Source of the DNA: an uncultured Actinomycetes bacterium
Lineage (GTDB): Bacteria; Actinomycetota; Acidimicrobiia; IMCC26256; DASPTH01
Direction: 5' to 3'
Assembly (NCBI GenBank): GCA_963835985.1
Contig: CAWIHV010000001.1
Location: forward strand, 953,524 to 1,017,523
DNA: 64,000 bases
Shown here: piece after piece, positions 1 to 64,000 of the stretch
Numbering within the stretch: the first letter of the stretch is position 1
Layout of the letters: each line of letters opens with the position of its first letter
Position numbers and translations under genes: made by a program
The notes under the pieces: generated by a model
The model's input: only the letters and a program-made list of their open reading frames with translations
Database searches by the model: none
Told to the model about the DNA's origin: nothing

Positions 1-273
1 GGTCATCCGAACATGACGACGACGGCACTCGGAGCCACGTGGCTGAAGAACGTCAGCGAACCGGTCGAGCTGTACTCGATCGCCGAGCACGGAGCCAGCT
101 CGTCGTCGCAGGTCCTCGATCCCGTCTGCCGGATGTTCGTCGACGCTGACGCAGCTCCCGCACACCTGCCATGGAGCGGACAGGCGTGGCACTTCTGCTC
201 GTTCGAGTGCGCACGAGCATTCATCCAAGAGCCGGATCGCTACGCCGGCCCTCGACGACTCGGAGATGTGTAG
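1..273 (+). CDS. C-terminal part of a class III nucleotide cyclase-like protein with YHS/TRASH domain (5' end outside window)
   Basis: Open frame from base 1. LGATWLKNVSEPVELY resembles the cyclase C-terminal 'LKG/N..EP..LY' strand. DPVCRM..HFCSFECARAF..EPDRY is a YHS motif. Confidence 0.7.
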   Translation, partial: GHPNMTTTALGATWLKNVSEPVELYSIAEHGASSSSQVLDPVCRMFVDADAAPAHLPWSGQAWHFCSFECARAFIQEPDRYAGPRRLGDV

Positions 274-276
274 CCG

Positions 277-711
277 GTGATCGAAGCAGTCTCGTCCAAC
301 CGTGTACCCATCGTGAAGACGCCGGTTTTTTGGGGTCTCGTGTTCGGCGTCGCCAATGTCGTGGTGCCATTCGGCTTCTGGTGGTTGGACCTCGCGACGA
401 TCCACGCCCTCACCATCACGCTGATCGCCGCGGTCTACATCGGCTTCGCAGTCGGCGATGGCAGACCCAAGGTCATCGCCGTCGAGACGTGCGTGGCGGG
501 CGCCTTCCTCGTCCTCGCCGCCGTCGGCGTCGTCGAGACCGCCTGGATCCTCGTCATCGCCTACTTCGCGGATGGCGCAAAGGACCTCTGGCAGCACCGC
601 ACCCACTTCGTGGCCAACACGCGGTGGTGGCCACCCTTCTGTGCGAGCGTCGATTTTCTCGTCGCCGCCGTCCTCGCCGTCATGATCGCGACCGGAGTCG
701 ACTTCCACTGA
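277..711 (+). CDS. Hypothetical membrane protein (4-5 TM)
   Basis: 144-aa hydrophobic ORF, 3 nt after the previous stop, ending in a WWPPFC..VD motif. Confidence 0.7.
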   Translation: MIEAVSSNRVPIVKTPVFWGLVFGVANVVVPFGFWWLDLATIHALTITLIAAVYIGFAVGDGRPKVIAVETCVAGAFLVLAAVGVVETAWILVIAYFADGAKDLWQHRTHFVANTRWWPPFCASVDFLVAAVLAVMIATGVDFH

Positions 712-799
712 CCGTGCCCGCTGGGTACTGGCTCGCCTTCCGCCAAGTACGACCGTGAGACGAGTGCAACGTTCGGCGTGGACCCGTCGATCTACGCGG

Positions 800-2473
800 T
801 CAACCTGTCGCCGTTGTGGAGTCCAAGTAGTCGTGGACGAATCGGATGCACACGGCTCCTTCTCCGGCCGCTGATGCGACACGTTTCGTCGCACCTCGAC
901 GGACGTCACCAACCGCGAACACGCCAGGCATCGTGGTCTCGAAGAGCATGGGAGGCCGTCCGCCGGGGTGAGCGGTATTGCACTGGCAGTCCCCGCCCGT
1001 TGCGACGTAGCCCCATGCGTCGCGCTGAATCGACGGGGGAAGCCAGTCGGTGTGGGCATCGGCGCCGATGAGCACGAACAACGCCGCGGTGTCGAGCCTT
1101 TCGACGTCACCAGTTGCGCGGTCACGCACCTCGATCCACTCGAGGTGACCTTCGCCGCCGCCACCGATGATCTCAGTGTGATATCGGAGTTCGATGTTCG
1201 ACGTTCGCTCGATGGCCTTGATGAGATAAGACGACATGCTCGCCGCGAGCGAGCCGGAGCGGACGATGACCGTGACGGACTTCGCGAACTGGGCCAAGTA
1301 GAGCGCGGCTTGGCCAGCCGAGTTGCCGCCCCCGACGACGCACGCGTGGGATCCGTCGAGTGTGCGGGCTTCGGCGAGCGCGGAGCCGTAGTGGACGCCC
1401 ACACCATGGAGTGCTTCGAGCGATGGCACTTCGATCGTGCGGTAGGCGACTCCGGTCGCGATGACGACTGCTCGGGCCGGAATGGCCCTGCCGTCCGCCA
1501 GCGCAACGACGCGGAGATCGCCCTCGAGGCGGATGTCGGCGACATCGCCTCCGTACACCATCTCCGTACCGAAGAGGACAGCTTGGTCGAAGGCGCGGGT
1601 TGCAAGCTCTGCACCTGACACACCGCGCGGGAACCCCAGGTAGTTGCGGATCATCGAGCTCGTACCTGCCTGGCCGCCCATCGAGGTCCGCTCGACCAGC
1701 GCGACCCGAAGCCCTTCTGAACCGGCGGTCAGAGCCGCTGCAAGTCCGGCGGGGCCGCCCCCGATCACGACAACGTCGTAGATCCCTTCACCGGGCTGCG
1801 TGCGTGCACCCAACGCTCGAGCGATCTCGAGATCGCTGGGGTCAATGAGGGGCGCCAGGCCTTGGATCAACACAAGACGTCTCGGCGCCGAGCCAAGGCC
1901 GAGTTGCTCAATGGCGGCCCGGCCAGCCGCAGAACGGCTGTCATGGAACACGTAGGGGAACTCGTGCCGATGTAGTAGATCCAAGGTCTCGTGAATGTCT
2001 GGCGAGTGCTCATCGCCGATCACCTGGACCACGTCGGAGGGCCGCGCTCTCAGCCGCCACCACTCGTCGAGAAACTCAGTGATTGCACGATGGAATCGCT
2101 CGTCCGGCACAACCGTCGGAATCGTGACGAAGTACTCCGCCTCGCCACGCGCCAATGCCCCGACGACCTCCTCCCTGGCCGAGCGGTGTTCGTTCCAACC
2201 GATCAGCAACGCCCGCTTCGCGTGCGGATGACGGCCGCGAGCCGCCGTCAGCACAGGTATGCCCCGCTCCCGGCCGGCGAGGATCAGAGCGACCCCGTCG
2301 TCCTCCTCCACCTCGAGGTGGTTCAACGCTTCTTCGTTCGAGGTGACGACGACGACGTCATAATGGCGGCCGTAGCGACCCTCCAGCTCGTCCTCGAGCA
2401 TCTGCTGCGTCGCGGTCTCGTCGACCACGACGAGGATGCTCGGGCGCGGTGCGGCACCTGTGTGGTTGTTCAT
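800..2473 (-). CDS. Receiver-like domain fused to thioredoxin-reductase-like FAD oxidoreductase
   Basis: N-terminal ILVVVDE receiver-like fold. GGGPAGLAAA, GGQAGTSSMIRNYLGFP, VGGGNSAGQAA and GVFAVGDVR..KRVASAAGEG are TrxB-family motifs. Confidence 0.9.
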   Translation of the reverse strand: MNNHTGAAPRPSILVVVDETATQQMLEDELEGRYGRHYDVVVVTSNEEALNHLEVEEDDGVALILAGRERGIPVLTAARGRHPHAKRALLIGWNEHRSAREEVVGALARGEAEYFVTIPTVVPDERFHRAITEFLDEWWRLRARPSDVVQVIGDEHSPDIHETLDLLHRHEFPYVFHDSRSAAGRAAIEQLGLGSAPRRLVLIQGLAPLIDPSDLEIARALGARTQPGEGIYDVVVIGGGPAGLAAALTAGSEGLRVALVERTSMGGQAGTSSMIRNYLGFPRGVSGAELATRAFDQAVLFGTEMVYGGDVADIRLEGDLRVVALADGRAIPARAVVIATGVAYRTIEVPSLEALHGVGVHYGSALAEARTLDGSHACVVGGGNSAGQAALYLAQFAKSVTVIVRSGSLAASMSSYLIKAIERTSNIELRYHTEIIGGGGEGHLEWIEVRDRATGDVERLDTAALFVLIGADAHTDWLPPSIQRDAWGYVATGGDCQCNTAHPGGRPPMLFETTMPGVFAVGDVRRGATKRVASAAGEGAVCIRFVHDYLDSTTATG

Positions 2474-2754
2474 TGCGACCCCATATCGCGCTTCTACGAT
2501 TCTGGACGAACATCATCGCGCTCCTCAGCGCTCCGCCATCTCGTGTGCGCCAGGCACACTTCGATTCGTGAGCTCGACTGGATATCGGCGACGCGCTCGA
2601 GCAGGGGCACGCCGCGACGTTTGGCGATTTGCTTGCGAGTTGCACGTCTCTCCGCACCTCGATTGAGAGCCTGCCGGAGCGGGTAGGCACGCAGCTGCCG
2701 GGACCTTGCATCGGGCCATGAGCGCCTACCGCGCATCTACCGGAGGAATTGCAC

Positions 2755-3402
2755 ATGGACATCGCATTGGCGCTGTATCCGCACTTCACGATGCTCGACA
2801 CCGTTGGCCCATTCCAGGTCTTGGCCGACGTGCCTGGGCACGAAATCGCATTCGTTGCCACCGAGGCCGGCTTTGTCACGGATCACACCGGCCGCGCAGG
2901 CCTCGTTGCGACACGCTCGTTTCGGGAGGCCGCGGCACCTGACGTCGTCGTTGTACCCGGTGGCTTCGGCGACGCCGAGCTGCAAGGCGAACTCGTCCAA
3001 TGGTTGCGTGATGTGCATCCTCAGACGACGTGGACGACGAGCGTTTGCACCGGATCCGTCTACCTTGCTGCGGCCGGAATCCTCAAGGGGATGGACGCAA
3101 CGACTCACTGGGCCCGTAAGGCAGCGCTCGAAGAGCTTGGCGCGCACTACATCGCTGAACGTGTGGTCGAGCGCGGGAAAGTGATCACCGCTGCCGGCGT
3201 GTCGAGCGGTATCGACATGGCGCTCACTTTGCTCGCCCGGATGTACGACGCGGAGACGGCGCAGCGGATCCAGCTCGCAATCGAGTATGACCCGCATCCT
3301 CCATTCAATGCCGGCTCGCCCGCAACAGCACCTCCGGAGATCGTGGACTTCCTCCAGCAGGTGATGGGTCCGGGACCGGCGCTCACTCAGGCCGCGACGT
3401 AA
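2755..3402 (+). CDS. DJ-1/PfpI family protein (isonitrile hydratase-like)
   Basis: SVCTGS nucleophile motif, ATTHW, TAAGVSSGID, QLAIEYDPHPPF; GGAGG RBS at about 2742. Confidence 0.9.
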   Translation: MDIALALYPHFTMLDTVGPFQVLADVPGHEIAFVATEAGFVTDHTGRAGLVATRSFREAAAPDVVVVPGGFGDAELQGELVQWLRDVHPQTTWTTSVCTGSVYLAAAGILKGMDATTHWARKAALEELGAHYIAERVVERGKVITAAGVSSGIDMALTLLARMYDAETAQRIQLAIEYDPHPPFNAGSPATAPPEIVDFLQQVMGPGPALTQAAT

Positions 3403-3458
3403 GAGCGAGGCGGGAGCACGAACATTGAGCAACTGTGCATCCCGAAAGGTGCGATGAG

Positions 3459-4190
3459 ATGGCCGGCGCTGCTGTTTCGAGAGGCACGATCATCAATCGT
3501 CAATCGCTCCGCGTCTCCTCGATTCTGCTGTTCGTCGGTCAACTGCTGTACATCGTCGTCACGCAGTTTCACGCCGATGGCAGCGCAAACGAGCACCGGT
3601 CGGTGTTCAGCGAATACGCGGACAGCACAAGCTGGAAGGGCGTGCACGTTGCACAGTTCGCCAGCGCCGCTGTTCTGCTCGTGGGCCTGGTCGCGCTGCA
3701 CTACGCGCTGGACGGTCAGGGTGGGGCGACGAGGTGGCTGGGCCGGTTCGGTGCCGCGTCCGCAGTGGTGGCGTTGGCGTTGTACGGCATGCTCCAAGCT
3801 GTGGATGGCGTCGGGAACAAGCAAGTCGATGCCGCATGGGTGGACGCCCAGAACGCCGACAAGCCCGGCGCGCTTTGCCAGCGCCGAGGCAATGCGTTGG
3901 CTCGAATGGGGGCCCGCAGCTACTTCGACTTCGCACTCGGCCTCGCATTGATCCTCCTCGCGATTGCAATCGCGCTCACCACAAGGATCCCTCGGCCGAT
4001 CAGCTACCTGATGGGACTCTCTGGCGTTGCCTACTTTGCGCAGGGAGGGGTGGTCGGCTCCGAGGGTTTCTCCGGAGCGCACGACACTCTGATTGTGGTC
4101 GTGTGGGTCCTGAGCAGCGTGTGGATCGTATGGCTACTCATATTCGCCGTTCGTCTGCACGATCCACGGCCCCTCGAAGTGACGGCATGA
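3459..4190 (+). CDS. Membrane protein (DUF4386-like) with a short compensating frameshift pair at about 3866-3913
   Basis: Multi-TM ORF. The alternate frame reads ARFASAEAMRWLEWG between two homopolymer runs, which fits better than the annotated frame. Confidence 0.7.
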   Translation: MAGAAVSRGTIINRQSLRVSSILLFVGQLLYIVVTQFHADGSANEHRSVFSEYADSTSWKGVHVAQFASAAVLLVGLVALHYALDGQGGATRWLGRFGAASAVVALALYGMLQAVDGVGNKQVDAAWVDAQNADKPGALCQRRGNALARMGARSYFDFALGLALILLAIAIALTTRIPRPISYLMGLSGVAYFAQGGVVGSEGFSGAHDTLIVVVWVLSSVWIVWLLIFAVRLHDPRPLEVTA

Positions 4191-4405
4191 ACAGCATGCG
4201 ATCATGGGGTTCGCTTGATGCCTGCTATCAGCGCGGTTGCAGGTCACCGGTATCCACGCGCGTGCGCCCGGGGGTATGCGCAGGTGCGGCACCAAGTCGA
4301 CTCTGTCGGCCATCTCTTTGACCTGCGCCCTTCGCCGTTTCACCGACCCATGAGCGCAAGGCACCAACGACGGCCACGCCAAGCGCGGATGCTGAGGCCG
4401 ATCAC

Positions 4406-5383
4406 TTGGGGGCAACGTTGAAGGCGATTCTGCAAGACGTCTACGGGCCGCCAGAGGTCCTTCACTTTGGCGACGCTGAGCCACCTGCTCTCGCATCGAG
4501 CGAGGTGCTCGTGCAGGTTCGTGCAGCCGGGGTCGATCGGGGCACTGCGCATCTCATGAGGGGGCAGCCGTATCTGATGCGGGTGCTCGGATTCGGGTTG
4601 CGTGGGCCGAAGAATCCCGTACCCGGGCGCGACGTCGTGGGGACGGTGGTCGAGGTCGGCTCGGGCGTGACCGAGTTCCGAATCGGTGATGAGGTGTTCG
4701 GCATCTCCAAGGGCTCGTTTGCGGAGTATGCGGCCGCTCCGGCGGACAAGCTCGTCCGGAAGCCAACTCATCTCACATTCGAACAAGCCGCGGTTGTTCC
4801 GGTGTCCGCCACCACAGCCATGCAAGGCCTGCGTGATGTAGGCCGCGTGAAGGCGGGTCAACGAGTGCTGATCGTTGGTGCGTCAGGCGGTGTCGGCACC
4901 TACGCCGTGCAACTCGCGAAGGCGTTCGGAGCCTGGGTCACAGGCGTGTGCAGTACGGCCAAGGTCGATCTCGTGCGCTCGCTTGGCGCTGATGAGGTGA
5001 TCGATTACACCCGAGAGGACTTCGTGGACGGTGTGCGGCGCTTTGATCTGATCCTCGATATCGGAGGTAATACCCGCGTATCGTGCTTGCGACGGGCACT
5101 CACGCCGAAGGGGACTCTCGTCATCGTCGGCGGCGAAGGCGGAAAGTGGACGGGGATCGGCAGGCAGATTGGCGCAGTTGCGCTCTCGCCGCTCGTCCCT
5201 CAACGGCTCGCGATGTTCGTCAACAAGGAACGGCATGACGACCTCGACGCGGTGCGCCACCTCATCGAGACCGGTCAAGTGACTCCGATCGTCGACCGTA
5301 CGTTCTCACTTGAAGAGGTACCCGACGCCTTGCGTCACCTCGAAGCCGGAGAGGCACGAGGCAAGATCGCGATCTCGATCTGA
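4406..5383 (+). CDS. NAD(P)-dependent MDR-family oxidoreductase (quinone oxidoreductase/alcohol dehydrogenase-like)
   Basis: YGPPEVL, GRDVVGTV, GASGGVGTYAVQLAK, GKIAI; lacks catalytic Zn ligands. Confidence 0.9.
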   Translation: MGATLKAILQDVYGPPEVLHFGDAEPPALASSEVLVQVRAAGVDRGTAHLMRGQPYLMRVLGFGLRGPKNPVPGRDVVGTVVEVGSGVTEFRIGDEVFGISKGSFAEYAAAPADKLVRKPTHLTFEQAAVVPVSATTAMQGLRDVGRVKAGQRVLIVGASGGVGTYAVQLAKAFGAWVTGVCSTAKVDLVRSLGADEVIDYTREDFVDGVRRFDLILDIGGNTRVSCLRRALTPKGTLVIVGGEGGKWTGIGRQIGAVALSPLVPQRLAMFVNKERHDDLDAVRHLIETGQVTPIVDRTFSLEEVPDALRHLEAGEARGKIAISI

Positions 5384-5504
5384 CAGCTCGACAAATTTGC
5401 CCGCTGTCCGTCGTTCCGGGGACGCTGTGCGCAAACGCGGAGGCGGGCGCTCGACTCCCGGAATTTGATTCGCAGCGCAACGGCTCGAGTTGGCCCGGCT
5501 CTGG

Positions 5505-5600
5505 AAACTCGGACCGCCGAATCACCGAACCGCTACTACCGCCGACACTCGGGCAAGCTCGTTCAAGTCGACATCACGAAACTGGGCCGTTTCACGCGCC
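5505..5600 (+). mobile_element. IS481-family transposase remnant
   Basis: Translation PNRYYRRHSGKLVQVDITKLGRF is a degenerate match to the IS481 motif RYER..PGELVHVDVKKLGRI; no intact ORF. Confidence 0.6.
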
Positions 5601-6093
5601 CGCTCATCGAAGTGTCGGCAAGTCGCCTCGATTCGGCGGCGCCGCACGGTAACCCCGAGGGGCGACGCCCTCGTCGGGCAAGGATTCCGGGTCGGTGGCG
5701 TGCTTCACCCACACCATCTCGATGTCCGCGAGTGAGCTGGACTTGAGCTGTTGCGCTTTACGGGCAGCCAGACCGTGTCGCCGAAACCGGCGACGGTGAT
5801 TGCGCGCTGGGGCTTGTGCACCCGCGCTTCGACCCGCAATCTCGGCTTCGTGGTCCCTCGCCTCCCGCAGGGGGCGGTACCCGGTAGACAGACGTTGTTG
5901 ACGATCGCGAAGTATCGACTGGATGTGCGGTCGAGTGCGGGCGCATTGTTTCGCCGTGTGCGTCCGAAGGGGCCGTGCCGGTCTCTGACGGTGATCGCCA
6001 TGGGCGGATCGTAATCACAGGGTGCGACGCTCTTTAGGCGGAACTTAGGTAATCGGATAGCGCGCTTGACCGCTCGCTGGCCTACGAACGTTG

Positions 6094-6177
6094 TGCGAGC
6101 GGGGAGACTCGAACTCCCACGTCCTTGCGGACACCAGGACCTAAACCTGGCGCGTCTGCCGGTTCCGCCACGCTCGC
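6094..6177 (-). tRNA. tRNA-Leu (anticodon TAG)
   Basis: GCGAGCG acceptor stem, D-arm TGGCGGAACCGGCAGACGC, anticodon arm CCAGG-TTTAGGT-CCTGG, long variable arm, T-loop GTTCGAGTC; CCA not encoded. Confidence 0.97.
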
Positions 6178-6306
6178 GTGGCACCCAGTCTCGCATGGCC
6201 AGTGGACAGGCCGACGCGGGTTGGGGACCTTGGCCCCTATCGGGACGATCGTCGCGCGACGGATGGTGTGGGCGCATATGAACAGGATGAGCGAGGCGAC
6301 GACGCG

Positions 6307-6504
6307 ATGAGAGTCTGGATCGACCAGGACCTGTGCACGGGCGATGCCCAGTGTGCGGACATCTGTCCCGAGGTCTTCGTGATGTACGAGGACGGGGGCC
6401 GGTATCTGGCGGCGATCACGCACCCCGAGGTGGACCCAGCGTTGGAGTCAGCCGTGCTCGAGGCCGTCGAGGACTGCCCAGGGGAGTGCATCTTCGTCGA
6501 GTGA
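6307..6504 (+). CDS. Ferredoxin (mono-cluster 3Fe-4S/4Fe-4S)
   Basis: MRVWIDQDLCTGDAQCADICPEVF...EAVEDCPGECI. Confidence 0.92.
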   Translation: MRVWIDQDLCTGDAQCADICPEVFVMYEDGGRYLAAITHPEVDPALESAVLEAVEDCPGECIFVE

Positions 6505-6588
6505 CGCGGCGGGCGACACGCACTCGCACCGTCCCGGGATCCTTCGATACCCTAACCATGTGGCCATCGAACGATGTGGCAGTGAAGG

Positions 6589-7020
6589 ATGAGCCGATCG
6601 CGGACGATCACGGGTGCGGCGCGGGCGGTTGCTCGGCTCGCCAAGCAGGTCGAGGTGGCGCTCGCGCCGCTCGACCTCTCGTTGCCGCAGTACCGGGTGC
6701 TGGCCTTGCTGGGCGAGGGTTCGACCGCGTCGTCGGTGCTCGCCCGCCGACTCGCGGTCAGCCCTCCCTCGGTCACCGCGGTGGTCGACGGTCTGGTCGG
6801 TCGGGGGCTGGTCGAGCGCCAACCCGACCCCGAGGATCGGCGCCGGCTCACCCTGCTCCTCACCCGCGACGGCGCCAAGCTCCTCGCCGCCGCCGACGCC
6901 GCCGCTGAAGCGCGCCTCGACGAGATCGCGACCTTCTTCGACGACACTCCAACCGGTCTCGACGGCTGGAACCTCGCGCTCGACCGCAACCGCGAGGCAC
7001 GCTTGGAGCAGGACAAGTGA
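6589..7020 (+). CDS. MarR family transcriptional regulator
   Basis: LSLPQYRVL..SVTAVVDGLVGRGLVERQPDPEDRR wHTH. Confidence 0.92.
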   Translation: MSRSRTITGAARAVARLAKQVEVALAPLDLSLPQYRVLALLGEGSTASSVLARRLAVSPPSVTAVVDGLVGRGLVERQPDPEDRRRLTLLLTRDGAKLLAAADAAAEARLDEIATFFDDTPTGLDGWNLALDRNREARLEQDK

Positions 7021-9003
7021 CGATCGAGATGGGCGCGTTCGGCGCCGACGTCACGTCGCCGTTCGTGCCCGTCGGCGTCACGCCGCACTACCCGCCGCCG
7101 CGCGCGCGACATTGCGCCGGCGAGCCCGGGCGACCAGGGCGACGAGGACGGCGGCACCAAGAGCCGTTCGTGGATCCGGCGCATGATGCCGATCGTCCTC
7201 GCGCACAAGTGGATGTTCGGGTTCTCGCTGCTCGCGTCGTTCATCGGGCTCACGGTCCAGGTGCAGATCCCCAACGAGGTCGGCCAGGCGATCGACGCGC
7301 TCGGGAAGAACACCGGCCAGTCGCTCGAGCACTTCGTGACCATCATCGTGGTGCTCGCTGCGATCCGCTTCGTGCTCACGTACTTCTCGCGCAACTACCT
7401 GCTCAAGACCGCGTACCGCATCGAGTACGACCTGCGGAACATCATGTACGAGCACTTGAGCCGCATGTCGTTCTCGTTCTACGACCGCGTGCAGTCGGGA
7501 CAGCTGATCTCCCGCGCCAACTCCGACATCCGCTCGGTGCAGATGTACCTCACGTTCGCGCCGTCGATCCTGGTGCAGTGCAGCGTCGCGTTGCTCGCGT
7601 TCGCGGAGATGCTTTCCATCAACGTGCCGCTGGCGTTGGTGACGATGTCGACGATGCCGTTCGTCTACATCGTCGGTGTGCGCATGCGAAAGCAGATGTT
7701 CCCGGTGTCGTGGCTCATCCAGTCGCGCCTGGCCGACGTCGCGACCGTCGTCGACGAGAACATCAACGGGGTCCGCGTGGTGAAGTCGTTCGCGGCGGAA
7801 GACCAGCAGGTGCAGCACCTCACCGGCGCGGCAATGCGGGCCGAGTGGGCCAACGTCAAGGATGCCGACATCCGGGCGAAGTGGTCGCCGCTGCTCGAGA
7901 ACCTGCCCCGCCTCGGGCAGGCGATCGTCCTGTTCTACGGCGGCTACCTCGCGATCAACGGTCAGGCTTCGGTCGGCGACATCATCGCGTTCAACGCCTA
8001 CGTGCTGATGCTGCAACCGCCGTTCCGCCAGCTGGGGATGATCCTCATGATGGGCCAGCGCGCATCGGCGTCGGCCCAGCGCATCTATGAGGTGCTCGAC
8101 GAGCAGCCCGATGTCGTCGACCGGCCCGGCGCGGTCGACCTGGTCGAGTGTCGCGGCGACGTGCACTTCGACGACGTGTCGTTCGGCTACGCCTCGTCGA
8201 CGGGGAGCGGCGGCACGCCGGTGCTCGACGAGTTCGAGCTCCACGTCCGCCCGGGCGAGACGGTCGCGCTGGTCGGGCGCACGGGCAGCGGCAAGTCGAC
8301 GGCGTCACGACTGCTGGCGCGCTTCTACGACGTGTCGGGTGGCGCGGTGCGCGTCGACGGTCACGACGTGCGCGACCTGACGTTGCCCAGCTTGCGTCAC
8401 CACATCGGCATGGTCCTCGACGAGCCATTCCTCTTCTCGGTGTCGATCCGCGACAACATCGCCTACGGCAAACCCGACGCGTCGCTCGACGAGGTACGTG
8501 CTGCCGCGGTCGCCGCCGGTGCCGACGAGTTCGTGCAGGCGCTCCCCGAGGGCTACGACACCGTGGTGGGGGAGCGGGGCTTCACCCTCTCCGGTGGGCA
8601 GCGCCAACGACTCTCGATCGCGCGCACGCTGCTCGTCAACCCGCCGATCTTGGTGCTCGACGACGCGACGTCGGCGATCGACGTGCAGATCGAGCAGCAG
8701 ATCCACGAGGCGCTGCGCGAGCTCATGGTCGACCGGACCACGTTGATCATCGCCCACCGGCTCTCGACCATCAGCCTGGCCGATCGGGTCGCGGTGGTGG
8801 AGGGCGGCCGGATCATCGCCCAGGGCACGCACGCCGAGCTCCTCGCCACCGAGCCGCGCTACGCCGAGATCCTCGCCCAGAGCGACCCCGACGCCGCCGG
8901 CGAGGAGATCGAGCCCGTCGATCTCGAGACGGTGGTCGCGAGCGACGTCGAACGCTCCCGCGTCCTCGACGCCGACATCGCCGAGATGCGGGACGTCGAC
9001 TGA
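7017..9003 (+). CDS. ABC exporter, fused permease/ATPase (subunit 1); probable frameshift near 7110-7130
   Basis: TMD plus GRTGSGKS, LSGGQRQR, LVLDD, IAHR. GTG start overlaps the MarR stop; main frame is 7183-9003. Confidence 0.92.
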
Positions 9004-10994
9004 TGGCATGGGGTGGAGGGACCATCACGGGTGGCGCGCCGATGGGTGGCGCGGTCGGCGGCTCGCCGGGCAACCCCGGCAACGGCCTGCCGTTCGCCGG
9101 GATCCCGTGGGAGATGCGTCAGGGGGTCGAGAAGCTGCTGGCCGACGAGCCCGAGCTCACCGGCGACCCGCGCTGGGAGACGTCGGAGGCTTCGTTCACG
9201 CACCGCATGCACGAGACCGGCATCAGCCTCCGACGGATGCTGCGTCCACACCGCAAGATGATGACGGTCTCCGGGCTCTTCATCCTCGTCGAGGCGCTCT
9301 GCGTGCAGGCCGGACCGTTCCTCAGCCAGATGGGCATCGACAACGGCATCACCCCGCACGACTGGACCGCGCTGGCGATCATCGGAACCCTCGCCATCCT
9401 CGCGGTGGTGGTGTCGGCGGTGGCCAGCGGCGCACGCGTCGCCACCACCGGCCGAGTGGCGTCACGCGTCATGTTCGAGCTCCGCGTCCGTACGTTCGTG
9501 CATCTGCAACGCCTCTCGCTCGACTACTACACCGACGAGAAGGCGGGCGTGATCATGACCCGCATGACGAGCGACATCGAATCGCTCCAGCAACTGCTGC
9601 AGGACGGTCTGCCGCAGTTCGCGCTGCAGGGACTCACGATGGTGATCGTCACCGTGGTGCTGTTCTTCTACAACGTCCAGCTCGCGTTGATCACGCTCCT
9701 GCTCATCGTCCCGATCCTCACCGGCTTGTCGCTGTGGTTCCGCTCGGCGTCCGACAAGGGGTACAACCGCGTGCGCGACGGCATCGCCGGCGTGCTCAGC
9801 GATCTCTCCGAGAGCCTGTCGGGTGTCCGCGTGGTCACGGGGTTCAACCGGGCGCGTCACAACGTGCTGCAGCACCGCAACGTCACGGGGACCTACCGCG
9901 ACGCCAACGACCACACCGCGCGCATCGCCGCGACCTACGGGGCGTGCACCGAGTTCGTCGGACTGCTCGGCCAGGCCGCCCTGCTGCTCATCGGCGGCAA
10001 CATGGTGCGCGACGGCACGCTCTCGGTCGGCGAGCTCGCCGCGTTCATCCTCTACCTCAACTCGTTCTTCGGGCCCATCCAGTCGTTGGTGCAGCAGTAC
10101 AACCTGTACCAGCAGGGTCAGGCGGCGATCACCAAGCTCGACGAGCTGCTCGACACGCACCCGACGGTCGAGGAGGCGGAGGACGCCGCGCCGTTGCCGC
10201 CGATCGAGGGTGCGGTCATGCTCAAGCACGTCTCGTTCGCGTACGACCCGGCCAAGCCCGTGCTGCACGAGGTCGACCTCGACATCGCCGCCGGCGAGAC
10301 CATCTCGTTGGTGGGTCCCACCGGCGCGGGCAAGTCGACGATCGCGAAGCTGGTCACGCGCTTCTACGACCCGACCGAGGGTCAGGTCGCGATCGACGGC
10401 CACGACCTGCGTGACGTCACCATCGATTCGTTGCGCCGTCAGCTCGGTGTCGTTCCCCAGGAACCGTTCCTCTTCGCGGGCACCATGCGCGACAACATCG
10501 CGTTCGCGAAGCCCGATGCGACCGACGACGAGGTGACCGAGGCGATCGACCGCGTCGGGCTCACCGACTTGATCGAGCGGCTCCCGGAAGGGGTCGACAC
10601 GCCGGTCCACGAACGGGGCGTCTCGTTGTCGTCGGGCGAGCGCCAGCTCATCGCCCTCGCTCGTGCCTTCCTGGCGTCGCCACGCGTGCTGGTGCTCGAC
10701 GAGGCCACGTCGAACCTCGACCTCAAGTCCGAGACCCAGGTGGAAGCGGGCCTCGACGCCGTGCTCGAGGGCCGGACCGCGATCATCGTCGCCCACCGCC
10801 TGTCGACGGCCATCCGCGCCGACCGCATCGCGGTCGTCGACGACGGCCGGATCATCGAGCTCGGTTCCCACGACGAGCTCGTCGACGTCCCCGGCGGGCG
10901 TTACGCGGAGATGTTCCAGGCGTGGATTGCGCACCTGGACACCGACGCCGAACACGGGCCCGCGGAGGTGGTCGGGAGCGGGACCACCGGGTAG
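9003..10994 (+). CDS. ABC exporter, fused permease/ATPase (subunit 2)
   Basis: TGATG coupling; GPTGAGKS, LSSGERQL, VLDEAT, VAHR. Confidence 0.93.
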   Translation: MAWGGGTITGGAPMGGAVGGSPGNPGNGLPFAGIPWEMRQGVEKLLADEPELTGDPRWETSEASFTHRMHETGISLRRMLRPHRKMMTVSGLFILVEALCVQAGPFLSQMGIDNGITPHDWTALAIIGTLAILAVVVSAVASGARVATTGRVASRVMFELRVRTFVHLQRLSLDYYTDEKAGVIMTRMTSDIESLQQLLQDGLPQFALQGLTMVIVTVVLFFYNVQLALITLLLIVPILTGLSLWFRSASDKGYNRVRDGIAGVLSDLSESLSGVRVVTGFNRARHNVLQHRNVTGTYRDANDHTARIAATYGACTEFVGLLGQAALLLIGGNMVRDGTLSVGELAAFILYLNSFFGPIQSLVQQYNLYQQGQAAITKLDELLDTHPTVEEAEDAAPLPPIEGAVMLKHVSFAYDPAKPVLHEVDLDIAAGETISLVGPTGAGKSTIAKLVTRFYDPTEGQVAIDGHDLRDVTIDSLRRQLGVVPQEPFLFAGTMRDNIAFAKPDATDDEVTEAIDRVGLTDLIERLPEGVDTPVHERGVSLSSGERQLIALARAFLASPRVLVLDEATSNLDLKSETQVEAGLDAVLEGRTAIIVAHRLSTAIRADRIAVVDDGRIIELGSHDELVDVPGGRYAEMFQAWIAHLDTDAEHGPAEVVGSGTTG

Positions 10995-11051
10995 CGTCGG
11001 ACGACACGTTTCCGAGCGCCACATGAACCCAGCCGGGGGGACCGAGCAGAC

Positions 11052-11450
11052 ATGGCGAACCAGATCCCGATCGTCGACTACCTGGTCCTCGGCGACGGTG
11101 ACCCGCACCTGGAGGCCAACGAGTGCACCAAGTGCGGTGCGCTGTTCTGGGACCGGCGCAACGCCTGCGGCCGCTGCGCCAACCGCGAATTCAAGAAGAG
11201 GAGCCTCGGCACCACCGGGGTCGTGCGTTCCTTCGCGATCGTGCACCAGGCGGCGCCCGGCGTGCCGGTGCCCTACGTGTCGTCGGTGGTCGACCTCGAC
11301 GGCGGGGGCGACGTGAAGGCCAACGTGGTCAACGTCGAGCCCGACCCCCAGCACATATCGCTCGGAATGAAGGTGAAGCTGACGACGTTCGTCGCCGGTA
11401 CGGACGACGAAGGTACCGAGGCCGTGGTGTTCGGCTTCGAGCCGGTCTGA
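11052..11450 (+). CDS. DUF35 Zn-ribbon/OB-fold acyl-CoA-binding protein
   Basis: CTKC..RRNACGRC Zn ribbon plus OB fold; directly upstream of a thiolase. Confidence 0.9.
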   Translation: MANQIPIVDYLVLGDGDPHLEANECTKCGALFWDRRNACGRCANREFKKRSLGTTGVVRSFAIVHQAAPGVPVPYVSSVVDLDGGGDVKANVVNVEPDPQHISLGMKVKLTTFVAGTDDEGTEAVVFGFEPV

Positions 11451-11474
11451 CACTCAGAGAAGAGGAGCGTTCCA

Positions 11475-12676
11475 ATGGGTGAATCCGTCTGGGTGCTCGG
11501 CGCCTCGATGACCAAGATCAGTCGCTACCCCGACAAGGACGTGATCGACCTTGCCGCGGAGGCCACGTTCAACGCTCTCGACGACGCCGGTGTGAGCATC
11601 TTCGACATCGAGGTGCTCGCGGCCGGGAGCATGTTCAACATGGGCGGCATCGGCCAAGCTGGTCGCGAAGCAGATCGGCCAGACCGGCATCCCGATCTAC
11701 AACGTGGTGAACGCGTGCGCCACCGGCGCCACCGCGGTCCGAACCGCGCTGGTCGAGATCCAGGCCGGCAACGCCGACTTCGGCCTCGCCATCGGCGCGG
11801 AGCAGATGGGCAAGATGGGCCTCCTCGCCGGCAACGCGGCACGGGGCGGCGCGAACAAGTTCGAGCCCGAGGGTCGCTACGGCGGCGTCATGCCGGTCGA
11901 CGGCTGGCTCGGCTCGGGCACCATGCCCGCGGTGTTCGGCCAAGCGGGCATGGAGTACGCCTACGAGAACGATGGCGTCGGCTTCGAGCAGTTCGCCAAG
12001 GTCGCGCAGAAGAACCACGAGCACTCGGCGCTGAACCCGCTCGCGCAGTACAACAAGGTGTTCACGCTCGAGGAGATCATGGACGCCCGCGTGATCTCGT
12101 ACCCGAACACGCTGCCGATGTGCTGCCCCACCGGCGACGGTGCCGCGGCGATCGTGCTCGTGTCGGAGTCGAAGCTCAAGACCCTGTCGCTCGAGCAGCA
12201 GAAGCGTGCGGTCAAGGTCAGTGCTTCGGTGCTCACCAGCGACCCGTGGAGCGAGGGCGGCGAATCGCAGCCCGACGTCAACACGCTGACGCGCAACGCG
12301 GCCGACAAGGCCTACGAGCTCGCCGGCGTCGGGCCGGAAGACCTCGACCTGGTGGAGCTGCACGACTGCTTCGCCACCGCCGAGCTCATCCACTACGACA
12401 ACCTGCGGCTCTGCGAGCCGGGCGGTGCGGGTGAGTTCATCGACAAGAAGGCCCCGTGGCGTGACGGCACCATGCCGGTGAACGTGTCGGGCGGTCTGCT
12501 GTCGAAGGGTCACCCGATCGGCATGACCGGCGCGGCCGGCGTGTTCGAGATCACCACCCGAATTCCGCGGCGAGGCGGGCGACCGCCAGATCGAGGGCGC
12601 CAAGGTGGGCATGGCCCACGTCATCGGCCTCGGCTCGTCGTGCGGTATCCACATCCTCGAGAAGGCCGCGCTGTAG
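11475..12676 (+). CDS. SCP2-type thiolase/lipid-transfer protein (frameshifts at about 11657 and 12560)
   Basis: VVNACATG, ELHDCF, SGGLLSKGHPIG; C-terminal HVIGLGSSC in a shifted frame. Confidence 0.88.
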
Positions 12677-12701
12677 GCACTCTTTGCGCCAGCTTTTGCG
12701 G

Positions 12702-12731
12702 AACGGGCCCGGTCGGTCGACCGGGTCCGTT
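12702..12731 (+). terminator. Hairpin, putative terminator after thiolase
   Basis: AACGGGCCCGGTCG-GT-CGACCGGGTCCGTT inverted repeat. Confidence 0.5.
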
Positions 12732-12861
12732 TACGCCGCGCTGAGTGGTTACTTGTCTACAGCGTGCGCTTACGGTAGAAAGTGTGCCGGAACGCGCTGA
12801 GCGATCGCTCAGCGCGGAGCGCGGGGCGAGGACGAATGCACACCAGCCGAGCGGCGCGGGG

Positions 12862-15800
12862 ATGAGCACGCCGATCACGGCCACGTTCCTCTTCACCGAC
12901 CTCGTGGGGTCGACCGCCTTGGCGTCCCGACTCGGTCCTGACGCCGCCGAGGCTCTCCGGCAGGCCCACTTCGCCATCCTCCGGGGCGCCGCCGATGCCA
13001 CCGGTGGGATCGAGGTGAAGACCACGGGCGACGGGATCATGCTGATGTTCACCGGCCCGAGCCGAGCGCTGTCGTGCGCGGCCGCGATCCAGCAGGGCAT
13101 CGACCGTCACAACCGCCGCGGCGAGGAGCGCCTGGAGCTCCGCATCGGCATCTCGATGGGCGAGGCGGTCGAGGAGGGCAACGACTACTTCGGTGATTGC
13201 GTGGTCGAGGCCGCCCGCCTGTGCGATCGGGCCGAACGGCGGTCAGATCCTCACGACCGACGTGCTGCGCGCGGTGGTCGGGCGCCACAGCACCCACGAA
13301 TTCGTGGCGGTCGGCGACATGGAGCTGAAGGGGATCCCCGACCCGGTCGCCGCGGTCGAGGTCCGGTGGGAACCCGAGGCGGCCGAGGGTGACATCCCAA
13401 TGCCGTCGCGCCTCGTCGGCGCCGCCACCGAGGGACTGTTCGGGTTCTTCGGGCGCGGCGAAGAGCTCACGACCACGCTCGACGCGGCCAAGCGTGCCCG
13501 CGCCGAAGGCCACCCCGAGGTCGTGTTGCTCGAGGGTGAACCAGGCATCGGCAAGACGACGCTCGCCGCGCAGGTGGCGCGCACCATGCACGCCGACGGG
13601 GCAACCGTGCTCTTCGGTCACTGTTCCGAGGGGATGGGGGTGTCGTACCGCCCCTGGATCGACGCGCTGACGCACCTGGTCGAGCACGCTCCCCAGCAAC
13701 TTCTCGAGGATCACGTGGCGCAGCACGGTGCCGCGCTCGCTCGCGTCGTCCCTGCGCTCGCCACGCCGGGTCCCGGACGCCGAACCCGACGGTGGCTCGG
13801 GTGACGCCGACGGCGACCGGTACGCGATGTTGGAGGCGATCTGCGCGTTGCTGCGCGTCGCGGCGCGCGATCAGGTCGTCGTGCTGGTGCTCGACGACCT
13901 GCAGTGGGCCGACGCCGCCAGCCTGCAGGTGCTCCGGCACCTGATCTCGGCGTCGAGCCCACCGCCGCTGTTGGTGATCGGCACGTACCGCGACACCGAC
14001 CTCACGCGCGAGCACGCGCTCACGGCGGTGCTCGCGGATCTCCGGCGCGAGCCGGTCGTGACACGCCTCGCGATACGCGGGCTCGACGATGCCGAGCTGC
14101 TCGCGTTGGTGGAGGGCGCCGCAGGGTACGAGTTGCCTCCCGACGGCGTGCTGCTCGCGCAGGCCCTCTACCGGGAGACCGGAGGGAACCCGTTCTTCAC
14201 CGGTGAGCTCCTCCGCCACCTCTACGAGACCGGGGCCATCGTCTTCGACGACAACGGTCAGTACTCGTTGAGCATCGACCTCGACGAGATCACGCTGCCG
14301 GGCAGCGTGCGCGACGTCGTCATGCGCCGCGTCGACCGACTCGGCGACGACGTGGGGAAGTTGCTCTCCGTGGCCTCGGTCATCGGCCGCACCTTCGATC
14401 TTGCCGTGCTGAGCACGATCGCGGATCAGTCCGAGGACGACGTGCTCGACGTCCTCGAGCAGGCGGTCACGGCCGCGCTGGTGACCGAGGTGGGGGAGCT
14501 CCCGGGTCGGTTCCGCTTCGAGCACGCGCTGATCGAGCACACCCTGTACCAGGACCTCAGCGCCACGCGTCGCCAGCGATTGCACCAGCGCATCGCCCAG
14601 AGCGCTCGAGACGATGGTGGGTGAGCACGCCCCGCCCGTCGCCGAGCTTGCACACCACTGGCTGGTGGCAACGCAACCCGCGGATGCGGCCAAAGCGATC
14701 GAGTACGCCGCGCCTTGCCGGCGACGCCGCGCTGGAGGCGCTCGCGCCAATTGACGCGGTGCGTTGGTTCTCACAGGCGCTCGAGCTCCAGGAACGCCAG
14801 CTCTCGGGCGAGGCGATGGTGCGGTGCGACCTGCTGATCGGTCTCGGTACTGCCCAACAGCTCGCGGGTCTTGCGGAGGAACGTGAGACCCTGCTGGAAG
14901 CCGCCGAGCTCGCACGCGGGGCCGATGATGGCGACCGCCTGGTGCGGGTCGCCTTCGGCCTGGCGCGCGGCTCGCAGGTCTACGACGCCGACGAGGCCCG
15001 AATCGCGACGCTACGGGCGGCGCTCGAGCGGGTCGAGCCGGAGAGCACGGACGCCGCTCGCTTGCACGCAATGCTCACGACCGAGATCGATCCGCGAGAT
15101 CACGAAGCCGTGAGCGCAGAGGCCCTCCGTGCGATCGAGATCGCGCGACGAGCCGGCGACGAGTGCACGCTGCTCGAGGTGCTCAACACGGCGTGGGACG
15201 CCGCCGTCGACCACGCCGACCTCCGACAGCGGCGCGCCACCGCCGATACCGCGTTGGAGCTCGCCGATCGGCTCGATGCCCGCCTCCACGCGTTCACCGC
15301 GCGCTACCACCTCGTTGAGCTCCTGGTGAACGCAGGGGACATCGAGACCGCGCGCGGGGTGTTCGACGAAGCCGTCGAGCGCGCCGCGGCCCTCGGGTTG
15401 CCGTACCCGCGGTGGCAGGTGCTCATCGACCAGAGCGCGTTCGCGGCGATGGCCGGCGATCTCGCCGGCGCGGAGGCGCTGGCAGAAGCTGCGCTCGAAC
15501 TCGCCACGGCAGTGGACATTGCCGCGGGAATGGGTGTGTACGGCGGCCAGCTCGTCAGTCTGCGGTTCATCCAGGGCCGGGTCGACGAGGTCATCGCCTT
15601 CTTCGTCGAGGCCGCGGAGGCCATGCCGACGATCGAACCGCTGCGTCTGGCGGTGATCGTCTTGCTGATCGAGACCGGAGACATCGTGGCCGCGAGCGCG
15701 CGCTTCGAGTACGAGCGCGACCGGGGCTTCCACTACAGCATGACGGGAGAGGTCCAGACGCTCGTCGATGCGGCCGACTGTGCAGTCAATCTTGGCGATC

Positions 15801-16162
15801 GGGAAGCAGCCGGCGTGCTGTTCGAACGCTTGGCGCGCTTCGGCGAGCAGGTGGCGTTCACGCATGCCGTTGCGCCCAATCCGGTCGCGCGTGCGCGTGC
15901 TCGCCTCGCGGCGCTGCTCGGCCGCCACGACGAGGCGGAGGACGCGTTCGCACTGGCACTGACGCAGTGCGGGCGCCTCGCTGCGCCGTACTGGGCGGCG
16001 CGAACCCACGCAGAGCGTGCAGAGATGTACGCGCGTCGCGACGCAGCCGGCGATCGCGAGCGCGCCGAGCGCGATCTCGAAGCGGCACTGCGGCTCGCGT
16101 CGCAGTGCGGCGCGGTCGCAGTCGAGCGGCGCGTCGAACGTGTCCGTGCCGAGCTCGGCTGA
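12862..16162 (+). CDS. Adenylate cyclase + AAA/STAND ATPase + TPR-like helical domain (frameshifts at about 13240, 13765 and 14600-14720)
   Basis: FLFTDLVGST, EVKTTGDG, DYFGDCVVEAARL; GEPGIGKT, VLDDLQWAD, TGGNPFF, RFEHALI; helical repeats to the C-terminus. Confidence 0.88.
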
Positions 16163-16174
16163 TCAGGAGGCTGC

Positions 16175-17194
16175 GTGTTCTACATCGGGTGGCGAGACCT
16201 GCAATTCCGCCGACGGCGGTTCGTCATCGCCATCCTCGCCACCAGCCTGGTGTTCGCGATCGCGCTGATCCTGTCGGGGGTGAGCGGTGGCTTCCATTCG
16301 GAGATCAGCCGCAGCGTCGACGCGTTCGGCGTGCAGGGTTGGGTGGTGCCCACGAGCGCGGCCGGACCGTTCAGCAACTCGAAGGTCTTCGCGCCCGACG
16401 CGGTGAAGGCCGACGTGCAGGGCGGCGGTGAGGTGGCCGCGATGGCCATGACCCGCGTTCCGCACGGTGACAAGGACGTGATGGTGTTCGGCGTCGAGCC
16501 GGGCAAGCTCGGTCCGCAGGCGACGAGCGGTCGTGATGCCAAGGCATCGGGCGAGGTGGTCGTCGACGAGAGCCTCGGGCTCGACATCGGCGACAAGCTC
16601 GACCTCGGCAAACCGTTCGAGGTGGTCGGCACCTACTCGGGGCGGACGATCTTCGCCGGCTCGCCGACCGCGGTCATCCCCCTCGAGGACGCGCAAGAAC
16701 TGACGTACGCCGGGCAGCCCCTCGCCTCCGCACTGCTCACCGAGCGCCTGCCCAGCTCGGTGCCCGACGGGTTCAAGGCGCTGACCAACGCGCAAGCCGA
16801 GGCCGACCTGGGGCGTCCGTTGAAGCAGGCGACCGGCACCATCGACTTCCTCCGGGTGCTCCTCTGGCTCATCGCGGTGGGGATCATCGGATCGATCGTG
16901 TACATGACCGTGCTCGAGCAGACGCGCGACTTCGCGGTGATGAAGGCGATCGGCGTGCAGGGTCGGTCGATCTTCTCCGGCCTCGTCACCCAGGCCGTCG
17001 TCGTCTCGGTGGCATCGGCTGCAGTTGCCGCCCTGCTCACGTTGCTGATCAAGGGGTTCGTACCACTCAACGTGGAGATCTCCACCGGTACGTACATCGC
17101 GCTCCCGGTGATCGCGGCGATCGCGGGGGTCGCGTCGAGCCTGGTCGGCTTGCGGCGCGCGGTGGGTGTCGATCCGGCACTGGCCTTCGGCTGA
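16175..17194 (+). CDS. ABC transporter permease (FtsX/MacB-like)
   Basis: WRDLQFRRRRF N-terminus, ..RDFAVMKAIG, VDPALAFG C-terminus. Confidence 0.88.
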   Translation: MFYIGWRDLQFRRRRFVIAILATSLVFAIALILSGVSGGFHSEISRSVDAFGVQGWVVPTSAAGPFSNSKVFAPDAVKADVQGGGEVAAMAMTRVPHGDKDVMVFGVEPGKLGPQATSGRDAKASGEVVVDESLGLDIGDKLDLGKPFEVVGTYSGRTIFAGSPTAVIPLEDAQELTYAGQPLASALLTERLPSSVPDGFKALTNAQAEADLGRPLKQATGTIDFLRVLLWLIAVGIIGSIVYMTVLEQTRDFAVMKAIGVQGRSIFSGLVTQAVVVSVASAAVAALLTLLIKGFVPLNVEISTGTYIALPVIAAIAGVASSLVGLRRAVGVDPALAFG

Positions 17195-17222
17195 TCACCG
17201 CCCGCATCTTCGGAGGAGCAAC

Positions 17223-18218
17223 GTGCTCAGCATCAAGGACCTGACCATCGAGTACTCGAGCGGCGGCTACGTCGTGCGCCCGATCTCGAACCTCTCGCTC
17301 GAAGCCGGCGAGGGCCAACTCGTGCTGCTGCTCGGCGCGAGCGGCTGCGGCAAGACCACGCTGCTCTCGGTGATCGCCGGGCTCCTCACGCCCGCGTCGG
17401 GCAGCGTGACCGTCGTCGACACCGAGGTGGTCGGGCTCTCGGGCAGCGCGCTCACCCAGTACCGCCGGCACACCGTCGGCGTGGTGTTCCAGGCGTTCAA
17501 CCTGCTGCCGGCGTTGACCGCGTCGGAGAACGTCCAGGTGCCCCTGCGCGCGGCCAAGTGGAGCAAGGCGAAGGCGCGCGCGCGGGCCGAGGAGCTGCTC
17601 GCCACCGTCGACCTCTCGGATCGGGCGGAGCACCTCCCCGGTGACATGTCCGGTGGACAGCAGCAGCGTGTCGCCATCGCGCGCGGTCTCGCGCACGATC
17701 CACCGGTGCTCCTCGCCGACGAACCGACCGCGCACCTCGACTACCTGCAGGTCGAGGGCGTCATCCGTCTGCTGCGCACCCTCGCCGATTCGGGCCGGCT
17801 CGTCGTGGTCGCCACGCACGACGACCGCCTCGTGCCGCTGGCCGACGCGATCGTGAACCTCACGCCGCGCGCCGCCACCACCGAACGTCCCCCGGAGCGC
17901 GTCGAGCTCGCGGCCGGTGAGGTGCTGTTCCGTGAAGGTGACCACGGCGATCTCGTGTACATGATCGACGAGGGTGAGATCGAGTTGCTGCGCGAGCGCG
18001 ACGACGGCACCGAGGAGCTCCTGCACCGGGCCGGCGCGGGGGAGTACTTCGGCGAACTGGCACCCATGCTCGGGCTGCCGCGATCGGCGACTGCTCGGGC
18101 GGTCGGCGCGGCCGTGCTCACCGGCTACACCTTGCGTTCCTTCCGCAGCCAGGTGGGCGGTCCCACGGCGGGATCGCTGCTCGAAGGCGCGGCCGACGCC
18201 GACACCGCCGAAGTCTGA
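17223..18218 (+). CDS. ABC ATPase with C-terminal cyclic-nucleotide-binding domain
   Basis: GASGCGKT, MSGGQQQR, LADEPT, ATHD; then LFREGD..VYMIDEG..GEYFGE..PRSATARA. Confidence 0.92.
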   Translation: MLSIKDLTIEYSSGGYVVRPISNLSLEAGEGQLVLLLGASGCGKTTLLSVIAGLLTPASGSVTVVDTEVVGLSGSALTQYRRHTVGVVFQAFNLLPALTASENVQVPLRAAKWSKAKARARAEELLATVDLSDRAEHLPGDMSGGQQQRVAIARGLAHDPPVLLADEPTAHLDYLQVEGVIRLLRTLADSGRLVVVATHDDRLVPLADAIVNLTPRAATTERPPERVELAAGEVLFREGDHGDLVYMIDEGEIELLRERDDGTEELLHRAGAGEYFGELAPMLGLPRSATARAVGAAVLTGYTLRSFRSQVGGPTAGSLLEGAADADTAEV

Positions 18219-18224
18219 GCTCCT

Positions 18225-18809
18225 TCAGGGCCCGAGGCGCTTCCCCAACGCGCGCAGGAACTCCTCGCGCTCGGCCAGGAACTCGGGGTCCTTCACCGAC
18301 TTGCCGGTCACGAGCTGGGTGAGCTGCGGGAGCAGGAACGGCCCCATCGTGAGGCACACCTCGCTGAGCACGAGTTGCGCGGCGTCGAGGTCGTCGGGGA
18401 CGCGGCCCGCGCGCTGCTCGGCGCGCACCGCCTCCACCCAATCGTCGTAGAGGGCGCGTCGCTCCTCCTCGTTGACCGGCCTGTCGGGGTTGGTCTCGAG
18501 CGCCTCCCACATCGTGAGGCGCGTGTACTCGCGCTGACCGGGGAGGCGCGCCGTGCGTTCGGCGAGCCGGTCGGGATCGCCCACGTTGCTGGCCTGCAGC
18601 TTCGCCGCGCCCTCGGCCAACCGTCGGCGGAGGATCTCGCGGAACAGGCCCTCCTTCGACTCGAAGTAGTAGTAGAGCATCCGCTTGTTGACGCGCGCCC
18701 GGGCCGCGATGGCGTCGACGCGGGCGCCGGAGATGCCCTTGGCCGAGAACTCGCGCACTGCAGCCGAGAGGATCTTCGCCTTGGTGGCCTCGGGATCGCG
18801 GTTTGCCAT
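18225..18809 (-). CDS. TetR family regulator
   Basis: ILSAAVREFSAKGISGARVDAIA..LYYYFESKEGL. Confidence 0.93.
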   Translation of the reverse strand: MANRDPEATKAKILSAAVREFSAKGISGARVDAIAARARVNKRMLYYYFESKEGLFREILRRRLAEGAAKLQASNVGDPDRLAERTARLPGQREYTRLTMWEALETNPDRPVNEEERRALYDDWVEAVRAEQRAGRVPDDLDAAQLVLSEVCLTMGPFLLPQLTQLVTGKSVKDPEFLAEREEFLRALGKRLGP

Positions 18810-18834
18810 GCCACCGCTCCAACCGGTAAAGTTG

Positions 18835-18850
18835 TTAACCAGTCAGTTAA
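18835..18850. promoter_or_regulatory. Putative TetR operator
   Basis: AT-rich imperfect palindrome TTAAC-CAGTCA-GTTAA between divergent TetR and MFS genes. Confidence 0.6.
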
Positions 18851-18896
18851 TAGTAGCAGCAGTCGGCAGCGGGGACAGGGAGCAGGCGGAGCGCGG

Positions 18897-20468
18897 ATGC
18901 TCAGCGCGGAGAAGGCCTACGAGCGTCGTTGGTACACGCTGGCCGTCCTGTGCATGTCGCTCGTCATCATCACGATCGACAACTCGATCCTCAACGTCGC
19001 GCTCCCCACGATCGTGCGCGACCTCGGCGCCAGCGGCTCCGATCTCCAGTGGATCATCGACTCCTACGTCATCGTCTTCGCCAGCCTGCTGCTCACCGCC
19101 GGCGCGCTGGGCGACAAGTACGGCCGCAAGGGCGCGCTGACGTTCGGCCTGCTCCTGTTCGGTGGCTTCTCGGGGCTGGCGTCGTTGGCGAACTCACCGG
19201 AGATGCTCATCTTCGCGCGCGGGCTCATGGGCATCGGCGCCGCGTTCATCTTCCCGACCACGCTGTCGATCCTCACCAACACGTTCACGGGACGCGAACG
19301 CGCCAAGGCCATCGGGGTGTGGGCGGGCGTCTCGGGGATCGGCGTCGCGCTCGGTCCGATGCTCGGTGGGATCCTGGTCGAGCACTTCTACTGGGGCTCG
19401 GTGTTCTTCGTGAACGTGCCCATCTGCGCGTTGGCGCTCGTGCTCGGGTACTTCTACATCCCGTCGTCGCGCGACCCCGACAACCGTCCGCTCGACCCCA
19501 TCGGCGCGCTGCTCTCCATCCTCACGCTCGTCGCGTTGCTCTACGCCATCATCCAGGCGCCCGACAAGGGTTGGACGGCTCCCGAGGTCGTGGCGTCGTT
19601 CTTCGCCGGGCTCGTGCTCCTCGGCGTGTTCGCCCTCTGGGAGATGCGGGCCAAGGAACCGATGATCGACGTGCGCGTGTTCCGCAACCCGCGGTTCTCC
19701 GCCGCGTCCAGCGTGCTCACGCTGACGTCGTTCGCGCTCTACGGCTCGGTGTTCCTCCTGATCCAGTACTTCCAGTTCGTGCTCGGGTACTCACCGCTGG
19801 AGGCCGGTCTCCTCGCGATGCCGGTTGCCATCGCGATGATGGTGGTGTCGCCCAACGCCCCTCGTCTCGTGCGGCGGTGGGGCACGAAGTGGGTCGTGGT
19901 GCTGGGGTTGCTCATCGCCGCGCTGGCGATGCTCTGCTACGCGTCCGACATGATCATGTCGTCGTTCGTCGGAGGGTGCGCGGTGCGCTTCCTCTTCGGT
20001 GTCGGACTCGGGCTCACGTCGGCGCCCGCCACTGAATCGATCATGGGATCGCTGCCGCCGAGCCGGGCCGGGGTCGGTTCGGCGATCAACGACACGACGC
20101 GACAGACCGGTGGTGCGCTCGGCGTCGCCATCATCGGCAGCGTGTTCCTCGCCGCCTACCACCACTATGCCGACAAGGCCGCCGACCTCTCGGCGGCGTC
20201 GAGGGCCGCGCTGCACGACTCGGTGGGGCGTGCGCTCGACCTCGCCGCCCGGCTCCCGGCGAAGCAGGGCAACGCGCTCGTGCAGCTGTCCCACGACGCG
20301 TTCGTCGACGCGATGCGGATCACGTATCCCATCGCGGCGGCCATCATCGTCTTTGCTGCGTTCATCGCCTGGCGGTTCCTGCCCGCGCACGGGCACGACG
20401 AGTTCCCGACGGTCGACGCCGAGGTGGAAGCGCGCGAGATCAGCGAGTACGAGATCCTCGGCGCGTAG
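18897..20468 (+). CDS. DHA2 (EmrB/QacA) MFS efflux transporter
   Basis: IDNSILNVALPTI, LQWIIDSY, GALGDKYGRK, VFFVNVP; 14-TM pattern. Confidence 0.93.
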   Translation: MLSAEKAYERRWYTLAVLCMSLVIITIDNSILNVALPTIVRDLGASGSDLQWIIDSYVIVFASLLLTAGALGDKYGRKGALTFGLLLFGGFSGLASLANSPEMLIFARGLMGIGAAFIFPTTLSILTNTFTGRERAKAIGVWAGVSGIGVALGPMLGGILVEHFYWGSVFFVNVPICALALVLGYFYIPSSRDPDNRPLDPIGALLSILTLVALLYAIIQAPDKGWTAPEVVASFFAGLVLLGVFALWEMRAKEPMIDVRVFRNPRFSAASSVLTLTSFALYGSVFLLIQYFQFVLGYSPLEAGLLAMPVAIAMMVVSPNAPRLVRRWGTKWVVVLGLLIAALAMLCYASDMIMSSFVGGCAVRFLFGVGLGLTSAPATESIMGSLPPSRAGVGSAINDTTRQTGGALGVAIIGSVFLAAYHHYADKAADLSAASRAALHDSVGRALDLAARLPAKQGNALVQLSHDAFVDAMRITYPIAAAIIVFAAFIAWRFLPAHGHDEFPTVDAEVEAREISEYEILGA

Positions 20469-20478
20469 CGTCGTAGCG

Positions 20479-20910
20479 GTGACCGTGCAGCACCGCGCCT
20501 GGATCGTCGTCGCGGTTGCATTCGGTGGTGCATTCGGCACGATCGCGCGCTACGAGCTCGCGCTGGCCGAGCCGCTGCAGAGCGGCCGGTTCCCCTGGGC
20601 AACGTTCACCGCCAACTTGGCGGGTTCGTTCGTGCTCGGGATCGTGGTGGTCGCGCTGGCCGAGACGCGGGGATCTCGCGGCGTGCTGCGGTCATTCGCC
20701 GCCGTCGGTTTCTGCGGCGGACTGACGACTTTCTCCACCTGGATGGTGGAGAGCGTGCTGCTGACGCGAGACGGGGACGCCGGTGTCGCCGCGCTGTACC
20801 TCCTCACGAGTCTGGTTGCGGGCTTCGCGGCCGTCGCTGCTGGGATCGTCGGGACCCGTCGCGCCCTCGGTCGGCCGGTGCCCGCGTTCGACCCGGAGCT
20901 CGACGACTGA
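20479..20910 (+). CDS. crcB: Fluoride channel Fluc/CrcB (copy 1)
   Basis: GGAFGTIARY, FPWATFTANLAGSF, GFCGGLTTFST. Confidence 0.92.
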   Translation: MTVQHRAWIVVAVAFGGAFGTIARYELALAEPLQSGRFPWATFTANLAGSFVLGIVVVALAETRGSRGVLRSFAAVGFCGGLTTFSTWMVESVLLTRDGDAGVAALYLLTSLVAGFAAVAAGIVGTRRALGRPVPAFDPELDD

Positions 20911-21275
20911 TGCTCGGATGGGTCGCGCTCGCGGGCGCGCTGGGCGCGCTCGCGCGCTACGGCGTGCACGGGTTGGTGCAGTCGCGGACTGCGTCGCAGT
21001 TCCCGTACGGCACGGTGGTCGTGAACCTCGCTGGTTCCTTCGTGCTCGGGCTGGTGGTCGGGTTGGCGACGTACCAAGGGCTCGACGCCGACGTGCGCAC
21101 GGTGGTGGGCACCGGCTTCATCGGGGCGTACACCACGTTCTCGTCGTTCTCGTACGACACGGTCGGGCTGCTCGAGGACGGTGCGACGTCAGCCGCGCTC
21201 GTCAACGCGCTGGGGAGCGTCGCGCTGGGACTGATCGCCGCGACCGCGGGGTTCGCGCTCGCCGGCGTGTTCTGA
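20910..21275 (+). CDS. crcB: Fluoride channel Fluc/CrcB (copy 2)
   Basis: GALGALARY, FPYGTVVVNLAGSF, GFIGAYTTFSS; TGATG-coupled. Confidence 0.93.
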   Translation: MLGWVALAGALGALARYGVHGLVQSRTASQFPYGTVVVNLAGSFVLGLVVGLATYQGLDADVRTVVGTGFIGAYTTFSSFSYDTVGLLEDGATSAALVNALGSVALGLIAATAGFALAGVF

Positions 21276-21278
21276 TCG

Positions 21279-22037
21279 TCAGGCGGCCGGGGCGTCGGCG
21301 GCGAACGCGGCCCCGAGCTGATCGGCGAGCGCGACCGCCACGAGACGCTGCTCGATCGAGACGCCGACGGAGAGGTCGGGGACGAGCACGAGACGACCGA
21401 ACGTCGTACCGCGTCCGAGCACCGGGATCGCGGCTCCCTGCTCAGGCAGGGTGTACTCGCCGCCGATCCAGTGACGGTGGTCGCCGGCGATCGCCCCGTT
21501 GCGCTCGAGCGCCGGCAGTTCGGACTGGAACGGCGGAGTCTCGTACCGGCAGTCGCGGAGCGAGAGCAGGCCGATCAGCTCGGCCTGCACCGAGAGGACG
21601 ACGTCCTCGGCGTCAGAGTCCGAAGCCACGAGCTCGGCGACGCGGTGCAGGCGAGTGATCTCGTCGCCGCGCTGCTCGGACGCTCGACGGTGCCGGCGCG
21701 AGTACGTGACGATCTCGGCCACGAGCAGGCCGATGATGAGCAGCAGAACCGTGGTCTCCACGTCGTCGGCGCTGTCGATCGTCAGTGACTGATAGGGGTG
21801 GGTGAAGAAGAAGTCGAACGACATGGCCGAGATGACCGCCGCGAGCGCGCCACTGACGCGCGTGCCGACGGTGGCTGCGAGCACCACGACCAGCACGAAG
21901 ATCAGCACGACGTTGGCCGCCGCCAGGTCGTCCCGGAACGGTACGAGGACGCCGGCGACGAGCAGCGGACCCAAGGCGGCGATCGCCAAGCCGACGGCTC
22001 GAGCAGCGTCATCAGGGAGTGGAGTGCGACGCGTCAT
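21279..22037 (-). CDS. Stand-alone KdpD-type membrane sensor (DUF4118) with GAF-like tail, no kinase
   Basis: 4 TM with FDFFFTHPYQSLTI; C-terminal IPVLGRGTTFGRLVL..AVALADQLGAA. Confidence 0.8.
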   Translation of the reverse strand: MTRRTPLPDDAARAVGLAIAALGPLLVAGVLVPFRDDLAAANVVLIFVLVVVLAATVGTRVSGALAAVISAMSFDFFFTHPYQSLTIDSADDVETTVLLLIIGLLVAEIVTYSRRHRRASEQRGDEITRLHRVAELVASDSDAEDVVLSVQAELIGLLSLRDCRYETPPFQSELPALERNGAIAGDHRHWIGGEYTLPEQGAAIPVLGRGTTFGRLVLVPDLSVGVSIEQRLVAVALADQLGAAFAADAPAA

Positions 22038-22080
22038 GTCTCCGGTATACGCCTCGCCGGCGGCCATGGACATCCACGCG

Positions 22081-22120
22081 GCGTCAAGGTTCCGGGCCCG
22101 GCCGTCAAGAAGACATCAAG
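22081..22120 (+). promoter_or_regulatory. Putative KdpE-binding direct repeats
   Basis: TCAAG at 22084, 22105 and 22116 (21- and 11-bp spacing) upstream of the kdp operon. Confidence 0.5.
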
Positions 22121-22212
22121 ACCCTGTTCGGACGCGTGTCGCCGCCGTATACCGGTTCGAGGCGGCAGTCGACCGCCGTCGGGGTTCCGAGGAAGAAGCG
22201 AGAGGTCCGAGC

Positions 22213-22362
22213 ATGGCTGACGTGTTGGTCGTGGTGACGGTGTTGGCGTTCTTCGCGTTGTGCGTGGCGCTGGTGTGGGGATGCGACCGCATCATCGGAC
22301 CCGACGAGCACGACCTCCTCGACGACACCGTCGCCGACGTGCCCGCGGAGGTCGTCGGCTGA
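22213..22362 (+). CDS. Small single-TM peptide upstream of kdpF
   Basis: [31 protein letters not shown]..., GAGG RBS, stop overlaps the kdpF ATG. Confidence 0.75.
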
Positions 22363-22451
22363 TGAACGCCGAGAACATCGTCGGCTTGATCCTCGCCGTG
22401 CTGCTGGCCGTCTACCTGTTCGCCGCCCTCCTGTTCCCCGAGCGGTTCTGA
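22362..22451 (+). CDS. kdpF: K+-transporting ATPase subunit F
   Basis: [29 protein letters not shown]. Confidence 0.93.
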
Positions 22452-24169
22452 TGACCCTCGCCGCGTGGGGTCAACTCATCGCGCTGATCGTGCTCCTCGC
22501 GGTCACCGCGCCGCCGTTGGGCCGCTACATCGCGCACGTGTACGAAGGTGGGCCGTCGCGACTCGACCGCGTCTTCGGCCCGGTCGAGCGGTTCGTCTAC
22601 CGGCTCTGCCGCATCGATCCGGAGCGCGAGCAACGCTGGAACGTCTACGCACTGTCGTTCCTGGCGTTCAGTGTCGTGGGCGTGCTGCTGCTCTACGTGA
22701 TGCAGCGACTCCAGGGCGACCTGCCGTTCAACCCGACCGACATGGTGAACGTCACGCCCGCGCTCGCGTTCAACACGGCGGTGAGCTTCGTCAGCAACAC
22801 CAACTGGCAGAACTATGGCGGCGAGGCGACGCTGAGCCACCTCACGCAGATGGTGGGACTCACCGTCCAGAACTTCGTGTCCGCCGCGGCGGGGATGGCG
22901 GTCATGGTCGCGCTGATCCGGGGACTCTCCCGGGCCGGGCGCCGCACCGTCGGCAACTTCTGGGTCGACCTCATCCGCACCGCGCTGCGCATCCTGCTGC
23001 CGGTTGCGTTCGTGTTCGCAGTCGTACTCATCGCCACGGGCGTGATCCAGAACCTCCACGGCTTCACCGACGTGCACACGGTGGCCGGTGCCACGCAGAA
23101 GATCCCGGGTGGGCCGGTGGCCAGCCAGGAGTCGATCAAGATGCTCGGCACCAACGGTGGCGGGTTCTTCAACGTGAACTCCGCGCACCCGTTCGAGAAC
23201 CCGACGAAGCTCAGCGACTTCCTCGAGATCTACTCGATCCTCCTCATCCCGTTCGCCCTCGCGTTCACCTTTGGGCGCATGGTCAAGGACAAGCGCCAGG
23301 GCTACGCCGTGGTCGCGGTGATGGCCGTCCTCTGGTTCGGTGCCGCGGTCACCCTCCAGTACCTCGAGACGGGTGGGAACGAGAAGCTCGACGCGCAAGG
23401 CGTGACCCAGACGGTGACGGGAACGTCGCCGGGCGGCAACCTCGAGGGCAAGGAGCTGCGCAACGGCGCAGCCGCGTCCGCGCTGTGGGGATCGTCGACC
23501 ACAGGGACCTCCAACGGCTCGGTCAACTCGATGCACGACAGCTACACGCCGGCCGGTGGCCTCGTCGCCATGGTCAACATGAAGCTCGGCGAGATGAGCC
23601 CGGGAGGTGTCGGCGTCGGGCTCAACGGTCTCCTCGTGATGGCGATCCTCGCCGTGTTCATCGCCGGCCTCATGGTCGGGCGAACCCCCGAATACCTGGG
23701 CAAGAAGATCCAGGCCTCCGACGTGAAGCTCGTCGCCATCTACATCCTTGTGATGCCCCTGGTGGTGCTCGGGTTCACTGCCGGCTCCGTGTTCGTCGGG
23801 TCGGTCAAGGACACGTCGATCTTCAACCCGGGCGCCCACGGGTTCAGCGAGCTGCTGTACGCGTTCACCTCGGCCGGCAACAACAACGGATCCGCGTTCG
23901 CCGGGCTCACGGGCAACACGGCGTGGATGAACAGCACGCTGGCGATCGCGATGCTGTTCGGACGCTTCTTCCTGATGATCCCGACGCTCGCGCTGGCCGG
24001 TTCGCTGGTGCGGAAGCAGCGGGTGCCACCGTCGGCGGGGACGTTCCCGACGCACACTCCGCTGTTCGTCGTGCTGGTGATCGGCGTGATCGTGATCGTC
24101 GGCGCCCTCACCTTCCTCCCGTCCCTGGCGCTCGGCCCCATCGTCGAGCAGCTCAAGATCCTCCACTGA
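22451..24169 (+). CDS. kdpA: K+-transporting ATPase subunit A
   Basis: [48 protein letters not shown]. Confidence 0.98.
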
Positions 24170-24181
24170 GCACCGGAGCTG

Positions 24182-26254
24182 ATGTCGATGACCGACGAGA
24201 AGCGCAAGCTGGTCGAACCGGAGATCCTGAAGCGGGCGGTCGGCGACAGCATCCTCAAGCTCAACCCGCGGACCCTGATGAAGAACCCGGTCATGTTCGT
24301 GGTCGGTGTCGGGTCGGTCCTCACCACGATCCTCTTCTTCAAGGACCTGGGCACGTCTTCGCATGACGAGAACGTGTTCGCCGGCCTCGTGGCGCTGTTC
24401 CTCTGGTTCACCGTGCTCTTCGCCAACTTCGCCGAAGCCGTGGCCGAGGGCCGGGGCAAGGCCCAAGCCGACACGTTGCGCAAGACGCGCGCGGAGACGG
24501 TCGCCCGACGTCGCGTGGCCAAGGGGATCGAAGACAGCCTCCTCGAGGAGGTACCGAGCACCGCGCTCGACCTCGGTGACGAGGTCGTGGTGACCGCCGG
24601 CGAAGTGATCCCGAGCGACGGCGAGATCATCGAGGGCATCGCCAGCGTCGACGAGTCGGCGATCACCGGCGAGTCCGCACCGGTGATCCGGGAGTCGGGC
24701 GGCGACCGCTCGGCCGTCACCGGCGGCACCCGTGTCCTGTCCGACGAGATCGTGGTGCGCATCACCGCGCGGCCCGGTGAGACGTTCATCGACCGGATGA
24801 TCGCCCTCGTCGAAGGCTCCGAACGCAAGAAGACGCCGAACGAGATCGCGCTCAACATCCTGTTGGCCGGGCTCACGATCATCTTCCTGCTGGCGACCGT
24901 GACGTTGCAGCCGTTCGCGATCTACGCCGACGCCGAGCAGAGCGTCGTGGTGCTGGTGGCGCTGCTGGTCTGCCTGATCCCGACGACCATCGGCGGCCTG
25001 CTCTCGGCCATCGGCATCGCGGGCATGGATCGGCTCGTGCGCCGCAACGTGCTCGCGATGAGCGGTCGCGCCGTCGAAGCCGCCGGCGACTGCGCCACGC
25101 TGCTCCTCGACAAGACCGGCACCATCACCTTCGGCAACCGGCAGGCCGACGCGTTTCTCCCGGTCGACGGCGTGAGTGATCAGGACCTTGCCGACGCGGC
25201 CCAGTTGTCGAGCCTGGCCGACGAGACGCCCGAGGGACGCTCGATCGTCGTGCTGGCCAAGGATCGCTACGGGCTGCGCGAGCGCGAGCTCGTCGGTGCC
25301 GAGCTCATCGCCTTCACCGCGCAGACCCGCATGAGCGGCGTCGACATCGGCGGTCGTTCGGTGCGCAAGGGCGCGGCCGACTCGGTGCGACGCTGGGTGG
25401 AGGAGCAGGGCGGCACCGTCTCGCCCGAGCTCGGCCACGCCGTCGACTCGATCTCGGCGCAGGGCGGCACGCCGCTCGTGGTGGCCGAATCGGGCGTCGG
25501 GACGACGCCCCGGGCACTGGGTGTGATCTACCTCAAGGACATCGTGAAGCCCGGCATCGCCGAGCGCTTCGCCGACCTCCGACGCATGGGGATCCGGACA
25601 GTGATGATCACCGGCGACAACCCGCGCACCGCGGCGGTGATCGCGCAGGAGGCCGGGGTCGACGACTTCCTGGCCGAGGCGACGCCCGAGGACAAGATGG
25701 AGCTGATCAAGGCCGAGCAGCGCGGCGGCCACCTGGTCGCGATGACCGGCGACGGCACCAACGACGCGCCCGCGCTCGCGCAGGCCGACGTCGGCGTGGC
25801 CATGAACACCGGCACCCAGGCGGCCAAGGAAGCCGGGAACATGGTCGATCTCGACTCCGATCCGACGAAGCTCATCGACATCGTCGAGATCGGCAAGCAG
25901 CTGCTCATCACCCGCGGCTCGTTGACGACGTTCTCGATCGCCAACGACGTGGCGAAGTACTTCGCCATCATCCCGGCGATGTTCGCCGGCTTCGCGAGCG
26001 TGAGCGTCCTCAACGACCTGAACGTGATGGACCTGCAGAGCCCACGGTCGGCGATCCTCTCGGCGGTGATCTTCAACGCCCTGATCATCGTGATGCTGAT
26101 CCCGCTCGCGTTGCGCGGCGTGAAGTTCGTCCCGAGCGGCGCCGCCCAGCTGCTGCGCCGGAATCTCCTGATCTACGGAGCAGGCGGTGTCATCGCACCC
26201 TTCATCGGGATCAAGCTCATCGACATCGTGCTCACTGCCCTGGGGGTGAAGTGA
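24182..26254 (+). CDS. kdpB: K+-transporting ATPase subunit B
   Basis: [23 protein letters not shown]. Confidence 0.98.
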
Positions 26255-26874
26255 TGCGTCGCCAACTCGTCCCAGCCGTCATCGCGATGGTGGTGTTCAC
26301 CGTCCTGTTCGGGCTGGTGTTCCCCCTCGTGATCACCGGCATCGGACAGCTCGTCTTCCACGACAAGGCCGAGGGCTCGATCGTGGAGCAGCACGGCCAG
26401 AAGATCGGTTCGTCGCTCATCGGCCAGGCCTTCACCGACGCCAAGGGCACGCCGATCGCGAAGTACTTCCAGTCACGGCCGTCGGCGGCCCTCGGTGCGT
26501 CCGGTGATACGAAGGCGGGCTACGACCCCACCTACAGCAGCGGCTCGAACTTCGGCCCGACGAATCCCGACTTCCTGAAGCTGGTGGGCGACCGGGTGAA
26601 GGCGTACCGGAAGCTCAACGGTCTCGCAGCCGGCGTCGAGGTCCCCGTCGACGCGGTCACCGCGTCGGCCTCCGGGCTCGACCCCGACATCTCGGTGGCG
26701 AACGCCCGGCTGCAGGCGGCACGCGTCGCACGCGAACGCGGCCTCAGCGTTGGGTCGGTGCGACGCGCGATCGACGACAACACGTCGGATCGCACGCTGG
26801 GCGTCCTCGGCGAGCAGACGGTCAACGTGCTCGCGCTCAACCGGGCGCTCGACCAACTGTCGGCCTCGAAGTGA
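26254..26874 (+). CDS. kdpC: K+-transporting ATPase subunit C
   Basis: [34 protein letters not shown]. Confidence 0.97.
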
Positions 26875-26891
26875 CACCGTAGGCTCGGGTC

Positions 26892-29408
26892 ATGGCGCGA
26901 GGGACGCTCCGCATCTACCTCGGCGCCGCGCCCGGCGTGGGCAAGACGTTCGCGATGCTCAACGAGGGTCGGCGGCGCGACAGCCGCGGCACCGACGTCG
27001 TCGTCGGCTTCGTCGAGACCCACGGCCGACCGAACACCCAGGCCCAGATCGGTGACCTCGAGGTCGTCCCCCGACGCACGATGACGCATCGCGGTGCGCA
27101 ATTCGAGGAGATGGACGTCGACGCGGTGATCGCCCGCAAGCCGGAGGTCGCGCTGGTCGACGAGCTCGCGCACACCAACGTGCCCGGCTCGCGCAACGAA
27201 AAGCGGTGGCAGGACGTCGAGGAGATCCTCGACGCCGGGATCGACGTGATCTCGACGGTCAACGTGCAGCACCTCGAGTCGATGAACGACGTGGTCGAGG
27301 AGATCACCGGCATCAAGCAACGCGAGACGATCCCCGACTCGGTGGTGCGAGCAGCCGACCAGATCGAGATCGTCGACATGACGCCGCAGGCGCTGCGTCG
27401 GCGGATGGCGCACGGCAACATCTACCCGGCGGAGAAGGTCGACGCGTCGCTGGCGAACTACTTCCGCGAGGGCAACCTCGGCGCGCTGCGCGAGCTCGCG
27501 TTGATGTGGGTGGCCGACCGGGTCGACGAAGCCCTGGCCGTGTACCGCGAAACCCACGGGATCGCACGGCCGTGGGAGACGCGCGAGCGGGTCGTCGTCG
27601 CGATCACCGGCGCGCCGGGCGGCGACGACGTGATCCGTCGCGCCGGCGCGGATGGCTGCCCGCGCCGCGGCAGCCAGCTGCTCGGGGTCCACGTGCGATC
27701 CGCCGACGGCCTGCGCGGCACCGACCGGTGACGCACTCGGCGTGCAGCGCGCGCTGCTGCAGGAGCTCGGCGGGGAATACCACGAACTGGCCAGCGCCGA
27801 CCCGGCGGGCACGCTCGTGCAGTTCGCCCGGGCCGAGAACGCCACGCAGATCGTGCTCGGTGCGAGCCGTCAGTCGCGCTGGTCCCACTTGCTGCGCGGC
27901 TCGGTGGTCAACAACGTGCTCCGGGCCTCGGGTGACATCGACGTCCACGTGATCTCGTCCGACCCCGAGCGCGACGACGTGGAGCGCGAGGCGGTCGAGG
28001 TGGCTCGCCGTCGGCCTCGGGGGGCGGTGTTGTCGCCGCGCCGCCGGATCTTGGCCTGGATCCTGGCGATCCTGGCGCCGCCACTCCTCACGCTCGTGCT
28101 GGCGAACGTGCGGGACACGCTCTCGCTCCCCAGCGACCTGCTGATGTTCCTCCTAGTGGTCGTGGTGGTGGCGGCGCTCGGCGGCTTCGTGCCCGCGTTC
28201 GTGTGCGCGATCACCGGTTTCCTCCTCGCAAATTGGTACTTCACGCCGCCGTACTACGAGCTGACGATCTCGGAAGGCGAGAACCTCGTCGCGCTGGTGA
28301 TCTTCCTCCTCGTGGGAGGCGTGGTCAGCCTCCTCGTCGCCACTGCGTCGCGCCGCACCGCCGACGCGGCACGCGCCCGCGCCGAAGCCGAGACCCTCGC
28401 CGCGTTGAGCGGGACGCTCTCGGCGTCGGACGACCCGCTCCCGCAGCTCGTGGGCCAGCTGAGCGTCGCCTTCGACGCCGCACGCGTCGCGGTGCTCGAG
28501 CGAAGGTACCGACGACACGTGGACGGTGCTCGCCGCCGCCGGGGACGTCGTGCCGGCGAGTCCCGACGACGCCGACGTGGTCGTGCCCTTGCACGGCACC
28601 GAGGTCCTGGTGCTCTCGGGTGACACGCTCGGGCGACGACGACCGCGAGGTGCTCAAGGCGTTTGCCGGTCAGGTGGCGATCGCGGTGCAGCAGCGTGAG
28701 CTGCGGGCCGACGCCGAACGCGCCGAGGGTCTGGCCGAAGCCAACGAGCTCCGAACGGCCCTGCTCGCCGCCGTCTCCCACGACCTGCGCACACCGCTGT
28801 CGTCGATCAAGGCGGCGGTGACCAGTCTCCTGCAGCGCGACGTCGACTTCACCCCTTCGGCGACGCGTGAGCTGCTCGAGACGATCGACGAGGGCTCCGA
28901 CCGGTTGAACCACCTGGTCGGCAACCTGCTCGACATGAGCCGGCTGCAGACTGGCGCGCTGCAGCTCATGATGCGCGACGTCGGCCTCGACGAGGTGCTC
29001 CCAGTGGCGATCGCAGGCTTGACCGACGCCGATCGCGTCGACGTCGACGTCGACGAGACCTTGCCGCGCGTGCATGCCGACGCGGCCCTGCTCGAACGGG
29101 TCATCGCCAACGTCGTCGAGAACGCGATCGCCTGGTCACCCGCCGACGCTCGTGTGCGCGTCGAGGCGTGCGTGGCCCAGCACCGCGTGGAGCTCCAAGT
29201 GGTCGACCGTGGCCCGGGCATCCCACCCGATCGACGCGAGGACGTGTTCCGCCCGTTCCAGCGCATGGGTGACCGGTCGAACGGCAGCGGTGTCGGCCTG
29301 GGGCTCGCGGTGGCGCGAGGCTTCGTCGAGGCCATGGGGGGTCGCATCGTGGTGGAGGACACGCCCGGAGGCGGGGTCACCATGGTGATCAGCCTGGAGG
29401 CCGCGTGA
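26892..29408 (+). CDS. kdpD: Sensor histidine kinase KdpD (frameshifts at about 27650-27730, 28510 and 28625)
   Basis: GAAPGVGKT, DELAHTN, USP, DUF4118 TMs, SHDLRTPL, DRGPGIP, GLGLAVA. Confidence 0.93.
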
Positions 29409-30103
29409 CCCGCGTGCTCGTGGTCGACGACGAACCCCAGATCCTGCGTGCGCTCGGCATCAACCTGCGCGCACGGGGCTACGAGGTCGATCTCGCGCCC
29501 GACGGCGAGCACGCACTGACCCTGGCGGCCAGCCACCATCCCGACGTCGTGGTGCTCGACCTCGGGTTGCCCGGCATCGACGGCGTCGACGTGATCCGTG
29601 GCCTCCGCGGGTGGAGCACGGTGCCGATCGTGGTGCTGTCGGTGCGCGACGGCGAACCCGACAAGGTCGCCGCGCTCGACGCCGGCGCCGACGACTACGT
29701 GACCAAACCGTTCGGCATGGACGAGCTGATGGCGCGACTGCGTGCCGCGCTCCGGCGCGCCGCGCCGGCCGAGGAGGCGCCGGTCGTCGTGACCCCCGAC
29801 TTCACCATCGACCTCAGCGCCAAGCGCGTGCACCGGCGCGGTCAGGAGGGCGAGGACGAGGTGCGGCTCACGCCGACGGAGTGGCACATGGTGGAGGTGC
29901 TCGTGCGCAACGAGGGCAAGCTCGTGTCCCAGCGCCAATTGCTCCAAGAGGTGTGGGGCCCCGAGTACCACGACGAGACCGCGTACCTCCGCGTCCACAT
30001 GGCCAACGTGCGACGGAAGCTGGAGCCCGAGCCCAGCAAGCCGCGCTACTTCCACACGGAACCCGGTATGGGCTACCGCTTCGAGTCGACCGTCACCACG
30101 TAG
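29405..30103 (+). CDS. kdpE: Response regulator KdpE (OmpR family)
   Basis: VVDDEPQI, LDLGLP, DDYVTKPF, YLRVHMANVRRKLE, TEPGMGYRF. Confidence 0.96.
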   Translation: MTRVLVVDDEPQILRALGINLRARGYEVDLAPDGEHALTLAASHHPDVVVLDLGLPGIDGVDVIRGLRGWSTVPIVVLSVRDGEPDKVAALDAGADDYVTKPFGMDELMARLRAALRRAAPAEEAPVVVTPDFTIDLSAKRVHRRGQEGEDEVRLTPTEWHMVEVLVRNEGKLVSQRQLLQEVWGPEYHDETAYLRVHMANVRRKLEPEPSKPRYFHTEPGMGYRFESTVTT

Positions 30104-30664
30104 TCGCCGCCATCCAGGAACGGCGCGCGGTCCCACGTGGCGAACCGGGTGACCGGCTCGAGTCCGGCGGCCGCGGCAGCGGCGTCGTACTCCGCGAGCG
30201 AGAGACGGCCGGTGAGCTGGAAACCGGCGATGACCAACCCGCCGGGCTCCGCACGCGCGGCGACGTTCGCCAGGACGTCGGCTTCGGTGCCCTGAGCGAC
30301 GAAGATCATCACGTTGCCCGCGAGCACCGCTGCCGCGAACGGGCCGGGCGCGGTCGTGCCGGGGAGGGCGGCGAGGTCGCCGAGATGCCATTCGAGGTCG
30401 GGGGCCTTGGCCCGCGCCCGGTCGAGGAGCGCGGGATCGACGTCGATCCCGACCGTCGCGTACCCCTGTCGGGCCAATTCGACCGCCACTCGTCCGGTGC
30501 CACACCCCGCATCGAGCACCGGGCCGGGAGGATCGACCAGGGCGGCGACGAGGGTGGCTTCACCGTGCACGTCGGAGCCCGCAGCCGGCGAGCTCCTCCC
30601 ACTGCCGGTCGTAGCGGTCGGGGGTCAGTGGCACCCGGCGGATGCCCGGCTCAGTGCCGTCCAC
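30073..30664 (-). CDS. Class I SAM-dependent methyltransferase (N-terminal frameshift at about 30585)
   Basis: HGEA, VLDAGCGTGRVA, LAGNVMIF; upstream frame YDRQWEELA. Confidence 0.85.
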
Positions 30665-30813
30665 GGACGAGAGTCCACCACGGTTCGGTGGCGTCGGTCA
30701 CACGCGGGGACGAGTCGCCCGAAATGCGTCAAGAAACCGGCGTCGAAGGCCGTTGACCAGCAGGAACGCGGGACCCGGGCTGTGGGGACCCGCATGGCCA
30801 GGGGGCCTCGGAT

Positions 30814-31137
30814 ATGGCGCAGACGACGGTGTTCTCCTGTTCCATCGCCCGGCACGCCGGTGACGTGGACATCGAGGTGATCGGTGCGATGGACCGGAGC
30901 TCAGCAGGGCAGTTCCGCAACCAGCTCCTCACGCTGGCGAAAGAGCACCCGGCGACGATCGCCATCCACATGGATGACCTCGCGCTGATGGACTCGTCGT
31001 GCGTGGCCGTGCTGGTGGAGGCGTGGCGCTTCGCCGAGGAGCACGGGATCGCGCTCACCGTGAAGTCGCCGGCGGCGTCGATCCGTCAGGTGTTCGACGT
31101 GGCCGAATCGGGTCGCCTCCTCACTTTGCGGCACTGA
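30814..31137 (+). CDS. STAS-domain anti-sigma factor antagonist
   Basis: GAMD..LALMDSS..L motif, 107 aa. Confidence 0.85.
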   Translation: MAQTTVFSCSIARHAGDVDIEVIGAMDRSSAGQFRNQLLTLAKEHPATIAIHMDDLALMDSSCVAVLVEAWRFAEEHGIALTVKSPAASIRQVFDVAESGRLLTLRH

Positions 31138-31206
31138 CCGGGAACTTTCCCGCCCCTGGGGTCGACTCATCGCTCGACACCGGTTCACAAGAGGGGTGGG
31201 AGATCA

Positions 31207-31755
31207 GTGAGGAAGATTCGTCTCGTCGTGCTCGCCGCGCTCGTCGCGGGCGTGGTTGCCATGGCTGCGCTTCCAGCCGCTGCGCACGTGAGCATCACGC
31301 CGTCGAGCGCGCCCAAGGGCGGGTTCGAGGTCCTGAGCTTCAACGTGCCCAACGAGGAGCAGGGCGCCAACACGGTGAAGCTCGAGGTCACGTTCCCGAC
31401 CAAGAACCCCATCGCGTCAGTGAGCTACCTGCCGATGGCCGGGTGGGACGTCGCGGTGGAGACGACGAAGCTGGCCAAGCCGGTGCAGTCGGACGACGGC
31501 GAGGTCACCGAAGCGGTGTCGAAGATCACCTGGACCGCCACCGCCGGCGGGCTCGCGCCCGGCCAGTTCGAGCTCTTCACCATCTCGGCGGGTCCACTTC
31601 CGACCAAGCCCAACAAGCTGACGTTCAAGGCGATCCAGACCTACGACAACGGCGAGGTCGTGAGCTGGATCCAGCAGACGGTGAAGGGCGCACCCGAACC
31701 CGAGCATCCCGCTCCCACCCTCACGCTCACGAAGGCGGAAGCGGATCACCACTGA
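31207..31755 (+). CDS. YcnI (DUF1775) family secreted copper-binding protein
   Basis: Signal peptide AAA-HV, FNVPNE, ITW, FKAIQTYDNGEVVSW, EHPAP. Confidence 0.9.
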   Translation: MRKIRLVVLAALVAGVVAMAALPAAAHVSITPSSAPKGGFEVLSFNVPNEEQGANTVKLEVTFPTKNPIASVSYLPMAGWDVAVETTKLAKPVQSDDGEVTEAVSKITWTATAGGLAPGQFELFTISAGPLPTKPNKLTFKAIQTYDNGEVVSWIQQTVKGAPEPEHPAPTLTLTKAEADHH

Positions 31756-31858
31756 CTCGCGACACCCGGGCGAGGATCCGGCTTCGCCGGGCCTCGCCCG
31801 CAGGGACGGAGCGAACGGCAGTGAGCGAGGGAGGCAGGGCGTGTGGTGAGATGCCCGG

Positions 31859-34259
31859 ATGAGCGAGCGTCTCCTGCCCCTGTCCGGTCTGCGCGTGGTC
31901 GACTGCACCGTCGAGCGCGGTGAGCTGACCGCCCGTCTCCTCGGCGACCTCGGCGCCGACGTCGTGAAGGTCGAGCCCCCCGGCGGTTCGCCGGCACGAC
32001 AGCTGGCTCCCGTACGCGACGGCGTGTCGTTGGCGTTCGCGGTGCGCAACGCGGGCAAGCGCGGCGTGGTGCTCGATCTCACCGCCGCCGCCGCCCTCGA
32101 TCGCTTCCACGATCTGCTGGCTCACGCCGACGTGCTCGTCACCTCGAGCGCCGAAGTCGCGCCCGGCCTCGACGCGCGTGACGTCGCGGCGCGTCACCCG
32201 CACCTCGTGGTGGGTGCGCTCACGCCGTTCGGGCTCGACGGCCCGTACGCCGACTGGGTCGCGACCAGCGCCACGCTGTCTGCCACCGGCGGCATCGCGT
32301 TCAAGGCCGGCGTGCCCGAGCGCACCCCGATCTTCCCTCCCGGTCACCTCGTCGACGACGCGGCGTCGGTCACCAGCGCGTTCGGCCTGTTGTGCGCGCT
32401 CTACCAGCGTGAGCAGACCGGCGCAGGCCAGTTCGTGGAGGTGGCGGCCAACGAGGCGATCGCGCAGATCGCCGACTGGGCGCTGCCCAACGCCACCGCG
32501 CGCATCGAAGCGGGCTTCCCCGCGGGCGAGGTGCGGTTCGGCAACGGACCCATCTATCCGATCTTCGCCTGCAAGGGCGGCTACGTACGCCTCATCATCC
32601 TCAGCATCCGTCAGTGGCACGCGATGCGCGAGTGGCTGGGTGAACCCGACTACCTCCAGGACCCCGCGTTCGACGGCTTCATGGCCCGGCGCGAGATCTC
32701 CGAGACCGTGCTCAACCCGCTGTTCGAAGCGCACTTCGCCACCATGAGCATGGAGGAGGTGTCGGTCGAGGCGCAGAAGCGGGGCATCGTGTGCACGCCC
32801 GCGCTCACGCCGGCCGACATCATCACCAACGAGCACTTCCTCTCGCGCAACACGCTGGTGGAGTACGAGGTGGCACCGGGCGTGACCGCGCCGATCCCGG
32901 CGGGCTTCTTCGAGATCGACGGCGACCGCGCCGGTCCCACCGCTCCGCCACCGGCAGTCGGAGAGCACACCGACGCGGTGTTCGCCGACCTGGGTGAGGC
33001 ACGGGACGCGTCCGGCGCGACTCCGCGCGCCCAGGTCGTGGCGGGCGCTCCACTCGAAGGACTGCGGGTCATGGACTTCGGCCACGGCGCGGTCGGGGTC
33101 GAGGTCGGACGGCGCTTCGCGGAGTACGGCGCCGAGGTCATGAAGATCGAGTCGCGCACCTACACCGACTTCATGCGCCTCCAGCTCGGTGGTGAGACCA
33201 ACCCGTCGTTCGCGTCGTCGAGTCGCAGCAAGCTCGGGTTCGGTGTCAACGCCAAGACGCCGGAGGGCGTCGCGATCCTCCACGACCTCGCGGCGAAGAG
33301 CGACCTGGTGGTCGAGAACAACTCGACCGGCACGATGGACAAGCTCGGGATCGGGTTCGACGCCCTCCAGGCCGTGAACCCCGACCTGGTCATGGTGTCG
33401 AGCCAGCTGATGGGTTCGCACGGCGCCTGGTCGTGGTGGCGCGGATACGGCCCCAGCACCCAGCCGCCCGGGGGCCTCGTGCACCTCTGGAACTACGCCG
33501 ACACCGACGCGCCCGCGGGTTCCACGTCGATCTACCCCGACCACGTCGCGGGCTGCCTCGGTGCGGTGTCCTCGCTGGCGGCGCTGGTCGGCCGCGCTCG
33601 CGGCGTGAACCACGGCGTGCACGTCGAGGTGGCACAGGTCGAAACGGTCGTGGGGATGCTCGGCGACCTCGTCGCCGCCGAAGGCGTCGCGCCGGGTTCG
33701 GTGGTGCCGCTGGGCAACCGCAGCGAGGTCGGTGCGCCGTGGGGGCTCTACCGGTGCGAGGGCGAGGAGCAGTGGGCGGCCATCACGTGCCGTGACGACG
33801 CCGACTGGCGGGGGCTGGTGGCGGCCATGGGCGATCCCGCCTGGTCGGGCGACGCCGACCTGGCGACGGTCGACGGACGCCGGGCGCGCGCCGACGAGCT
33901 CGACGAGCGCATCGGCGAGTGGACGGCGACGCGCACCGAAGGACGACGTCGCGGCCGCGTGCCAGCGCGAAGGGGTTCCGGCGGCGCCGATGCTCACCGG
34001 CGCCGAGCAGGTGAGCGATCCGCAGTTCGAGGCCCGCGGGTTCGCGGTGAGGATCGATCAGCCCGGCGTGGGCCCGTTGTGGCTCGACGGCGGCGCCTTC
34101 CGCGGCGAGCACATGGAGGGACCCGACGTCCACCAGGCGCCGGAGCTGGGTGAGCACACGCGTGCCATCGCGCGCGACCTGCTCGGGCACGACGACGACG
34201 AGATCGACCGCCTGCTCGAGGCCGGAATCCTCGAGACCACGCCGCCGGTCGGGGGCTGA
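31859..34259 (+). CDS. Tandem-domain CaiB/BaiF CoA-transferase III (frameshift at about 33940)
   Basis: PLSGLRVVD..LGADVVKVEPP and second PLEGLRVMD..GAEVMKIE; APELGEHT. Confidence 0.9.
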
Positions 34260-34268
34260 ACGCCTCGG

Positions 34269-35408
34269 TCAGCGGCTCGAGCTGAGCACGTCGAGGAACG
34301 TCGTCGCCACGCCGCGGGCGAATAACGGTCGACCACGCGGTCGCGCGCGAGCGCGGCACGGCCGCGTGCGGCGTCCGGGATCGGCGACGACCGCGCGCAA
34401 CGTGTCGACGGCGTGATCGAGATCGGGCGCGGCCCACTGCTGGTCACGCGAGTACGACGCGAACGCGTTGTGCTCCACCGCGGTGAGCGTGTGGTCGACG
34501 AGGAACGCGTTGTCGTCGTCGAGATACTCGAGGAAGCCGCCCCACCGCGTCGCGATCACCGGGTTGCCGTAGGCGCTGGCGTCGAACGCGCCGATGCCCC
34601 AACCCTCGCCCCGCGCCAAGGTGAGGTAGCAGTCGCCCCGAGCGTGGAGCCCGGCGATGCGGTCGTCGGTCCACGTCTCGACCTCGAGGTGCACGCGGGC
34701 CGGATTGCGGAACTGGCGCACGAGGCTGGCGACCTGCCAGGGCGTGGTCCACGACAACGGGTTGGCCGCACCCCACTCGCCGGGCGGCATCTCGAGCCGC
34801 GGCCCGGTCTTCACCACGAGGACCACCGGATCGTCGGCGGTGAACGCGCGCAGGTAGGCCTCGATGGCGAGGAACACCGCCTTGCGCTCGTCCCAGCGCC
34901 CGATCGTGTAGAACGCGAAGTGCGTCGGGGTCGAGGCCGAGGCCGGCGCCGGCGTCGCCGGGCACGGGAGCTGTCACCACGTGCGGGACGACGCGCCACG
35001 GGTGTGTCCACGCCGCTGGACACGAAGACGTCACGGTTCCACTCGGTCGGCACGATCACGAGATCGGTCGCGTTCAGCAGCTCGGGCCAGTGCTGCGGCA
35101 GCCGGTCGCTCTCCCACACCGTGTGCGCGACGAACGGGCCGTCGTCGACGACCGATCGCACGAGCGGGTAGTACTCGGGCACGAGGTGGGCGACGGTCGG
35201 CGCGCCGGGTGGCGCGAGCTCGCTCGGGACCGGATCGCGCGAGAACGGGACGAGCGCGGGTGGCGGCTCCGGCGCGCGTGTTCGACCAACCCCGGTACTC
35301 GACGCGGGTGCCGTTGCCACGCACCGCCCGCACCAGCCGATCCGCGGCGTCGCCGTACCCGGTGGGCGCGTCCTCGGCGATGTAGCGAAGCGCGGCGCCC
35401 CTGGCCAC
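34269..35408 (-). CDS. GT4-like (GT-B) glycosyltransferase (several frameshifts)
   Basis: TGYGDA, HTVWESDRLP, VPTEWN, FYTIGRWDERK, GEGWGIG..GNPVIATRWGG. Confidence 0.85.
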
Positions 35409-35409
35409 G

Positions 35410-36247
35410 TCAGAAGATCCGATGGTCGGGGAGGAACCGCTGGGCGGCGAGCGCGTACGTGCTGCTCCCGGCGCGGATCCACGCCTCGTCGATCTGCTGT
35501 GCGTGCACGGCGCTGAAGTCGCGGCGGGTCTCCTCCCACCAGAGATGGGCGGCGAGGTGGATCGAGACGATGCCCTCGAGGTCGGTGTCCCGCTCCACGA
35601 GCAGGCGGCGCAAGCCGTCGGGCGTCGGCGGGAACGCGTGGAACGTGCGCTCGGGCTCCACCCGCACCTCGTCGGGATGGGCACGCGCGAGGTCGTCGGC
35701 GAGGAAGCAGCTGTGCGAGCTCCACGAGCCGTCGAGCGCGCCCTCGATGTCGTCGCGCCACCGACGCGACGTACGCCGCGCCCGGCTCGGCCATCACCAG
35801 CGCGTTCGACAGCGACGGCCGTGACGCACCCGTGCGCACGTCGAACACGTCGGCCTCCCGGCCGATGACCGCGGGTGCGTCCCAGAGCTCGACCGGTGGA
35901 GGCGCGACGAACAGCGTGTCGATGTCGGCGTACAGGCCACCGTGCGCGAGGAGGGCGTCGAGGCGCACGACGTCGGCCTGGTGTGCGTAGGAGTAGTGGC
36001 GCACCACCGGATCGTCGTACGGGAAGTCGACCACGGCCGCGACCGGCTCGACGCGTTGCAGCTCGACGAAGGGCCGGGCGAGGTCCCAGTAGAAGCCGTA
36101 CGGGAGCTCGTGGCAGTGCACCACGATGCGATCCGGCGCGACGACCGCCGCGCACGACGCGATCGCGAGGTAGTGCACGAGGTGGAACGGCTCGATCTGC
36201 GGTCGCAGGCCGAACACGAAGTGGGCGGTGCACGGGATCCGGGGCAT
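35410..36247 (-). CDS. GT32-like DXD glycosyltransferase (frameshift at about 35770)
   Basis: IP..AHFVFG, AHQADVVRL..HGGLYADID, SNAL, HLAAHLW. Confidence 0.85.
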
Positions 36248-36337
36248 GCGCGACGATGATGTGCCTGGGTCGGGTGTCCGCACCGAACGCACGGGCCCGT
36301 GATCGTAGCCAGGGGCCGCCGAGAGCCGCGCGAGAGG

Positions 36338-37541
36338 GTGGTCGTGGGCGATCGGAGGCCCGGATCCGAGGGAGCTGTGCTCGTCACGCCCCTCGCGCCG
36401 GCGCGCTCGGGCAACGGTCTGGCCATGCGGGCCGGCATGCTCTTGGAGGCGCTGGCCGGCGCGGGCCCGGTCGACGTCGTGGTCGTGCCCGTGTCGGGGC
36501 CCGCGGCCGGCGACGCATGGCTGACGGCCACCGCCCGTCGGGTGGTCGCGGTGCGGACCGGCCTGTCTCGCGACCCGCGCCGAGATCGTCGCCGCCCTCG
36601 GGGATCCGCGCGCGGCGCCAGGAGCTCCTCGAGCAGGAGCAGCTCCCGGCGCGTGCACGCGACATCCAGCCCGAGCTCGCCGAGGAAGCGTGCGCCGCGC
36701 TCGAGGAAGCGCCGTCGACCGTGGTGGCGCTCCGGTCGTACCTCGCGCCGTTCGGGACGCGACTCGCTCGGTTGTCAGAGGCGACCCGCTTGGTCGTCGA
36801 CGCCGACGACGACGACGAGGCGCTCCTGCGCGCGCAGGGCGACCAGCTCGGCGCCGACCAGCACGCGCACCTCGCCCGCCGCTGGCTCGGCGCAGGCCGA
36901 TCGCGTGCTGGCGGCATCGCCGATCGACGCCGCCGCGATGAGCGAGCGCTACGGCTTCGCGGTCGACACGCTTCCCAACGCGGTGACGCGACCGGCGACG
37001 GTGACCGACCCACCCGGCCGCGACCGGATCCTCTACGTCGGCAACCTGACCTACGCGCCCAACATCGAGGCGGTGCGCGACCTCGTCGTCGACGTGGTCC
37101 CCGCGCTGCGTGCGCTGGTCCCCGGTGTCACCGTCGACGTGGTAGGGGCACACGACGAGCGACTCGCCGATCTCGCCGGACACGAGGGCGTCAACTTCTC
37201 CGGCGCGGTGCCCGACGTGACGCCGTGGTACGCGGGTGCCGACGTGGTCGTGGTCCCGCTGCGCCGGGGCGCGGGCACGCGCATCAAGGTGCTGGAGGCG
37301 TTCGCGCACCGGCGCCCGGTCGTGGCCACGCCCGCGGCGGTCGTCCGGGCTCGAGGTCGATCGACGGCCGTTCGGTCCACCTCGGTGCCACCGCGGCGCA
37401 ACTCGCCGCGCACACCGCCCGGCTGCTCCGCCGACCCGGCGAAGCCCGCCGGGCGGTCGAGGAGGCGGATGCGGTCCTGTCCGAGCACTACCTTCTCGAT
37501 GTCGTCGTGCCCCGAGCGCCGACGGCTGCTCACCGAGTTGA
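36338..37541 (+). CDS. GT4 glycosyltransferase (several frameshifts)
   Basis: GNGLAMR, LPNAV, LYVGNLTYAPN, VPLRRGAGTRIKVLEAFA..PVVAT. Confidence 0.85.
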
Positions 37542-37588
37542 CGACGACGATCCCCCGAGAAACCCGAAGAGAACCGGAGGAACTGCCC

Positions 37589-37870
37589 GTGGCTGCCGAC
37601 CGTCCCGCCCCCGCGAACGGACTCGACGTCCACGAGGTCGAGGACGGCTTCGTCGTGTTCGACGCGTCGACCGACCGCGTCCACTACCTCAACCCGACGG
37701 CCACCGTGGTGTTCTCGCTGTGCGACGGCTCCCGCACCACCGAGGAGATCGCCGAGCTCGTGCGATCGGCGTGGGAGCTCGACGCCGCGCCGCTCGACGA
37801 CGTGACCGCGTGCATCGCCCAGCTCCGCGACGAGGGAGTGCTGACCGGGCCGTCGACGCCCGCGCGGTGA
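37589..37870 (+). CDS. Stand-alone PqqD-family protein/RiPP recognition element
   Basis: 93 aa: EVEDGFVVFD..RVHYLNPTA..VFSLCDG..EIAE..DV..IAQLRDEGVL; GGAGG RBS at 37576-37580. Confidence 0.9.
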   Translation: MAADRPAPANGLDVHEVEDGFVVFDASTDRVHYLNPTATVVFSLCDGSRTTEEIAELVRSAWELDAAPLDDVTACIAQLRDEGVLTGPSTPAR

Positions 37871-38700
37871 CGTTCGAGCGCCGCCTGCTGTGGCACTCGC
37901 TGCACGTCGACGGTGATCCGAGGGTCGTCGGCCACCTCGAGGCGCTCCTTCCCGACGCCCGCCACCCGATGCCGGCGCGGCGCGCGATGCACTACCGGGT
38001 GACCGCGACGCCCGACGGCTTCACCATCACCGAGGAAGGCGACGAGCTCGCCGACATCGCGGCAGGCGAGCGGGCGGTCGAGGAGGCCGCCGACATCGTG
38101 CACATGCGCGCGCACCGGCGGGCGTTCGAGCTCGCGTCGCTCTCGGGCTGGGCACGCGTGCACGCGGCGACCGTCGACCTCGACGGCGCGCGCGTGCTCG
38201 TGGTCGGCCCGTCGGGCGCGGGCAAGACCACGCTCGCGACCCGACTGCTCCTCGACGGGGCCGACGTCCAGGGGGACGAGAGCGTGCTCGTGCATCGCGG
38301 CGAGAGCCTCGCCGTGCCCGCGCGCTCCACCTCAAGCCCGGGAGCGATCACGTCCTGCCCGAGCTCGCCGAGGTGCTGCCCGACCCTCCCGGTGGTCGGG
38401 CGAGGTCGTCGTGCTCGATCCTGCCCGCGTCGACCACCCGGTCGAGCTCCGCTGTCGCGCCGATTGCCCACGTGGTGCTGCTCACGGGTCCGTCGTCGTC
38501 GCCTGCCCCCGTCACCTGCACGCCGGTCGACGGTGGTGCGGTGCTCGAGGCGCTGCTCACCGACGCCTTCCCGCTGACCGAGACCAAGGCCCGCATGGTG
38601 TCGGTGCTCGCAGGGGCGATGGTGGCCGCACGGGGCCACCAACTCTCGTGGGGACCGCCCAGAACGATGGTCGATGCCCTCGCGCGCCGCGATCAGGTAG
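37867..38700 (+). CDS. HPr-kinase-related P-loop kinase (frameshifts after about 38320)
   Basis: VHAATV..VVGPSGAGKTT..GDESV; GTGA-coupled to the PqqD gene. Confidence 0.82.
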
Positions 38701-38734
38701 TGTCGCGGCACTCGCTCGCAGGGAGGGTGCAGAC

Positions 38735-39034
38735 GTGTCCGAGGACTTCGAAGCCGCGACCGAGGGGCTGAGCGACGGTCGTCGCTCGTTCCTGAAGAAG
38801 ATGGCGATCGGCACCGCGTTCACGGTGCCCGTGGTCTCGTCCTTCACCATGGCCGGCATCCAGGCGGTGTACGCCCAGACGCCCACCGCGAGTGGCAAGA
38901 CGAGCGCCGGCAACGCCACCGCGACCACCTCGGCGACGACGACGCAGCCGAACTCCACCACCACGTCGTCGACGACCACGACCACGCAGGCGAACTCGAC
39001 CGTCACCACCACGGTGTCCGACAGCGGCGGCTGA
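38735..39034 (+). CDS. Candidate RiPP precursor: twin-arginine leader plus Ser/Thr-rich core (99 aa)
   Basis: GGGAGG RBS at about 38721 and GTG start; (M)SEDFEAATEGLSDGRRSFLKKMAIGTAFTVPVVSSFTMAGIQAVYAQTPTASGKTSAGNATATTSATTTQPNSTTTSSTTTTTQANSTVTTTVSDSGG. Confidence 0.82.
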   Translation: MSEDFEAATEGLSDGRRSFLKKMAIGTAFTVPVVSSFTMAGIQAVYAQTPTASGKTSAGNATATTSATTTQPNSTTTSSTTTTTQANSTVTTTVSDSGG

Positions 39035-39047
39035 CCCTGACGGTTCG

Positions 39048-40178
39048 GTGACGCTGTCGGCCGCGATCATCGTCAAGAACGAAGCCGAGAATCTCGACGC
39101 CGTGCTCGTCCTCGCTCGACGGCTTGGTCGACGAGATCGTCGTCGTCGACACCGGATCGACCGACGAGACGGTCGCCGTAGCCGAGCGACACGGCGCTGT
39201 CGTCGCCCACGAGCCGTGGCGGGGAGACTTCGCCACCCCCCGCAACCGCAGTCTCGACCTGGCGCACCGAGCGACTGGGTCTTCTACATCGACGCCGACG
39301 AGCGCGTCGAGGGCGACTTCGCCGCCACGCGGGCGCTGCCTCGGCGGCGGCCGACGACTGCGTCGCGTTCCGGGTGCGCCTCGTGCCCCGGGTCGGGTGG
39401 ACGCCGTTCCTCGAGTTCCGGCTCTGGCGCAACCGCCCCGACATCCGCTTCGCCGGCCAGGTCCACGAGTCGGTGGTGCCCGACGATCCAGACCATCGCG
39501 GAGCGAGAGCTCTTGCGGGTCGACGTCCTCGACCACTGCACCATCCGCCACTACGGCTACGAGGGTGACCGGCCCGACAAGCGTGCACGCGACGAACCGC
39601 TCCTCCTGGAGGAGATCGCCCGGAACCCCGATCGGCCGTTCGTCTACGACCACCTCGCGCGTGTCTACGAGGCTGGTGGCGACGGGCAGCGCGCGGTCGA
39701 GACCTGGAAGCGGGGGATCGCCCAGGCCCGTGCCCGCACCACCGTGCACCCCGACGATCGACTGCTCTACGTCGACCTCATCCACCACCTCCTCGCCAAC
39801 GGCGTGATCGATGACGAGTTGGAGATGCTCGTCAACGACGCACGGGGGCAGTTCCCGCGCACCCCGACGCTCGAGCTCGCCTCGGCGCGCCTCGCGTTCG
39901 CCACCGGCCGGCCGCGTGACGCGTTGGAACCCCTCGAGTGGCTGGTGGATCTCGACGACGACGCCATCCTCGCCACCGGCGCGTCGTACGACGAACGCGT
40001 CTTCGGCGAGTGGGCGTGGGCCCTGCTCGGACTGTGCTGCTTCGCACTCGGTGACGACGTCGCGGCGGCCGACGCGTTCGGTCGCGCCGAGCGCCTGGCC
40101 CCCGACGACGCCTCGTACGGCGTGCGGCGGCGTCTCGCCGAGGCCCGCGCCTCCGCTCCGACACACTCCAGTTCCTGA
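39048..40178 (+). CDS. GT2 glycosyltransferase with C-terminal TPRs (several frameshifts)
   Basis: LSAAIIVKNE, VDTGSTD, DFATPRN, IDADER, VHE, HYGY, then TPR-like helices. Confidence 0.87.
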   Translation: MTLSAAIIVKNEAENLDAVLVLARRLGRRDRRRRHRIDRRDGRRSRATRRCRRPRAVAGRLRHPPQPQSRPGAPSDWVFYIDADERVEGDFAATRALPRRRPTTASRSGCASCPGSGGRRSSSSGSGATAPTSASPARSTSRWCPTIQTIAERELLRVDVLDHCTIRHYGYEGDRPDKRARDEPLLLEEIARNPDRPFVYDHLARVYEAGGDGQRAVETWKRGIAQARARTTVHPDDRLLYVDLIHHLLANGVIDDELEMLVNDARGQFPRTPTLELASARLAFATGRPRDALEPLEWLVDLDDDAILATGASYDERVFGEWAWALLGLCCFALGDDVAAADAFGRAERLAPDDASYGVRRRLAEARASAPTHSSS

Positions 40179-40187
40179 GGCGACCGC

Positions 40188-41373
40188 GTGTCGTTCCCGT
40201 GGCACGACGCACCCTGGTGCGAGGTCGGGGACCTGCTCGAGGCTGTCGCCGACCCGGCGGAGCGGGTGCTGGCTCCCGACCCGTTCTGGTGGCGGTTCCC
40301 CACGCTGTGGCGCTACGTCCCCGCCAACCTCACCGTTGCTGCTGATGACCGCGACGCCGACTACGACTGGGTCGTCGTGCACAAAGGGGAGTTGCCCGCG
40401 ATCCGCGGGCGTTCCTGGAACACGTCGTGGCGACGATGACACCTGTCCTCGCCAACGAGGTGTTCGTGGTGTTCGCGGCGCGTGCGGGACGCACTTGCGG
40501 TCGACGCCGCGGTCACCGCATCTGCTGTCCTTCCTGAGCGCGCTCGCGCAGCTCCCCGCGGAACCCGAGGTGGAGCTGCGCGCGATCAGCGACCGCGTGC
40601 TCGAAGCGTCACCCACGCTGCGCCGATTCGGTGAGCTGACGCTGGCCGAGGCGCGCGCCGAACAGGACGCGTTCTTCACCAGCGGCGGCTACCGCTATCC
40701 GACCGCACGTGACCAGGCGTACTACACAGCGGTGCAGGCGCACCGCGATCGGGCGCTGCGGCCGGGCACGCGCGTGCTCGACGTGGCCAGCGGCGCGTTC
40801 GCTGCAGCACCGCTCCCGCCTGGAGTCACCTTCGTGCGCACCGACTTCTCGCGCGTGGGCATGGCGCAGGCGAGGGCGCGGGACGTCGACGAACCCGGCG
40901 CGCACCACGTCGTGTGCGACGGCGACGCGGTTGCCGTGCGCTCCGACGCGTTCGACACGGTGCTGTTCGTCGACTCGATCGAGCACGTCTTCGACGCCGA
41001 CGCGGTGATCGCGGAGTGCGCCCGAGCCCTCCGGGTCGGCGGGGAGCTCGTGGTCACCTTCTCGAACAAGAACAGCCTCAACCAGCTGCTCACGCGCGCG
41101 CTCGGGTACCCGACCTTCTCCACCAACCACCAGCACGTGCGCGAGTTCACCCCGGACGAGGTGTTCGCGATGCTCGACGCGCACGGACTCGACGTGGTCG
41201 ACACCGCCGGGATCGAGCTGCGTCCCTACTGGGGCGTACCCGGCATCGACCACGTCGTGCGCGACATGGTCGACGAAGACGAGGAGCTGGTCGCGGCGCT
41301 GAGCGAGCTCGGACGCCGCGCGGGGATCGAGTTCGCCTATATCGGTGTCGTGACGGCGCGCGAAGCGGACTAG
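40188..41373 (+). CDS. Class I SAM methyltransferase with N-terminal extension (frameshifts at about 40405-40490)
   Basis: VLDVASG, FDTVLFVDSIEHV, RALRVGGELVVT, HVREFT. Confidence 0.82.
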
Positions 41374-42129
41374 CCCGCGGTGATGCCGCGGTCGACCGAG
41401 AGGATGGCGCCGTGGATGCTGCGGCCCTCGTCGGACGCGACCAGCGCGAACATCGCGGCGATGTCGTCGGCCGAGCCCATCTTCCGGAACCCGGTGTAGC
41501 GACCCATCAGCTCGAAGTCGAGGTCTGCGGGGATCTCGAAGTTGCGGCTGAGCGCAGTGTCGACACCGCCGGGCGCGATCGCGTTGACGCGCAGCGGCGC
41601 CTTCGCGTACTCCATCGCCGAGCGCACGGGTGATCTGCACGATGGCGCCCTTGGTCATGCAGTAGGTCACGGTGTACGCCTGACCCATCAGCCCCGCGTT
41701 CGACGCGATGTTCACGATGTTGCCCTCGCGCTCGAGTAGGTGGGGGATCGCCGCCTGGGCGAGGAAGAAGCACGCCGTCGACGTTCACGCCCATCATCTG
41801 CCGGTAGGCGCGCTCGTCGACGTCGGGGAAGTGCTCGGCCCGCGCGATCCGGCGATGTTGCCGAGCACGTCGAGGCCACCGAACTGCTCGACGGTCGCGG
41901 CGACGGTGGCGACGCATTCGTCGCGGCTGCTGATGTCACCGGTGCGGGTCGTGACGGTGGCGCCGGCGTCGGCCACCAGCTTCGCGGTCTCGGCCAGCGC
42001 GTCGCCGTTGAGGTCGTGGGCGAGGATCTCGGCGCCCTCGGTGGCCAGACGGACCGTGACTGCCCGGCCGATGCCCGAGCCGGCGCCGGTGACCAGCGCG
42101 ACCTTCCCCTCGAAGCGTGCCTCGCTCAT
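41370..42129 (-). CDS. SDR family oxidoreductase (frameshifted)
   Basis: TGAGSGIG, NIASNAG, YCMTKG, RVNAIAPG. Confidence 0.87.
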
Positions 42130-42184
42130 CTGCGTTCCCCCTGTCACTGGTGCCGTGTGTGCGCGGGCCGTACCGTACCGCTCC

Positions 42185-43337
42185 ATGAGCGGACCTCTCA
42201 CTGGCGTCACCGTCGTCGAGCTCGCCGGGCTCGGCGCCCTGCCCGTTCGGCACGCTGAAGCTGGCCGACATGGGCGCCGACGTGATCCGCGTCGACCGGG
42301 CCGGCGAGGTGCCGGCGACGCCACCCGACCCGCCCAAGGGGTTCTCGGAGTGGGACCGCGGTCGTCGCTCGATCGGCGTCGACCTCAAGCACCCCGACGG
42401 CGTCGAGGTGGTGCTGCGCCTCGCCGAGCGCGCCGACGCGCTGCTCGAGTCGTTCCGGCCGGGGGTGGCCGAGCGCCTCGGCGTCGGTCCCGACGTCGCC
42501 CTCGCCCGCAACCCGAAGCTCGTCTACGGCCGCCTCACCGGCTGGGGCCAGGACGGCCCGCTCGCGCACAGCGCCGGCCACTCACTCAACTACGAGTCGC
42601 TCACCGGCGCCATCGGGTCGGTCGGTGCGCCCCACGGCGCGCCGGTGCCGGTGCTCCAGGTGCTCGGCGACTTCGCCGGTGGCGGTCTCCACCTCGCGTA
42701 CGGCGTCGTGTGCGCGCTGTTCGAGGCGCAGCGATCGGGCCAGGGGCAGGTGGTCGACGCGGCGATGGTCGACGGCGTGGCGTCGATCTTCTCGGTGTTC
42801 TACGGCATGGCCCGGTCGGGCATGCACACCGAGGACATCGGCACCAACCTCTTCGACGGCGGCTCGCCCTTCTACTCGGTGTACGAGACCGCCGACGCGA
42901 AGTACGTCACGCTCGCGCCCATCGAGCCGCACTTCTACGCGCAGCTGCTCGAGCAGCTCGGCATCGCCGGCGACGATCTCCCCGCGCAGTACGACCAGTC
43001 ACGCTGGCCCGAGATGAAGGAGCGCATCGCCGCCGTGGTGCGCACGAAGACGCGCGACGAGTGGGAGGCCCAGCTCTCGGGCACCGACGTGTGCTTCGCG
43101 CCGGTGTACCGCTTCGGTGAAGCCCACGAGCACCCGCACAACGTCGCCCGCGACCTCTTCGTCCCCGCGCCCGGCGGCGGTCGCCAGGTCGCGCCGGCGC
43201 CGCGCTTCAGCCGCACCGTGGCCGAGCCGGGCGATTCGTACGCCTACCCGGGCGTCGACACCGACGCGGTGCTGGGCGAGTTCGGGTTCGGCGCCGCCGA
43301 GGTCGCCAAGCTGCGGGAGACCGGCGCAGTCGCCTGA
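42185..43337 (+). CDS. CaiB/BaiF alpha-methylacyl-CoA racemase-like protein (frameshift at about 42241)
   Basis: GPLTGVTVVELAG, FRPGV, GHSLNY, GDFAGG, FDGGSPFY. Confidence 0.9.
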
Positions 43338-43358
43338 GGTGCCCGCCTGATCCGCATA

Positions 43359-43370
43359 ACGTATACACGT
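43359..43370. promoter_or_regulatory. Possible GntR auto-operator/-10 region
   Basis: ACGTATACACGT near-palindrome with GTATAC core upstream of the GntR gene. Confidence 0.4.
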
Positions 43371-43409
43371 GGCCGCGAAGCGACGGAGGAGCGCGCGGGG
43401 TTCTCCCCG

Positions 43410-44070
43410 GTGCCGCTCATCGACCGTCCCAGCAGCGGCGACCTGGTCGCGATCCACGTGCGCTCGCTGATCTTCAACGGCGAGCTGCGCCAGGGCGACC
43501 GCGTCCACCAGGACGACATCGCCCGCCAGCTCGGGGTGAGCCGCATCCCGGTGCGCGAGGCGATCATCGCCCTCGACCGCGAGGGCTGGCTGACGATCAC
43601 CCCGCACCGCGGCGCCTTCGTCCACGGACTCGACGAGGACGCGCTGCGCGACCACTACGAGCTGCTCGGGCTCGTCTACGGGCTTGGCCGCCCGCCGCGC
43701 CGTCTCGCGGACGACGCCCGATGCGCGCGGAGCGCCTGCGTGCCGCACAGCAGGCACTCGCCGCGGCCGAGACTCCGGACGAGCTGCACGACACCAACGA
43801 CGCGTTCCTGCGCACGCTGCTCGCGATGGCGCGCTCGCCGCGGTTGGGCAGCGTCATGCGCAACATGTCGACCGTGGTGCCCGGCAACTTCTTCGAGCTG
43901 GTGCCCGGCAGCGGCGCCACCAGCAGCGCGGGCGCGCGAGCATCGTCGATGCCATCGACGCGGGTGACGCCGACGGCGCCGCCGACGCGTGCGTCACGCT
44001 CCTGACCGACCAGGGCGACCTGGTGATCAAGCTCCTCGCGTCACGCGGGATGTTCGCAGCCGACAGCTGA
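43410..44070 (+). CDS. GntR/FadR-family regulator (frameshifted)
   Basis: GELRQGDR..LGVSRIPVREA..HRGAFV, plus FCD-like domain. Confidence 0.88.
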
Positions 44071-44093
44071 ACGACGTGAAACGCCGCAGCGGA

Positions 44094-44306
44094 GCGGCAG
44101 GTACAGCAAGAGGATGCCAGCAGTGACAAGCACGAGCATGCATGAGTCGATGCACGCCGCCTCGGGTGCGCTGCGCCCGGGAATCCGATCGAGCGACGGA
44201 TGCTTCCGTAGAGCATCGGACGAGTCGGAGGCCGCCCCACAACCCAAGCCCCGACTCGACCGAAGCGCCGCGGCCCTCCCAGCGGCGCTTCGGCGCGTAC
44301 CGTCGC
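44094..44306. other. Highly structured intergenic element (possible ncRNA or MITE-like repeat)
   Basis: Closing stem 44094-44104/44297-44306 enclosing several hairpins, including a perfect 12-bp stem. Confidence 0.4.
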
Positions 44307-44318
44307 CGGCACTTCTCT

Positions 44319-45152
44319 CTAGTAGCCGCGGAACTTGGGTTCGCGCTTCTCGATGAAGCTGTTGACGCCTTCTTCGCTGTCGAGGCTGCGGCCCATGACG
44401 TCGACCATCCACGCCTCTTCCTGGGCGATGGTGGCGCGGTCGACGTCGAGCGAGCGGTTCAGCAGCCACTTGTTCACCGCGTGGGCGCGCGTCGGGCCGT
44501 CGGCCAGCTTGCGGGCCATCGCGGCCACGGTGGCGTCGAGGTCGTCGGCGGGAACGACTCGGGTGACGAGACCGATCTCGTAGCCGCGCTGCGCGGTGAC
44601 GTCCTCGGCGAGGAGGATCAGCTCCTTGGCCCGCTGGAGGCCGACCAGGCGGGGGAGCAGCCACGTGCCGAGACCGTCGGCGGCCAGCGCCCGCCGGGCG
44701 AAGACCTCGATGAACTTGGCGTTCTCCGACGCGATCACGAGGTCGCACGCGAACGCGAGGTGGGCACCGATGCCCGCCGCAGTGCCCTGCACCTTGGCGA
44801 TGACCGGTACCTCGCAGTCGAGGATCGCGCTCACGGTCTTGATCGCGCCCCGCAGCATCATGCGGCGCCGGTCGCCGATCACCTCCTCGGGGGCGTCGGC
44901 CGGCCGCTCGGGCGCGTCGGGGATGGTGGTGCCGCCGCGCAGGTCGGCGCCGGTGCAGAAGAACCGGCCGGTGGCCTGCAGGACGACGCAGCGGATGGCC
45001 AGGTCCTCGTCGGCGCGCCCCAACCACTCGCCCATGCGCACGCGCTGCGCCGAGGTGAGCGCGTTGCCGGCCTCGGGCCGGTCGATGGTGATGGTGGCGA
45101 TGCCGTCGGCGACGTCGAAGCGGACGCCGTCGAACTCGTCGGAGTAGGTCAC
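44319..45152 (-). CDS. Enoyl-CoA hydratase/isomerase family (PaaG-like)
   Basis: IDRPEAGNAL, FCTGADL, AAGIGAHLA, EKREPKF. Confidence 0.92.
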   Translation of the reverse strand: MTYSDEFDGVRFDVADGIATITIDRPEAGNALTSAQRVRMGEWLGRADEDLAIRCVVLQATGRFFCTGADLRGGTTIPDAPERPADAPEEVIGDRRRMMLRGAIKTVSAILDCEVPVIAKVQGTAAGIGAHLAFACDLVIASENAKFIEVFARRALAADGLGTWLLPRLVGLQRAKELILLAEDVTAQRGYEIGLVTRVVPADDLDATVAAMARKLADGPTRAHAVNKWLLNRSLDVDRATIAQEEAWMVDVMGRSLDSEEGVNSFIEKREPKFRGY

Positions 45153-45202
45153 AGGAGCTCCAGCTCGATCGCGTCTGCGGGCCCGGGTGATCCGAGCCGG
45201 CA

Positions 45203-45216
45203 GATTGTATATTCCG
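45203..45216 (+). promoter_or_regulatory. Shared 14-bp promoter/operator motif, copy 1
   Basis: GATTGTATATTCCG; exact reverse-complement copy at 57869-57882. Confidence 0.6.
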
Positions 45217-45223
45217 TGGTCCG

Positions 45224-46479
45224 ATGAGCGACACGACGAGGGCATCATCACCGACGAGGGCGTCGAGCGACTGCGGGCGCGGGTCGGGGTGGCGGAGCCG
45301 TGGACGCGGCGTCCGCACTATCTCCGGCCGAACACCGACACGTTCCGGATCGTGGCCGAGAGCTACGGCGACGACAACCCGTTGTGGGGTGACCCGGAGT
45401 ACGCGGCGAAGTCGGTGTGGGGTGGGCCGTTGGCGCCGCCGCCGTTGGTGGGTGGCGACAGCCTGATCGGCGAAGACGAGGTCACCGCCGTCCCCGACGA
45501 CAAACGCGACCTGATGAAGGGCGATCCGCTGCGCGGGGTGCACGCGTTCTACTCCGCGAGCGCGCGGGAGTGGTGGGCGCCGCTGCGGGCGGACCGGCGG
45601 GTGTGGCGTCGCAACGCCATGGTGGCCGTGCTCGACAAGCCGTCGGAGTTCGCGGAGCGGGCGGTGCACGAGTGGTCGGCGAACGTGTTCCGCGACGACG
45701 AGGGCACCGCTGCTGTCGGGGCAGTACCGACTCATGATCCGCACCGAGCGCAAGAAGGCGCGGGAGAAGAAGAAGTACGACGCGATCGAGATCGCGCACT
45801 GGACCGAGGACGAGATCGCCGAGCTCGACGCCGAGTACGCCGCGTACCGACGCCGCGGCGCCGAGCCGAGGTACTGGGAAGACGTCGACGAGGGCGACAC
45901 CGTCGGTCCGTTGGTCAAGGGCCCGATGCTGGTCACCGACATGGTCTGTTGGCACGTCGGGCATGGGCATGGGCCTCTACGACGTCAAGCCGTTGGCGTT
46001 GGGAGTCGCGAACCGGCAGCGGATCCCGCGGTTCTTCAAGCCCGACGACCAGGGCATCCCCGATGTGCAGCAGCGCGTGCACTGGGATCCCGAGTGGGCT
46101 CGGCGTGCGGGCAACCCCACCACCTACGACTACGGCCGCATGCGCGAGACGTGGCTCATCCACCTCTGCACCGACTGGATGGGTGACGACGCCTGGCTCT
46201 GGAAGCTCGAGTGCTCGTTCCGCGGGTTCAACTACGTCGGCGACGTCCACCACCTCACCGGCACCGTCACCCGCAAGTACCTCGCCGACGGCGACCGCCC
46301 GGCGATCGATCTCGAGCTCGCAGGCCACCAACCAGCGCGGGACCGTCACCACGCCCGGCACCGCCACCATCCTGCTGCCCGTCGCGCGACCACGGGGCCG
46401 TCCGGCTGCCCGACCCGCCCGGCACCGACCTCGAGACCTCCCTCGTCGCGATCAGCGAAGCCTTCAGCCGAGACGATGA
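45224..46479 (+). CDS. Double hot-dog (MaoC/FAS1-like) acyl-CoA dehydratase (frameshifted)
   Basis: YGDDNPLW.DPEYA..APP; RYWEDV..GD; HWD..YDYG; NYVGD. Confidence 0.8.
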
Positions 46480-47294
46480 GCGCCTACGAGTCGGTCGACG
46501 GCCTCGACATCGAGCTGGCCGAGGGTGTGCTCACGCTGCGCCTGGCGCGGCCCGACAAGCGCAACGCGCTCAACGACACCATGGTCTACGCCGCCATCGA
46601 CGCGGTCGACCTCGCCGGTCGCGACGAGGCGGTGCGGGCGATCCTGCTCACGAGCGCGGGGGAGCACTTCTGCTCCGGGTTCGACTGGGTGGCCCGCAAC
46701 CAGGAAGCCAAGGAGACGGGGCAGAAGCCGCGCGCCGGCAGCATCCAGCGTCGGTTGCCGTCGCAGGCGCACCGCCTGATCCCGCTGTTGTGCACCGTGC
46801 AGGTGCCGGTGGTGTGCGCGGTGCGCGGCTGGGCCGCCGGCATCGGCCTCAACCTCGCGCTCGCGGCCGACTTCACGGTCGCCGCCACCGACGCCCGGTT
46901 CTGGGCGCCGTTCGTCGATCGCGGGTTCACCCCCGACAGCGGTGCCACGTGGTTGCTGCCGCGTCGGATCGGCGACGTGCGCGCCCGCGAGATGATCCAC
47001 CTCGGCCGGGTCGTCGACGGCGCCGAAGCGGCCGAGTGGCAGATGATCCACCGCGCGGTGCCCGTGGCCGAGGTCGACGCAACCGCAGCCGAGCTGGTCG
47101 GCACGCTGGCGAAGAGCGCCACCGTGGGACTGGGGTTGGCGAAGTGGCTCCTCCACGTGGGCGCGACGACGCCGCTCGACGAACACCTCCGCAACGAGGC
47201 GTTCGCCATGGAGCTGTCGTCCCGCAGCGACGACTTCCGCGAGGGCCTCAAGGCGTTCGGCGAGAAGCGGTCGCCCGAATTCGGCGGCCGCTGA
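46476..47294 (+). CDS. Enoyl-CoA hydratase/isomerase family
   Basis: RPDKRNAL, FCSGFD, AAGIG, PDSG, EKRSPEF. Confidence 0.92.
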   Translation: MSAYESVDGLDIELAEGVLTLRLARPDKRNALNDTMVYAAIDAVDLAGRDEAVRAILLTSAGEHFCSGFDWVARNQEAKETGQKPRAGSIQRRLPSQAHRLIPLLCTVQVPVVCAVRGWAAGIGLNLALAADFTVAATDARFWAPFVDRGFTPDSGATWLLPRRIGDVRAREMIHLGRVVDGAEAAEWQMIHRAVPVAEVDATAAELVGTLAKSATVGLGLAKWLLHVGATTPLDEHLRNEAFAMELSSRSDDFREGLKAFGEKRSPEFGGR

Positions 47295-47295
47295 G

Positions 47296-48093
47296 GTGTA
47301 CGAGCGCCTCGAAGTCGTTCGTCGGGGTGCCGGTGGGCTGGCTGATCTTCGACCGGCCCGACGTCGGCAACGCCATGGACGCGCGGATGATGACCGAGCT
47401 CGAGGAAGCATGGCGCGAGCTCGACGACGACCCCGCGGTGCGGGTCATCGTGAACACCGGCAACGGGCGCAACTTCCAGACCGGCCTCGACGTCGCCGCG
47501 CTGAGCCGCGACAAGGAGGCGATGACCGAGCAGTCGCGCCGCACCGCGACGCGGAGCTGCGGTTCACCGCCTGGCACAACCAGGTGTGGACGCCGGTGAT
47601 CGCCGCGGTGAACGGCAACTGCGCCGGCGGCGGGCTCCACTTCGTCGCCGACGCCGACATCGTGATCGCCGCGAGCGACGCCACGTTCTTCGACACGCAC
47701 GTGTCGTTCGGGCAGGCGATGTCGTACGAGGGCGTCGGCCTCTCGCACAAGATGGCGTTCGAGCCGATCATGCGCATGGCGCTGGTCGGCCGCTCGGAGC
47801 GCATGCCGGCGGCTCGGGCGCGCCAGCTCGGGATGATCTCGCAGGTCGTCGATCCGCCCGACGGGCTGCGCGACGCGGCGCAGGAGCTGGCCGAGAAGAT
47901 CGCCAAGAACTCGCCCGCGGCGATGCGCGCCACCAAGAAGGCGCTGTGGGGCGCCCTGGAGCACGGGCTCACCGACGCCTGCCGCGCCGGCGCGCAGGAG
48001 CTGGTCGACATGTGGGGCCACCCCGACCAGACCGAAGGTCCGCTCGCGTTCTCGGAGAAGCGGGACGCCCGTTGGGAGACATCGACATCGTGA
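47296..48093 (+). CDS. Crotonase-family protein, paralogue A (compensating frameshifts)
   Basis: GWLIFDRP..NAM, FQTGLD, VNGNCAGGGLH, HPDQTEGP. Confidence 0.88.
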   Translation: MYERLEVVRRGAGGLADLRPARRRQRHGRADDDRARGSMARARRRPRGAGHREHRQRAQLPDRPRRRRAEPRQGGDDRAVAPHRDAELRFTAWHNQVWTPVIAAVNGNCAGGGLHFVADADIVIAASDATFFDTHVSFGQAMSYEGVGLSHKMAFEPIMRMALVGRSERMPAARARQLGMISQVVDPPDGLRDAAQELAEKIAKNSPAAMRATKKALWGALEHGLTDACRAGAQELVDMWGHPDQTEGPLAFSEKRDARWETSTS

Positions 48094-48891
48094 CGTTCTC
48101 GAAGTTCGACACCCTGATCGTGGAGCGTCACGGTCCGGTGGGGTGGCTCATCAACAACCGGCCTGACCAGCTCAACGCCATGAGCGGTCACATGCGCGAC
48201 GAGTTCGGCGACGCGTGGCTGGAGCTCGACGCCGATCCCGAGGTGAAGGTGATCGTGCACACCGGCGAGGGCCGGGCGTTCCAGACCGGCGTCGACGTGC
48301 AGGAGCTCGCCACCGACGGCATGGGCATGGAGCGCTACCGCGAGTCGGTCGAGAACTGGGACCTGCACTTCACCGCGTGGCAGCAGGGCGTCGCAGAAGC
48401 CGGTGATCACCGCGGTGAACGGCATCTGCGCCGGCGGCGCGTTCCACTGGGTCGCCGAGGCCGACATCGTGATCGCCGCGAGCGACGCGCAGTTCTTCGA
48501 TCCCCACGTGTCGGTCGGGCAGGTGGTGGCGATCGAGGCGATCGCGCTGCTGCGCAAGATGCCGTTCGAGTCGGTCATGCGCATGGCCCTGGTCGGTCGC
48601 TACGAGCGCATGAACGCCGAGCGCGCCTACGAGCTCGGCATGATCTCGCAGATCGTCGACCCGCCCGATCAGCTGCGCGAGGTCGCGCAGCAGCTGGGGG
48701 AGACCATCGCCAAGAACTCGCCCGCGGCGATGCGCGCAACCAAGCAGGCGTTGTGGGGTGCGCTCGAGTACGGGCTCACCGACGGTTGCCGTGCCGGCGC
48801 GCAGCAGTTGGTGTCGATGTGGGGCCATCCCGACCAGACCGAGGGCCCGCTCGCGTTCGCCGAGAAGCGCGAGCCGCGCTGGTCTCCGTGA
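48090..48891 (+). CDS. Crotonase-family protein, paralogue B (frameshift at about 48393)
   Basis: GWLINNRP..NAM, FQTGVD, VNGICAGGAFH, HPDQTEGP. Confidence 0.88.
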
Positions 48892-48898
48892 CACCCCG

Positions 48899-50425
48899 AT
48901 GAACCTGGCCGACGTCCTCGACCCGCGTGACGACGACGCCACGACGATCGCGGTCTACACCACCACCGAGGAGGTCACCCGCGCCGAGCTGCGAGCGCGC
49001 GCCGAGACGTTGACCGCGCTGCTGCGCGACCGCGGGTTGCGGTCGGGTCAGGCGGTGGGCGTGATGCTCCCCAACGGGCCCGACATCGTGGCCGCGCTGT
49101 TCGGCATCTGGTTCGCGGGTGGCGTGTACGTACCGTTGAACCCGCGCCTCTCCGCCGACGAGCTCGCCCACGTGATCGCCGAGGATCGCCCCGCGGCGAT
49201 CATCACGCTCCCCGGCGACGCGGCGCGGATCGTCGACGTCCCGGTCGTGCTCGCGACCGGCAACGGCACGTGGGACGCTCCCGCGCCTCTCGACGCCGAC
49301 GCGCCGTCGTCGCCCGCAGGTGTCGCGGCGATCTCGTTCACCTCCGGCACCACCGGTCGACCCAAGCCGGTGCCGCTGGTGCACGACAACGTGCTCGGCC
49401 TCATCGACGGCGTCCTCGGCACGCTGCGCGGTGGCGCGACCAGCAGCACGGACGCACCGAAGAAGGCGCCCATGCCCAACCTGATCCCGACGTCGCTGTC
49501 GCTGTGGGCGGGCATCTACAACGTGATCTTCGCCTTCCGCGCCGGCGCGGCGGTGATCATCATGGACCGCTTCGACGCGCAGGCGTTCGCCGGCTTCGTC
49601 GAGCGCTTCCAGCTGCGTTCCACGGTGTTGCCGCCGGCGGCGATGACGATGCTCGCCGACGACGAGTCGATCACCTCGCTCGCGCCGCTCAAGTACGTGC
49701 GCAGCATCACCGCACCCCTGTCGCCGCTCCAGGCCCGCCGCTTCCGCGACCGCTTCGGCGTGTTCGTGCTCAACGGTTGGGGCCAGACGGAGATCGGCGG
49801 CGAGATCGTGGGCTGGAGCGCGCAGGACGCCAAGGAGTTCGGCGACACGCACCTGGGTGCGGTCGGTCGCGCGCACGAGAACGTGCAGCTGCGCATCTCG
49901 GAAGATCTTGGTGAGATCCTCGTGCGCACGCCGATGATCGCCGAGCGCGACGCCGCCGGCGACTCGATGGACGGTCGCCTCGTCGAGGGCTGGTTCCACA
50001 CCGGCGACCTCGGCCGCGTCGACGACGAGGGCTTCCTCTGGATCGAGGGCCGGGTGTCGGACATGATCAACCGCGGCGGTCTCAAGGTCTTCCCCGAAGA
50101 GGTCGCCGAGGTCATCCGCCTCTCGCCCGCCGTCGCCGAGTGCGCGGTCGCCGGCATCCCCGACGAACGTCTGGGCGAGGTCCCGTGGGCGTTCGTCGTG
50201 CCACGCGAAGGCGCCACCGTCGATGTCGGCGCACTCGAGGCGCTGTGCCGCGAGCACCTCGCGCCGTACAAGGTGCCGGCTCGGTTCGAGACGCTCGATG
50301 CCCTGCCCCGCAACGACATCGGCAAGGTCCTGCTGCGTGAGCTCGTCGCCGCGTTCCCGCTAGCGCGACCGGTCAGACCGCGTCCGCACCCTCCTCCCCG
50401 GTCCGCACCCGGACGAGCCGGGTGA
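48899..50425 (+). CDS. Acyl-CoA synthetase (AMP-forming); true stop probably about 50363
   Basis: FTSGTTGRPK, WGQTE, TGDLG, GRVSD, PRNDIGK. Confidence 0.9.
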   Translation: MNLADVLDPRDDDATTIAVYTTTEEVTRAELRARAETLTALLRDRGLRSGQAVGVMLPNGPDIVAALFGIWFAGGVYVPLNPRLSADELAHVIAEDRPAAIITLPGDAARIVDVPVVLATGNGTWDAPAPLDADAPSSPAGVAAISFTSGTTGRPKPVPLVHDNVLGLIDGVLGTLRGGATSSTDAPKKAPMPNLIPTSLSLWAGIYNVIFAFRAGAAVIIMDRFDAQAFAGFVERFQLRSTVLPPAAMTMLADDESITSLAPLKYVRSITAPLSPLQARRFRDRFGVFVLNGWGQTEIGGEIVGWSAQDAKEFGDTHLGAVGRAHENVQLRISEDLGEILVRTPMIAERDAAGDSMDGRLVEGWFHTGDLGRVDDEGFLWIEGRVSDMINRGGLKVFPEEVAEVIRLSPAVAECAVAGIPDERLGEVPWAFVVPREGATVDVGALEALCREHLAPYKVPARFETLDALPRNDIGKVLLRELVAAFPLARPVRPRPHPPPRSAPGRAG

Positions 50426-50711
50426 CGGGGGTCGACCAGACCTTGCCGTCGCCGATCGCGCCGCTCCGGGCGGCGGCCACGATGGCGTCGATCAGCGCGG
50501 GCGCGACCGCGTCGTCGGCGACCACCTGGAGCTTGACCTTGGGCAGGAAGTCCACCTGGTACTCGGCGCCGCGGTAGGTCTCGGTGTGGCCGCCCTGGCG
50601 GCCGAACCCCTTGACGTCGCTCACGGTGATGCCGGTCGCGCCGGCGGCCTTGAGCGCTTCCTTGACCTCGTCGACCTTGAACGTCTTGATGATGGCGGTG
50701 ATGAGTTGCAC
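50373..50711 (-). CDS. glnB: P-II nitrogen regulatory protein
   Basis: GFGRQGGHTETYRGAEY, GAIGDGK, RTGE. Confidence 0.95.
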   Translation of the reverse strand: MQLITAIIKTFKVDEVKEALKAAGATGITVSDVKGFGRQGGHTETYRGAEYQVDFLPKVKLQVVADDAVAPALIDAIVAAARSGAIGDGKVWSTPVTRLVRVRTGEEGADAV

Positions 50712-50724
50712 GGATCCTCCTCGT

Positions 50725-52062
50725 TCAGGCGCCGGCGGGCGTGGGCTCGGGACCGCTCGGGAAGACCTCGAGGCCGTAGCCGGCCGCGCCGTGCTCGTGG
50801 ACGTCGAGGCCCTCGAGCTCCTCCTCCGGGGTGACCCGGAGCCCGATGGTGTGCTTGAGGGCGAGGAACAGGGCGCCGGTCGTCACCACGACGAACGCGA
50901 ACACCGTGACCACGCCGATCGCCTGGGTGACGAGCTGGTCGGCACCATCGCCGTAGAACAGCCCACCCTCGGTGGCGAAGAGCCCCACGGCAAGCGTGCC
51001 CCAGGCACCACAGACGCCGTGGACCGACACCGCGCCGACGGGGTCGTCGATGCGGATGCGGTCGAAGAAGAGCACGGCGAGCACGACGAGCACGCCCGCG
51101 ACACCGCCGATGATCACGGCGCCCCAGTTGCTGACGTTGGCGCAGCCGGCGGTGATGCCGACCAGCCCGGCCAGCACGCCGTTGCCGGTCATGGCGACGT
51201 CCGGCTTGCCGGTGATCGCCCAGATCGTGATCATCCCGGTCACCGCGCCGGCCGCTGCCGCGAGCACCGTCGTCACCGCGATCGCGGTGACCGCGAGGTC
51301 GGCGGCGAGCTCGGAGCCGGGGTTGAACCCGAACCAACCGACGAGCAGGATGAAGACACCGACGATGGCGAACGGCACGGAGTGGCCCGGGATGGCCCGC
51401 GGCTTGCCGTCGGCGCCGTACTTGCCGATGCGCGGCCCGAGGATCATCGCGCCCATGAGGGCTGCCCAGCCGCCGACGCTGTGCACGATGGTCGAGCCGG
51501 CGAAGTCGACGAAGGGCGTGTCGAGCTGCGAGAGCCAGCCGCCACCCCACACCCAGTGCACCACGACGGGGTACACCAGGGCGGTGATGAACACCGAGTA
51601 GATGATGTAGCTCTTGAACTTGGTGCGTTCGGCCATGGCGCCGGACACGATCGTCGCCGCCGTGGCTGCGAACGCGACCTGGAAGATGAAGTACGTCGGC
51701 AGCGTGAGACTGCCGAAGTCGTAGTGGTTGGCGTCGAGCGCCCAGCCGGTGTGGCCGAACAGGTCGTTGCCCTTGCCGAAGGCGATGGTGAAGCCGACGA
51801 GCGCGAACGCGAGCACGCCGCAGCAGAAGTCCATCATGTTCTTCATCATGATGTTGCTGACGTTCTTGCCGCGAGTGAGGCCGGCTTCGACCAGCGCGAA
51901 GCCGGCCTGCATGAAGATCACGAGCACGGCGGCGACGAGGATCCAGACGTTGTCGAGGATCGACTGGACCTCTGCAGCCCCGTCGGCGGCGAAGGCGGGT
52001 GAGGCGCCGGCGCCGAGCACACCGAGCGCCACGGCCGGGAGCAGGAGCAGTTTCAGTTTCAC
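50725..52062 (-). CDS. amt: Ammonium transporter
   Basis: FMQAGF, DFAGSTIVH, GWFGFN, DDPVGAVSVHG. Confidence 0.97.
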   Translation of the reverse strand: MKLKLLLLPAVALGVLGAGASPAFAADGAAEVQSILDNVWILVAAVLVIFMQAGFALVEAGLTRGKNVSNIMMKNMMDFCCGVLAFALVGFTIAFGKGNDLFGHTGWALDANHYDFGSLTLPTYFIFQVAFAATAATIVSGAMAERTKFKSYIIYSVFITALVYPVVVHWVWGGGWLSQLDTPFVDFAGSTIVHSVGGWAALMGAMILGPRIGKYGADGKPRAIPGHSVPFAIVGVFILLVGWFGFNPGSELAADLAVTAIAVTTVLAAAAGAVTGMITIWAITGKPDVAMTGNGVLAGLVGITAGCANVSNWGAVIIGGVAGVLVVLAVLFFDRIRIDDPVGAVSVHGVCGAWGTLAVGLFATEGGLFYGDGADQLVTQAIGVVTVFAFVVVTTGALFLALKHTIGLRVTPEEELEGLDVHEHGAAGYGLEVFPSGPEPTPAGA

Positions 52063-52119
52063 GCCGAGCGTTCCCCTCGTGTCGGAAGTACGGGACACTC
52101 GGCAACCTACGGACGTCGG

Positions 52120-52146
52120 GTGACGCCTCCGTCTCGGGGTCGTGTC
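52120..52146 (-). promoter_or_regulatory. Putative GlnR box upstream of amt-glnB
   Basis: GACAC-n6-GAGAC-n6-GTCAC (AC-n9-AC-n9-AC), with -10-like TAGGTT at 52104-52109. Confidence 0.5.
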
Positions 52147-52164
52147 AGATCGGCGTCAGTGAAC

Positions 52165-52641
52165 TCACAGATTCGCCGCCGAACCTGACGGAGACACCTC
52201 GTTGTCTGAACGTGACATGACGCCCGCCTGCGCGTGATCGAGGATGTAGCCGCGGGAACGCACGCGGCTCAACGCGAGTCCGCACTCCTTCACGCGTCCG
52301 CGCAGCCGGTGCAACGCGCCGGCGAGCTTCCGCGCGACATCGCCGTCACCCGCGCCGCGGAACGCCACGGCGAGGTCGTCGTCGGAGACGGTCGTCTGGA
52401 AGCGATCGACGAGGAGCCGCACCACCGGGATCTGCGCGTCGGGCACCGCGACCCAGCGACCGCGGAAGCGCAGCAGCCCGTCGTCGTCGAGGGTCGGACG
52501 CGAGTCAGCGTCGATCTCCGCGGGGTCCGGAGGGCGGAGCGGCGGGAGATCGGCTGCGCGCGCGGTCGGCTGCACCGTGACGAACCGGGCCAGGCGCCAC
52601 TCCACCTCCTCGTCGTTGCCGCGCACCTCGACGAGCCTCAC
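52165..52641 (-). CDS. OmpR-type winged-helix DNA-binding domain (in frame with nhaA in this assembly)
   Basis: LDDDGLLRFRGRWV..LHRLRGRV..LSRVRSRGYIL. Confidence 0.65.
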   Translation of the reverse strand: MRLVEVRGNDEEVEWRLARFVTVQPTARAADLPPLRPPDPAEIDADSRPTLDDDGLLRFRGRWVAVPDAQIPVVRLLVDRFQTTVSDDDLAVAFRGAGDGDVARKLAGALHRLRGRVKECGLALSRVRSRGYILDHAQAGVMSRSDNEVSPSGSAANL

Positions 52642-53838
52642 CGCGCGCGTTCGCTTCGCGACCGTGATCAGTGCAGCCGCGCCGATGGCCGTGCTCGAGA
52701 GCGACGCGACGAGGATGCCGAGCTTCGCGTCGCGCAGCGCCACACCCCGGAACGCGAGGTCGGCGACGAACAGGGAGACGGTGAACCCGATGCCGGCGAG
52801 GCATCCCGCGCCGAGCAGGTGAGAGCGACGCAGACCGGACGGCAATCGACCGACCCGCACCTGCAGGGCGACGACGCTGGCGAGGAAGATGCCGAGGGGC
52901 TTGCCGATCACCAGGCCGACGACGACGCCCCAGGCGACCGAGCTGCCGGCCGCGTGACGCAACGACTCGACGTCGAGCACGACGCCGGCGCTCGCCAGCG
53001 CGAACAACGGGACGATGAGGAGGCTCGACCACGGGTGTAGCCGGTGCTCGAGCTGCTCGAGCAGCGGGCGGCCGCCGACCTGGCCCGTCGGAGCCAGGAG
53101 ACCGAGGGCCACGCCGGCGATGGTCGGGTGGATCCCCGACTCGAGGCAGCAGTACCAGAGCGCCACCGCGGGCACGACGAACCAGGCGGGATGGGTCAGC
53201 CCGAACCCGCGCATCGCAACGATCCCGACCACCACGAGCGCGGCGGTGAGCAGCCACACGCCGGAGACGCCGTGGGAGTAGAACAGCGCGATCACGATGA
53301 TCGCCCCGATGTCGTCGACGATGGCGAGCGTCAACAGGAAGACCTTGAGCGGGCGCGGGATCCGTGATCCGAGGAGAGCGAGCACTGCCACCGCGAACGC
53401 GATGTCGGTGGCCATCGGGATGCCCCAGCCATCTGCAGTCGTCTGTCCGACGTTCAGCACGACGAAGAGCGCGGCGGGTACGACCATGCCGCCGACGGCG
53501 GCGATTGCAGGGAGCGCGGCACGGCGTGGGTCGCGCAGTTCGCCCCGGACGAGCTCCCGCTTGATCTCGAGGCCGACGACGAAGAAGAAGATCGTCATCA
53601 GGCCTTCGGTGACCCACTGGGCGAGTGTCTCGGTGACGGCGAGATCACCGATCCCGACGGTCACCTCGTGGGACCAGAACGACCGGTACGCGCCGGGCGC
53701 CACGTTCGCCCAGACGATGGCGGCCGCGACCGCGACCAGGAGGACGATCCCGCCGAGGGTCTCGGTGGAGAGGAACTCGCCGATCGCCGAAGGACGGCGG
53801 CGCGGACGCGTGGGCGCGTCCCTGGTGATGGCCGGCAT
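52638..53838 (-). CDS. nhaA: Na+/H+ antiporter NhaA
   Basis: FFFVVGLEIKRE, GWGIPMATDIAF, LAIVDD, GKPLG, GIGFTVS. Confidence 0.95.
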
Positions 53839-53896
53839 CGGGCTGCAACTCCATCGTTCGACGGATGTGCTGCCGCCGAGTGGAGCTCAGCAACAG

Positions 53897-53920
53897 GCCG
53901 ACCAGACTTCCCGGCTCACC
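53897..53920 (-). promoter_or_regulatory. Candidate cis-regulatory RNA hairpin in the nhaA leader
   Basis: GGTGAG-CCGGG-AAG-TCTGG-TCGGC about 60 nt upstream of nhaA. Confidence 0.4.
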
Positions 53921-54031
53921 TAGGTGTGTCACCGTAGGGGTGGCCTGTGACGAAGTGATGCGCTTCTGGTGAACCGGCCGTTACGCGACCCTGAGCGAGT
54001 CGGGCCACGGGCACGAGGCCCGAACACCGAC

Positions 54032-54060
54032 CGGGCGAACGGGCGAACGGGCGAACGGGC
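54032..54060 (+). repeat. 8-bp tandem repeat (CGGGCGAA) x3.6
   Basis: Read directly in the sequence. Confidence 0.8.
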
Positions 54061-54076
54061 TGCCAGACTGCGGCCC

Positions 54077-54367
54077 ATGATCCGACTCAGTGTCCTGTAC
54101 CCGAAGACCGACGGCGCGAAGTTCGACCACGACTACTACCGCGACAAGCACGTCCCGCTCGCGGTGTCGACCTGGGGCGTCGAGCGCGTCGAGATCGACA
54201 AGGGCGTCGACGGCCCGTACGAGGCCGCGGTGCACTTCTTCTTCCCTTCGACCGACGCCATCGGGGAGGCCATGGGTGCCGAGGGCACGGGCGCGATCAT
54301 GGCCGACGTCGCCAACTACACCGACATCCAGCCGGTGATGCAGACCAGCGAGATCGTCGAGAGCTGA
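54077..54367 (+). CDS. EthD family protein
   Basis: SVLYP..FDHDYY..HVPL..ADVANYTDIQP. Confidence 0.9.
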   Translation: MIRLSVLYPKTDGAKFDHDYYRDKHVPLAVSTWGVERVEIDKGVDGPYEAAVHFFFPSTDAIGEAMGAEGTGAIMADVANYTDIQPVMQTSEIVES

Positions 54368-54384
54368 CGTCGACCCCTCAGGTC

Positions 54385-55296
54385 GTGACCGACAGCTCTG
54401 ACCGACTGCGCGGGAAGGTCGCGCTCGTCACCGGGGCCGGCAACGGCATCGGGCAGGCGTGCGCGGAGGCGCTGGGTCGCCACGGCGCAGCAGTCGTGGT
54501 GAACGACCTCGGCACCGACGAGTACGCCCAGGGTCGGAGCTCGGCGGCGGCGGACTCGACGGTCGCCGCGATCCGTGACGAGGGCGGGACCGCCACCGCC
54601 AACTACGACTCGGTGGCCGATCCCGGCGGCTGTGCGGCCGCGGTGCAGACCGCGATCGAGGAGTACGGCAAGCTCGACATCGTCGTGGGCTGCGCGGGCG
54701 CGATCATCGACGGCACCCTCGCCGCCGATGACGACACGTACCAACGGTTCATGGCGCTGTTCCTGCACCAGAAGTTCTGGCTGGCGCGGGCGGCGCTCCC
54801 GGGGATGCTCGAGCGGGGTTGGGGACGGCTCGTCACGACGACGTCACACGGCGCCACCGGACTGTTGGGCCAGCCGATCTTCGCCGCCGCGATGGGCGGT
54901 GTGATCTCCATGACGCGCGCGATCGCGTTCGAGCACGAGAGCGCGGGCGTCACCGCCAACTGCCTCGCGCCGGGCGGTGCGACGCGGCTGCACGCGGTGA
55001 CACGCCCGATGTTCGAGCAGTTGCGCGCCGACGAATTGATCTCGGACGCCGACTGGGAGTCGTACGTCAACACGCCACCGCCGGAGTACGTCGCCCCGAT
55101 CGTGGCCTGGCTCTGCACCGACGAGGCGAACGGGGTCACGGGCCAGGTGTTCCACGCATCAGGTGGTGCGGTGGGCGTGTGGAACCGCTACGAGGTGGAG
55201 CGCACGATCTACCGGGGCGACCATCGCGCCAACCCGCCGTGGAGCTTGACCGAGCTCGACACGTTGGTACCGAAGGCGCTGCTGTCGGAGCCTTGA
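54385..55296 (+). CDS. SDR family oxidoreductase (atypical catalytic motif)
   Basis: TGAGNGIG, VVNDLG; YxxxK replaced by FAAAM. Confidence 0.88.
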   Translation: MTDSSDRLRGKVALVTGAGNGIGQACAEALGRHGAAVVVNDLGTDEYAQGRSSAAADSTVAAIRDEGGTATANYDSVADPGGCAAAVQTAIEEYGKLDIVVGCAGAIIDGTLAADDDTYQRFMALFLHQKFWLARAALPGMLERGWGRLVTTTSHGATGLLGQPIFAAAMGGVISMTRAIAFEHESAGVTANCLAPGGATRLHAVTRPMFEQLRADELISDADWESYVNTPPPEYVAPIVAWLCTDEANGVTGQVFHASGGAVGVWNRYEVERTIYRGDHRANPPWSLTELDTLVPKALLSEP

Positions 55297-55318
55297 TCTC
55301 GGCTCGTTCACAGGTCTC

Positions 55319-56245
55319 GTGGGTACCGTCGGTCGCGTGCGTGCCGCGGTGGCTGTCGTCCTGCTCGCGATCGCCGTCGCGATGCTGCCGGGAACGCACA
55401 CTGCCGCTGCCGCCCCGTGCACCGACGGTCCGCCCGCCGGTGTCCCGGTCGCCGCAACCGACGGCATCACGCGCACCGACTACACGTTCGCGCACCGGCT
55501 CGCGGGGAAGTGCCGAACCCTCGTCACGCAAGTCCGCGAGCCCTCGTCGTCTCCGTCCTCACCTCGCCCGTCACCCCTCCCGGTGATCCTCGCGATCCAC
55601 GGTCTCGACGGGTCGCCCGACGCGCTGGCGCCGCTGCTCGACGGGTGGACGCGCGCCGGCTACGTCGTGGCGGCCCCCACGTTTCCGAAGACGAAGAAGG
55701 ACGCGCGCGGCAAGGCGCTCCGGGCCGAGGTGGTGGACCAGGCGGCCGACGCCCGCTTCGTGCTCGACGAGCTCCTCGACCGTGCCGACACGCTCGGCAT
55801 CGATCGTCACGAGGTCGGCGCCGCCGGCATGTCGCTCGGTGGCATGACGGTGTACGGGCTGATCTCGCACCCGTGCTGCGAGGACGGTCGCGTCCAGGCC
55901 GCGGTCGTGATGGCCGGCGTGCACGACGCGTTCCCCTCGGGCACATACCGGCACCAGGACGTTCCCGTCCTCCTGCTCCACGGCGATGCCGACATCGGGT
56001 ACCACCACAGCCGGAGCGCATACGCGCAGCTCGCGCCGCCGAAGTGGTTCGTCACCCTGCACGGCGAGCGGCACTCACCGCCGTTCGAGGTGCCGCGCGG
56101 TTCGGCGAGCGCGGTCGTGGATGCGACGACGGTGGCGTTCTGGGACCACACCCTGAAGGATGACGTCGACGCTGCGCAACGGATCGTCGACGCGGTGCGA
56201 GCGACCGACGGGAAGGCCACGCTCCAGCGGGATCTCTCGAAGTGA
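55319..56245 (+). CDS. Secreted alpha/beta hydrolase
   Basis: Signal peptide, HG, GMSLGG, HGDAD, H. Confidence 0.85.
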   Translation: MGTVGRVRAAVAVVLLAIAVAMLPGTHTAAAAPCTDGPPAGVPVAATDGITRTDYTFAHRLAGKCRTLVTQVREPSSSPSSPRPSPLPVILAIHGLDGSPDALAPLLDGWTRAGYVVAAPTFPKTKKDARGKALRAEVVDQAADARFVLDELLDRADTLGIDRHEVGAAGMSLGGMTVYGLISHPCCEDGRVQAAVVMAGVHDAFPSGTYRHQDVPVLLLHGDADIGYHHSRSAYAQLAPPKWFVTLHGERHSPPFEVPRGSASAVVDATTVAFWDHTLKDDVDAAQRIVDAVRATDGKATLQRDLSK

Positions 56246-56249
56246 CGTC

Positions 56250-57864
56250 TCAGCCGCTGATGGCTGCCTTGCCGCGCTCCCGGAGCTCGAACTTCAGCAC
56301 CTTGCCACTGGCGTTGAGCGGCAGCGCGTCGACCACCTCGAGGTAGCGCGGCGCCTTGAAGTTGGCCATGTGTTCACACGCCCACGCGAGCACCTCGTCG
56401 CGGTCGACAGTGTGGCCCGCGGTCGGTACCACGAATGCCATCCCCACCTCGCCCATGCGCTCGTCGGGCACACCGACGATCGCCACCTGCGCGACGTCGG
56501 GGTGCTCGAGCATCAGACCCTCGATCTCCGCCGGGTACGCGTTGAAACCGCCGACGATGAACATGTCCTTGATGCGGTCGGTGATGGTGACGTTGTTCTG
56601 CGCGTCGACGTAGCCGACGTCGCCGGTGTGCAACCAGCCGTCGGCATCGACGGTCTCGGCGGTGGCCTTCGGGTTGTCGAAGTAGCCGATCATCACGTGG
56701 AAGCCGCGCGTCACGATCTCGCCCTGCTCGCCGGTGGGCAGGGCGTTGCCGTCGGCGTCGACGATCTTCATCTCGATGCCGTCGAGCGGCCGGCCCGACG
56801 TGTGGGCGATGATCTCGGGGTCGTCGTCGTGGCGGCACATGGCGACGGTGCCGGTGGTCTCGGTGAGGCCGTAGCCGGTGACCACCGAGTCGAAGCCCAG
56901 CTCCTGGCGCAGCTTCACCACGAGCTCGACCGGCACGACCGCGGCGCCGGTGACGGCGAGCCGCAGCGACGACAGGTCGTACTCGCTGACGTCGGTGTTG
57001 AGGATGGTCTGGTAGATCGCCGGTGGTCCGGGCAGCATCGTCACCCGCTCCGACTGGACCGTCTCCATGACCGTCTGCGGATCGAACACGAGGTGGGGGA
57101 GCAGCGTCGCGCCCTTCAGCAGCGACGCGAGCAGTCCCGACTTCAGTCCGGCGGTGTGGAACAGCGGGTAGATGAGGAGGTAGCGGTCACCGTGGCGCAG
57201 GCCGACGACGTCGGACCACGACGTGTACAGGCGCACGCTCGCACCGTGGCGCAGCATCGCACCCTTCGGCGCGCCGGTGGTGCCCGACGTGAAGATGATG
57301 TCGCTCATGGTGTCGCCGGTGAGCGCCGCCTCCCGTCGCTCGATCTCGCCGTCGGGAACGTCGACGCCGCGGGCGAGGAAGTCGTCCCAGCTCACGGTGC
57401 CGGCGGGGACCGAACCCTCGAGGATGACGATCTCCTCGACGAGGTCGCGCGCGCCGGCGTCGTCGAGCAGCTCGACATAGTTGGTGTCGAGGAAGTCGGT
57501 GACGGTGAAGAGGAAGCGGGCCCCCGAGGTGCGCAGCACGTGAGCGGCCTCCGTGCCCTTGAACCGGGTGTTGAGCGGGACGAGCACACCACCCGCGGCG
57601 TAGAGGCCGAGCGCGGCCACGATCCACTGGTGGAGGTTGGGCGCCCACACCGACCGCGCGGTCGCCGGGCTGCAGACCGGTGGCCACGAACGCCTTCGCC
57701 GCGTCACGCACCGCGGCGTCGAGCTGGGTGAACGTGAGGCGGACGCCCTCTGGTGTGGTGGCTCGGTCGACCACCGCCTCGTCGTCGGGCCAGAGTGTGG
57801 CCGCCCGATGCACGACTCCGGGGACCGTCTCCGGGATGTCCGTCACTGGAGGGGTCGGTCTCAT
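56250..57864 (-). CDS. FadD3-like acyl-CoA ligase (frameshift at about 57660)
   Basis: LVPLNTRFKG.EA, FTSGTTGAPKG, YGLTE, GGFNAYPAE, PLNASGK. Confidence 0.9.
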
Positions 57865-57868
57865 GGGG

Positions 57869-57882
57869 CGGAATATACAATC
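57869..57882 (-). promoter_or_regulatory. Shared 14-bp promoter/operator motif, copy 2
   Basis: GATTGTATATTCCG on the minus strand; TATATT lies 7 nt before the fadD ATG, suggesting a leaderless transcript. Confidence 0.6.
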
Positions 57883-57934
57883 CGGCGCCTGACGACCCGT
57901 CAGAAACGCACGCACTCGAGACACAGGGGGAGCC

Positions 57935-58858
57935 GTGGGGCTGCTCGACGGCAAGGTTGCGATCGTCACCGGCGCGGGGCACGGCATCGGCCGCGGCCAC
58001 ACGATGGAGATGGCTCGGCACGGCGCCAAGGTCGTGGTCAACGACCTCGGCGGTAGCGAGCGCGGTGAGGGCGCCGGCAAGGCCGCCGACGACACGGTCC
58101 AGCTGATCGTCGACGCCGGCGGTGAGGCGGTGTCGAACTACGGCGACGTGAGCGACCACGACCAGTGCGGCGAGCTCGTGGCGCAGGCGATCGACGCGTT
58201 CGGTCAGCTCGACATCCTGGTGAACAACGCCGGCATCGTCCGCGACGCGGCGATCTGGAACATGCCGGTCGACGACTGGGACCTCGTGATGCGCGTGCAC
58301 GTGCGGGGCACCTGGTCGACGTCGCACTTCGCGTCGAAGTACTTCCGCGAGCGGGCCAAGAACGACGACTCGCTCCACGGCCGCATCATCAACACGACGT
58401 CCGGAGCGGGCCTCGGCGGCAACTTCGGGCAGTCGGGCTACGCCACCGCCAAGGCGGCGATCGTCGGGCTCACGCTCACGCTGGCGCAGGAGCTGTACCG
58501 GTCGAACGTCACGGTGAACTGCATCGGGCCCGCCGGCCTGACCCGCATCACCGCGACGATGCCGGGATCGGGCGAAGCGTTCGAGCCCAACGAGGTGCCC
58601 GAGGGCGAGTGGAACCCGATGGACCCGAAGAACAGTTCGCCGGTGGTGGCGTGGCTGGCCAGCGACGAGGCCGACTACGTGACCGGCCAGGTGATCCGGG
58701 TCATCCACGACAAGCTCATCTGGATGGGTGGCTGGTACGAGCGGGCCGACGTCAGCTGCGAGGGCAAGCCGTGGGACGCCGAGAAGCTCGGCATGACCAT
58801 GGCCACCGAGTTGTTCCAGACCCGCCACCGCGGCATGGTCTTCGGACCAGTCAAGTAG
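57935..58858 (+). CDS. SDR family oxidoreductase (3-hydroxyacyl-CoA dehydrogenase-like)
   Basis: TGAGHGIG, NNAG, YATAK. Confidence 0.93.
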   Translation: MGLLDGKVAIVTGAGHGIGRGHTMEMARHGAKVVVNDLGGSERGEGAGKAADDTVQLIVDAGGEAVSNYGDVSDHDQCGELVAQAIDAFGQLDILVNNAGIVRDAAIWNMPVDDWDLVMRVHVRGTWSTSHFASKYFRERAKNDDSLHGRIINTTSGAGLGGNFGQSGYATAKAAIVGLTLTLAQELYRSNVTVNCIGPAGLTRITATMPGSGEAFEPNEVPEGEWNPMDPKNSSPVVAWLASDEADYVTGQVIRVIHDKLIWMGGWYERADVSCEGKPWDAEKLGMTMATELFQTRHRGMVFGPVK

Positions 58859-58884
58859 AGACGTAGTAGAGAGGCGCTCGACCC

Positions 58885-59751
58885 ATGGCGATGCCCACCG
58901 ACGTCCCGATCATCGACTGCATGATCAGCTTCCCCATCGAGGACAAGAAGAAGCTCTACGAGTTCATCACCAAGCAGACGAAGGACTCGCAGTCGAAGGA
59001 CGAGTACCAGTTCCCGGTCGAGTACATGTTCAAGGACGTGCCCGACGAGAACAAGTCGGGTGAGGATCCCGTGGCGGTGACGCTGCGCGAGATGGACAAG
59101 CACAACATCGAGCGCGGACTCATCGGGATCGGGAGCGGCAACTCCGAGCGCGCGCTCAAGGAGCACCCCGACCGCTTCGTCGCCGCGCTGAGCGTCGATC
59201 CCAACGACATCATGGGGACGCTCGGGCGCATCGTCGAGGCGCACGAGAAGTGGGACATCCGCGCCGTCGACATCTTCCCGTGCGGGCTGTTCCCACAGAT
59301 CCGGATCAACGCGCCGCAGATGTACCCGGTGTACGCCAAGTGCTGTGAGCTCGACATCCCGGTGTTCGTGAACGCCGGCGTCCCGGGCCCGCGGCTGAAG
59401 ATGGACCCGCAGAAGGTGGAGTACATCGACGACGTGATGTACGACTTCCCCGACCTCGTGTTCGTGACCCGTCATGGATGCGAGCCGTGGGAAGACCTCG
59501 CGGTGAAGCTCATGTTGAAGTGGCCGGGCCTGCACTACTGCACGAGCGCGTTCGCGCCGAAGCACTACCCGAAGGCGATCATCGAGTACGCCAACACGCG
59601 CGGTGCCGACAAGATCATCTACGCGGGGTACTTCCCCATGGGTCTGACGCTCGATCGCATCATGGGCGACATGGTGGACGTGCCGTTCCGCGACCACGTG
59701 TGGCCGAAGTTCCTCAAGGAGAACGCCGAGCGCGTCCTCAAACTGAAGTGA
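58885..59751 (+). CDS. Amidohydrolase_2 family protein
   Basis: YPVYAKC.EL..P, GVPGP, RHG.EPW, SAFAPK, NA.RVL. Confidence 0.9.
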   Translation: MAMPTDVPIIDCMISFPIEDKKKLYEFITKQTKDSQSKDEYQFPVEYMFKDVPDENKSGEDPVAVTLREMDKHNIERGLIGIGSGNSERALKEHPDRFVAALSVDPNDIMGTLGRIVEAHEKWDIRAVDIFPCGLFPQIRINAPQMYPVYAKCCELDIPVFVNAGVPGPRLKMDPQKVEYIDDVMYDFPDLVFVTRHGCEPWEDLAVKLMLKWPGLHYCTSAFAPKHYPKAIIEYANTRGADKIIYAGYFPMGLTLDRIMGDMVDVPFRDHVWPKFLKENAERVLKLK

Positions 59752-61397
59752 CGCTTCGGTACACCGACGACGAACGCCTGACGCCCGAGCAGCGCACCGC
59801 GCTCTCGGGGCCGGGGGCGCCGTTCGAGACGACGACCGAGGTCGTGCTCGGTGCCGAGTGCGAGGTGTTCGTGCAACGGCCGCGCAGCTTGGTCGAAGTG
59901 CTGCGCACGAGCGCCGAGCAGTTCGGCGATCGTCCGTTTCTCGTCTTTCCGGACGAGACGGTGACGTTCGCGCAGGTGCCGGAGCGCGCCGGTGCGATTG
60001 CCGCGGTGCTCGCCGACGAGTACGGCGTGGGCAAGGGCGACCGGGTCGCGTTCGCCAGCGCCAACAGCCTCGACTACGCGCTCGCGCAGCTGGCCGTGGT
60101 GAGCCTGGGGGCGATCATCGTCGGCCTCAACGGGTGGTGGACCGGTCCCGAGCTGGTCTACGGCGTCGAGCTGACCAAGCCGAAGGTGCTCTTCGGCGAC
60201 GAGGTGCGCCTCGAGCGCCTCGCGGAAGTCGGCTTCGCAGGCACGCCGATGCTGCACGTCGACGGTTCGGCACCGCTCTCCGAGGTGCACATCGACGAAG
60301 ACGACCCGTTCATGATCCTCTTCACGTCGGGTACCACCGGACGACCGAAGGGGGCGACGCTCACCCACCGCAACCTCGTGCACATGGGTTCGGCGATGGC
60401 GTTCGGACGCACGGTCACGATGATCCTCAACCAGGTTCCGCCACCGGCACCCAACGCGCCCCCGCCGGCATCGATCTGCGCCACGCCGTTCTTCCACATC
60501 TCGGGCACCGCGCCGCTGTTCATGACCGGATCCCGCTTCGGGTCGTCGCTCGTCTTCCCGCCACCCGGTCGCTGGGACCCCGAGGTGCACCTGCGCCTCA
60601 CGGCCGACCACCGGGTGTCCGCGTGGTCGGGAGTGCCCACGCAGTTCTGGCGCATGCTCGAGCATCCCGACTTCGACACGTTCGACCTCTCGTGTCTCAT
60701 GATGGTCTCGTCGGGGGGCGCGCCGTTCCCACCCGAGCTGATGCGGGTGTTGAACGAGAAGATCCCGACCGCGAACCTGTCGAACGGCTACGGCATGAGC
60801 GAGTCGATGGGGGCGGGCACGCTCCTCTCCGGCGCGCGCTACTTCACCCATCGCGAATCGGTGGGCGTGCCGTATCCGACGCTCGAGGTGCAGATCCGCG
60901 ACGACGATCGCAACGAGGTCCCCGACGGCGAGGTCGGCGAGATCTGTCTGCACGGCGGCGTGATCTTCAAGGGGTACTGGGACGATCCCGAGGCGACGGC
61001 CAAGGTGCTCGACGACGAGCGCTGGTACCACAGCGGCGACTACGGACGCATCGAGGAGGGCGTGCTCTGGCTCGAGAGCCGCATGCGCGACCTCATCATC
61101 CGCGGCGGCGAGAACATCTACCCGATGGAGATCGAGCACCGCCTGGTCGAGCACCCCGGCATCGCTGACGCCGCCGTCATCGGCGTCGAGCACCGCACGC
61201 TCGGCCAGGAGGTCAAGGCGGTGGTGGTGCTCCAGCCGGGTACATCACTCGACCCGTCCGAGGTGCAGGAGTGGGTCGCGGCCGGGCTCGCCAAGTTCAA
61301 GGTGCCCGCCTACGTGGAGTTCCGCTCCGAACTGCCGTACACCCAGACCGGCAAGGTCATGAAGCACCGGTTGGAACGCGAGCACGAGCAGACCTGA
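59748..61397 (+). CDS. Long-chain acyl-CoA synthetase
   Basis: FTSGTTGRPKG, YGMSE, SGD, RGGEN, TGK. Confidence 0.93.
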   Translation: MTLRYTDDERLTPEQRTALSGPGAPFETTTEVVLGAECEVFVQRPRSLVEVLRTSAEQFGDRPFLVFPDETVTFAQVPERAGAIAAVLADEYGVGKGDRVAFASANSLDYALAQLAVVSLGAIIVGLNGWWTGPELVYGVELTKPKVLFGDEVRLERLAEVGFAGTPMLHVDGSAPLSEVHIDEDDPFMILFTSGTTGRPKGATLTHRNLVHMGSAMAFGRTVTMILNQVPPPAPNAPPPASICATPFFHISGTAPLFMTGSRFGSSLVFPPPGRWDPEVHLRLTADHRVSAWSGVPTQFWRMLEHPDFDTFDLSCLMMVSSGGAPFPPELMRVLNEKIPTANLSNGYGMSESMGAGTLLSGARYFTHRESVGVPYPTLEVQIRDDDRNEVPDGEVGEICLHGGVIFKGYWDDPEATAKVLDDERWYHSGDYGRIEEGVLWLESRMRDLIIRGGENIYPMEIEHRLVEHPGIADAAVIGVEHRTLGQEVKAVVVLQPGTSLDPSEVQEWVAAGLAKFKVPAYVEFRSELPYTQTGKVMKHRLEREHEQT

Positions 61398-61463
61398 TCG
61401 TCGGTCGTCGTCGGCCGTCGTCGGATCGCCGAGCCCCGGGCGCCAGCAAGGCATGCTGGAGGT

Positions 61464-62255
61464 GTGGTGAACGAGATCTCGCATGCGGGGACGTTGCGGC
61501 TCCAGTCGATCGCGTTGCTGGTCGAATCTCAGAGCTTCGTCAGCGTCCGCGAGCTCACCGAGCGCTTCAACGTCTCGGCCGTCACCATCCGGTCGGACCT
61601 CGATCGGCTCGAGCACGAGGGGCGAATCCGTCGCGTCCGGGGTGGCGCCGTGCCGCGCGACATCTCGCGCGCCGAGATGCCGTTCGAGATGGCCCGCGAT
61701 CGCTCGGCCCCGGCGAAAGCCCGCATCGCCCGCCGCGCGGTGGACGAGATCGCGGTCGGCGACACCGTCCTCCTCGACGTGGGAACCACGACGAATGCGA
61801 TCGCCAGCGAGCTGGTTGCCCGCACCGACCTGACCGACGTCACGGTCTTCACCAACTCGCTGCCCATCGCGTACGAGCTCGAACGGGCGGCGGAGCGCAT
61901 CCAGGTCGTCGTCACCGGCGGCACCCTGCGCCCCTTGCAGCACTCCCTGGTGGAGCCGCTGGCTACGGTCCTCCTCGAGGGGATCCATGCCCACGTGGCA
62001 TTCGTCGGCTGCAGCGGCGTGCACCCGATCGCGGCGATCACGAACATCAACCTCCCCGAGACCTCGGTGAAGCAAGCCATGCTGCGCGTGGCCCGGCGTC
62101 GGGTGATCGTCGCCGACGGCAGCAAGATCGGCGAAGTCGACCTCGTGCGCGTCTGCTCGCTCGACGATGTCGGACTCCTGATCACCGACGACGGTGCCGA
62201 CGTCGACTTGGTTGCCGAGCTCAGGAGCACCGGGCTCGAAGTACTGCTCGTCTGA
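61464..62255 (+). CDS. DeoR/GlpR (AgaR-like) regulator
   Basis: VSAVTIRSDL..RVRGGA, LDVGTT, TNSL, ADGSK. Confidence 0.93.
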   Translation: MVNEISHAGTLRLQSIALLVESQSFVSVRELTERFNVSAVTIRSDLDRLEHEGRIRRVRGGAVPRDISRAEMPFEMARDRSAPAKARIARRAVDEIAVGDTVLLDVGTTTNAIASELVARTDLTDVTVFTNSLPIAYELERAAERIQVVVTGGTLRPLQHSLVEPLATVLLEGIHAHVAFVGCSGVHPIAAITNINLPETSVKQAMLRVARRRVIVADGSKIGEVDLVRVCSLDDVGLLITDDGADVDLVAELRSTGLEVLLV

Positions 62256-62275
62256 CGCAGCTGCTCGTCGCCGCG

Positions 62276-63601
62276 TCAACCGGTGACGTAGTCCTCCTTG
62301 ATTTGGACCTTGTTCGACGGCGAGCAGTCGAGGGTGCCCTTCTTGGTCGGGTACCGCCGCACGTACTTGCCCTTCTCGATCTGCATCATCACGTAGCAGC
62401 CCGATGGGATCTTGTCGGCGATGTTGGTGACGCCGACCATGCCGCCGGCATCGAACTTCGTCAGTGTCGGGATGCCGTCGGCGAGGAACGCCTTGCGGGT
62501 GAGGCCGTTGACGCCATCCTTCGCGACGACGGCCTTGACCGCGTCGGCGAACGCGAGGGTGGCGAGCCACGAGTAGATGGCGAATGAGTCGGCCTTGTCG
62601 CGAGGGACGTACTTCAAGAAGGCCTTCAGCGTCGAGTTGCTCGACGCTTCCTCGAAGGGGAGGAATCCGAGGTTGACCCAGGTCCCGTCCAAGACGCTGT
62701 TCGTCGCTGCCGACTGCGAGTAGCAACCACCGCACAACCACACGACGTCGGGGCTGACACCTTGCACATCCGCCTCGCTGCGCAGCGACACCATGCTGTT
62801 GGCGTTGCCGTTGATCACCGCGAAGTTGGAGTTGTCGGTCTTCATCGAGTTCACGAGCGGCGTGTAAGCACTCTGCAAGCTGCGAGCGGAGAGACCGACG
62901 TACTGATCGGCCTTGATGCCGGCCGCGATGATGGCGTCGTCGAGGATGCGCGAGCCGCGCTCAGCGTCCTTGGTGTCGGACGCGTACGGAAAGAGGCCGT
63001 GGAGCTTCTCGAACTTCTTCAGGAGGTACTTCGCCTGACCGTTCGCGCTGTTGTACGTCTGCGGTGTCTGGTCCTTGGTGGAGCACACCAGCTGCGGTGG
63101 GTTTGCGGGGAACGAGACTGGCGAGCAGCTCTGTGGCACCCCGGTCGCAAAGGACGCCATGTCGGGGAGGCCGGTCGCGGCTCCGGCCTTGTCGACGCAG
63201 TTGACCTCGTCGTCGACATTGCTGAGGAACAGCTGCGCGCCGCCGACCATCGCGAAGTCCTGGCTGCACGCGGTGATCACGGCGTTGCGCGACTCCGTCG
63301 CGTTCAACTTGGAGTCGATGAAGTCGATGATCACCTTGCGACCTGCGATGCCGCCGCCACCGGCTTTGCTGTTCAGGTACTTCGCCGCGCCCTGCGCGCC
63401 GATCACAGCACCTTCGAACACTCCGGGCGCCAACGGGTTGTCGACGTCGGCGATGGTCGCGATGTGGATCTCCTTCGCCGTGACGCCGATTTCGGTTGGC
63501 TTCGGCTGCTCGCTGCCGGCGTGTGCTGTGGCAGGCAGCACGCCGGCTCCGAGCGCACCGGCCATGATGAGCGTGAGCATGACCTGCCGTTGTCGCTTCA
63601 T
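62276..63601 (-). CDS. Periplasmic-binding-protein type 1 (ABC substrate-binding-like), secreted
   Basis: Signal peptide AHA, GVTAKEI, N..GGIAGRK. Confidence 0.85.
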   Translation of the reverse strand: MKRQRQVMLTLIMAGALGAGVLPATAHAGSEQPKPTEIGVTAKEIHIATIADVDNPLAPGVFEGAVIGAQGAAKYLNSKAGGGGIAGRKVIIDFIDSKLNATESRNAVITACSQDFAMVGGAQLFLSNVDDEVNCVDKAGAATGLPDMASFATGVPQSCSPVSFPANPPQLVCSTKDQTPQTYNSANGQAKYLLKKFEKLHGLFPYASDTKDAERGSRILDDAIIAAGIKADQYVGLSARSLQSAYTPLVNSMKTDNSNFAVINGNANSMVSLRSEADVQGVSPDVVWLCGGCYSQSAATNSVLDGTWVNLGFLPFEEASSNSTLKAFLKYVPRDKADSFAIYSWLATLAFADAVKAVVAKDGVNGLTRKAFLADGIPTLTKFDAGGMVGVTNIADKIPSGCYVMMQIEKGKYVRRYPTKKGTLDCSPSNKVQIKEDYVTG

Positions 63602-63624
63602 CCGGACCCCCCGTGAGTTCGATG

Positions 63625-63662
63625 CTTTCGAACACGAAAGTCGGACCTTACGATAGCGTAAG
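63625..63662. promoter_or_regulatory. Tandem palindromic operators (putative DeoR sites)
   Basis: CTTTCG-AACA-CGAAAG (63625-63640) and CTTACG-ATAG-CGTAAG (63647-63662). Confidence 0.7.
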
Positions 63663-63665
63663 CAC

Positions 63666-64000
63666 ATGCGCCACATCGAACCCCTCGACTTCGGCTGGCA
63701 GGTGCACGTGGGCGAGCTCGACCCGCCCATCCCGAGGAACCGCGCCAAGACGGGGAGCATCGGCCGGGCCGCCGACCTCACCGTCGCCGAGGGCACGTCG
63801 GGTCCACCGCTGCCGCCGGGCATGGCCGCGGTCCTCGGGCCCGAGGCGATCGCGCACCTGCTCGGCACCGCCGCCGATCTCGGGCCGGGGTGGAGGGCGG
63901 TCGACCTCCCCGACGACTGGACCACCCGCGTGGACGCCCTCGCGCCCGCCGGGCCGAGACGCGACGTCATGGGCGATCCGGTCCTCTCCGCGGGCTACCT
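63666..64000 (+). CDS. Probable GH2 glycoside hydrolase, N-terminal part (runs off window)
   Basis: LDFGW..W RAVDLPDDW..GYL resembles the GH2 'W..V.LPHDW..GY' N-terminus. Confidence 0.6.
   Translation, partial: MRHIEPLDFGWQVHVGELDPPIPRNRAKTGSIGRAADLTVAEGTSGPPLPPGMAAVLGPEAIAHLLGTAADLGPGWRAVDLPDDWTTRVDALAPAGPRRDVMGDPVLSAGY

Follow-up and report, generated by a model that had tools for sequence, protein, structure and literature searches.

Gene organization of the locus

Within the window, the whole 64,000-nucleotide stretch of DNA analysed here, positions 34269-41373 carry two divergent operons lying between CoA-transferase and dehydrogenase genes. Pfam and NCBIfam searches of the window fragments and tblastn of intact orthologues from the relative L011 onto the window establish the identities of eight genes (Table 1), and the gene inventory of the initial annotation proved right, positions included. 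With the clean orthologues, the methyltransferase part of DUF-MT was matched by Methyltransf_11 at 6.2e-12, and a profile search found no matching family for the N-terminal part. The clean orthologue of GT4-right matches TIGR03087 (2.2e-32; 112.7 bits, below the cut-off of 316.65 bits), which suggests that this enzyme is related to stp1-type glycosyltransferases of PEP-CTERM/XrtA systems.

Table 1. Features of the two divergent operons, in positions of the window
Feature	Position	Strand	Evidence
GT4-left, GT4-family glycosyltransferase	34269-35396	minus	Pfam Glycos_transf_1 1.9e-8, C-terminal fragment
GT32-like glycosyltransferase, Gly_transf_sug DXD region	35413-36247	minus	PF04488 5.8e-6 (window), 1.2e-7 (clean orthologue)
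GT4-right, stp1-like GT4-family glycosyltransferase	36371-37518	plus	Glyco_trans_1_4 4.9e-20
Stand-alone PqqD-family protein, putative RiPP recognition element (RRE)	37589-37870	plus	PF05402 4.2e-9; intact
HprK/P-like P-loop kinase	37864 to ~38699	plus	Hpr_kinase_C 0.0015
Shine-Dalgarno-like AGGGAGGG	38721-38728	plus	Read from sequence; GTG start of the peptide 6 nt downstream
99-aa precursor peptide	38735-39034	plus	GTG start; translation
GT2-TPR: GT-A, DXD glycosyltransferase with C-terminal TPR region	39048-40178	plus	Glycos_transf_2, TPR_2 on window fragments
DUF-MT: DUF (~170 aa) fused to class I SAM methyltransferase	40188-41373	plus	Methyltransf_11 1.4e-9

The clean orthologous locus L054 is flanked by genes for family III CoA-transferases, an SDR, a GntR regulator and enoyl-CoA hydratases, along with a methyltransferase and a histidine-kinase fragment. 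Profile searches of this locus and its flanks revealed no radical SAM, YcaO, lanthipeptide or lasso enzyme, and no transporter, flippase or polymerase, in agreement with the claim that class-defining RiPP enzymes and such export or assembly functions are missing. Likewise, no priming transferase, exporter or protease was found in or beside the cluster by profile searches with the clean orthologues and in the L054 flanks.

The precursor peptide and its leader

The 99-aa peptide is composed of a conserved leader (residues 1-47), with an acidic N-region, RRSFLKK, AFTVPVVSSF and AVYA↓Q, where the cleavage site (V-Y-A↓Q) was placed by eye, followed by a Thr/Ser/Asn-rich tail (residues 48-99). In the seven closest orthologues the first 50 residues are 63-96% identical to those of the window, and the tails differ in both length and sequence. 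Alignment of 13 diverse leaders shows R16, R17, P32, S35 and F37 to be invariant. A leader profile search matched 890 protein cluster representatives. Among 143 representatives, retrieved with a regular expression in which the P was fixed and some positions were restricted, F occupies P-3 in 125, V or I occupies P+2 in 139, and RRxF is found in 130; the K at the next-but-one position of RRxF[LVI]K[RK] is kept in 109. The leader FxxPxV resembles the [Y/W]xxPx[L/V/I/F/A] motif that is bound by the RREs of lasso peptides and of linear polyphosphorylated peptides (LPP; PMC13381572). In the literature searched, no precedent was found for a recognition protein that binds inside the hydrophobic region of a signal peptide.

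The Tat-type N-terminus proposed in the initial annotation was borne out. Besides the RRSFLKK motif itself, Tat-signal models together match 9-10 of the 13 family leaders, with TIGR01409 matching 9 (best E 3.2e-4), and TatC is encoded in the genome (210.9 bits, profile search). The window leader reaches 13.5 bits with TIGR01409 TAT_signal, just below the 16.7-bit cut-off, and Pfam TAT_signal picks up hardly anything (1 of 13 leaders, E 6.3). Such scores near or below the cut-offs, the conserved PVVSSF block, which is atypical of Tat signals, and the precedent of the LPP leader, cut by a dedicated peptidase with help from the RRE (PMC13381572), would suit a RiPP leader that merely resembles a Tat signal and is removed by an unlinked protease, the product being intracellular or leaving by another route. 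We regard this as unlikely, since it is difficult to account for the family-wide conservation of RRxF[LVI]K[RK] without Tat targeting; moreover, an uncharged stretch followed by a small-x-small site recurs in diverse members, and neither a protease nor an exporter is encoded in the cluster. A further point against it is that the same leader also starts larger passenger proteins of 200-370 aa. The system can equally well be described as a pathway dedicated to modifying and exporting proteins and as one that makes small-peptide natural products.

Co-occurrence and co-loss of leader and enzymes

Hosts of the family include Acidimicrobiia, Solirubrobacterales and the isolate Actinospongicola halichondriae. 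Co-occurrence of leader ORFs with the enzymes, a check suggested in the initial annotation, was assessed by retrieving 40 loci with the leader and counting the 36 in which the motif is present. Of these, 34 have a PqqD homologue no more than ~10 kb from the leader, and homologues of GT2-TPR, GT4-right, GT32, GT4-left, the kinase and DUF-MT lie near it in 29, 27, 24, 23, 23 and 10, respectively, although these counts come from related genomes, so that the events are not independent. Of the two loci without PqqD, L074 begins at the edge of its contig.

Leader and enzymes are also lost together. In three genomes of the same genus (G001, G009 and G002), all that is left of the cluster at the corresponding site is GT2-TPR and a truncated remnant of the peptide gene. 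In another genome, G305, the leader is found on four tandem Cys-rich proteins, and no gene for any of the enzymes lies less than 17 kb away. Co-occurrence, co-loss and the combination of a conserved leader with a hypervariable core thus back the earlier proposal that the peptide is the substrate.

The PqqD protein and the kinase

PqqD matches PF05402 (9e-10) over profile positions 2-67 of 67 and lasso_PqqD_Strm at 1.9e-8, and the best solved match of a profile built from 36 orthologues is the lasso RRE TfuB1 (6jx3, 7.8e-4). This profile has a single match in the 4.4-Mb genome; set against that, a PqqD homologue at most ~10 kb from the leader peptide in 34 of 36 loci is more than chance. The predicted complex of PqqD with the leader weakly supports the pairing (ipSAE 0.42, against 0.00 for the best of three controls): of 80 solved complexes, 58 attained the ipSAE mark, as did 2 of 110 mismatched pairs, and passes at or below 0.60 comprised only 7 of the 80 solved complexes along with both passing mismatched pairs. 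Separate runs share at least 92% of their contacts, with a partner pLDDT of at least 64. Since RRE-leader complexes have already been solved, the predictor may owe the pass to those structures and not to this particular pair.

The window fragments of the kinase match HprK_rel_A (2.1e-5) and HprK_rel_B (2e-4) besides Hpr_kinase_C, all HprK-type models being below their cut-offs. Two motifs, Walker A (G-x-G-K) and D-E-S, do not vary among 22 orthologues. For the L011 kinase, the AF2 model (pLDDT 92.3) has an HprK/P-like predicted fold, with L. casei HprK/P (1kkm, E 1.5e-5) as the top Foldseek match, followed by PEPCK. The presence of the kinase goes together with the composition of the cores: the median Thr fraction is 0.32 and the median longest T-run 5 in 23 kinase-positive loci, against 0.075 and 1 in 12 kinase-negative ones. 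Kinase-positive loci include some with different sets of glycosyltransferases (L072, L075, L076, L079 and L091). As 13 of the 36 family loci lack the kinase, phosphorylation would not be universal.

GT2-TPR and Asn-centred motifs of the cores

The clean GT2-TPR orthologue matches PF00535 (1.7e-18), TPR_2 (4.9e-9) and the SunS family TIGR04195 (5.8e-17), and its best PDB matches are GmaR (22ao, 1.7e-19) and SunS (7msp, 1.8e-15), with the DADE motif aligned. By sequence it appears to belong to the clade of protein- and peptide-directed glycosyltransferases. Its description as SunS-type holds insofar as it is a relative of SunS, but a distant one (61.6 bits against a cut-off of 350), the best solved match being GmaR.

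The 114 short cores of the family are enriched in Asn-centred motifs. NQ occurs at 100 sites (23.3±4.2 in 300 shuffles), N[QST]T at 65 (15.0±3.5) and N-x-S/T at 131 (76.8±7.2), the latter in 82 of 114 sequences (51.8±4.4), whereas the controls Q-x-S/T, D-x-S/T and QN are under-represented. Several cores are nearly pure PNQ(T/Y) or NGS repeats, and NQ is found in 20 of 29 GT2-TPR-positive loci but in none of 6 GT2-TPR-negative ones. O-glycosylation of Thr leaves this enrichment unexplained. It could be accounted for if the main modification, N-glycosylation or some other, fell on Asn, with GT2-TPR or another glycosyltransferase of the set reading (P/A/G)-N-Q or N-x-T and the Thr tracts serving as spacers or as targets of the kinase only. 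On balance this seems improbable. Among the nearest characterised relatives of GT2-TPR, the flagellin glycosyltransferase GmaR modifies Ser/Thr and SunS modifies Cys; the cluster has no GT41-type N-glycosyltransferase; many of the motifs (PNQY, PNQP) fall outside N-x-S/T sequons; the counts are inflated by repeats within sequences and by shared ancestry; and the tail of the window peptide has N-A-T and N-S-T but no NQ.

Frameshifts in the window

At least six of the eight genes change frame in the window, as judged from tblastn and ORF frames; only PqqD and the 99-aa peptide are uninterrupted. The L011 orthologue of GT4-left maps to 34284-35396 in frames -3/-2/-1/-3. The GT32-like gene changes frame once, near 35760, and matches in two pieces; GT4-right has at least three changes and also matches in pieces; the kinase is affected at ~38319-38403 and again close to its 3' end, GT2-TPR in its first third, and DUF-MT twice, its match falling into three pieces. 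In the short-read relative L011 all eight genes are intact.

About a dozen frame changes across 7.1 kb, a density somewhat above that of the flanks, and the loss of most of the cluster in same-genus relatives could mean that the cluster of this genome is a decaying, no longer functional pseudogene array, whatever the family does elsewhere. We consider this quite improbable. The frameshifts look like assembly noise, since flanking genes of housekeeping type are frameshifted too, and a completeness of only 78% in 11 contigs fits indel noise. Among the frameshift sites, a listed short-read contig covers just one, 35265 in GT4-left, where it is one base short at the exact position of the frameshift. 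Furthermore, PqqD and the peptide are intact (short-read contigs show 0-1 differences and no gaps over 38703-39010), and every gene piece has strong GC3 periodicity.

Relation to known systems

The closest known system is the LPP pathway of Bacillota (Popov et al., Nat Commun 2026, PMC13381572), so the view that no characterised system has this composition fails. LPP loci are rich in glycosyltransferases and combine a discrete lasso-type RRE with an HprK-like kinase, without a macrolactam cyclase; their precursors have a conserved N-terminus and a highly variable C-terminus, long ones included (35-200 aa), and a leader motif of the form aromatic-xx-P-x-hydrophobic. NTP_transf_5 genes, a further likeness, occur in some relatives of the present cluster (L091, L019). 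The differences are that the LPP leader is YxxPxVLxHQxIxFETxxS, whereas the present one is a twin-arginine signal look-alike with FxxPxV; that the present cluster lacks a SipW-like peptidase, an MsbA-like exporter and an NTP transferase but has a fixed set of four glycosyltransferases, often a methyltransferase, and low-complexity poly-Thr/Asn cores; and that its hosts are Acidimicrobiia and Thermoleophilia, LPP being restricted to Bacillota according to its authors. In the light of LPP, the proposed new RiPP class is to be replaced by a variant of known LPP-like pathways. The cluster looks like an undescribed relative of these recently discovered phosphorylated-peptide pathways, conserved in Acidimicrobiia.

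Precursors bound by an RRE are phosphorylated on Ser by LppK and PsmK, and the phosphorylated form then receives hexoses (PMC13381572; PMC6993621). Tailoring of paeninodin and pseudomycoidin is similar in using an HprK-family kinase on a precursor Ser, then hexoses, and a PqqD-type B1; the present cluster lacks the lasso cyclase, B2 protease and ABC exporter, and the C-terminal Ser modified there has no counterpart in the present peptide (PMC6993621). In bufferins and other Sec-signal RiPPs, too, an export signal heads a precursor that is modified with an RRE-like partner, but these have Sec signals, MNIO/DUF2063 enzymes and, as reported, an RRE motif outside the signal peptide, in contrast to the Tat-type signal, kinase and glycosyltransferases found here (PMC11626156; PMC12710340).

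SunS/ThuS and GmaR, the best sequence matches of GT2-TPR in solved structures and NCBIfam, share with it a GT-A domain with DXD followed by helical or TPR repeats, and act directly on polypeptides. Unlike SunS/ThuS substrates, the present core has no Cys and no helix-loop-helix, and the system has no double-glycine leader or C39 transporter, in addition to the score far below the SunS cut-off; the flagellin substrate of GmaR is unrelated to the present peptide. Serine-rich repeat glycoproteins of Gram-positive cocci undergo cytoplasmic multi-step O-glycosylation of their Ser/Thr-rich repeats by GT4 and GT2-type enzymes and only then leave the cell by a dedicated route. By gene content, the present system resembles them in its Ser/Thr-rich substrate and its GT4 and GT2-type enzymes; they are, however, very large adhesins exported by accessory Sec, without an RRE, kinase or Tat-type signal.

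Proposed pathway

From the sequence evidence we lean, with slightly better than even confidence, towards a leader-guided peptide or protein tailoring pathway, in which PqqD guides the cytoplasmic phosphorylation and glycosylation of the Tat-exported 99-aa substrate. PqqD would bind FxxPxV of the conserved N-terminal leader, and the substrate would be held in the cytoplasm, where the HprK-like kinase could phosphorylate hydroxyl residues of the poly-Thr/Ser tail. The first sugar may be put on the peptide by GT2-TPR, as a relative of GmaR and SunS; the two GT4 enzymes and the GT32-like enzyme would extend the glycan and the methyltransferase cap it. With its Tat-like leader (RRSFLKK, a mildly hydrophobic stretch and V-Y-A↓Q), the phospho- or glycopeptide would leave through Tat, and a general signal peptidase would remove the leader, which would explain the absence of a dedicated protease and exporter. 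Against this counts the number of frameshifted genes, with which this copy could be decaying.

It is very unlikely that the glycosyltransferases instead make a polysaccharide or glycolipid of the cell envelope, next to a small secreted protein whose role is its own or purely regulatory. In favour of this reading, most of what is known of the GT4, GT2 and GT32 families comes from glycan and lipid pathways, GT4-right is like the PEP-CTERM/XrtA-system enzymes, and LPP and paeninodin clusters lie within capsule loci (PMC13381572). Against it, no priming transferase, flippase, polymerase or exporter accompanies the cluster, the solved relatives closest to GT2-TPR are protein or peptide glycosyltransferases, PqqD accompanies the leader almost throughout, loss of the enzymes goes with decay of the peptide, and genomic context varies among loci, the same cluster composition being kept in unrelated surroundings.

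Organization of the cluster and quality of the assembly

Genes were called by comparing stop-to-stop fragments with Pfam and NCBIfam and by mapping the intact orthologues of a short-read relative (locus L011 in genome G006) onto the window, whose G+C content is about 72%. This domain scan and orthologue mapping bore out the gene layout proposed in the initial annotation, with a minus-strand glycosyltransferase pair diverging from six plus-strand genes. In the clean orthologous locus, the cluster is flanked by genes for family III CoA-transferases, a short-chain dehydrogenase, a GntR regulator and enoyl-CoA hydratases. The domain content of that locus, cluster and flanks included, also upheld the claimed absence of radical SAM, YcaO and lanthipeptide or lasso enzymes, as well as of a transporter, flippase or polymerase.

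Coordinates of the eight cluster genes in the window
Feature	Position	Strand	Remarks
GT4 glycosyltransferase (GT4-left)	34284-35396	minus	
GT32-like enzyme	35413-36247	minus	DXD sugar-binding region
GT4 glycosyltransferase (GT4-right)	36371-37518	plus	diverges from the minus-strand pair
Stand-alone PqqD	37589-37870	plus	
HprK-type P-loop kinase	37864 to ~38699	plus	
99-aa peptide	38735-39034	plus	GTG start; AGGGAGGG 6 nt upstream
GT2 enzyme with TPR tail (GT2-TPR)	39048-40178	plus	
Domain of unknown function fused to SAM methyltransferase	40188-41373	plus	

The genome that holds the window (4.4 Mb in 11 contigs, completeness 78%) is probably affected by sequence errors. A GC3 frame plot displays frequent frame changes across the window, and in the orthologue mapping six or more of the eight cluster genes are split between two or more frames. 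Genes outside the cluster, within 28000-48000, are likewise spread over 2-3 frames relative to their intact orthologues (for instance 31191-34259, 41373-42372 and 43386-44067), indicating that indel noise extends over the whole window and beyond the cluster. Near-identical contigs from two soil-metagenome runs of one study hold, as scattered pieces, shares of 0.08 and 0.05 of the window. At 35265, the sole frameshift junction covered by a listed metagenome contig, the difference is exactly one base. Since the flanking genes are hit too and this junction differs by a single base, the frameshifts are probably assembly indels. The peptide gene is covered by metagenome contigs with 0-1 differences and no gaps. 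All eight genes are intact in the same-genus genome G006, an assembly of many short contigs (L011, the same place as L054), whose proteins were used as queries for the family searches.

A large family of putative precursors with a conserved Tat-like leader

Among the closest orthologues of the 99-aa peptide, residues 1-47 are nearly invariant, whereas both the length and the sequence of the Thr/Ser/Asn-rich tail differ between them. In the window peptide this leader (AFTVPVVSSFTM) comprises, in order, an acidic stretch, G-R-R-S-F-L-K-K, M-A-I-G-T-A-F-T-V-P-V-V-S-S-F-T-M and A-V-Y-A, with Q next. As read from the sequence, it combines a twin-arginine consensus with a run of uncharged residues and, between V-Y-A and Q, a site plausible for signal peptidase. 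It scores 13.5 bits with TIGR01409, just under the 16.7-bit cut-off; 9 of 13 diverse leaders match this model (best E 3.2e-4), Pfam TAT_signal finds one of the 13 at E 6.3, and Tat-signal models overall match 9-10 of them. A Tat translocase is present in the same genome, its TatC being encoded on another contig, C6 (PF00902, 210.9 bits).

A profile built from 13 leader sequences retrieved 890 cluster representatives (50% identity) at E<=1e-3 and 102 at E<=1e-10. The matching proteins are mostly 55-130 aa long, some reaching 200-380 aa. A precursor architecture is thus present, the leader being conserved over the 890 representatives and followed by tails that are between 10 aa and over 300 aa long and include poly-Thr, PNQ(T/Y) repeats, NGS repeats, Cys-rich domains and folded-looking domains. 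In 143 representatives, counted with a regular expression that held P fixed and restricted some other positions, F stands three residues ahead of the invariant P in 125 and V or I two residues past it in 139. No Pfam or NCBIfam family matched the peptide at E<=0.01. An 'AQ[ST]' core start, parallel to the phosphosite AQS of linear polyphosphorylated peptides (LPP), was considered as a general feature and dropped, being found in only 16 of the 143 representatives.

Some variants of the family deserve mention. One leader-bearing subfamily of about 80-380 aa carries a conserved P-x-(F/T/V)-T-G at its very last residues, and many of its members share a domain of about 150 aa (loci L047, L069 and L071; proteins P0016, P0018-P0022, P0025, P0032, P0040, P0042 and others). 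The loci of this type that were inspected are devoid of the kinase, and the C-terminal motif may be a sorting or processing signal. The giant protein P0009 (3658 aa) has 26 separate stretches that match the leader profile over its second half; it probably contains a repeat resembling the PVVSSF block.

Linkage of the peptide to the enzymes

Within a set of 40 relatives, the whole cluster occurs in the same order in 4 of the 15 same-genus genomes and is rearranged in 3 further genomes, while 8 retain GT2-TPR alone at the same chromosomal site. Five of these eight were inspected. Three of them (L016, L017 and L018 in G001, G009 and G002, respectively) keep a short, degraded and truncated remnant of the peptide gene upstream of GT2-TPR, and in G014 (L014) the peptide gene is disrupted. 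The stretch read in G013 (L015), which covers CoA-transferase frames and the start of GT2-TPR only, has no peptide gene. At all of L014-L018, GT2-TPR is flanked by the same genes for CoA-transferase and dehydrogenase, and it looks as if the rest of the cluster was deleted there rather than inserted in the window.

The leader was also found at a broader scale. In a sample of the class, 20 of 401 genomes gave a match at E<=0.01; of eight strong hits whose neighbourhoods were compared, six are surrounded by the same enzyme set, none of it is present in G305, and G090 showed no match at all. A scan of the genome collection yielded 40 loci, 36 with the leader motif. The initial annotation had proposed checking homologous loci for co-occurrence of such peptides with glycosyltransferases and the kinase, and this association was indeed recovered: homologues near the leader comprise PqqD (34 of 36), GT2-TPR (29), GT4-right (27), GT32 (24), GT4-left and the kinase (23 each) and the methyltransferase (10), although these counts are non-independent events, the loci being related and several identical with neighbourhoods fetched earlier. 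Taxa in the record titles include Acidimicrobiia, Microthrixaceae, Iamiaceae, Solirubrobacterales, a Gemmatimonadota MAG and the isolate Actinospongicola halichondriae. The cores of the 23 kinase-positive loci are Thr-rich (median Thr fraction 0.32, median longest run 5); those of the 12 kinase-negative loci are mostly not (medians 0.075 and 1). Five loci have a variant architecture, in which PqqD, the kinase and poly-Thr peptides accompany other GT2-type enzymes; one of the five, L091, has an NTP_transf_5 gene as well. The cluster is a real and conserved system, which very probably acts to modify peptides or proteins.

The cultured isolate A. halichondriae Hal317 (L062) has an apparently complete cluster. 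In this locus an additional small gene, which encodes an EDD motif, separates GT32 from GT4-right (6909-7679), without counterpart in the window, and some 1.1 kb of unassigned DNA follows GT2-TPR ahead of the methyltransferase (11401-12696), likewise absent from the window. In the long-read MAG locus L060 (9995-11407), the peptide frame continues into GT2-TPR as a single 471-aa frame, either a genuine fusion or an indel error. Locus L050 (G305:C6, ~4680-7170) carries four tandem Cys-rich paralogues of about 150 aa with the leader, here as WxxPVV, and none of the cluster's enzymes was found in the 17 kb examined.

Putative recognition and modification enzymes

The PqqD encoded beside the precursor scores 39.2 bits with PF05402 in the clean orthologue, against a cut-off of 23.4, and 23.5 bits with PqqD_rel_X, against 35. 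A profile of 36 PqqD sequences has the lasso RRE (RiPP recognition element) TfuB1 as its best solved relative and matches the window's genome only once. The predicted PqqD-leader complex reached an ipSAE of 0.42, compared with 0.00 for the best of 3 controls. Of 80 solved complexes 58 reached the pass mark, as did 2 of 110 mismatched pairs; passes scoring no higher than 0.60 comprise only 7 of those 80 and both of the mismatches. Agreement between runs covers at least 92% of contacts, with a partner pLDDT of at least 64. This predicted complex weakly suggests that PqqD binds the leader, and its pass may be explained by RRE-leader complexes that are already solved.

The kinase stays short of the cut-off of every curated HprK model (Hpr_kinase_C 18.6 bits against 33.3; HprK_rel_B 23.7 and HprK_rel_A 21.0 bits against 200), and neither it nor PqqD has an equivalog-level match to the HPr-rel-A system (TIGR04352/TIGR04353). 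On the other hand, a Walker A G-x-G-K and a downstream D-E-S are invariant in 22 of 22 orthologues. Since phmmer against PDB sequences returned generic P-loop matches only, placing the kinase needed a fold search. Foldseek with the AF2 model (pLDDT 92.3) ranked HprK/P (1kkm/1kkl) first, at E ~1e-5, probability 1.0 and TM 0.3-0.5, followed by PEPCK. The modelled kinase thereby displays the P-loop kinase fold common to HprK/P and PEPCK.

In the clean orthologue, GT2-TPR consists of PF00535 and TPR repeats. In NCBIfam it comes closest to the SunS peptide S-glycosyltransferase family TIGR04195 (E 5.8e-17, 61.6 bits against a 350-bit cut-off), and among solved structures to GmaR (1.7e-19), which glycosylates flagellin, and then to SunS 7msp (1.8e-15), with the DXD motif aligned. 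GT4-right resembles the stp1 glycosyltransferases of PEP-CTERM/XrtA systems (2.2e-32, below cut-off).

Comparison with known systems

The closest known system is the LPP family of Bacillota, described in 2026. Both have a discrete RRE and an HprK-like kinase in the absence of a lasso cyclase, and an aromatic-xx-P-x-V leader core (F-x-x-P-x-V here). According to PMC13381572, LPP loci are capsule-related and glycosyltransferase-rich, their precursors of 35-200 aa have variable C-termini, and lasso and LPP recognition proteins bind [Y/W]xxPx[L/V/I/F/A]; in its authors' statement, LPP occur in Bacillota only. The two systems nevertheless differ in several respects. The window leader does not match the LPP leader motif YxxPxVLxHQxIxFETxxS beyond aromatic-xx-P-x-V; the SipW-like signal peptidase I, MsbA-like exporter and NTP transferase of LPP are absent from the eight genes and their flanks, and the Tat-type leader and fixed glycosyltransferase set are features of the present cluster. 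The initial annotation had suggested a new RiPP class. This reading is partly supported: a peptide-modifying system is very probable, but its categorical novelty is not upheld, the RRE/HprK-kinase logic being already found in LPP; the cluster is best filed as a putative phospho-glyco-peptide kind of RRE/HprK-kinase system.

The other candidates fare less well. A lasso peptide is contradicted by the lack of an Asn-synthetase-like macrolactam cyclase and a B2 cysteine protease in the cluster and in about 10 kb of the clean orthologue. For a glycocin, the window peptide has neither Cys nor disulfide-stapled helices nor a double-glycine leader, and there is no C39 ABC transporter. An ordinary polysaccharide locus is opposed by the absence of a flippase, polymerase or transporter in the cluster and flanks.

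In the main texts covered, PMC13381572 among them, we found no natural precursor whose Tat-type leader is bound by an RRE and, among the papers listed for Acidimicrobiia, no such clusters. Likewise, the searches returned nothing on a RiPP system of this kind with PqqD, HPr kinase and glycosyltransferases. Among the papers found, twin-arginine signals appear with RiPP precursor leaders in engineering work only, and the RRE-Finder paper goes no further than uncharacterised fusions of an RRE with a glycosyltransferase. In pseudomycoidin (PMC6993621), phosphorylation by the kinase takes place on the C-terminal Ser, and the phosphorylated form receives one or two hexoses in a step that depends on an NTP transferase.

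An NTP_transf_5 domain (PF14907) shares an open frame with GT2-TPR in L019 (G018; 6910-9042) and directly follows the peptide gene in L091 (10144-11475), linking the family to the gene repertoire of phosphorylated lasso and LPP clusters. In the window's genome itself, a single NTP_transf_5 gene occurs, unlinked, on another contig (L094, G000:C7:42216-42605).

Proposed pathway and an Asn-directed alternative

In the model that we propose, PqqD would bind the leader at FxxPxV, the kinase would phosphorylate the Thr/Ser tract and GT2-TPR would glycosylate the peptide directly. The GT4 enzymes and GT32 could then extend the glycan, with the methyltransferase capping it. The product would exit via Tat and lose its leader to signal peptidase, which would account for the missing protease and exporter. 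If this model holds, RRE-plus-HprK-kinase chemistry reaches beyond Bacillota, for which it was described in 2026, into Acidimicrobiia and Thermoleophilia, and is joined to a defined glycosyltransferase relay. RiPP-type leader recognition would also be tied to Tat, coupling cytoplasmic glycosylation and phosphorylation to export of the finished product. The products could bear on the cell surface or matrix biology of actinobacteria that abound in soil and marine habitats, and the enzymes could serve as tools for peptide glyco- or phospho-engineering. The family is sizeable, with 890 protein clusters and extremely varied cores, and a cultured isolate whose gene cluster is apparently complete makes the question open to experiment.

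A more far-reaching version, which we consider rather doubtful, is that RRE binding inside a twin-arginine signal peptide constitutes a widespread, undescribed route. PqqD would act like a Tat-proofreading chaperone, holding the substrate in the cytoplasm until the kinase and glycosyltransferase relay have made a phosphoglycan-bearing, mucin-like product, which is then released to Tat. One leader would in that case be recognition tag, quality-control handle and export signal at once. Since the same leader precedes passengers of 10 aa to 370 aa, this would be a general 'modify, then Tat-export' system rather than a single natural product.

A rival explanation is that the modification is directed at Asn, and it draws on an enrichment of Asn-centred motifs that has no explanation in the phospho-/O-glycosylation model. 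In the family cores, NQ occurs 100 times compared with 23.3±4.2 in shuffles, and 82 of 114 core sequences contain N-x-S/T compared with 51.8±4.4, control motifs being depleted. Both (P/A/G)-N-Q and N-x-T are strongly enriched in the tails (P0002-P0151), some of which are perfect repeats of PNQY, GQNQT or NGS. By our own count, NQ is found in 20 of 29 GT2-TPR-positive loci versus 0 of 6 GT2-TPR-negative ones. Loci with Asn-motif tails include L051, L058, L067, L083, L084 and L087.

Follow-up and report, generated by a model that had tools for sequence, protein, structure and literature searches.

Gene content of the locus

The window, the whole 64,000 nt stretch of DNA that was analysed, encodes a small protein of 99 aa at 38735-39034 (+). 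Its translation begins VSEDFEAATEGLSDGRRSFLKKMAIGTAFTVPVVSSFTMAGIQAVYAQTPTASGK (99 aa total), and its GTG start codon is preceded, 7 nt upstream, by the Shine-Dalgarno sequence AGGGAGG. Sequence anatomy and family conservation divide it into a conserved N-terminal module, codons 1-47 (38735..38875, +; 38875 is the final base of codon 47), and a predicted mature part, codons 48-99 plus the stop (38876..39034, +), running QTPTASGK...SDSGG. The gene forms part of a conserved cassette that comprises GT4 and DXD glycosyltransferases, a PqqD-type RRE, often an HPr-kinase-like P-loop protein, the small protein, and a GT2-TPR glycosyltransferase.

On the minus strand lie the glycosyltransferase GT4b (34269..35300, upstream limit approximate; PF00534/PF13692) and a glycosyltransferase with a DXD sugar-binding region (approximately 35410..36340; PF04488 E 2.8e-7 in the orthologue at the related locus L002). 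They are followed on the plus strand by GT4a (approximately 36359..37530, PF13692 E 4.8e-20), whose window copy contains frame changes; its L002 orthologue gives PF13692 E 2.9e-23 and, below cut-off, TIGR03087 E 2.2e-32, a resemblance to PEP-CTERM/XrtA-system glycosyltransferases. The 93 aa PqqD-family protein (RRE) is encoded at 37589..37870 (+) and matches PF05402 above cut-off (E 2e-10, 41.3 vs 23.4 bits). Its orthologue in L002 matches the lasso PqqD model NF033530 (E 1.9e-8), and its PDB match is TfuB1 (6jx3_B, E 0.009); judged by sequence, lasso B1 RREs are what the protein resembles most, and an intact copy of its gene lies at L002:8779-9048. In the window, its stop codon, TGA, shares the letters GTGA (37867-37870) with the GTG from which the following gene starts; that gene encodes the HPr-kinase-like P-loop protein (37867..38700, end approximate, +). 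This protein has weak matches to TIGR04352, TIGR04355 and ScmC, and compared with its unbroken orthologue of 288 aa (L002:9090-9953), the window gene differs by two or more frame changes. The AF2 model has a pLDDT of 94.5 and finds PEPCK (Foldseek E 4.7e-6, TM 0.56 of query) and HprK/P (E 3e-5), and the motifs G-x-S-G-x-G-K-T/S and D-E-S are nearly invariant in the HprK-like proteins, so that P-loop, acidic motif and predicted fold together identify it as a putative HprK/PEPCK-fold P-loop protein. One of the HprK-like homologues, P0419, bears the name Actinospongicola halichondriae, which may be a cultured carrier of the cassette. An apparent overlap of this gene with the small ORF was rejected, as it reflects a 1-nt frame difference from L002, from which the stop is expected at about 38698-38700.

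Beginning 13 nt past the stop of the small ORF is a gene for a GT2 + TPR glycosyltransferase of the SunS/GmaR type (39048..40178, +; PF00535 E 1.7e-18 plus TPR). The window copy has frame changes, and the intact orthologue is at L002:10277-11389. In NCBIfam its best match is the SunS family TIGR04195 (E 7.8e-17), below cut-off (61.2 vs 350 bits), and the best PDB matches are GmaR (2e-19) and SunS (2.6e-15). This gene, which was missed in the first-pass annotation, is the closest and most constant neighbour of the small gene. The last cassette gene in the window encodes a protein carrying a class I methyltransferase domain at its C-terminus (40188..41373, +; PF08241 E 3.4e-10), and is missing from locus L007 along with other cassette parts. 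NTP_transf_5 is present in the related cassettes L032 and L050, and the kinase-like gene is absent from L029, L031 and L034. No transporter or peptidase is encoded in any cassette locus scanned, which bears out the earlier remark that dedicated versions of both are missing, and no export signal was found in the modifying-enzyme sequences inspected. The genome encodes TatC (G000:C6:35520-36155, E 3.5e-62) and a signal peptidase I (Peptidase_S26; C6:33024-33578, E 8.2e-43).

Most cassette genes in the window carry frame breaks; the intact cassette of the relative L002 spans coordinates 5517-12700. Since the flanking housekeeping genes show similar breaks and the relatives are long-read MAGs, these are probably assembly errors; decay of the window copy of the cassette might alternatively be their source.

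Coding status of the small ORF

High-G+C DNA yields many long spurious ORFs, and as many as 140 ORFs with a length of 40 aa or more overlap an 18-kb part of the window, so the small ORF could in principle be a chance open frame with an accidental motif. The chance of this is negligible, and the idea is already refuted by homologues (161 at E<=0.01, and 98 cluster representatives of the family), an excess of synonymous change, the Shine-Dalgarno sequence before the GTG, and conserved synteny. Third-position G+C peaks in the frame of the small ORF relative to the other frames. Over codons 16-50, the window differs from locus L005 by 13 synonymous and 4 non-synonymous changes and from L006 by 16 and 9, and over codons 1-15 it differs from L005 by 3 synonymous and 9 non-synonymous changes. 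From these codon comparisons, purifying selection appears to act on the RR-h-c part of the protein and not on the n-region. A gene on the opposite strand is ruled out by codon-position G+C, the synonymous excess and the homologues. Initiation at M23 (ATG 38801), which would drop the twin arginine, was also rejected, since conservation extends over the 22 residues before it, the Shine-Dalgarno sequence belongs to the GTG, and P0127 is the only cluster representative that starts at a Met equivalent to M23.

A probable Tat-type signal in the N-terminal module

The protein opens with an n-region of acidic character (net charge -5 for aa 1-15), followed by G15-R16-R17-S18-F19-L20-K21-K22, in which RRSFLKK occupies aa 16-22; RRSFLK (aa 16-21) answers to the R-R-x-F-L-K of the Tat consensus S/T-R-R-x-F-L-K. 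Next comes an uncharged h/c region of 25 aa, MAIGTAFTVPVVSSFTMAGIQAVYA (aa 23-47), with F29-T-V-P32-V-V34 inside it. This stretch is moderately hydrophobic (mean Kyte-Doolittle 1.33, highest 19-residue value 1.49), contains Ser, Thr, Gly and Pro, and ends in A44-V-Y-A47, with a predicted signal-peptidase I site after A47 and Q48-T-P-T-A-S-G beyond. The motifs singled out by the first-pass annotation (G-RR-S-FLKK, F-T-V-P-V-V and A-V-Y-A/Q) all lie where it had put them, and its reading of the N-terminus as built like a Tat signal (RRxFLK, then an uncharged h-region of moderate hydrophobicity, then a V-x-A site) was upheld. In all six frames of the 4.42-Mb genome RR.FLK occurs twice, and only in the small ORF is it preceded by a start codon and followed by a 22-mer that is hydrophobic and almost free of charge; the occurrence of RRxFLK in the small protein exceeds chance.

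The layout is strongly conserved. The default pattern of TatP, given in the available text of PMC1182353 as RR.[FGAVML][LITMVF], is matched by 120/120 of the close homologues listed and by 95/98 cluster representatives, so the twin arginine, the loss of which in homologues had been named beforehand as counting against a Tat signal, is kept in these sequences. The motif aromatic/aliphatic-x-x-P-x-[VIL] is found in 119/120 listed close homologues and 92/98 cluster representatives, and the whole succession of n-, h- and c-regions, with a correctly spaced small-x-small site, in 120/120 and 92/98. In an alignment of 51 sequences, R16, R17 and P32 are invariant and F29 is at least 90% conserved. Across the wider family the conserved positions are RR, F19, F29, P32, S36, F37 and G41; QTPTASG, past the cut site, is conserved among close homologues, but neither it nor the n-region is conserved in the wider family.

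Profile searches were less informative. Pfam TAT_signal (PF10518) left the window protein unmatched at E<=10 and hit just 2/51 family members (best E 0.02), and an NCBIfam scan that included TIGR01409 gave no Tat match at E<=0.01, PF10518 and TIGR01409 being short models and weak detectors of Tat signals. In a language-model atlas, the three nearest named clusters were methylamine dehydrogenase light chain, Rieske Fe-S 'TAT signal domain' and Fe-hydrogenase small subunit, with scores of 0.84-0.87, so that the likeness serves as a lead only; all three families are presumably Tat substrates. The c-region lacks a basic residue, so the sequence also leaves room for Sec export. A Tat-type signal on the substrate of the PqqD/glycosylation cassette is nevertheless well supported, and export by Tat rather than Sec is inferred with moderate confidence.

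Cargo diversity

The mature part, unlike the N-terminal module, is variable between homologues. In the window protein it is a low-complexity stretch of 52 aa, including 21 Thr, 9 Ser and 3 Asn, with only mucin-like composition matches in Pfam, and there is no Cys anywhere in the 99 aa. The Ser/Thr-rich tail (aa 48-99) is the likely glycosylation acceptor. N-glycosylation sequons were considered and set aside: all three tail Asn (3/3) occur in N-x-S/T, which is not significant in a tail that is 58% Ser/Thr. Elsewhere in the family, the cargoes include Thr-rich tails, GSN, PNQYQ or GGGGNT repeats, Cys-rich domains and a domain of about 130 aa. Cys-rich domains are typical of extracytoplasmic proteins. 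That one N-terminal module carries such different cargoes is a point absent from the first-pass annotation. Since the module alone is shared by the members, a common recognition site must lie within it.

Linkage of the small gene with PqqD and GT2-TPR

The small gene, a GT2-TPR gene and a PqqD gene occur together within about 6 kb in the window, in loci L001-L006, and in genomes G362, G376, G319, G239, G280 and G067; in G055 the cassette is divided between two contig ends. A strong match to the PqqD subfamily (E<=1e-20) was found in 11/401 genomes of the class, nine of which also have a small-protein match in the profile search, while in a tenth (G067) the copy is divergent and escaped the profile; such counts are drawn from related genomes and hence are not independent. 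Linkage in metagenomes was counted on the best 80 of 127 contigs encoding a relative of the query, all 80 carrying a family member. PqqD is present on 36/39 of those whose upstream flank measures 1 kb or more, GT2-TPR on 31/35 with a downstream flank of 1.2 kb or more, and one or both on 16/16 with at least 1.5 kb on both sides. Loci L053-L132 provide roughly 50 linked pairs of PqqD and leader. The PqqD-linked cassettes L090, L100, L130 and L131 have no detectable GT2-TPR. The claimed association of the PqqD gene with the small-protein family is therefore genuine and very consistent (36/39 contigs, as well as the class genomes), and there are strong grounds for regarding the small protein as the substrate of the cassette.

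Some arrangements count against the preferred reading. Four tandem Cys-rich copies in G279 (G279:C6) lie far from any PqqD gene, although a fifth lies between three PqqD genes; L097 has three copies distant from PqqD, and around the PqqD/GT4 block of G292 the nearest 10 kb contain no family member. A natural loss counts in its favour: G401 (L007) has a deletion that runs from the GT genes to the HprK-like gene, no PqqD of the cassette subfamily remains in the genome, and the small gene there carries R16S, F19S, K21E and a 2-nt deletion. Weak profile matches in G196, G341, G127, G139, G179 and G283 (E 6e-5 to 6e-4) were discarded as generic signal-like similarity; at four of these sites, L036-L039 (G283, G196, G341, G179), phmmer found no cassette parts and a regular expression found no family-like N-terminal module.

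Proposed binding of the module by PqqD

The leaders of lasso B1 RREs carry a YxxPxL motif (PMC10368454). The FxxP leader motif proposed for the small protein in the first pass finds support in the conservation of F29 and the invariance of P32, as well as in the resemblance of PqqD to these RREs. Co-folding of PqqD with residues 1-60 gave an ipSAE of 0.38 (best control 0.00), which ranks as weak support; no contacts were reported, and nothing in the result places PqqD on F29/P32. By the calibration, a pass of this kind is wrong in more cases than it is right if the guess was not already a likely one. Agreement of contacts among the three runs was at least 92%, and partner pLDDT at least 59. In calibration, the mark was reached by 58/80 solved complexes and 2/110 mismatched pairs, and the passes with ipSAE <=0.60 comprised only 7/80 solved complexes plus both mismatches. 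The result may also echo solved RRE-leader complexes. In a lasso system, alanine changes in YxxPxL barely affect phosphorylation by the HPr-kinase homologue (PMC10368454, section 25). On balance, binding of PqqD within residues 14-48 is proposed with moderate confidence, and a role as a hold-back chaperone that binds the signal peptide is a reasonable proposal; that this binding delays export until modification is complete is put forward as a weak suggestion.

Comparison with known systems

Like an RRE-dependent RiPP-like precursor, the small protein is short, has a conserved leader and a variable core, and is encoded beside modifying enzymes and a PqqD/RRE; a dedicated leader peptidase or exporter in the cluster, as expected of RiPPs, was not found among the cassette ORFs scanned. 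The closest precedent is that of the bufferins/MNIO RiPPs which, in the available text of two reports (PMC11626156; PMC12452194), share with the cassette cytoplasmic modification, a general-secretion signal in place of a classical leader, a partner with an RRE-like domain, and the lack of a dedicated exporter or leader protease. The authors themselves speculate that the partner keeps the signal peptide covered for as long as modification lasts. According to the available part of PMC11626156, however, overexpressed bufferin can be modified in E. coli without its Sec signal peptide. The bufferin signal is Sec-type and that of the cassette Tat-type; the words 'Tat' and 'twin-arginine' occur 0 times in the text of PMC12452194 that was available. 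As far as those accounts go, bufferin chemistry converts Cys to thiooxazole by MNIO enzymes and the bufferin RRE is a domain of DUF2063 proteins, whereas the cassette presumably glycosylates and its RRE is a stand-alone PqqD. No MNIO gene is present in the cassette.

The Tat proofreading chaperones (REMPs) belong to folds other than PqqD/RRE. As described in the available portions of PMC3712460 and PMC3316669, REMPs such as NapD, TorD and DmsD are small cytoplasmic proteins that bind a specific Tat signal, with overlapping determinants for transport and chaperone binding, and hold the substrate until it is mature. They serve cofactor-containing redox enzymes, and the chaperone role of PqqD is proposed here by analogy. 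A literature search found no PqqD/RRE-fold protein acting as a twin-arginine signal chaperone, the co-mentions being unrelated by title.

SunS and ThuS are glycocin S/O-glycosyltransferases, and GmaR is a flagellin O-GlcNAc transferase. As in the cassette, these are cytoplasmic enzymes with a GT2 domain followed by TPR-like repeats, and their genes lie beside that of a peptide or protein acceptor. Glycocins are marked by a Cys-containing, disulfide-stapled core, a double-glycine leader and a SunT-type exporter. The cassette acceptor has neither Cys nor a helix-hairpin core, there is no double-glycine leader or SunT-type exporter, and membership was rejected on the lack of Cys and of an ABC exporter and on the TIGR04195 score (61.2 vs 350 bits), which denotes a family-level relation only.

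Lasso clusters (paeninodin, pseudomycoidin, BsfK) also have a PqqD-like RRE and an HPr-kinase-like enzyme acting on the precursor and, in the parts of PMC8498205 and PMC10368454 available, contain a nucleotidyltransferase, to be compared with NTP_transf_5 in L032 and L050; pseudomycoidin is known to have phosphate-linked hexoses. The aromatic-x-x-P-x-aliphatic motif of lasso leaders matches that of the cassette module, but the cassette precursor, unlike lasso precursors, has a signal-peptide layout. Lasso membership was rejected, as a Pfam and NCBIfam scan of the cassette ORFs found no B2 protease or C cyclase domain, and PQQ-system membership was rejected because the cassette fails a defining feature. 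PqqD is likewise paired with an HprK-related P-loop protein in HPr-rel-A (TIGR04352 kinase A, TIGR04353 PqqD family chaperone) and SynChlorMet (ScmC/ScmD). The scores for both systems fall far short of the curated cut-offs (21.0 vs 200 bits and 23.5 vs 35 bits for HPr-rel-A), and membership in HPr-rel-A was rejected. We know of no described Tat-signal substrate in either system, and a literature search for the HprK-related kinase found nothing.

Alternative readings and proposed pathway

One alternative is that the signal, Tat or Sec, is genuine and sits on the cassette substrate but that PqqD does not bind it. PqqD might instead bind the acidic n-region or QTPTASG, or only link the enzymes as an adaptor, and the h-region could be conserved for another constraint, such as the TPR domain of GT2-TPR or recognition by TatBC. 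It gains from a co-fold that returned no contacts, from the conservation of QTPTASG among close homologues, from the closeness and constancy of the GT2-TPR gene, and from the dispensability of the bufferin signal peptide in what was available of PMC11626156. The residues conserved family-wide are nonetheless RR, F19, F29, P32, S36, F37 and G41, not QTPTASG or the n-region, and four PqqD-linked cassettes (L090, L100, L130, L131) are without detectable GT2-TPR, which leaves this reading unlikely but deserving of some weight.

Two further possibilities would change what the module does. If it were a RiPP-style leader confined to the cytoplasm, PqqD and the enzymes would recognize RRxFLK and the hydrophobic stretch, and the product would stay inside the cell or leave by an unlinked exit. 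The silence of the Tat HMMs and the presence of aromatic-x-x-P-x-aliphatic in lasso-type leaders agree with this. It is nevertheless quite improbable, given that the n-h-c layout with a small-x-small site is found in 120/120 and 92/98 sequences, that cargoes with Cys-rich domains, typical of extracytoplasmic proteins, occur, that the exact RRxFLK appears only twice in six frames of the genome, and that no alternative exporter was found in any cassette examined. The hydrophobic stretch might otherwise stay uncleaved and anchor a mucin-like glycoprotein (N-in, C-out), with the PVVSSF...G face forming an intramembrane helix-helix contact; its conservation is higher than is usual in signals that are cut off, and one source names the homologue P0053 an 'uncharacterized membrane protein'. 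With a 19-residue hydrophobicity that tops at 1.49, Ser, Thr, Gly and Pro within the stretch, and a conserved V-x-A/G site after it, we regard an anchor as very improbable.

The preferred reading, a Tat-type module bound by PqqD, suggests that the peptide is decorated inside the cell and then makes use of general Tat export, not of a pump of its own. Once the protein is made, its N-terminal module would be bound by the PqqD-type recognition element, which would hold out the Ser/Thr(/Asn)-rich tail for modification by the SunS/GmaR-like GT2-TPR and the GT4/DXD transferases; where the genes are present, the HPr-kinase-like protein and the methyltransferase would also act on the tail. The decorated product would be received by TatC/TatA and cut after A-V-Y-A by the housekeeping signal peptidase I, releasing a peptide that begins QTPTASG. 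Tat and signal peptidase I would in this way stand in for the missing dedicated exporter and leader peptidase. Taken whole, from binding of the module through glycosylation to Tat export and cleavage, the pathway stands at about an even chance of being correct. The wider proposition, that this is the first natural RiPP-like pathway via Tat, with a PqqD-fold protein as proofreading chaperone during (phospho)glycosylation and the N-terminal module as a portable tag for unrelated cargoes, is tentative and on present evidence rather doubtful.

A search of open-access literature found no natural Tat-signal RiPP-like precursor, and no paper there combined RiPP, twin-arginine, leader peptide and glycosyltransferase; one paper (PMC5686179) goes no further than speculation on Tat for lanthipeptide display and describes unsuccessful attempts. 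If true, the pathway would be a second, mechanistically distinct case, after the Sec-dependent bufferins, of housekeeping export for cytoplasmically modified ribosomal peptides, and the first such use of Tat, the one pathway built for already finished cargo. It would also give the RRE/PqqD fold a new job as a signal-peptide chaperone, and provide a compact 'modify-then-export' tag of about 47 residues, testable for exporting engineered glycopeptides. No product of the cassette has been described, and it is therefore also a pointer to secreted bacterial glycopeptides as a class yet to be explored. The cassette is found in Acidimicrobiia-like actinobacteria and is common on soil and peat metagenome contigs.

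Anatomy and coding status of the small ORF

The small ORF (window 38735-39034, + strand) spans 99 codons, with a GTG start and AGGGAGG 7 nt upstream, and its frame is coding. It has the highest third-position G+C, and orthologue differences in codons 16-50 are mostly synonymous. Against the orthologue on contig L005, the acidic n-region (codons 1-15) is drifting, with 3 synonymous and 9 non-synonymous differences, while the following RR-h-c portion (codons 16-50) is held, with 13 synonymous and 4 non-synonymous. The protein reads VSEDFEAATEGLSDG-RRSFLKK-MAIGTAFTVPVVSSFTMAGIQAVYA-QTPTASGK..., followed by a tail with 58% Ser/Thr. The leader described in the first-pass annotation (38735-38875) coincides exactly with codons 1-47, here called the N-terminal module, and the three elements it had picked out (RR-S-FLKK, F-T-V-P-V-V and A-V-Y-A/Q) were all located in the translation.

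Gene content of the cassette

The window assembly is rich in frame breaks and the relatives of its genome are long-read MAGs, so gene models were read from L002, a collinear contig of a short-read MAG with ~81% nucleotide identity to the window. The breaks affect cassette genes and flanking housekeeping genes alike, and the ~20-kb alignment of window 28700-49000 to L002 has 141 gaps whose length is not divisible by 3. These frame changes look more like long-read assembly error than decay, and the window's copy of the cassette may be either damaged or intact but mis-assembled.

The cassette begins with a divergently oriented glycosyltransferase pair (one GT4, one DXD type), followed by a GT4 glycosyltransferase, PqqD (PF05402), a P-loop protein of 288 aa with low-scoring HprK-related matches, the small protein, a GT2+TPR transferase directly after it, and lastly a methyltransferase-domain protein. 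The PqqD stop overlaps the start of the following gene (GTGA) and the GT2-TPR start lies 13 nt past the small ORF, so that the genes appear to form one operon. A transporter and peptidase had been noted as missing, and indeed neither is encoded in any cassette examined. Among curated models, GT2-TPR scores best with SunS family peptide S-glycosyltransferase, though far under the cut-off (E 7.8e-17), and its closest solved relatives are GmaR and SunS. PqqD is closest to the lasso-peptide B1 proteins, with TfuB1 among its PDB matches. The P-loop protein gave a confident model (pLDDT 94.5) with a predicted PEP-carboxykinase/HprK fold. A Pfam search of the L002 protein found no family, in a version without PF27840.1, the precomputed family borne by most HprK-like homologues (P0334-P0442). 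One of these, P0419 (47% identity), has the source name Actinospongicola halichondriae and may represent a cultured carrier. Membership of the glycocin, lasso, PQQ and HPr-rel-A families was rejected, because in each case a defining feature was looked for and not found.

To its left, the cassette insertion is bordered by an ORF of ~800 codons (window 31859-34259, + strand) with a frame change near 33950; judged from the translation only, the ORF resembles a tandem of CoA-transferase family III-like halves.

Linkage across genomes and metagenomes

The small gene was found on seven species-representative contigs, four of them collinear with the window and one retaining all parts. On one of the seven, the GT/PqqD/HprK block is inverted and lies downstream. 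On another, L007, the equivalents of window 34264-38665 and 40148-41372 are deleted, and its small gene (L007:9902-10269) carries the changes R16S, F19S and K21E as well as a deletion of 2 nt; the corresponding genome, G401, has no member of this PqqD subfamily. The h-region, tail and GT2-TPR gene of L007 still look intact. When 401 genomes of the class were scanned with profiles, the small-protein family turned up in 16 and strong matches to the PqqD subfamily (E<=1e-20) in 11, with nine genomes in both sets; the small-protein profile missed a divergent small-gene copy beside a GT2-TPR gene in G067. Locus inspection left out the unpublished genome G389. The HprK-like gene is missing from loci L029, L031 and L034.

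Scanning metagenomes with subfamily alignment A5 gave 127 contigs encoding a relative, of which the best 80 were analysed. Within these best 80, PqqD is present on 36 of the 39 contigs whose upstream flank reaches 1 kb, and GT2-TPR on 31 of the 35 whose downstream flank reaches 1.2 kb. Where both flanks are 1.5 kb or longer, 16/16 contigs carry one or both genes and 12/16 carry both. Because the sequences are related, these counts indicate consistency rather than independent events. Exceptions occur. In genome G279, four Cys-rich paralogues bearing the N-terminal module lie in tandem on contig C6 (L033:4682-7187), surrounded by housekeeping genes, although a different cassette, on contig C1 (L050:3574-14853), holds a fifth Cys-rich copy amid three genes for PqqD and two fusions, NTP_transf_5-GT4 and GT4-GNAT; this C1 cassette also has a LuxR regulator. 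L097 has three copies with no PqqD within 3.8 kb, and in G292 the PqqD block is present with no family member nearby.

A conserved, probably Tat-type signal

A six-frame search of the 4.42-Mb genome gives two occurrences of RR.FLK, of which the small-ORF copy alone is signal-like. A word-index search with the small protein recovered 161 homologues out of 338 candidates, and 98 family members came from searching 1.84 billion cluster representatives exhaustively with HMMER. In 33 close homologues (picked from 120 listed), residues 1-54 are nearly invariant and the tail is variable. An alignment of the query with 50 of the 98 representatives (51 sequences) showed R16, R17 and P32 to be invariant and F19, F29, S36, F37 and G41 to be at least 90% conserved. 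The proposed Tat consensus was borne out: the default TatP pattern (as defined in the available text of PMC1182353) is present in 120/120 listed close homologues and 95/98 representatives, P0127 starting at M23 and P0133 and P0212 having no RR pattern in the first 60 residues. The h-region has low hydrophobicity (mean 1.33, with 1.49 in the best 19-mer), a property ascribed to Tat h-regions in the same text. By contrast, the Pfam TAT_signal model matched only 2/51 family members and not the window protein, and an NCBIfam search gave no match for it. In a language-model atlas, the clusters closest to the module are unnamed; the nearest named ones are three families of Tat substrates, with scores of 0.84-0.87 that the tool rates as leads only. 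TatC and signal peptidase I are both encoded in the window's genome, ~2 kb apart on a contig other than the window's (G000:C6:33024-36155).

The small protein is very probably a substrate of the cassette, and it is likely to be exported by its own N-terminal signal. The c-region was inspected and has no basic residue, which makes Sec export compatible with the sequence; Tat is the probable route.

Cargoes and possible recognition by PqqD

The N-terminal module is the sole part common to all family members. Behind it are Thr-rich tails, GSN, PNQYQ, GGSNTTD or GGGGNT repeats, Cys-rich domains of ~110 aa, or a conserved ~130-aa domain with a Pro-rich linker. RREs recognise clients by sequence, according to the available part of PMC11626156, and if the cassette PqqDs do likewise, varied cargo behind a shared module would place the site within the module. 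Of the arguments for an overlap between signal peptide and recognition site it is the strongest, albeit indirect. As pointed out at first pass, F-x-x-P-x-V in the module does resemble YxxPxL, the motif of lasso leaders (positions -17 to -12; PMC10368454, available sections); in those sections, however, alanine changes in YxxPxL had little effect on the HPr-kinase homologue.

PqqD and residues 1-60, co-folded with alignments of 45 and 51 rows respectively, gave a median ipSAE of 0.38 over three runs, graded 'weak support' by the tool, whose mark is reached by 58/80 solved complexes and 2/110 mismatches, scores of 0.60 or less coming from only 7/80 solved complexes and both mismatches; memory may contribute to this score, since RRE-leader complexes have already been solved. 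Three controls gave 0.00. Contact agreement was at least 92% and partner pLDDT at least 59. On balance, binding of PqqD inside residues 14-48 is slightly favoured. That such binding would hold export back until glycosylation is complete is doubtful. The core of the whole chain is the best explanation, with about an even chance of being correct, and the full 'proofreading' reading is rather unlikely.

From the available texts, bufferins are the closest in working, being RiPP precursors that carry a Sec signal and have a partner with an RRE, and a likeness to Tat proofreading chaperones can also be drawn. Masking of the signal by the partner is a speculation of the bufferin authors (PMC12452194, in part), yet the accessible text of PMC11626156 describes the signal as dispensable for modification under overexpression. 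No natural Tat-signal RiPP-like precursor was found in the literature searched; an engineered Tat-type route for a RiPP appears as speculation only, in one paper (PMC5686179).

Candidate modification sites

The divergent cassette-linked cores consist of short repeats, each with Asn (GSN, PNQYQ, GGSNTTD, GGGGNT, GNTDGGT), with Asn-repeat members at L032:9758-10201 (-), L034:9820-10266 (+), L040:3-236 (-) and L051:4728-5534 (-), and in P0165. The window tail has three Asn, 3/3 in N-x-S/T, and Ser/Thr or Asn are thus candidate glycosyltransferase acceptors. A Stealth-family sugar-phosphate transferase (L031:15269-16237, +) adjoins a cassette without the HprK-like gene and an NTP_transf_5 nucleotidyltransferase (L032:15229-16449, -) adjoins another, neighbours suggestive of phosphate-linked glycans like those of pseudomycoidin. 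A C-terminal P-x-[F/T/V/L]-T-G is present in 21/98 family cluster representatives (proteins P0136-P0211) and could be a site of modification or processing; it may be compared with lasso clusters, where HPr-kinase homologues phosphorylate a C-terminal Ser (PMC8498205, available text). A cassette-linked member of 212 aa (L029:728-2038, +) ends in ...ITFTG.
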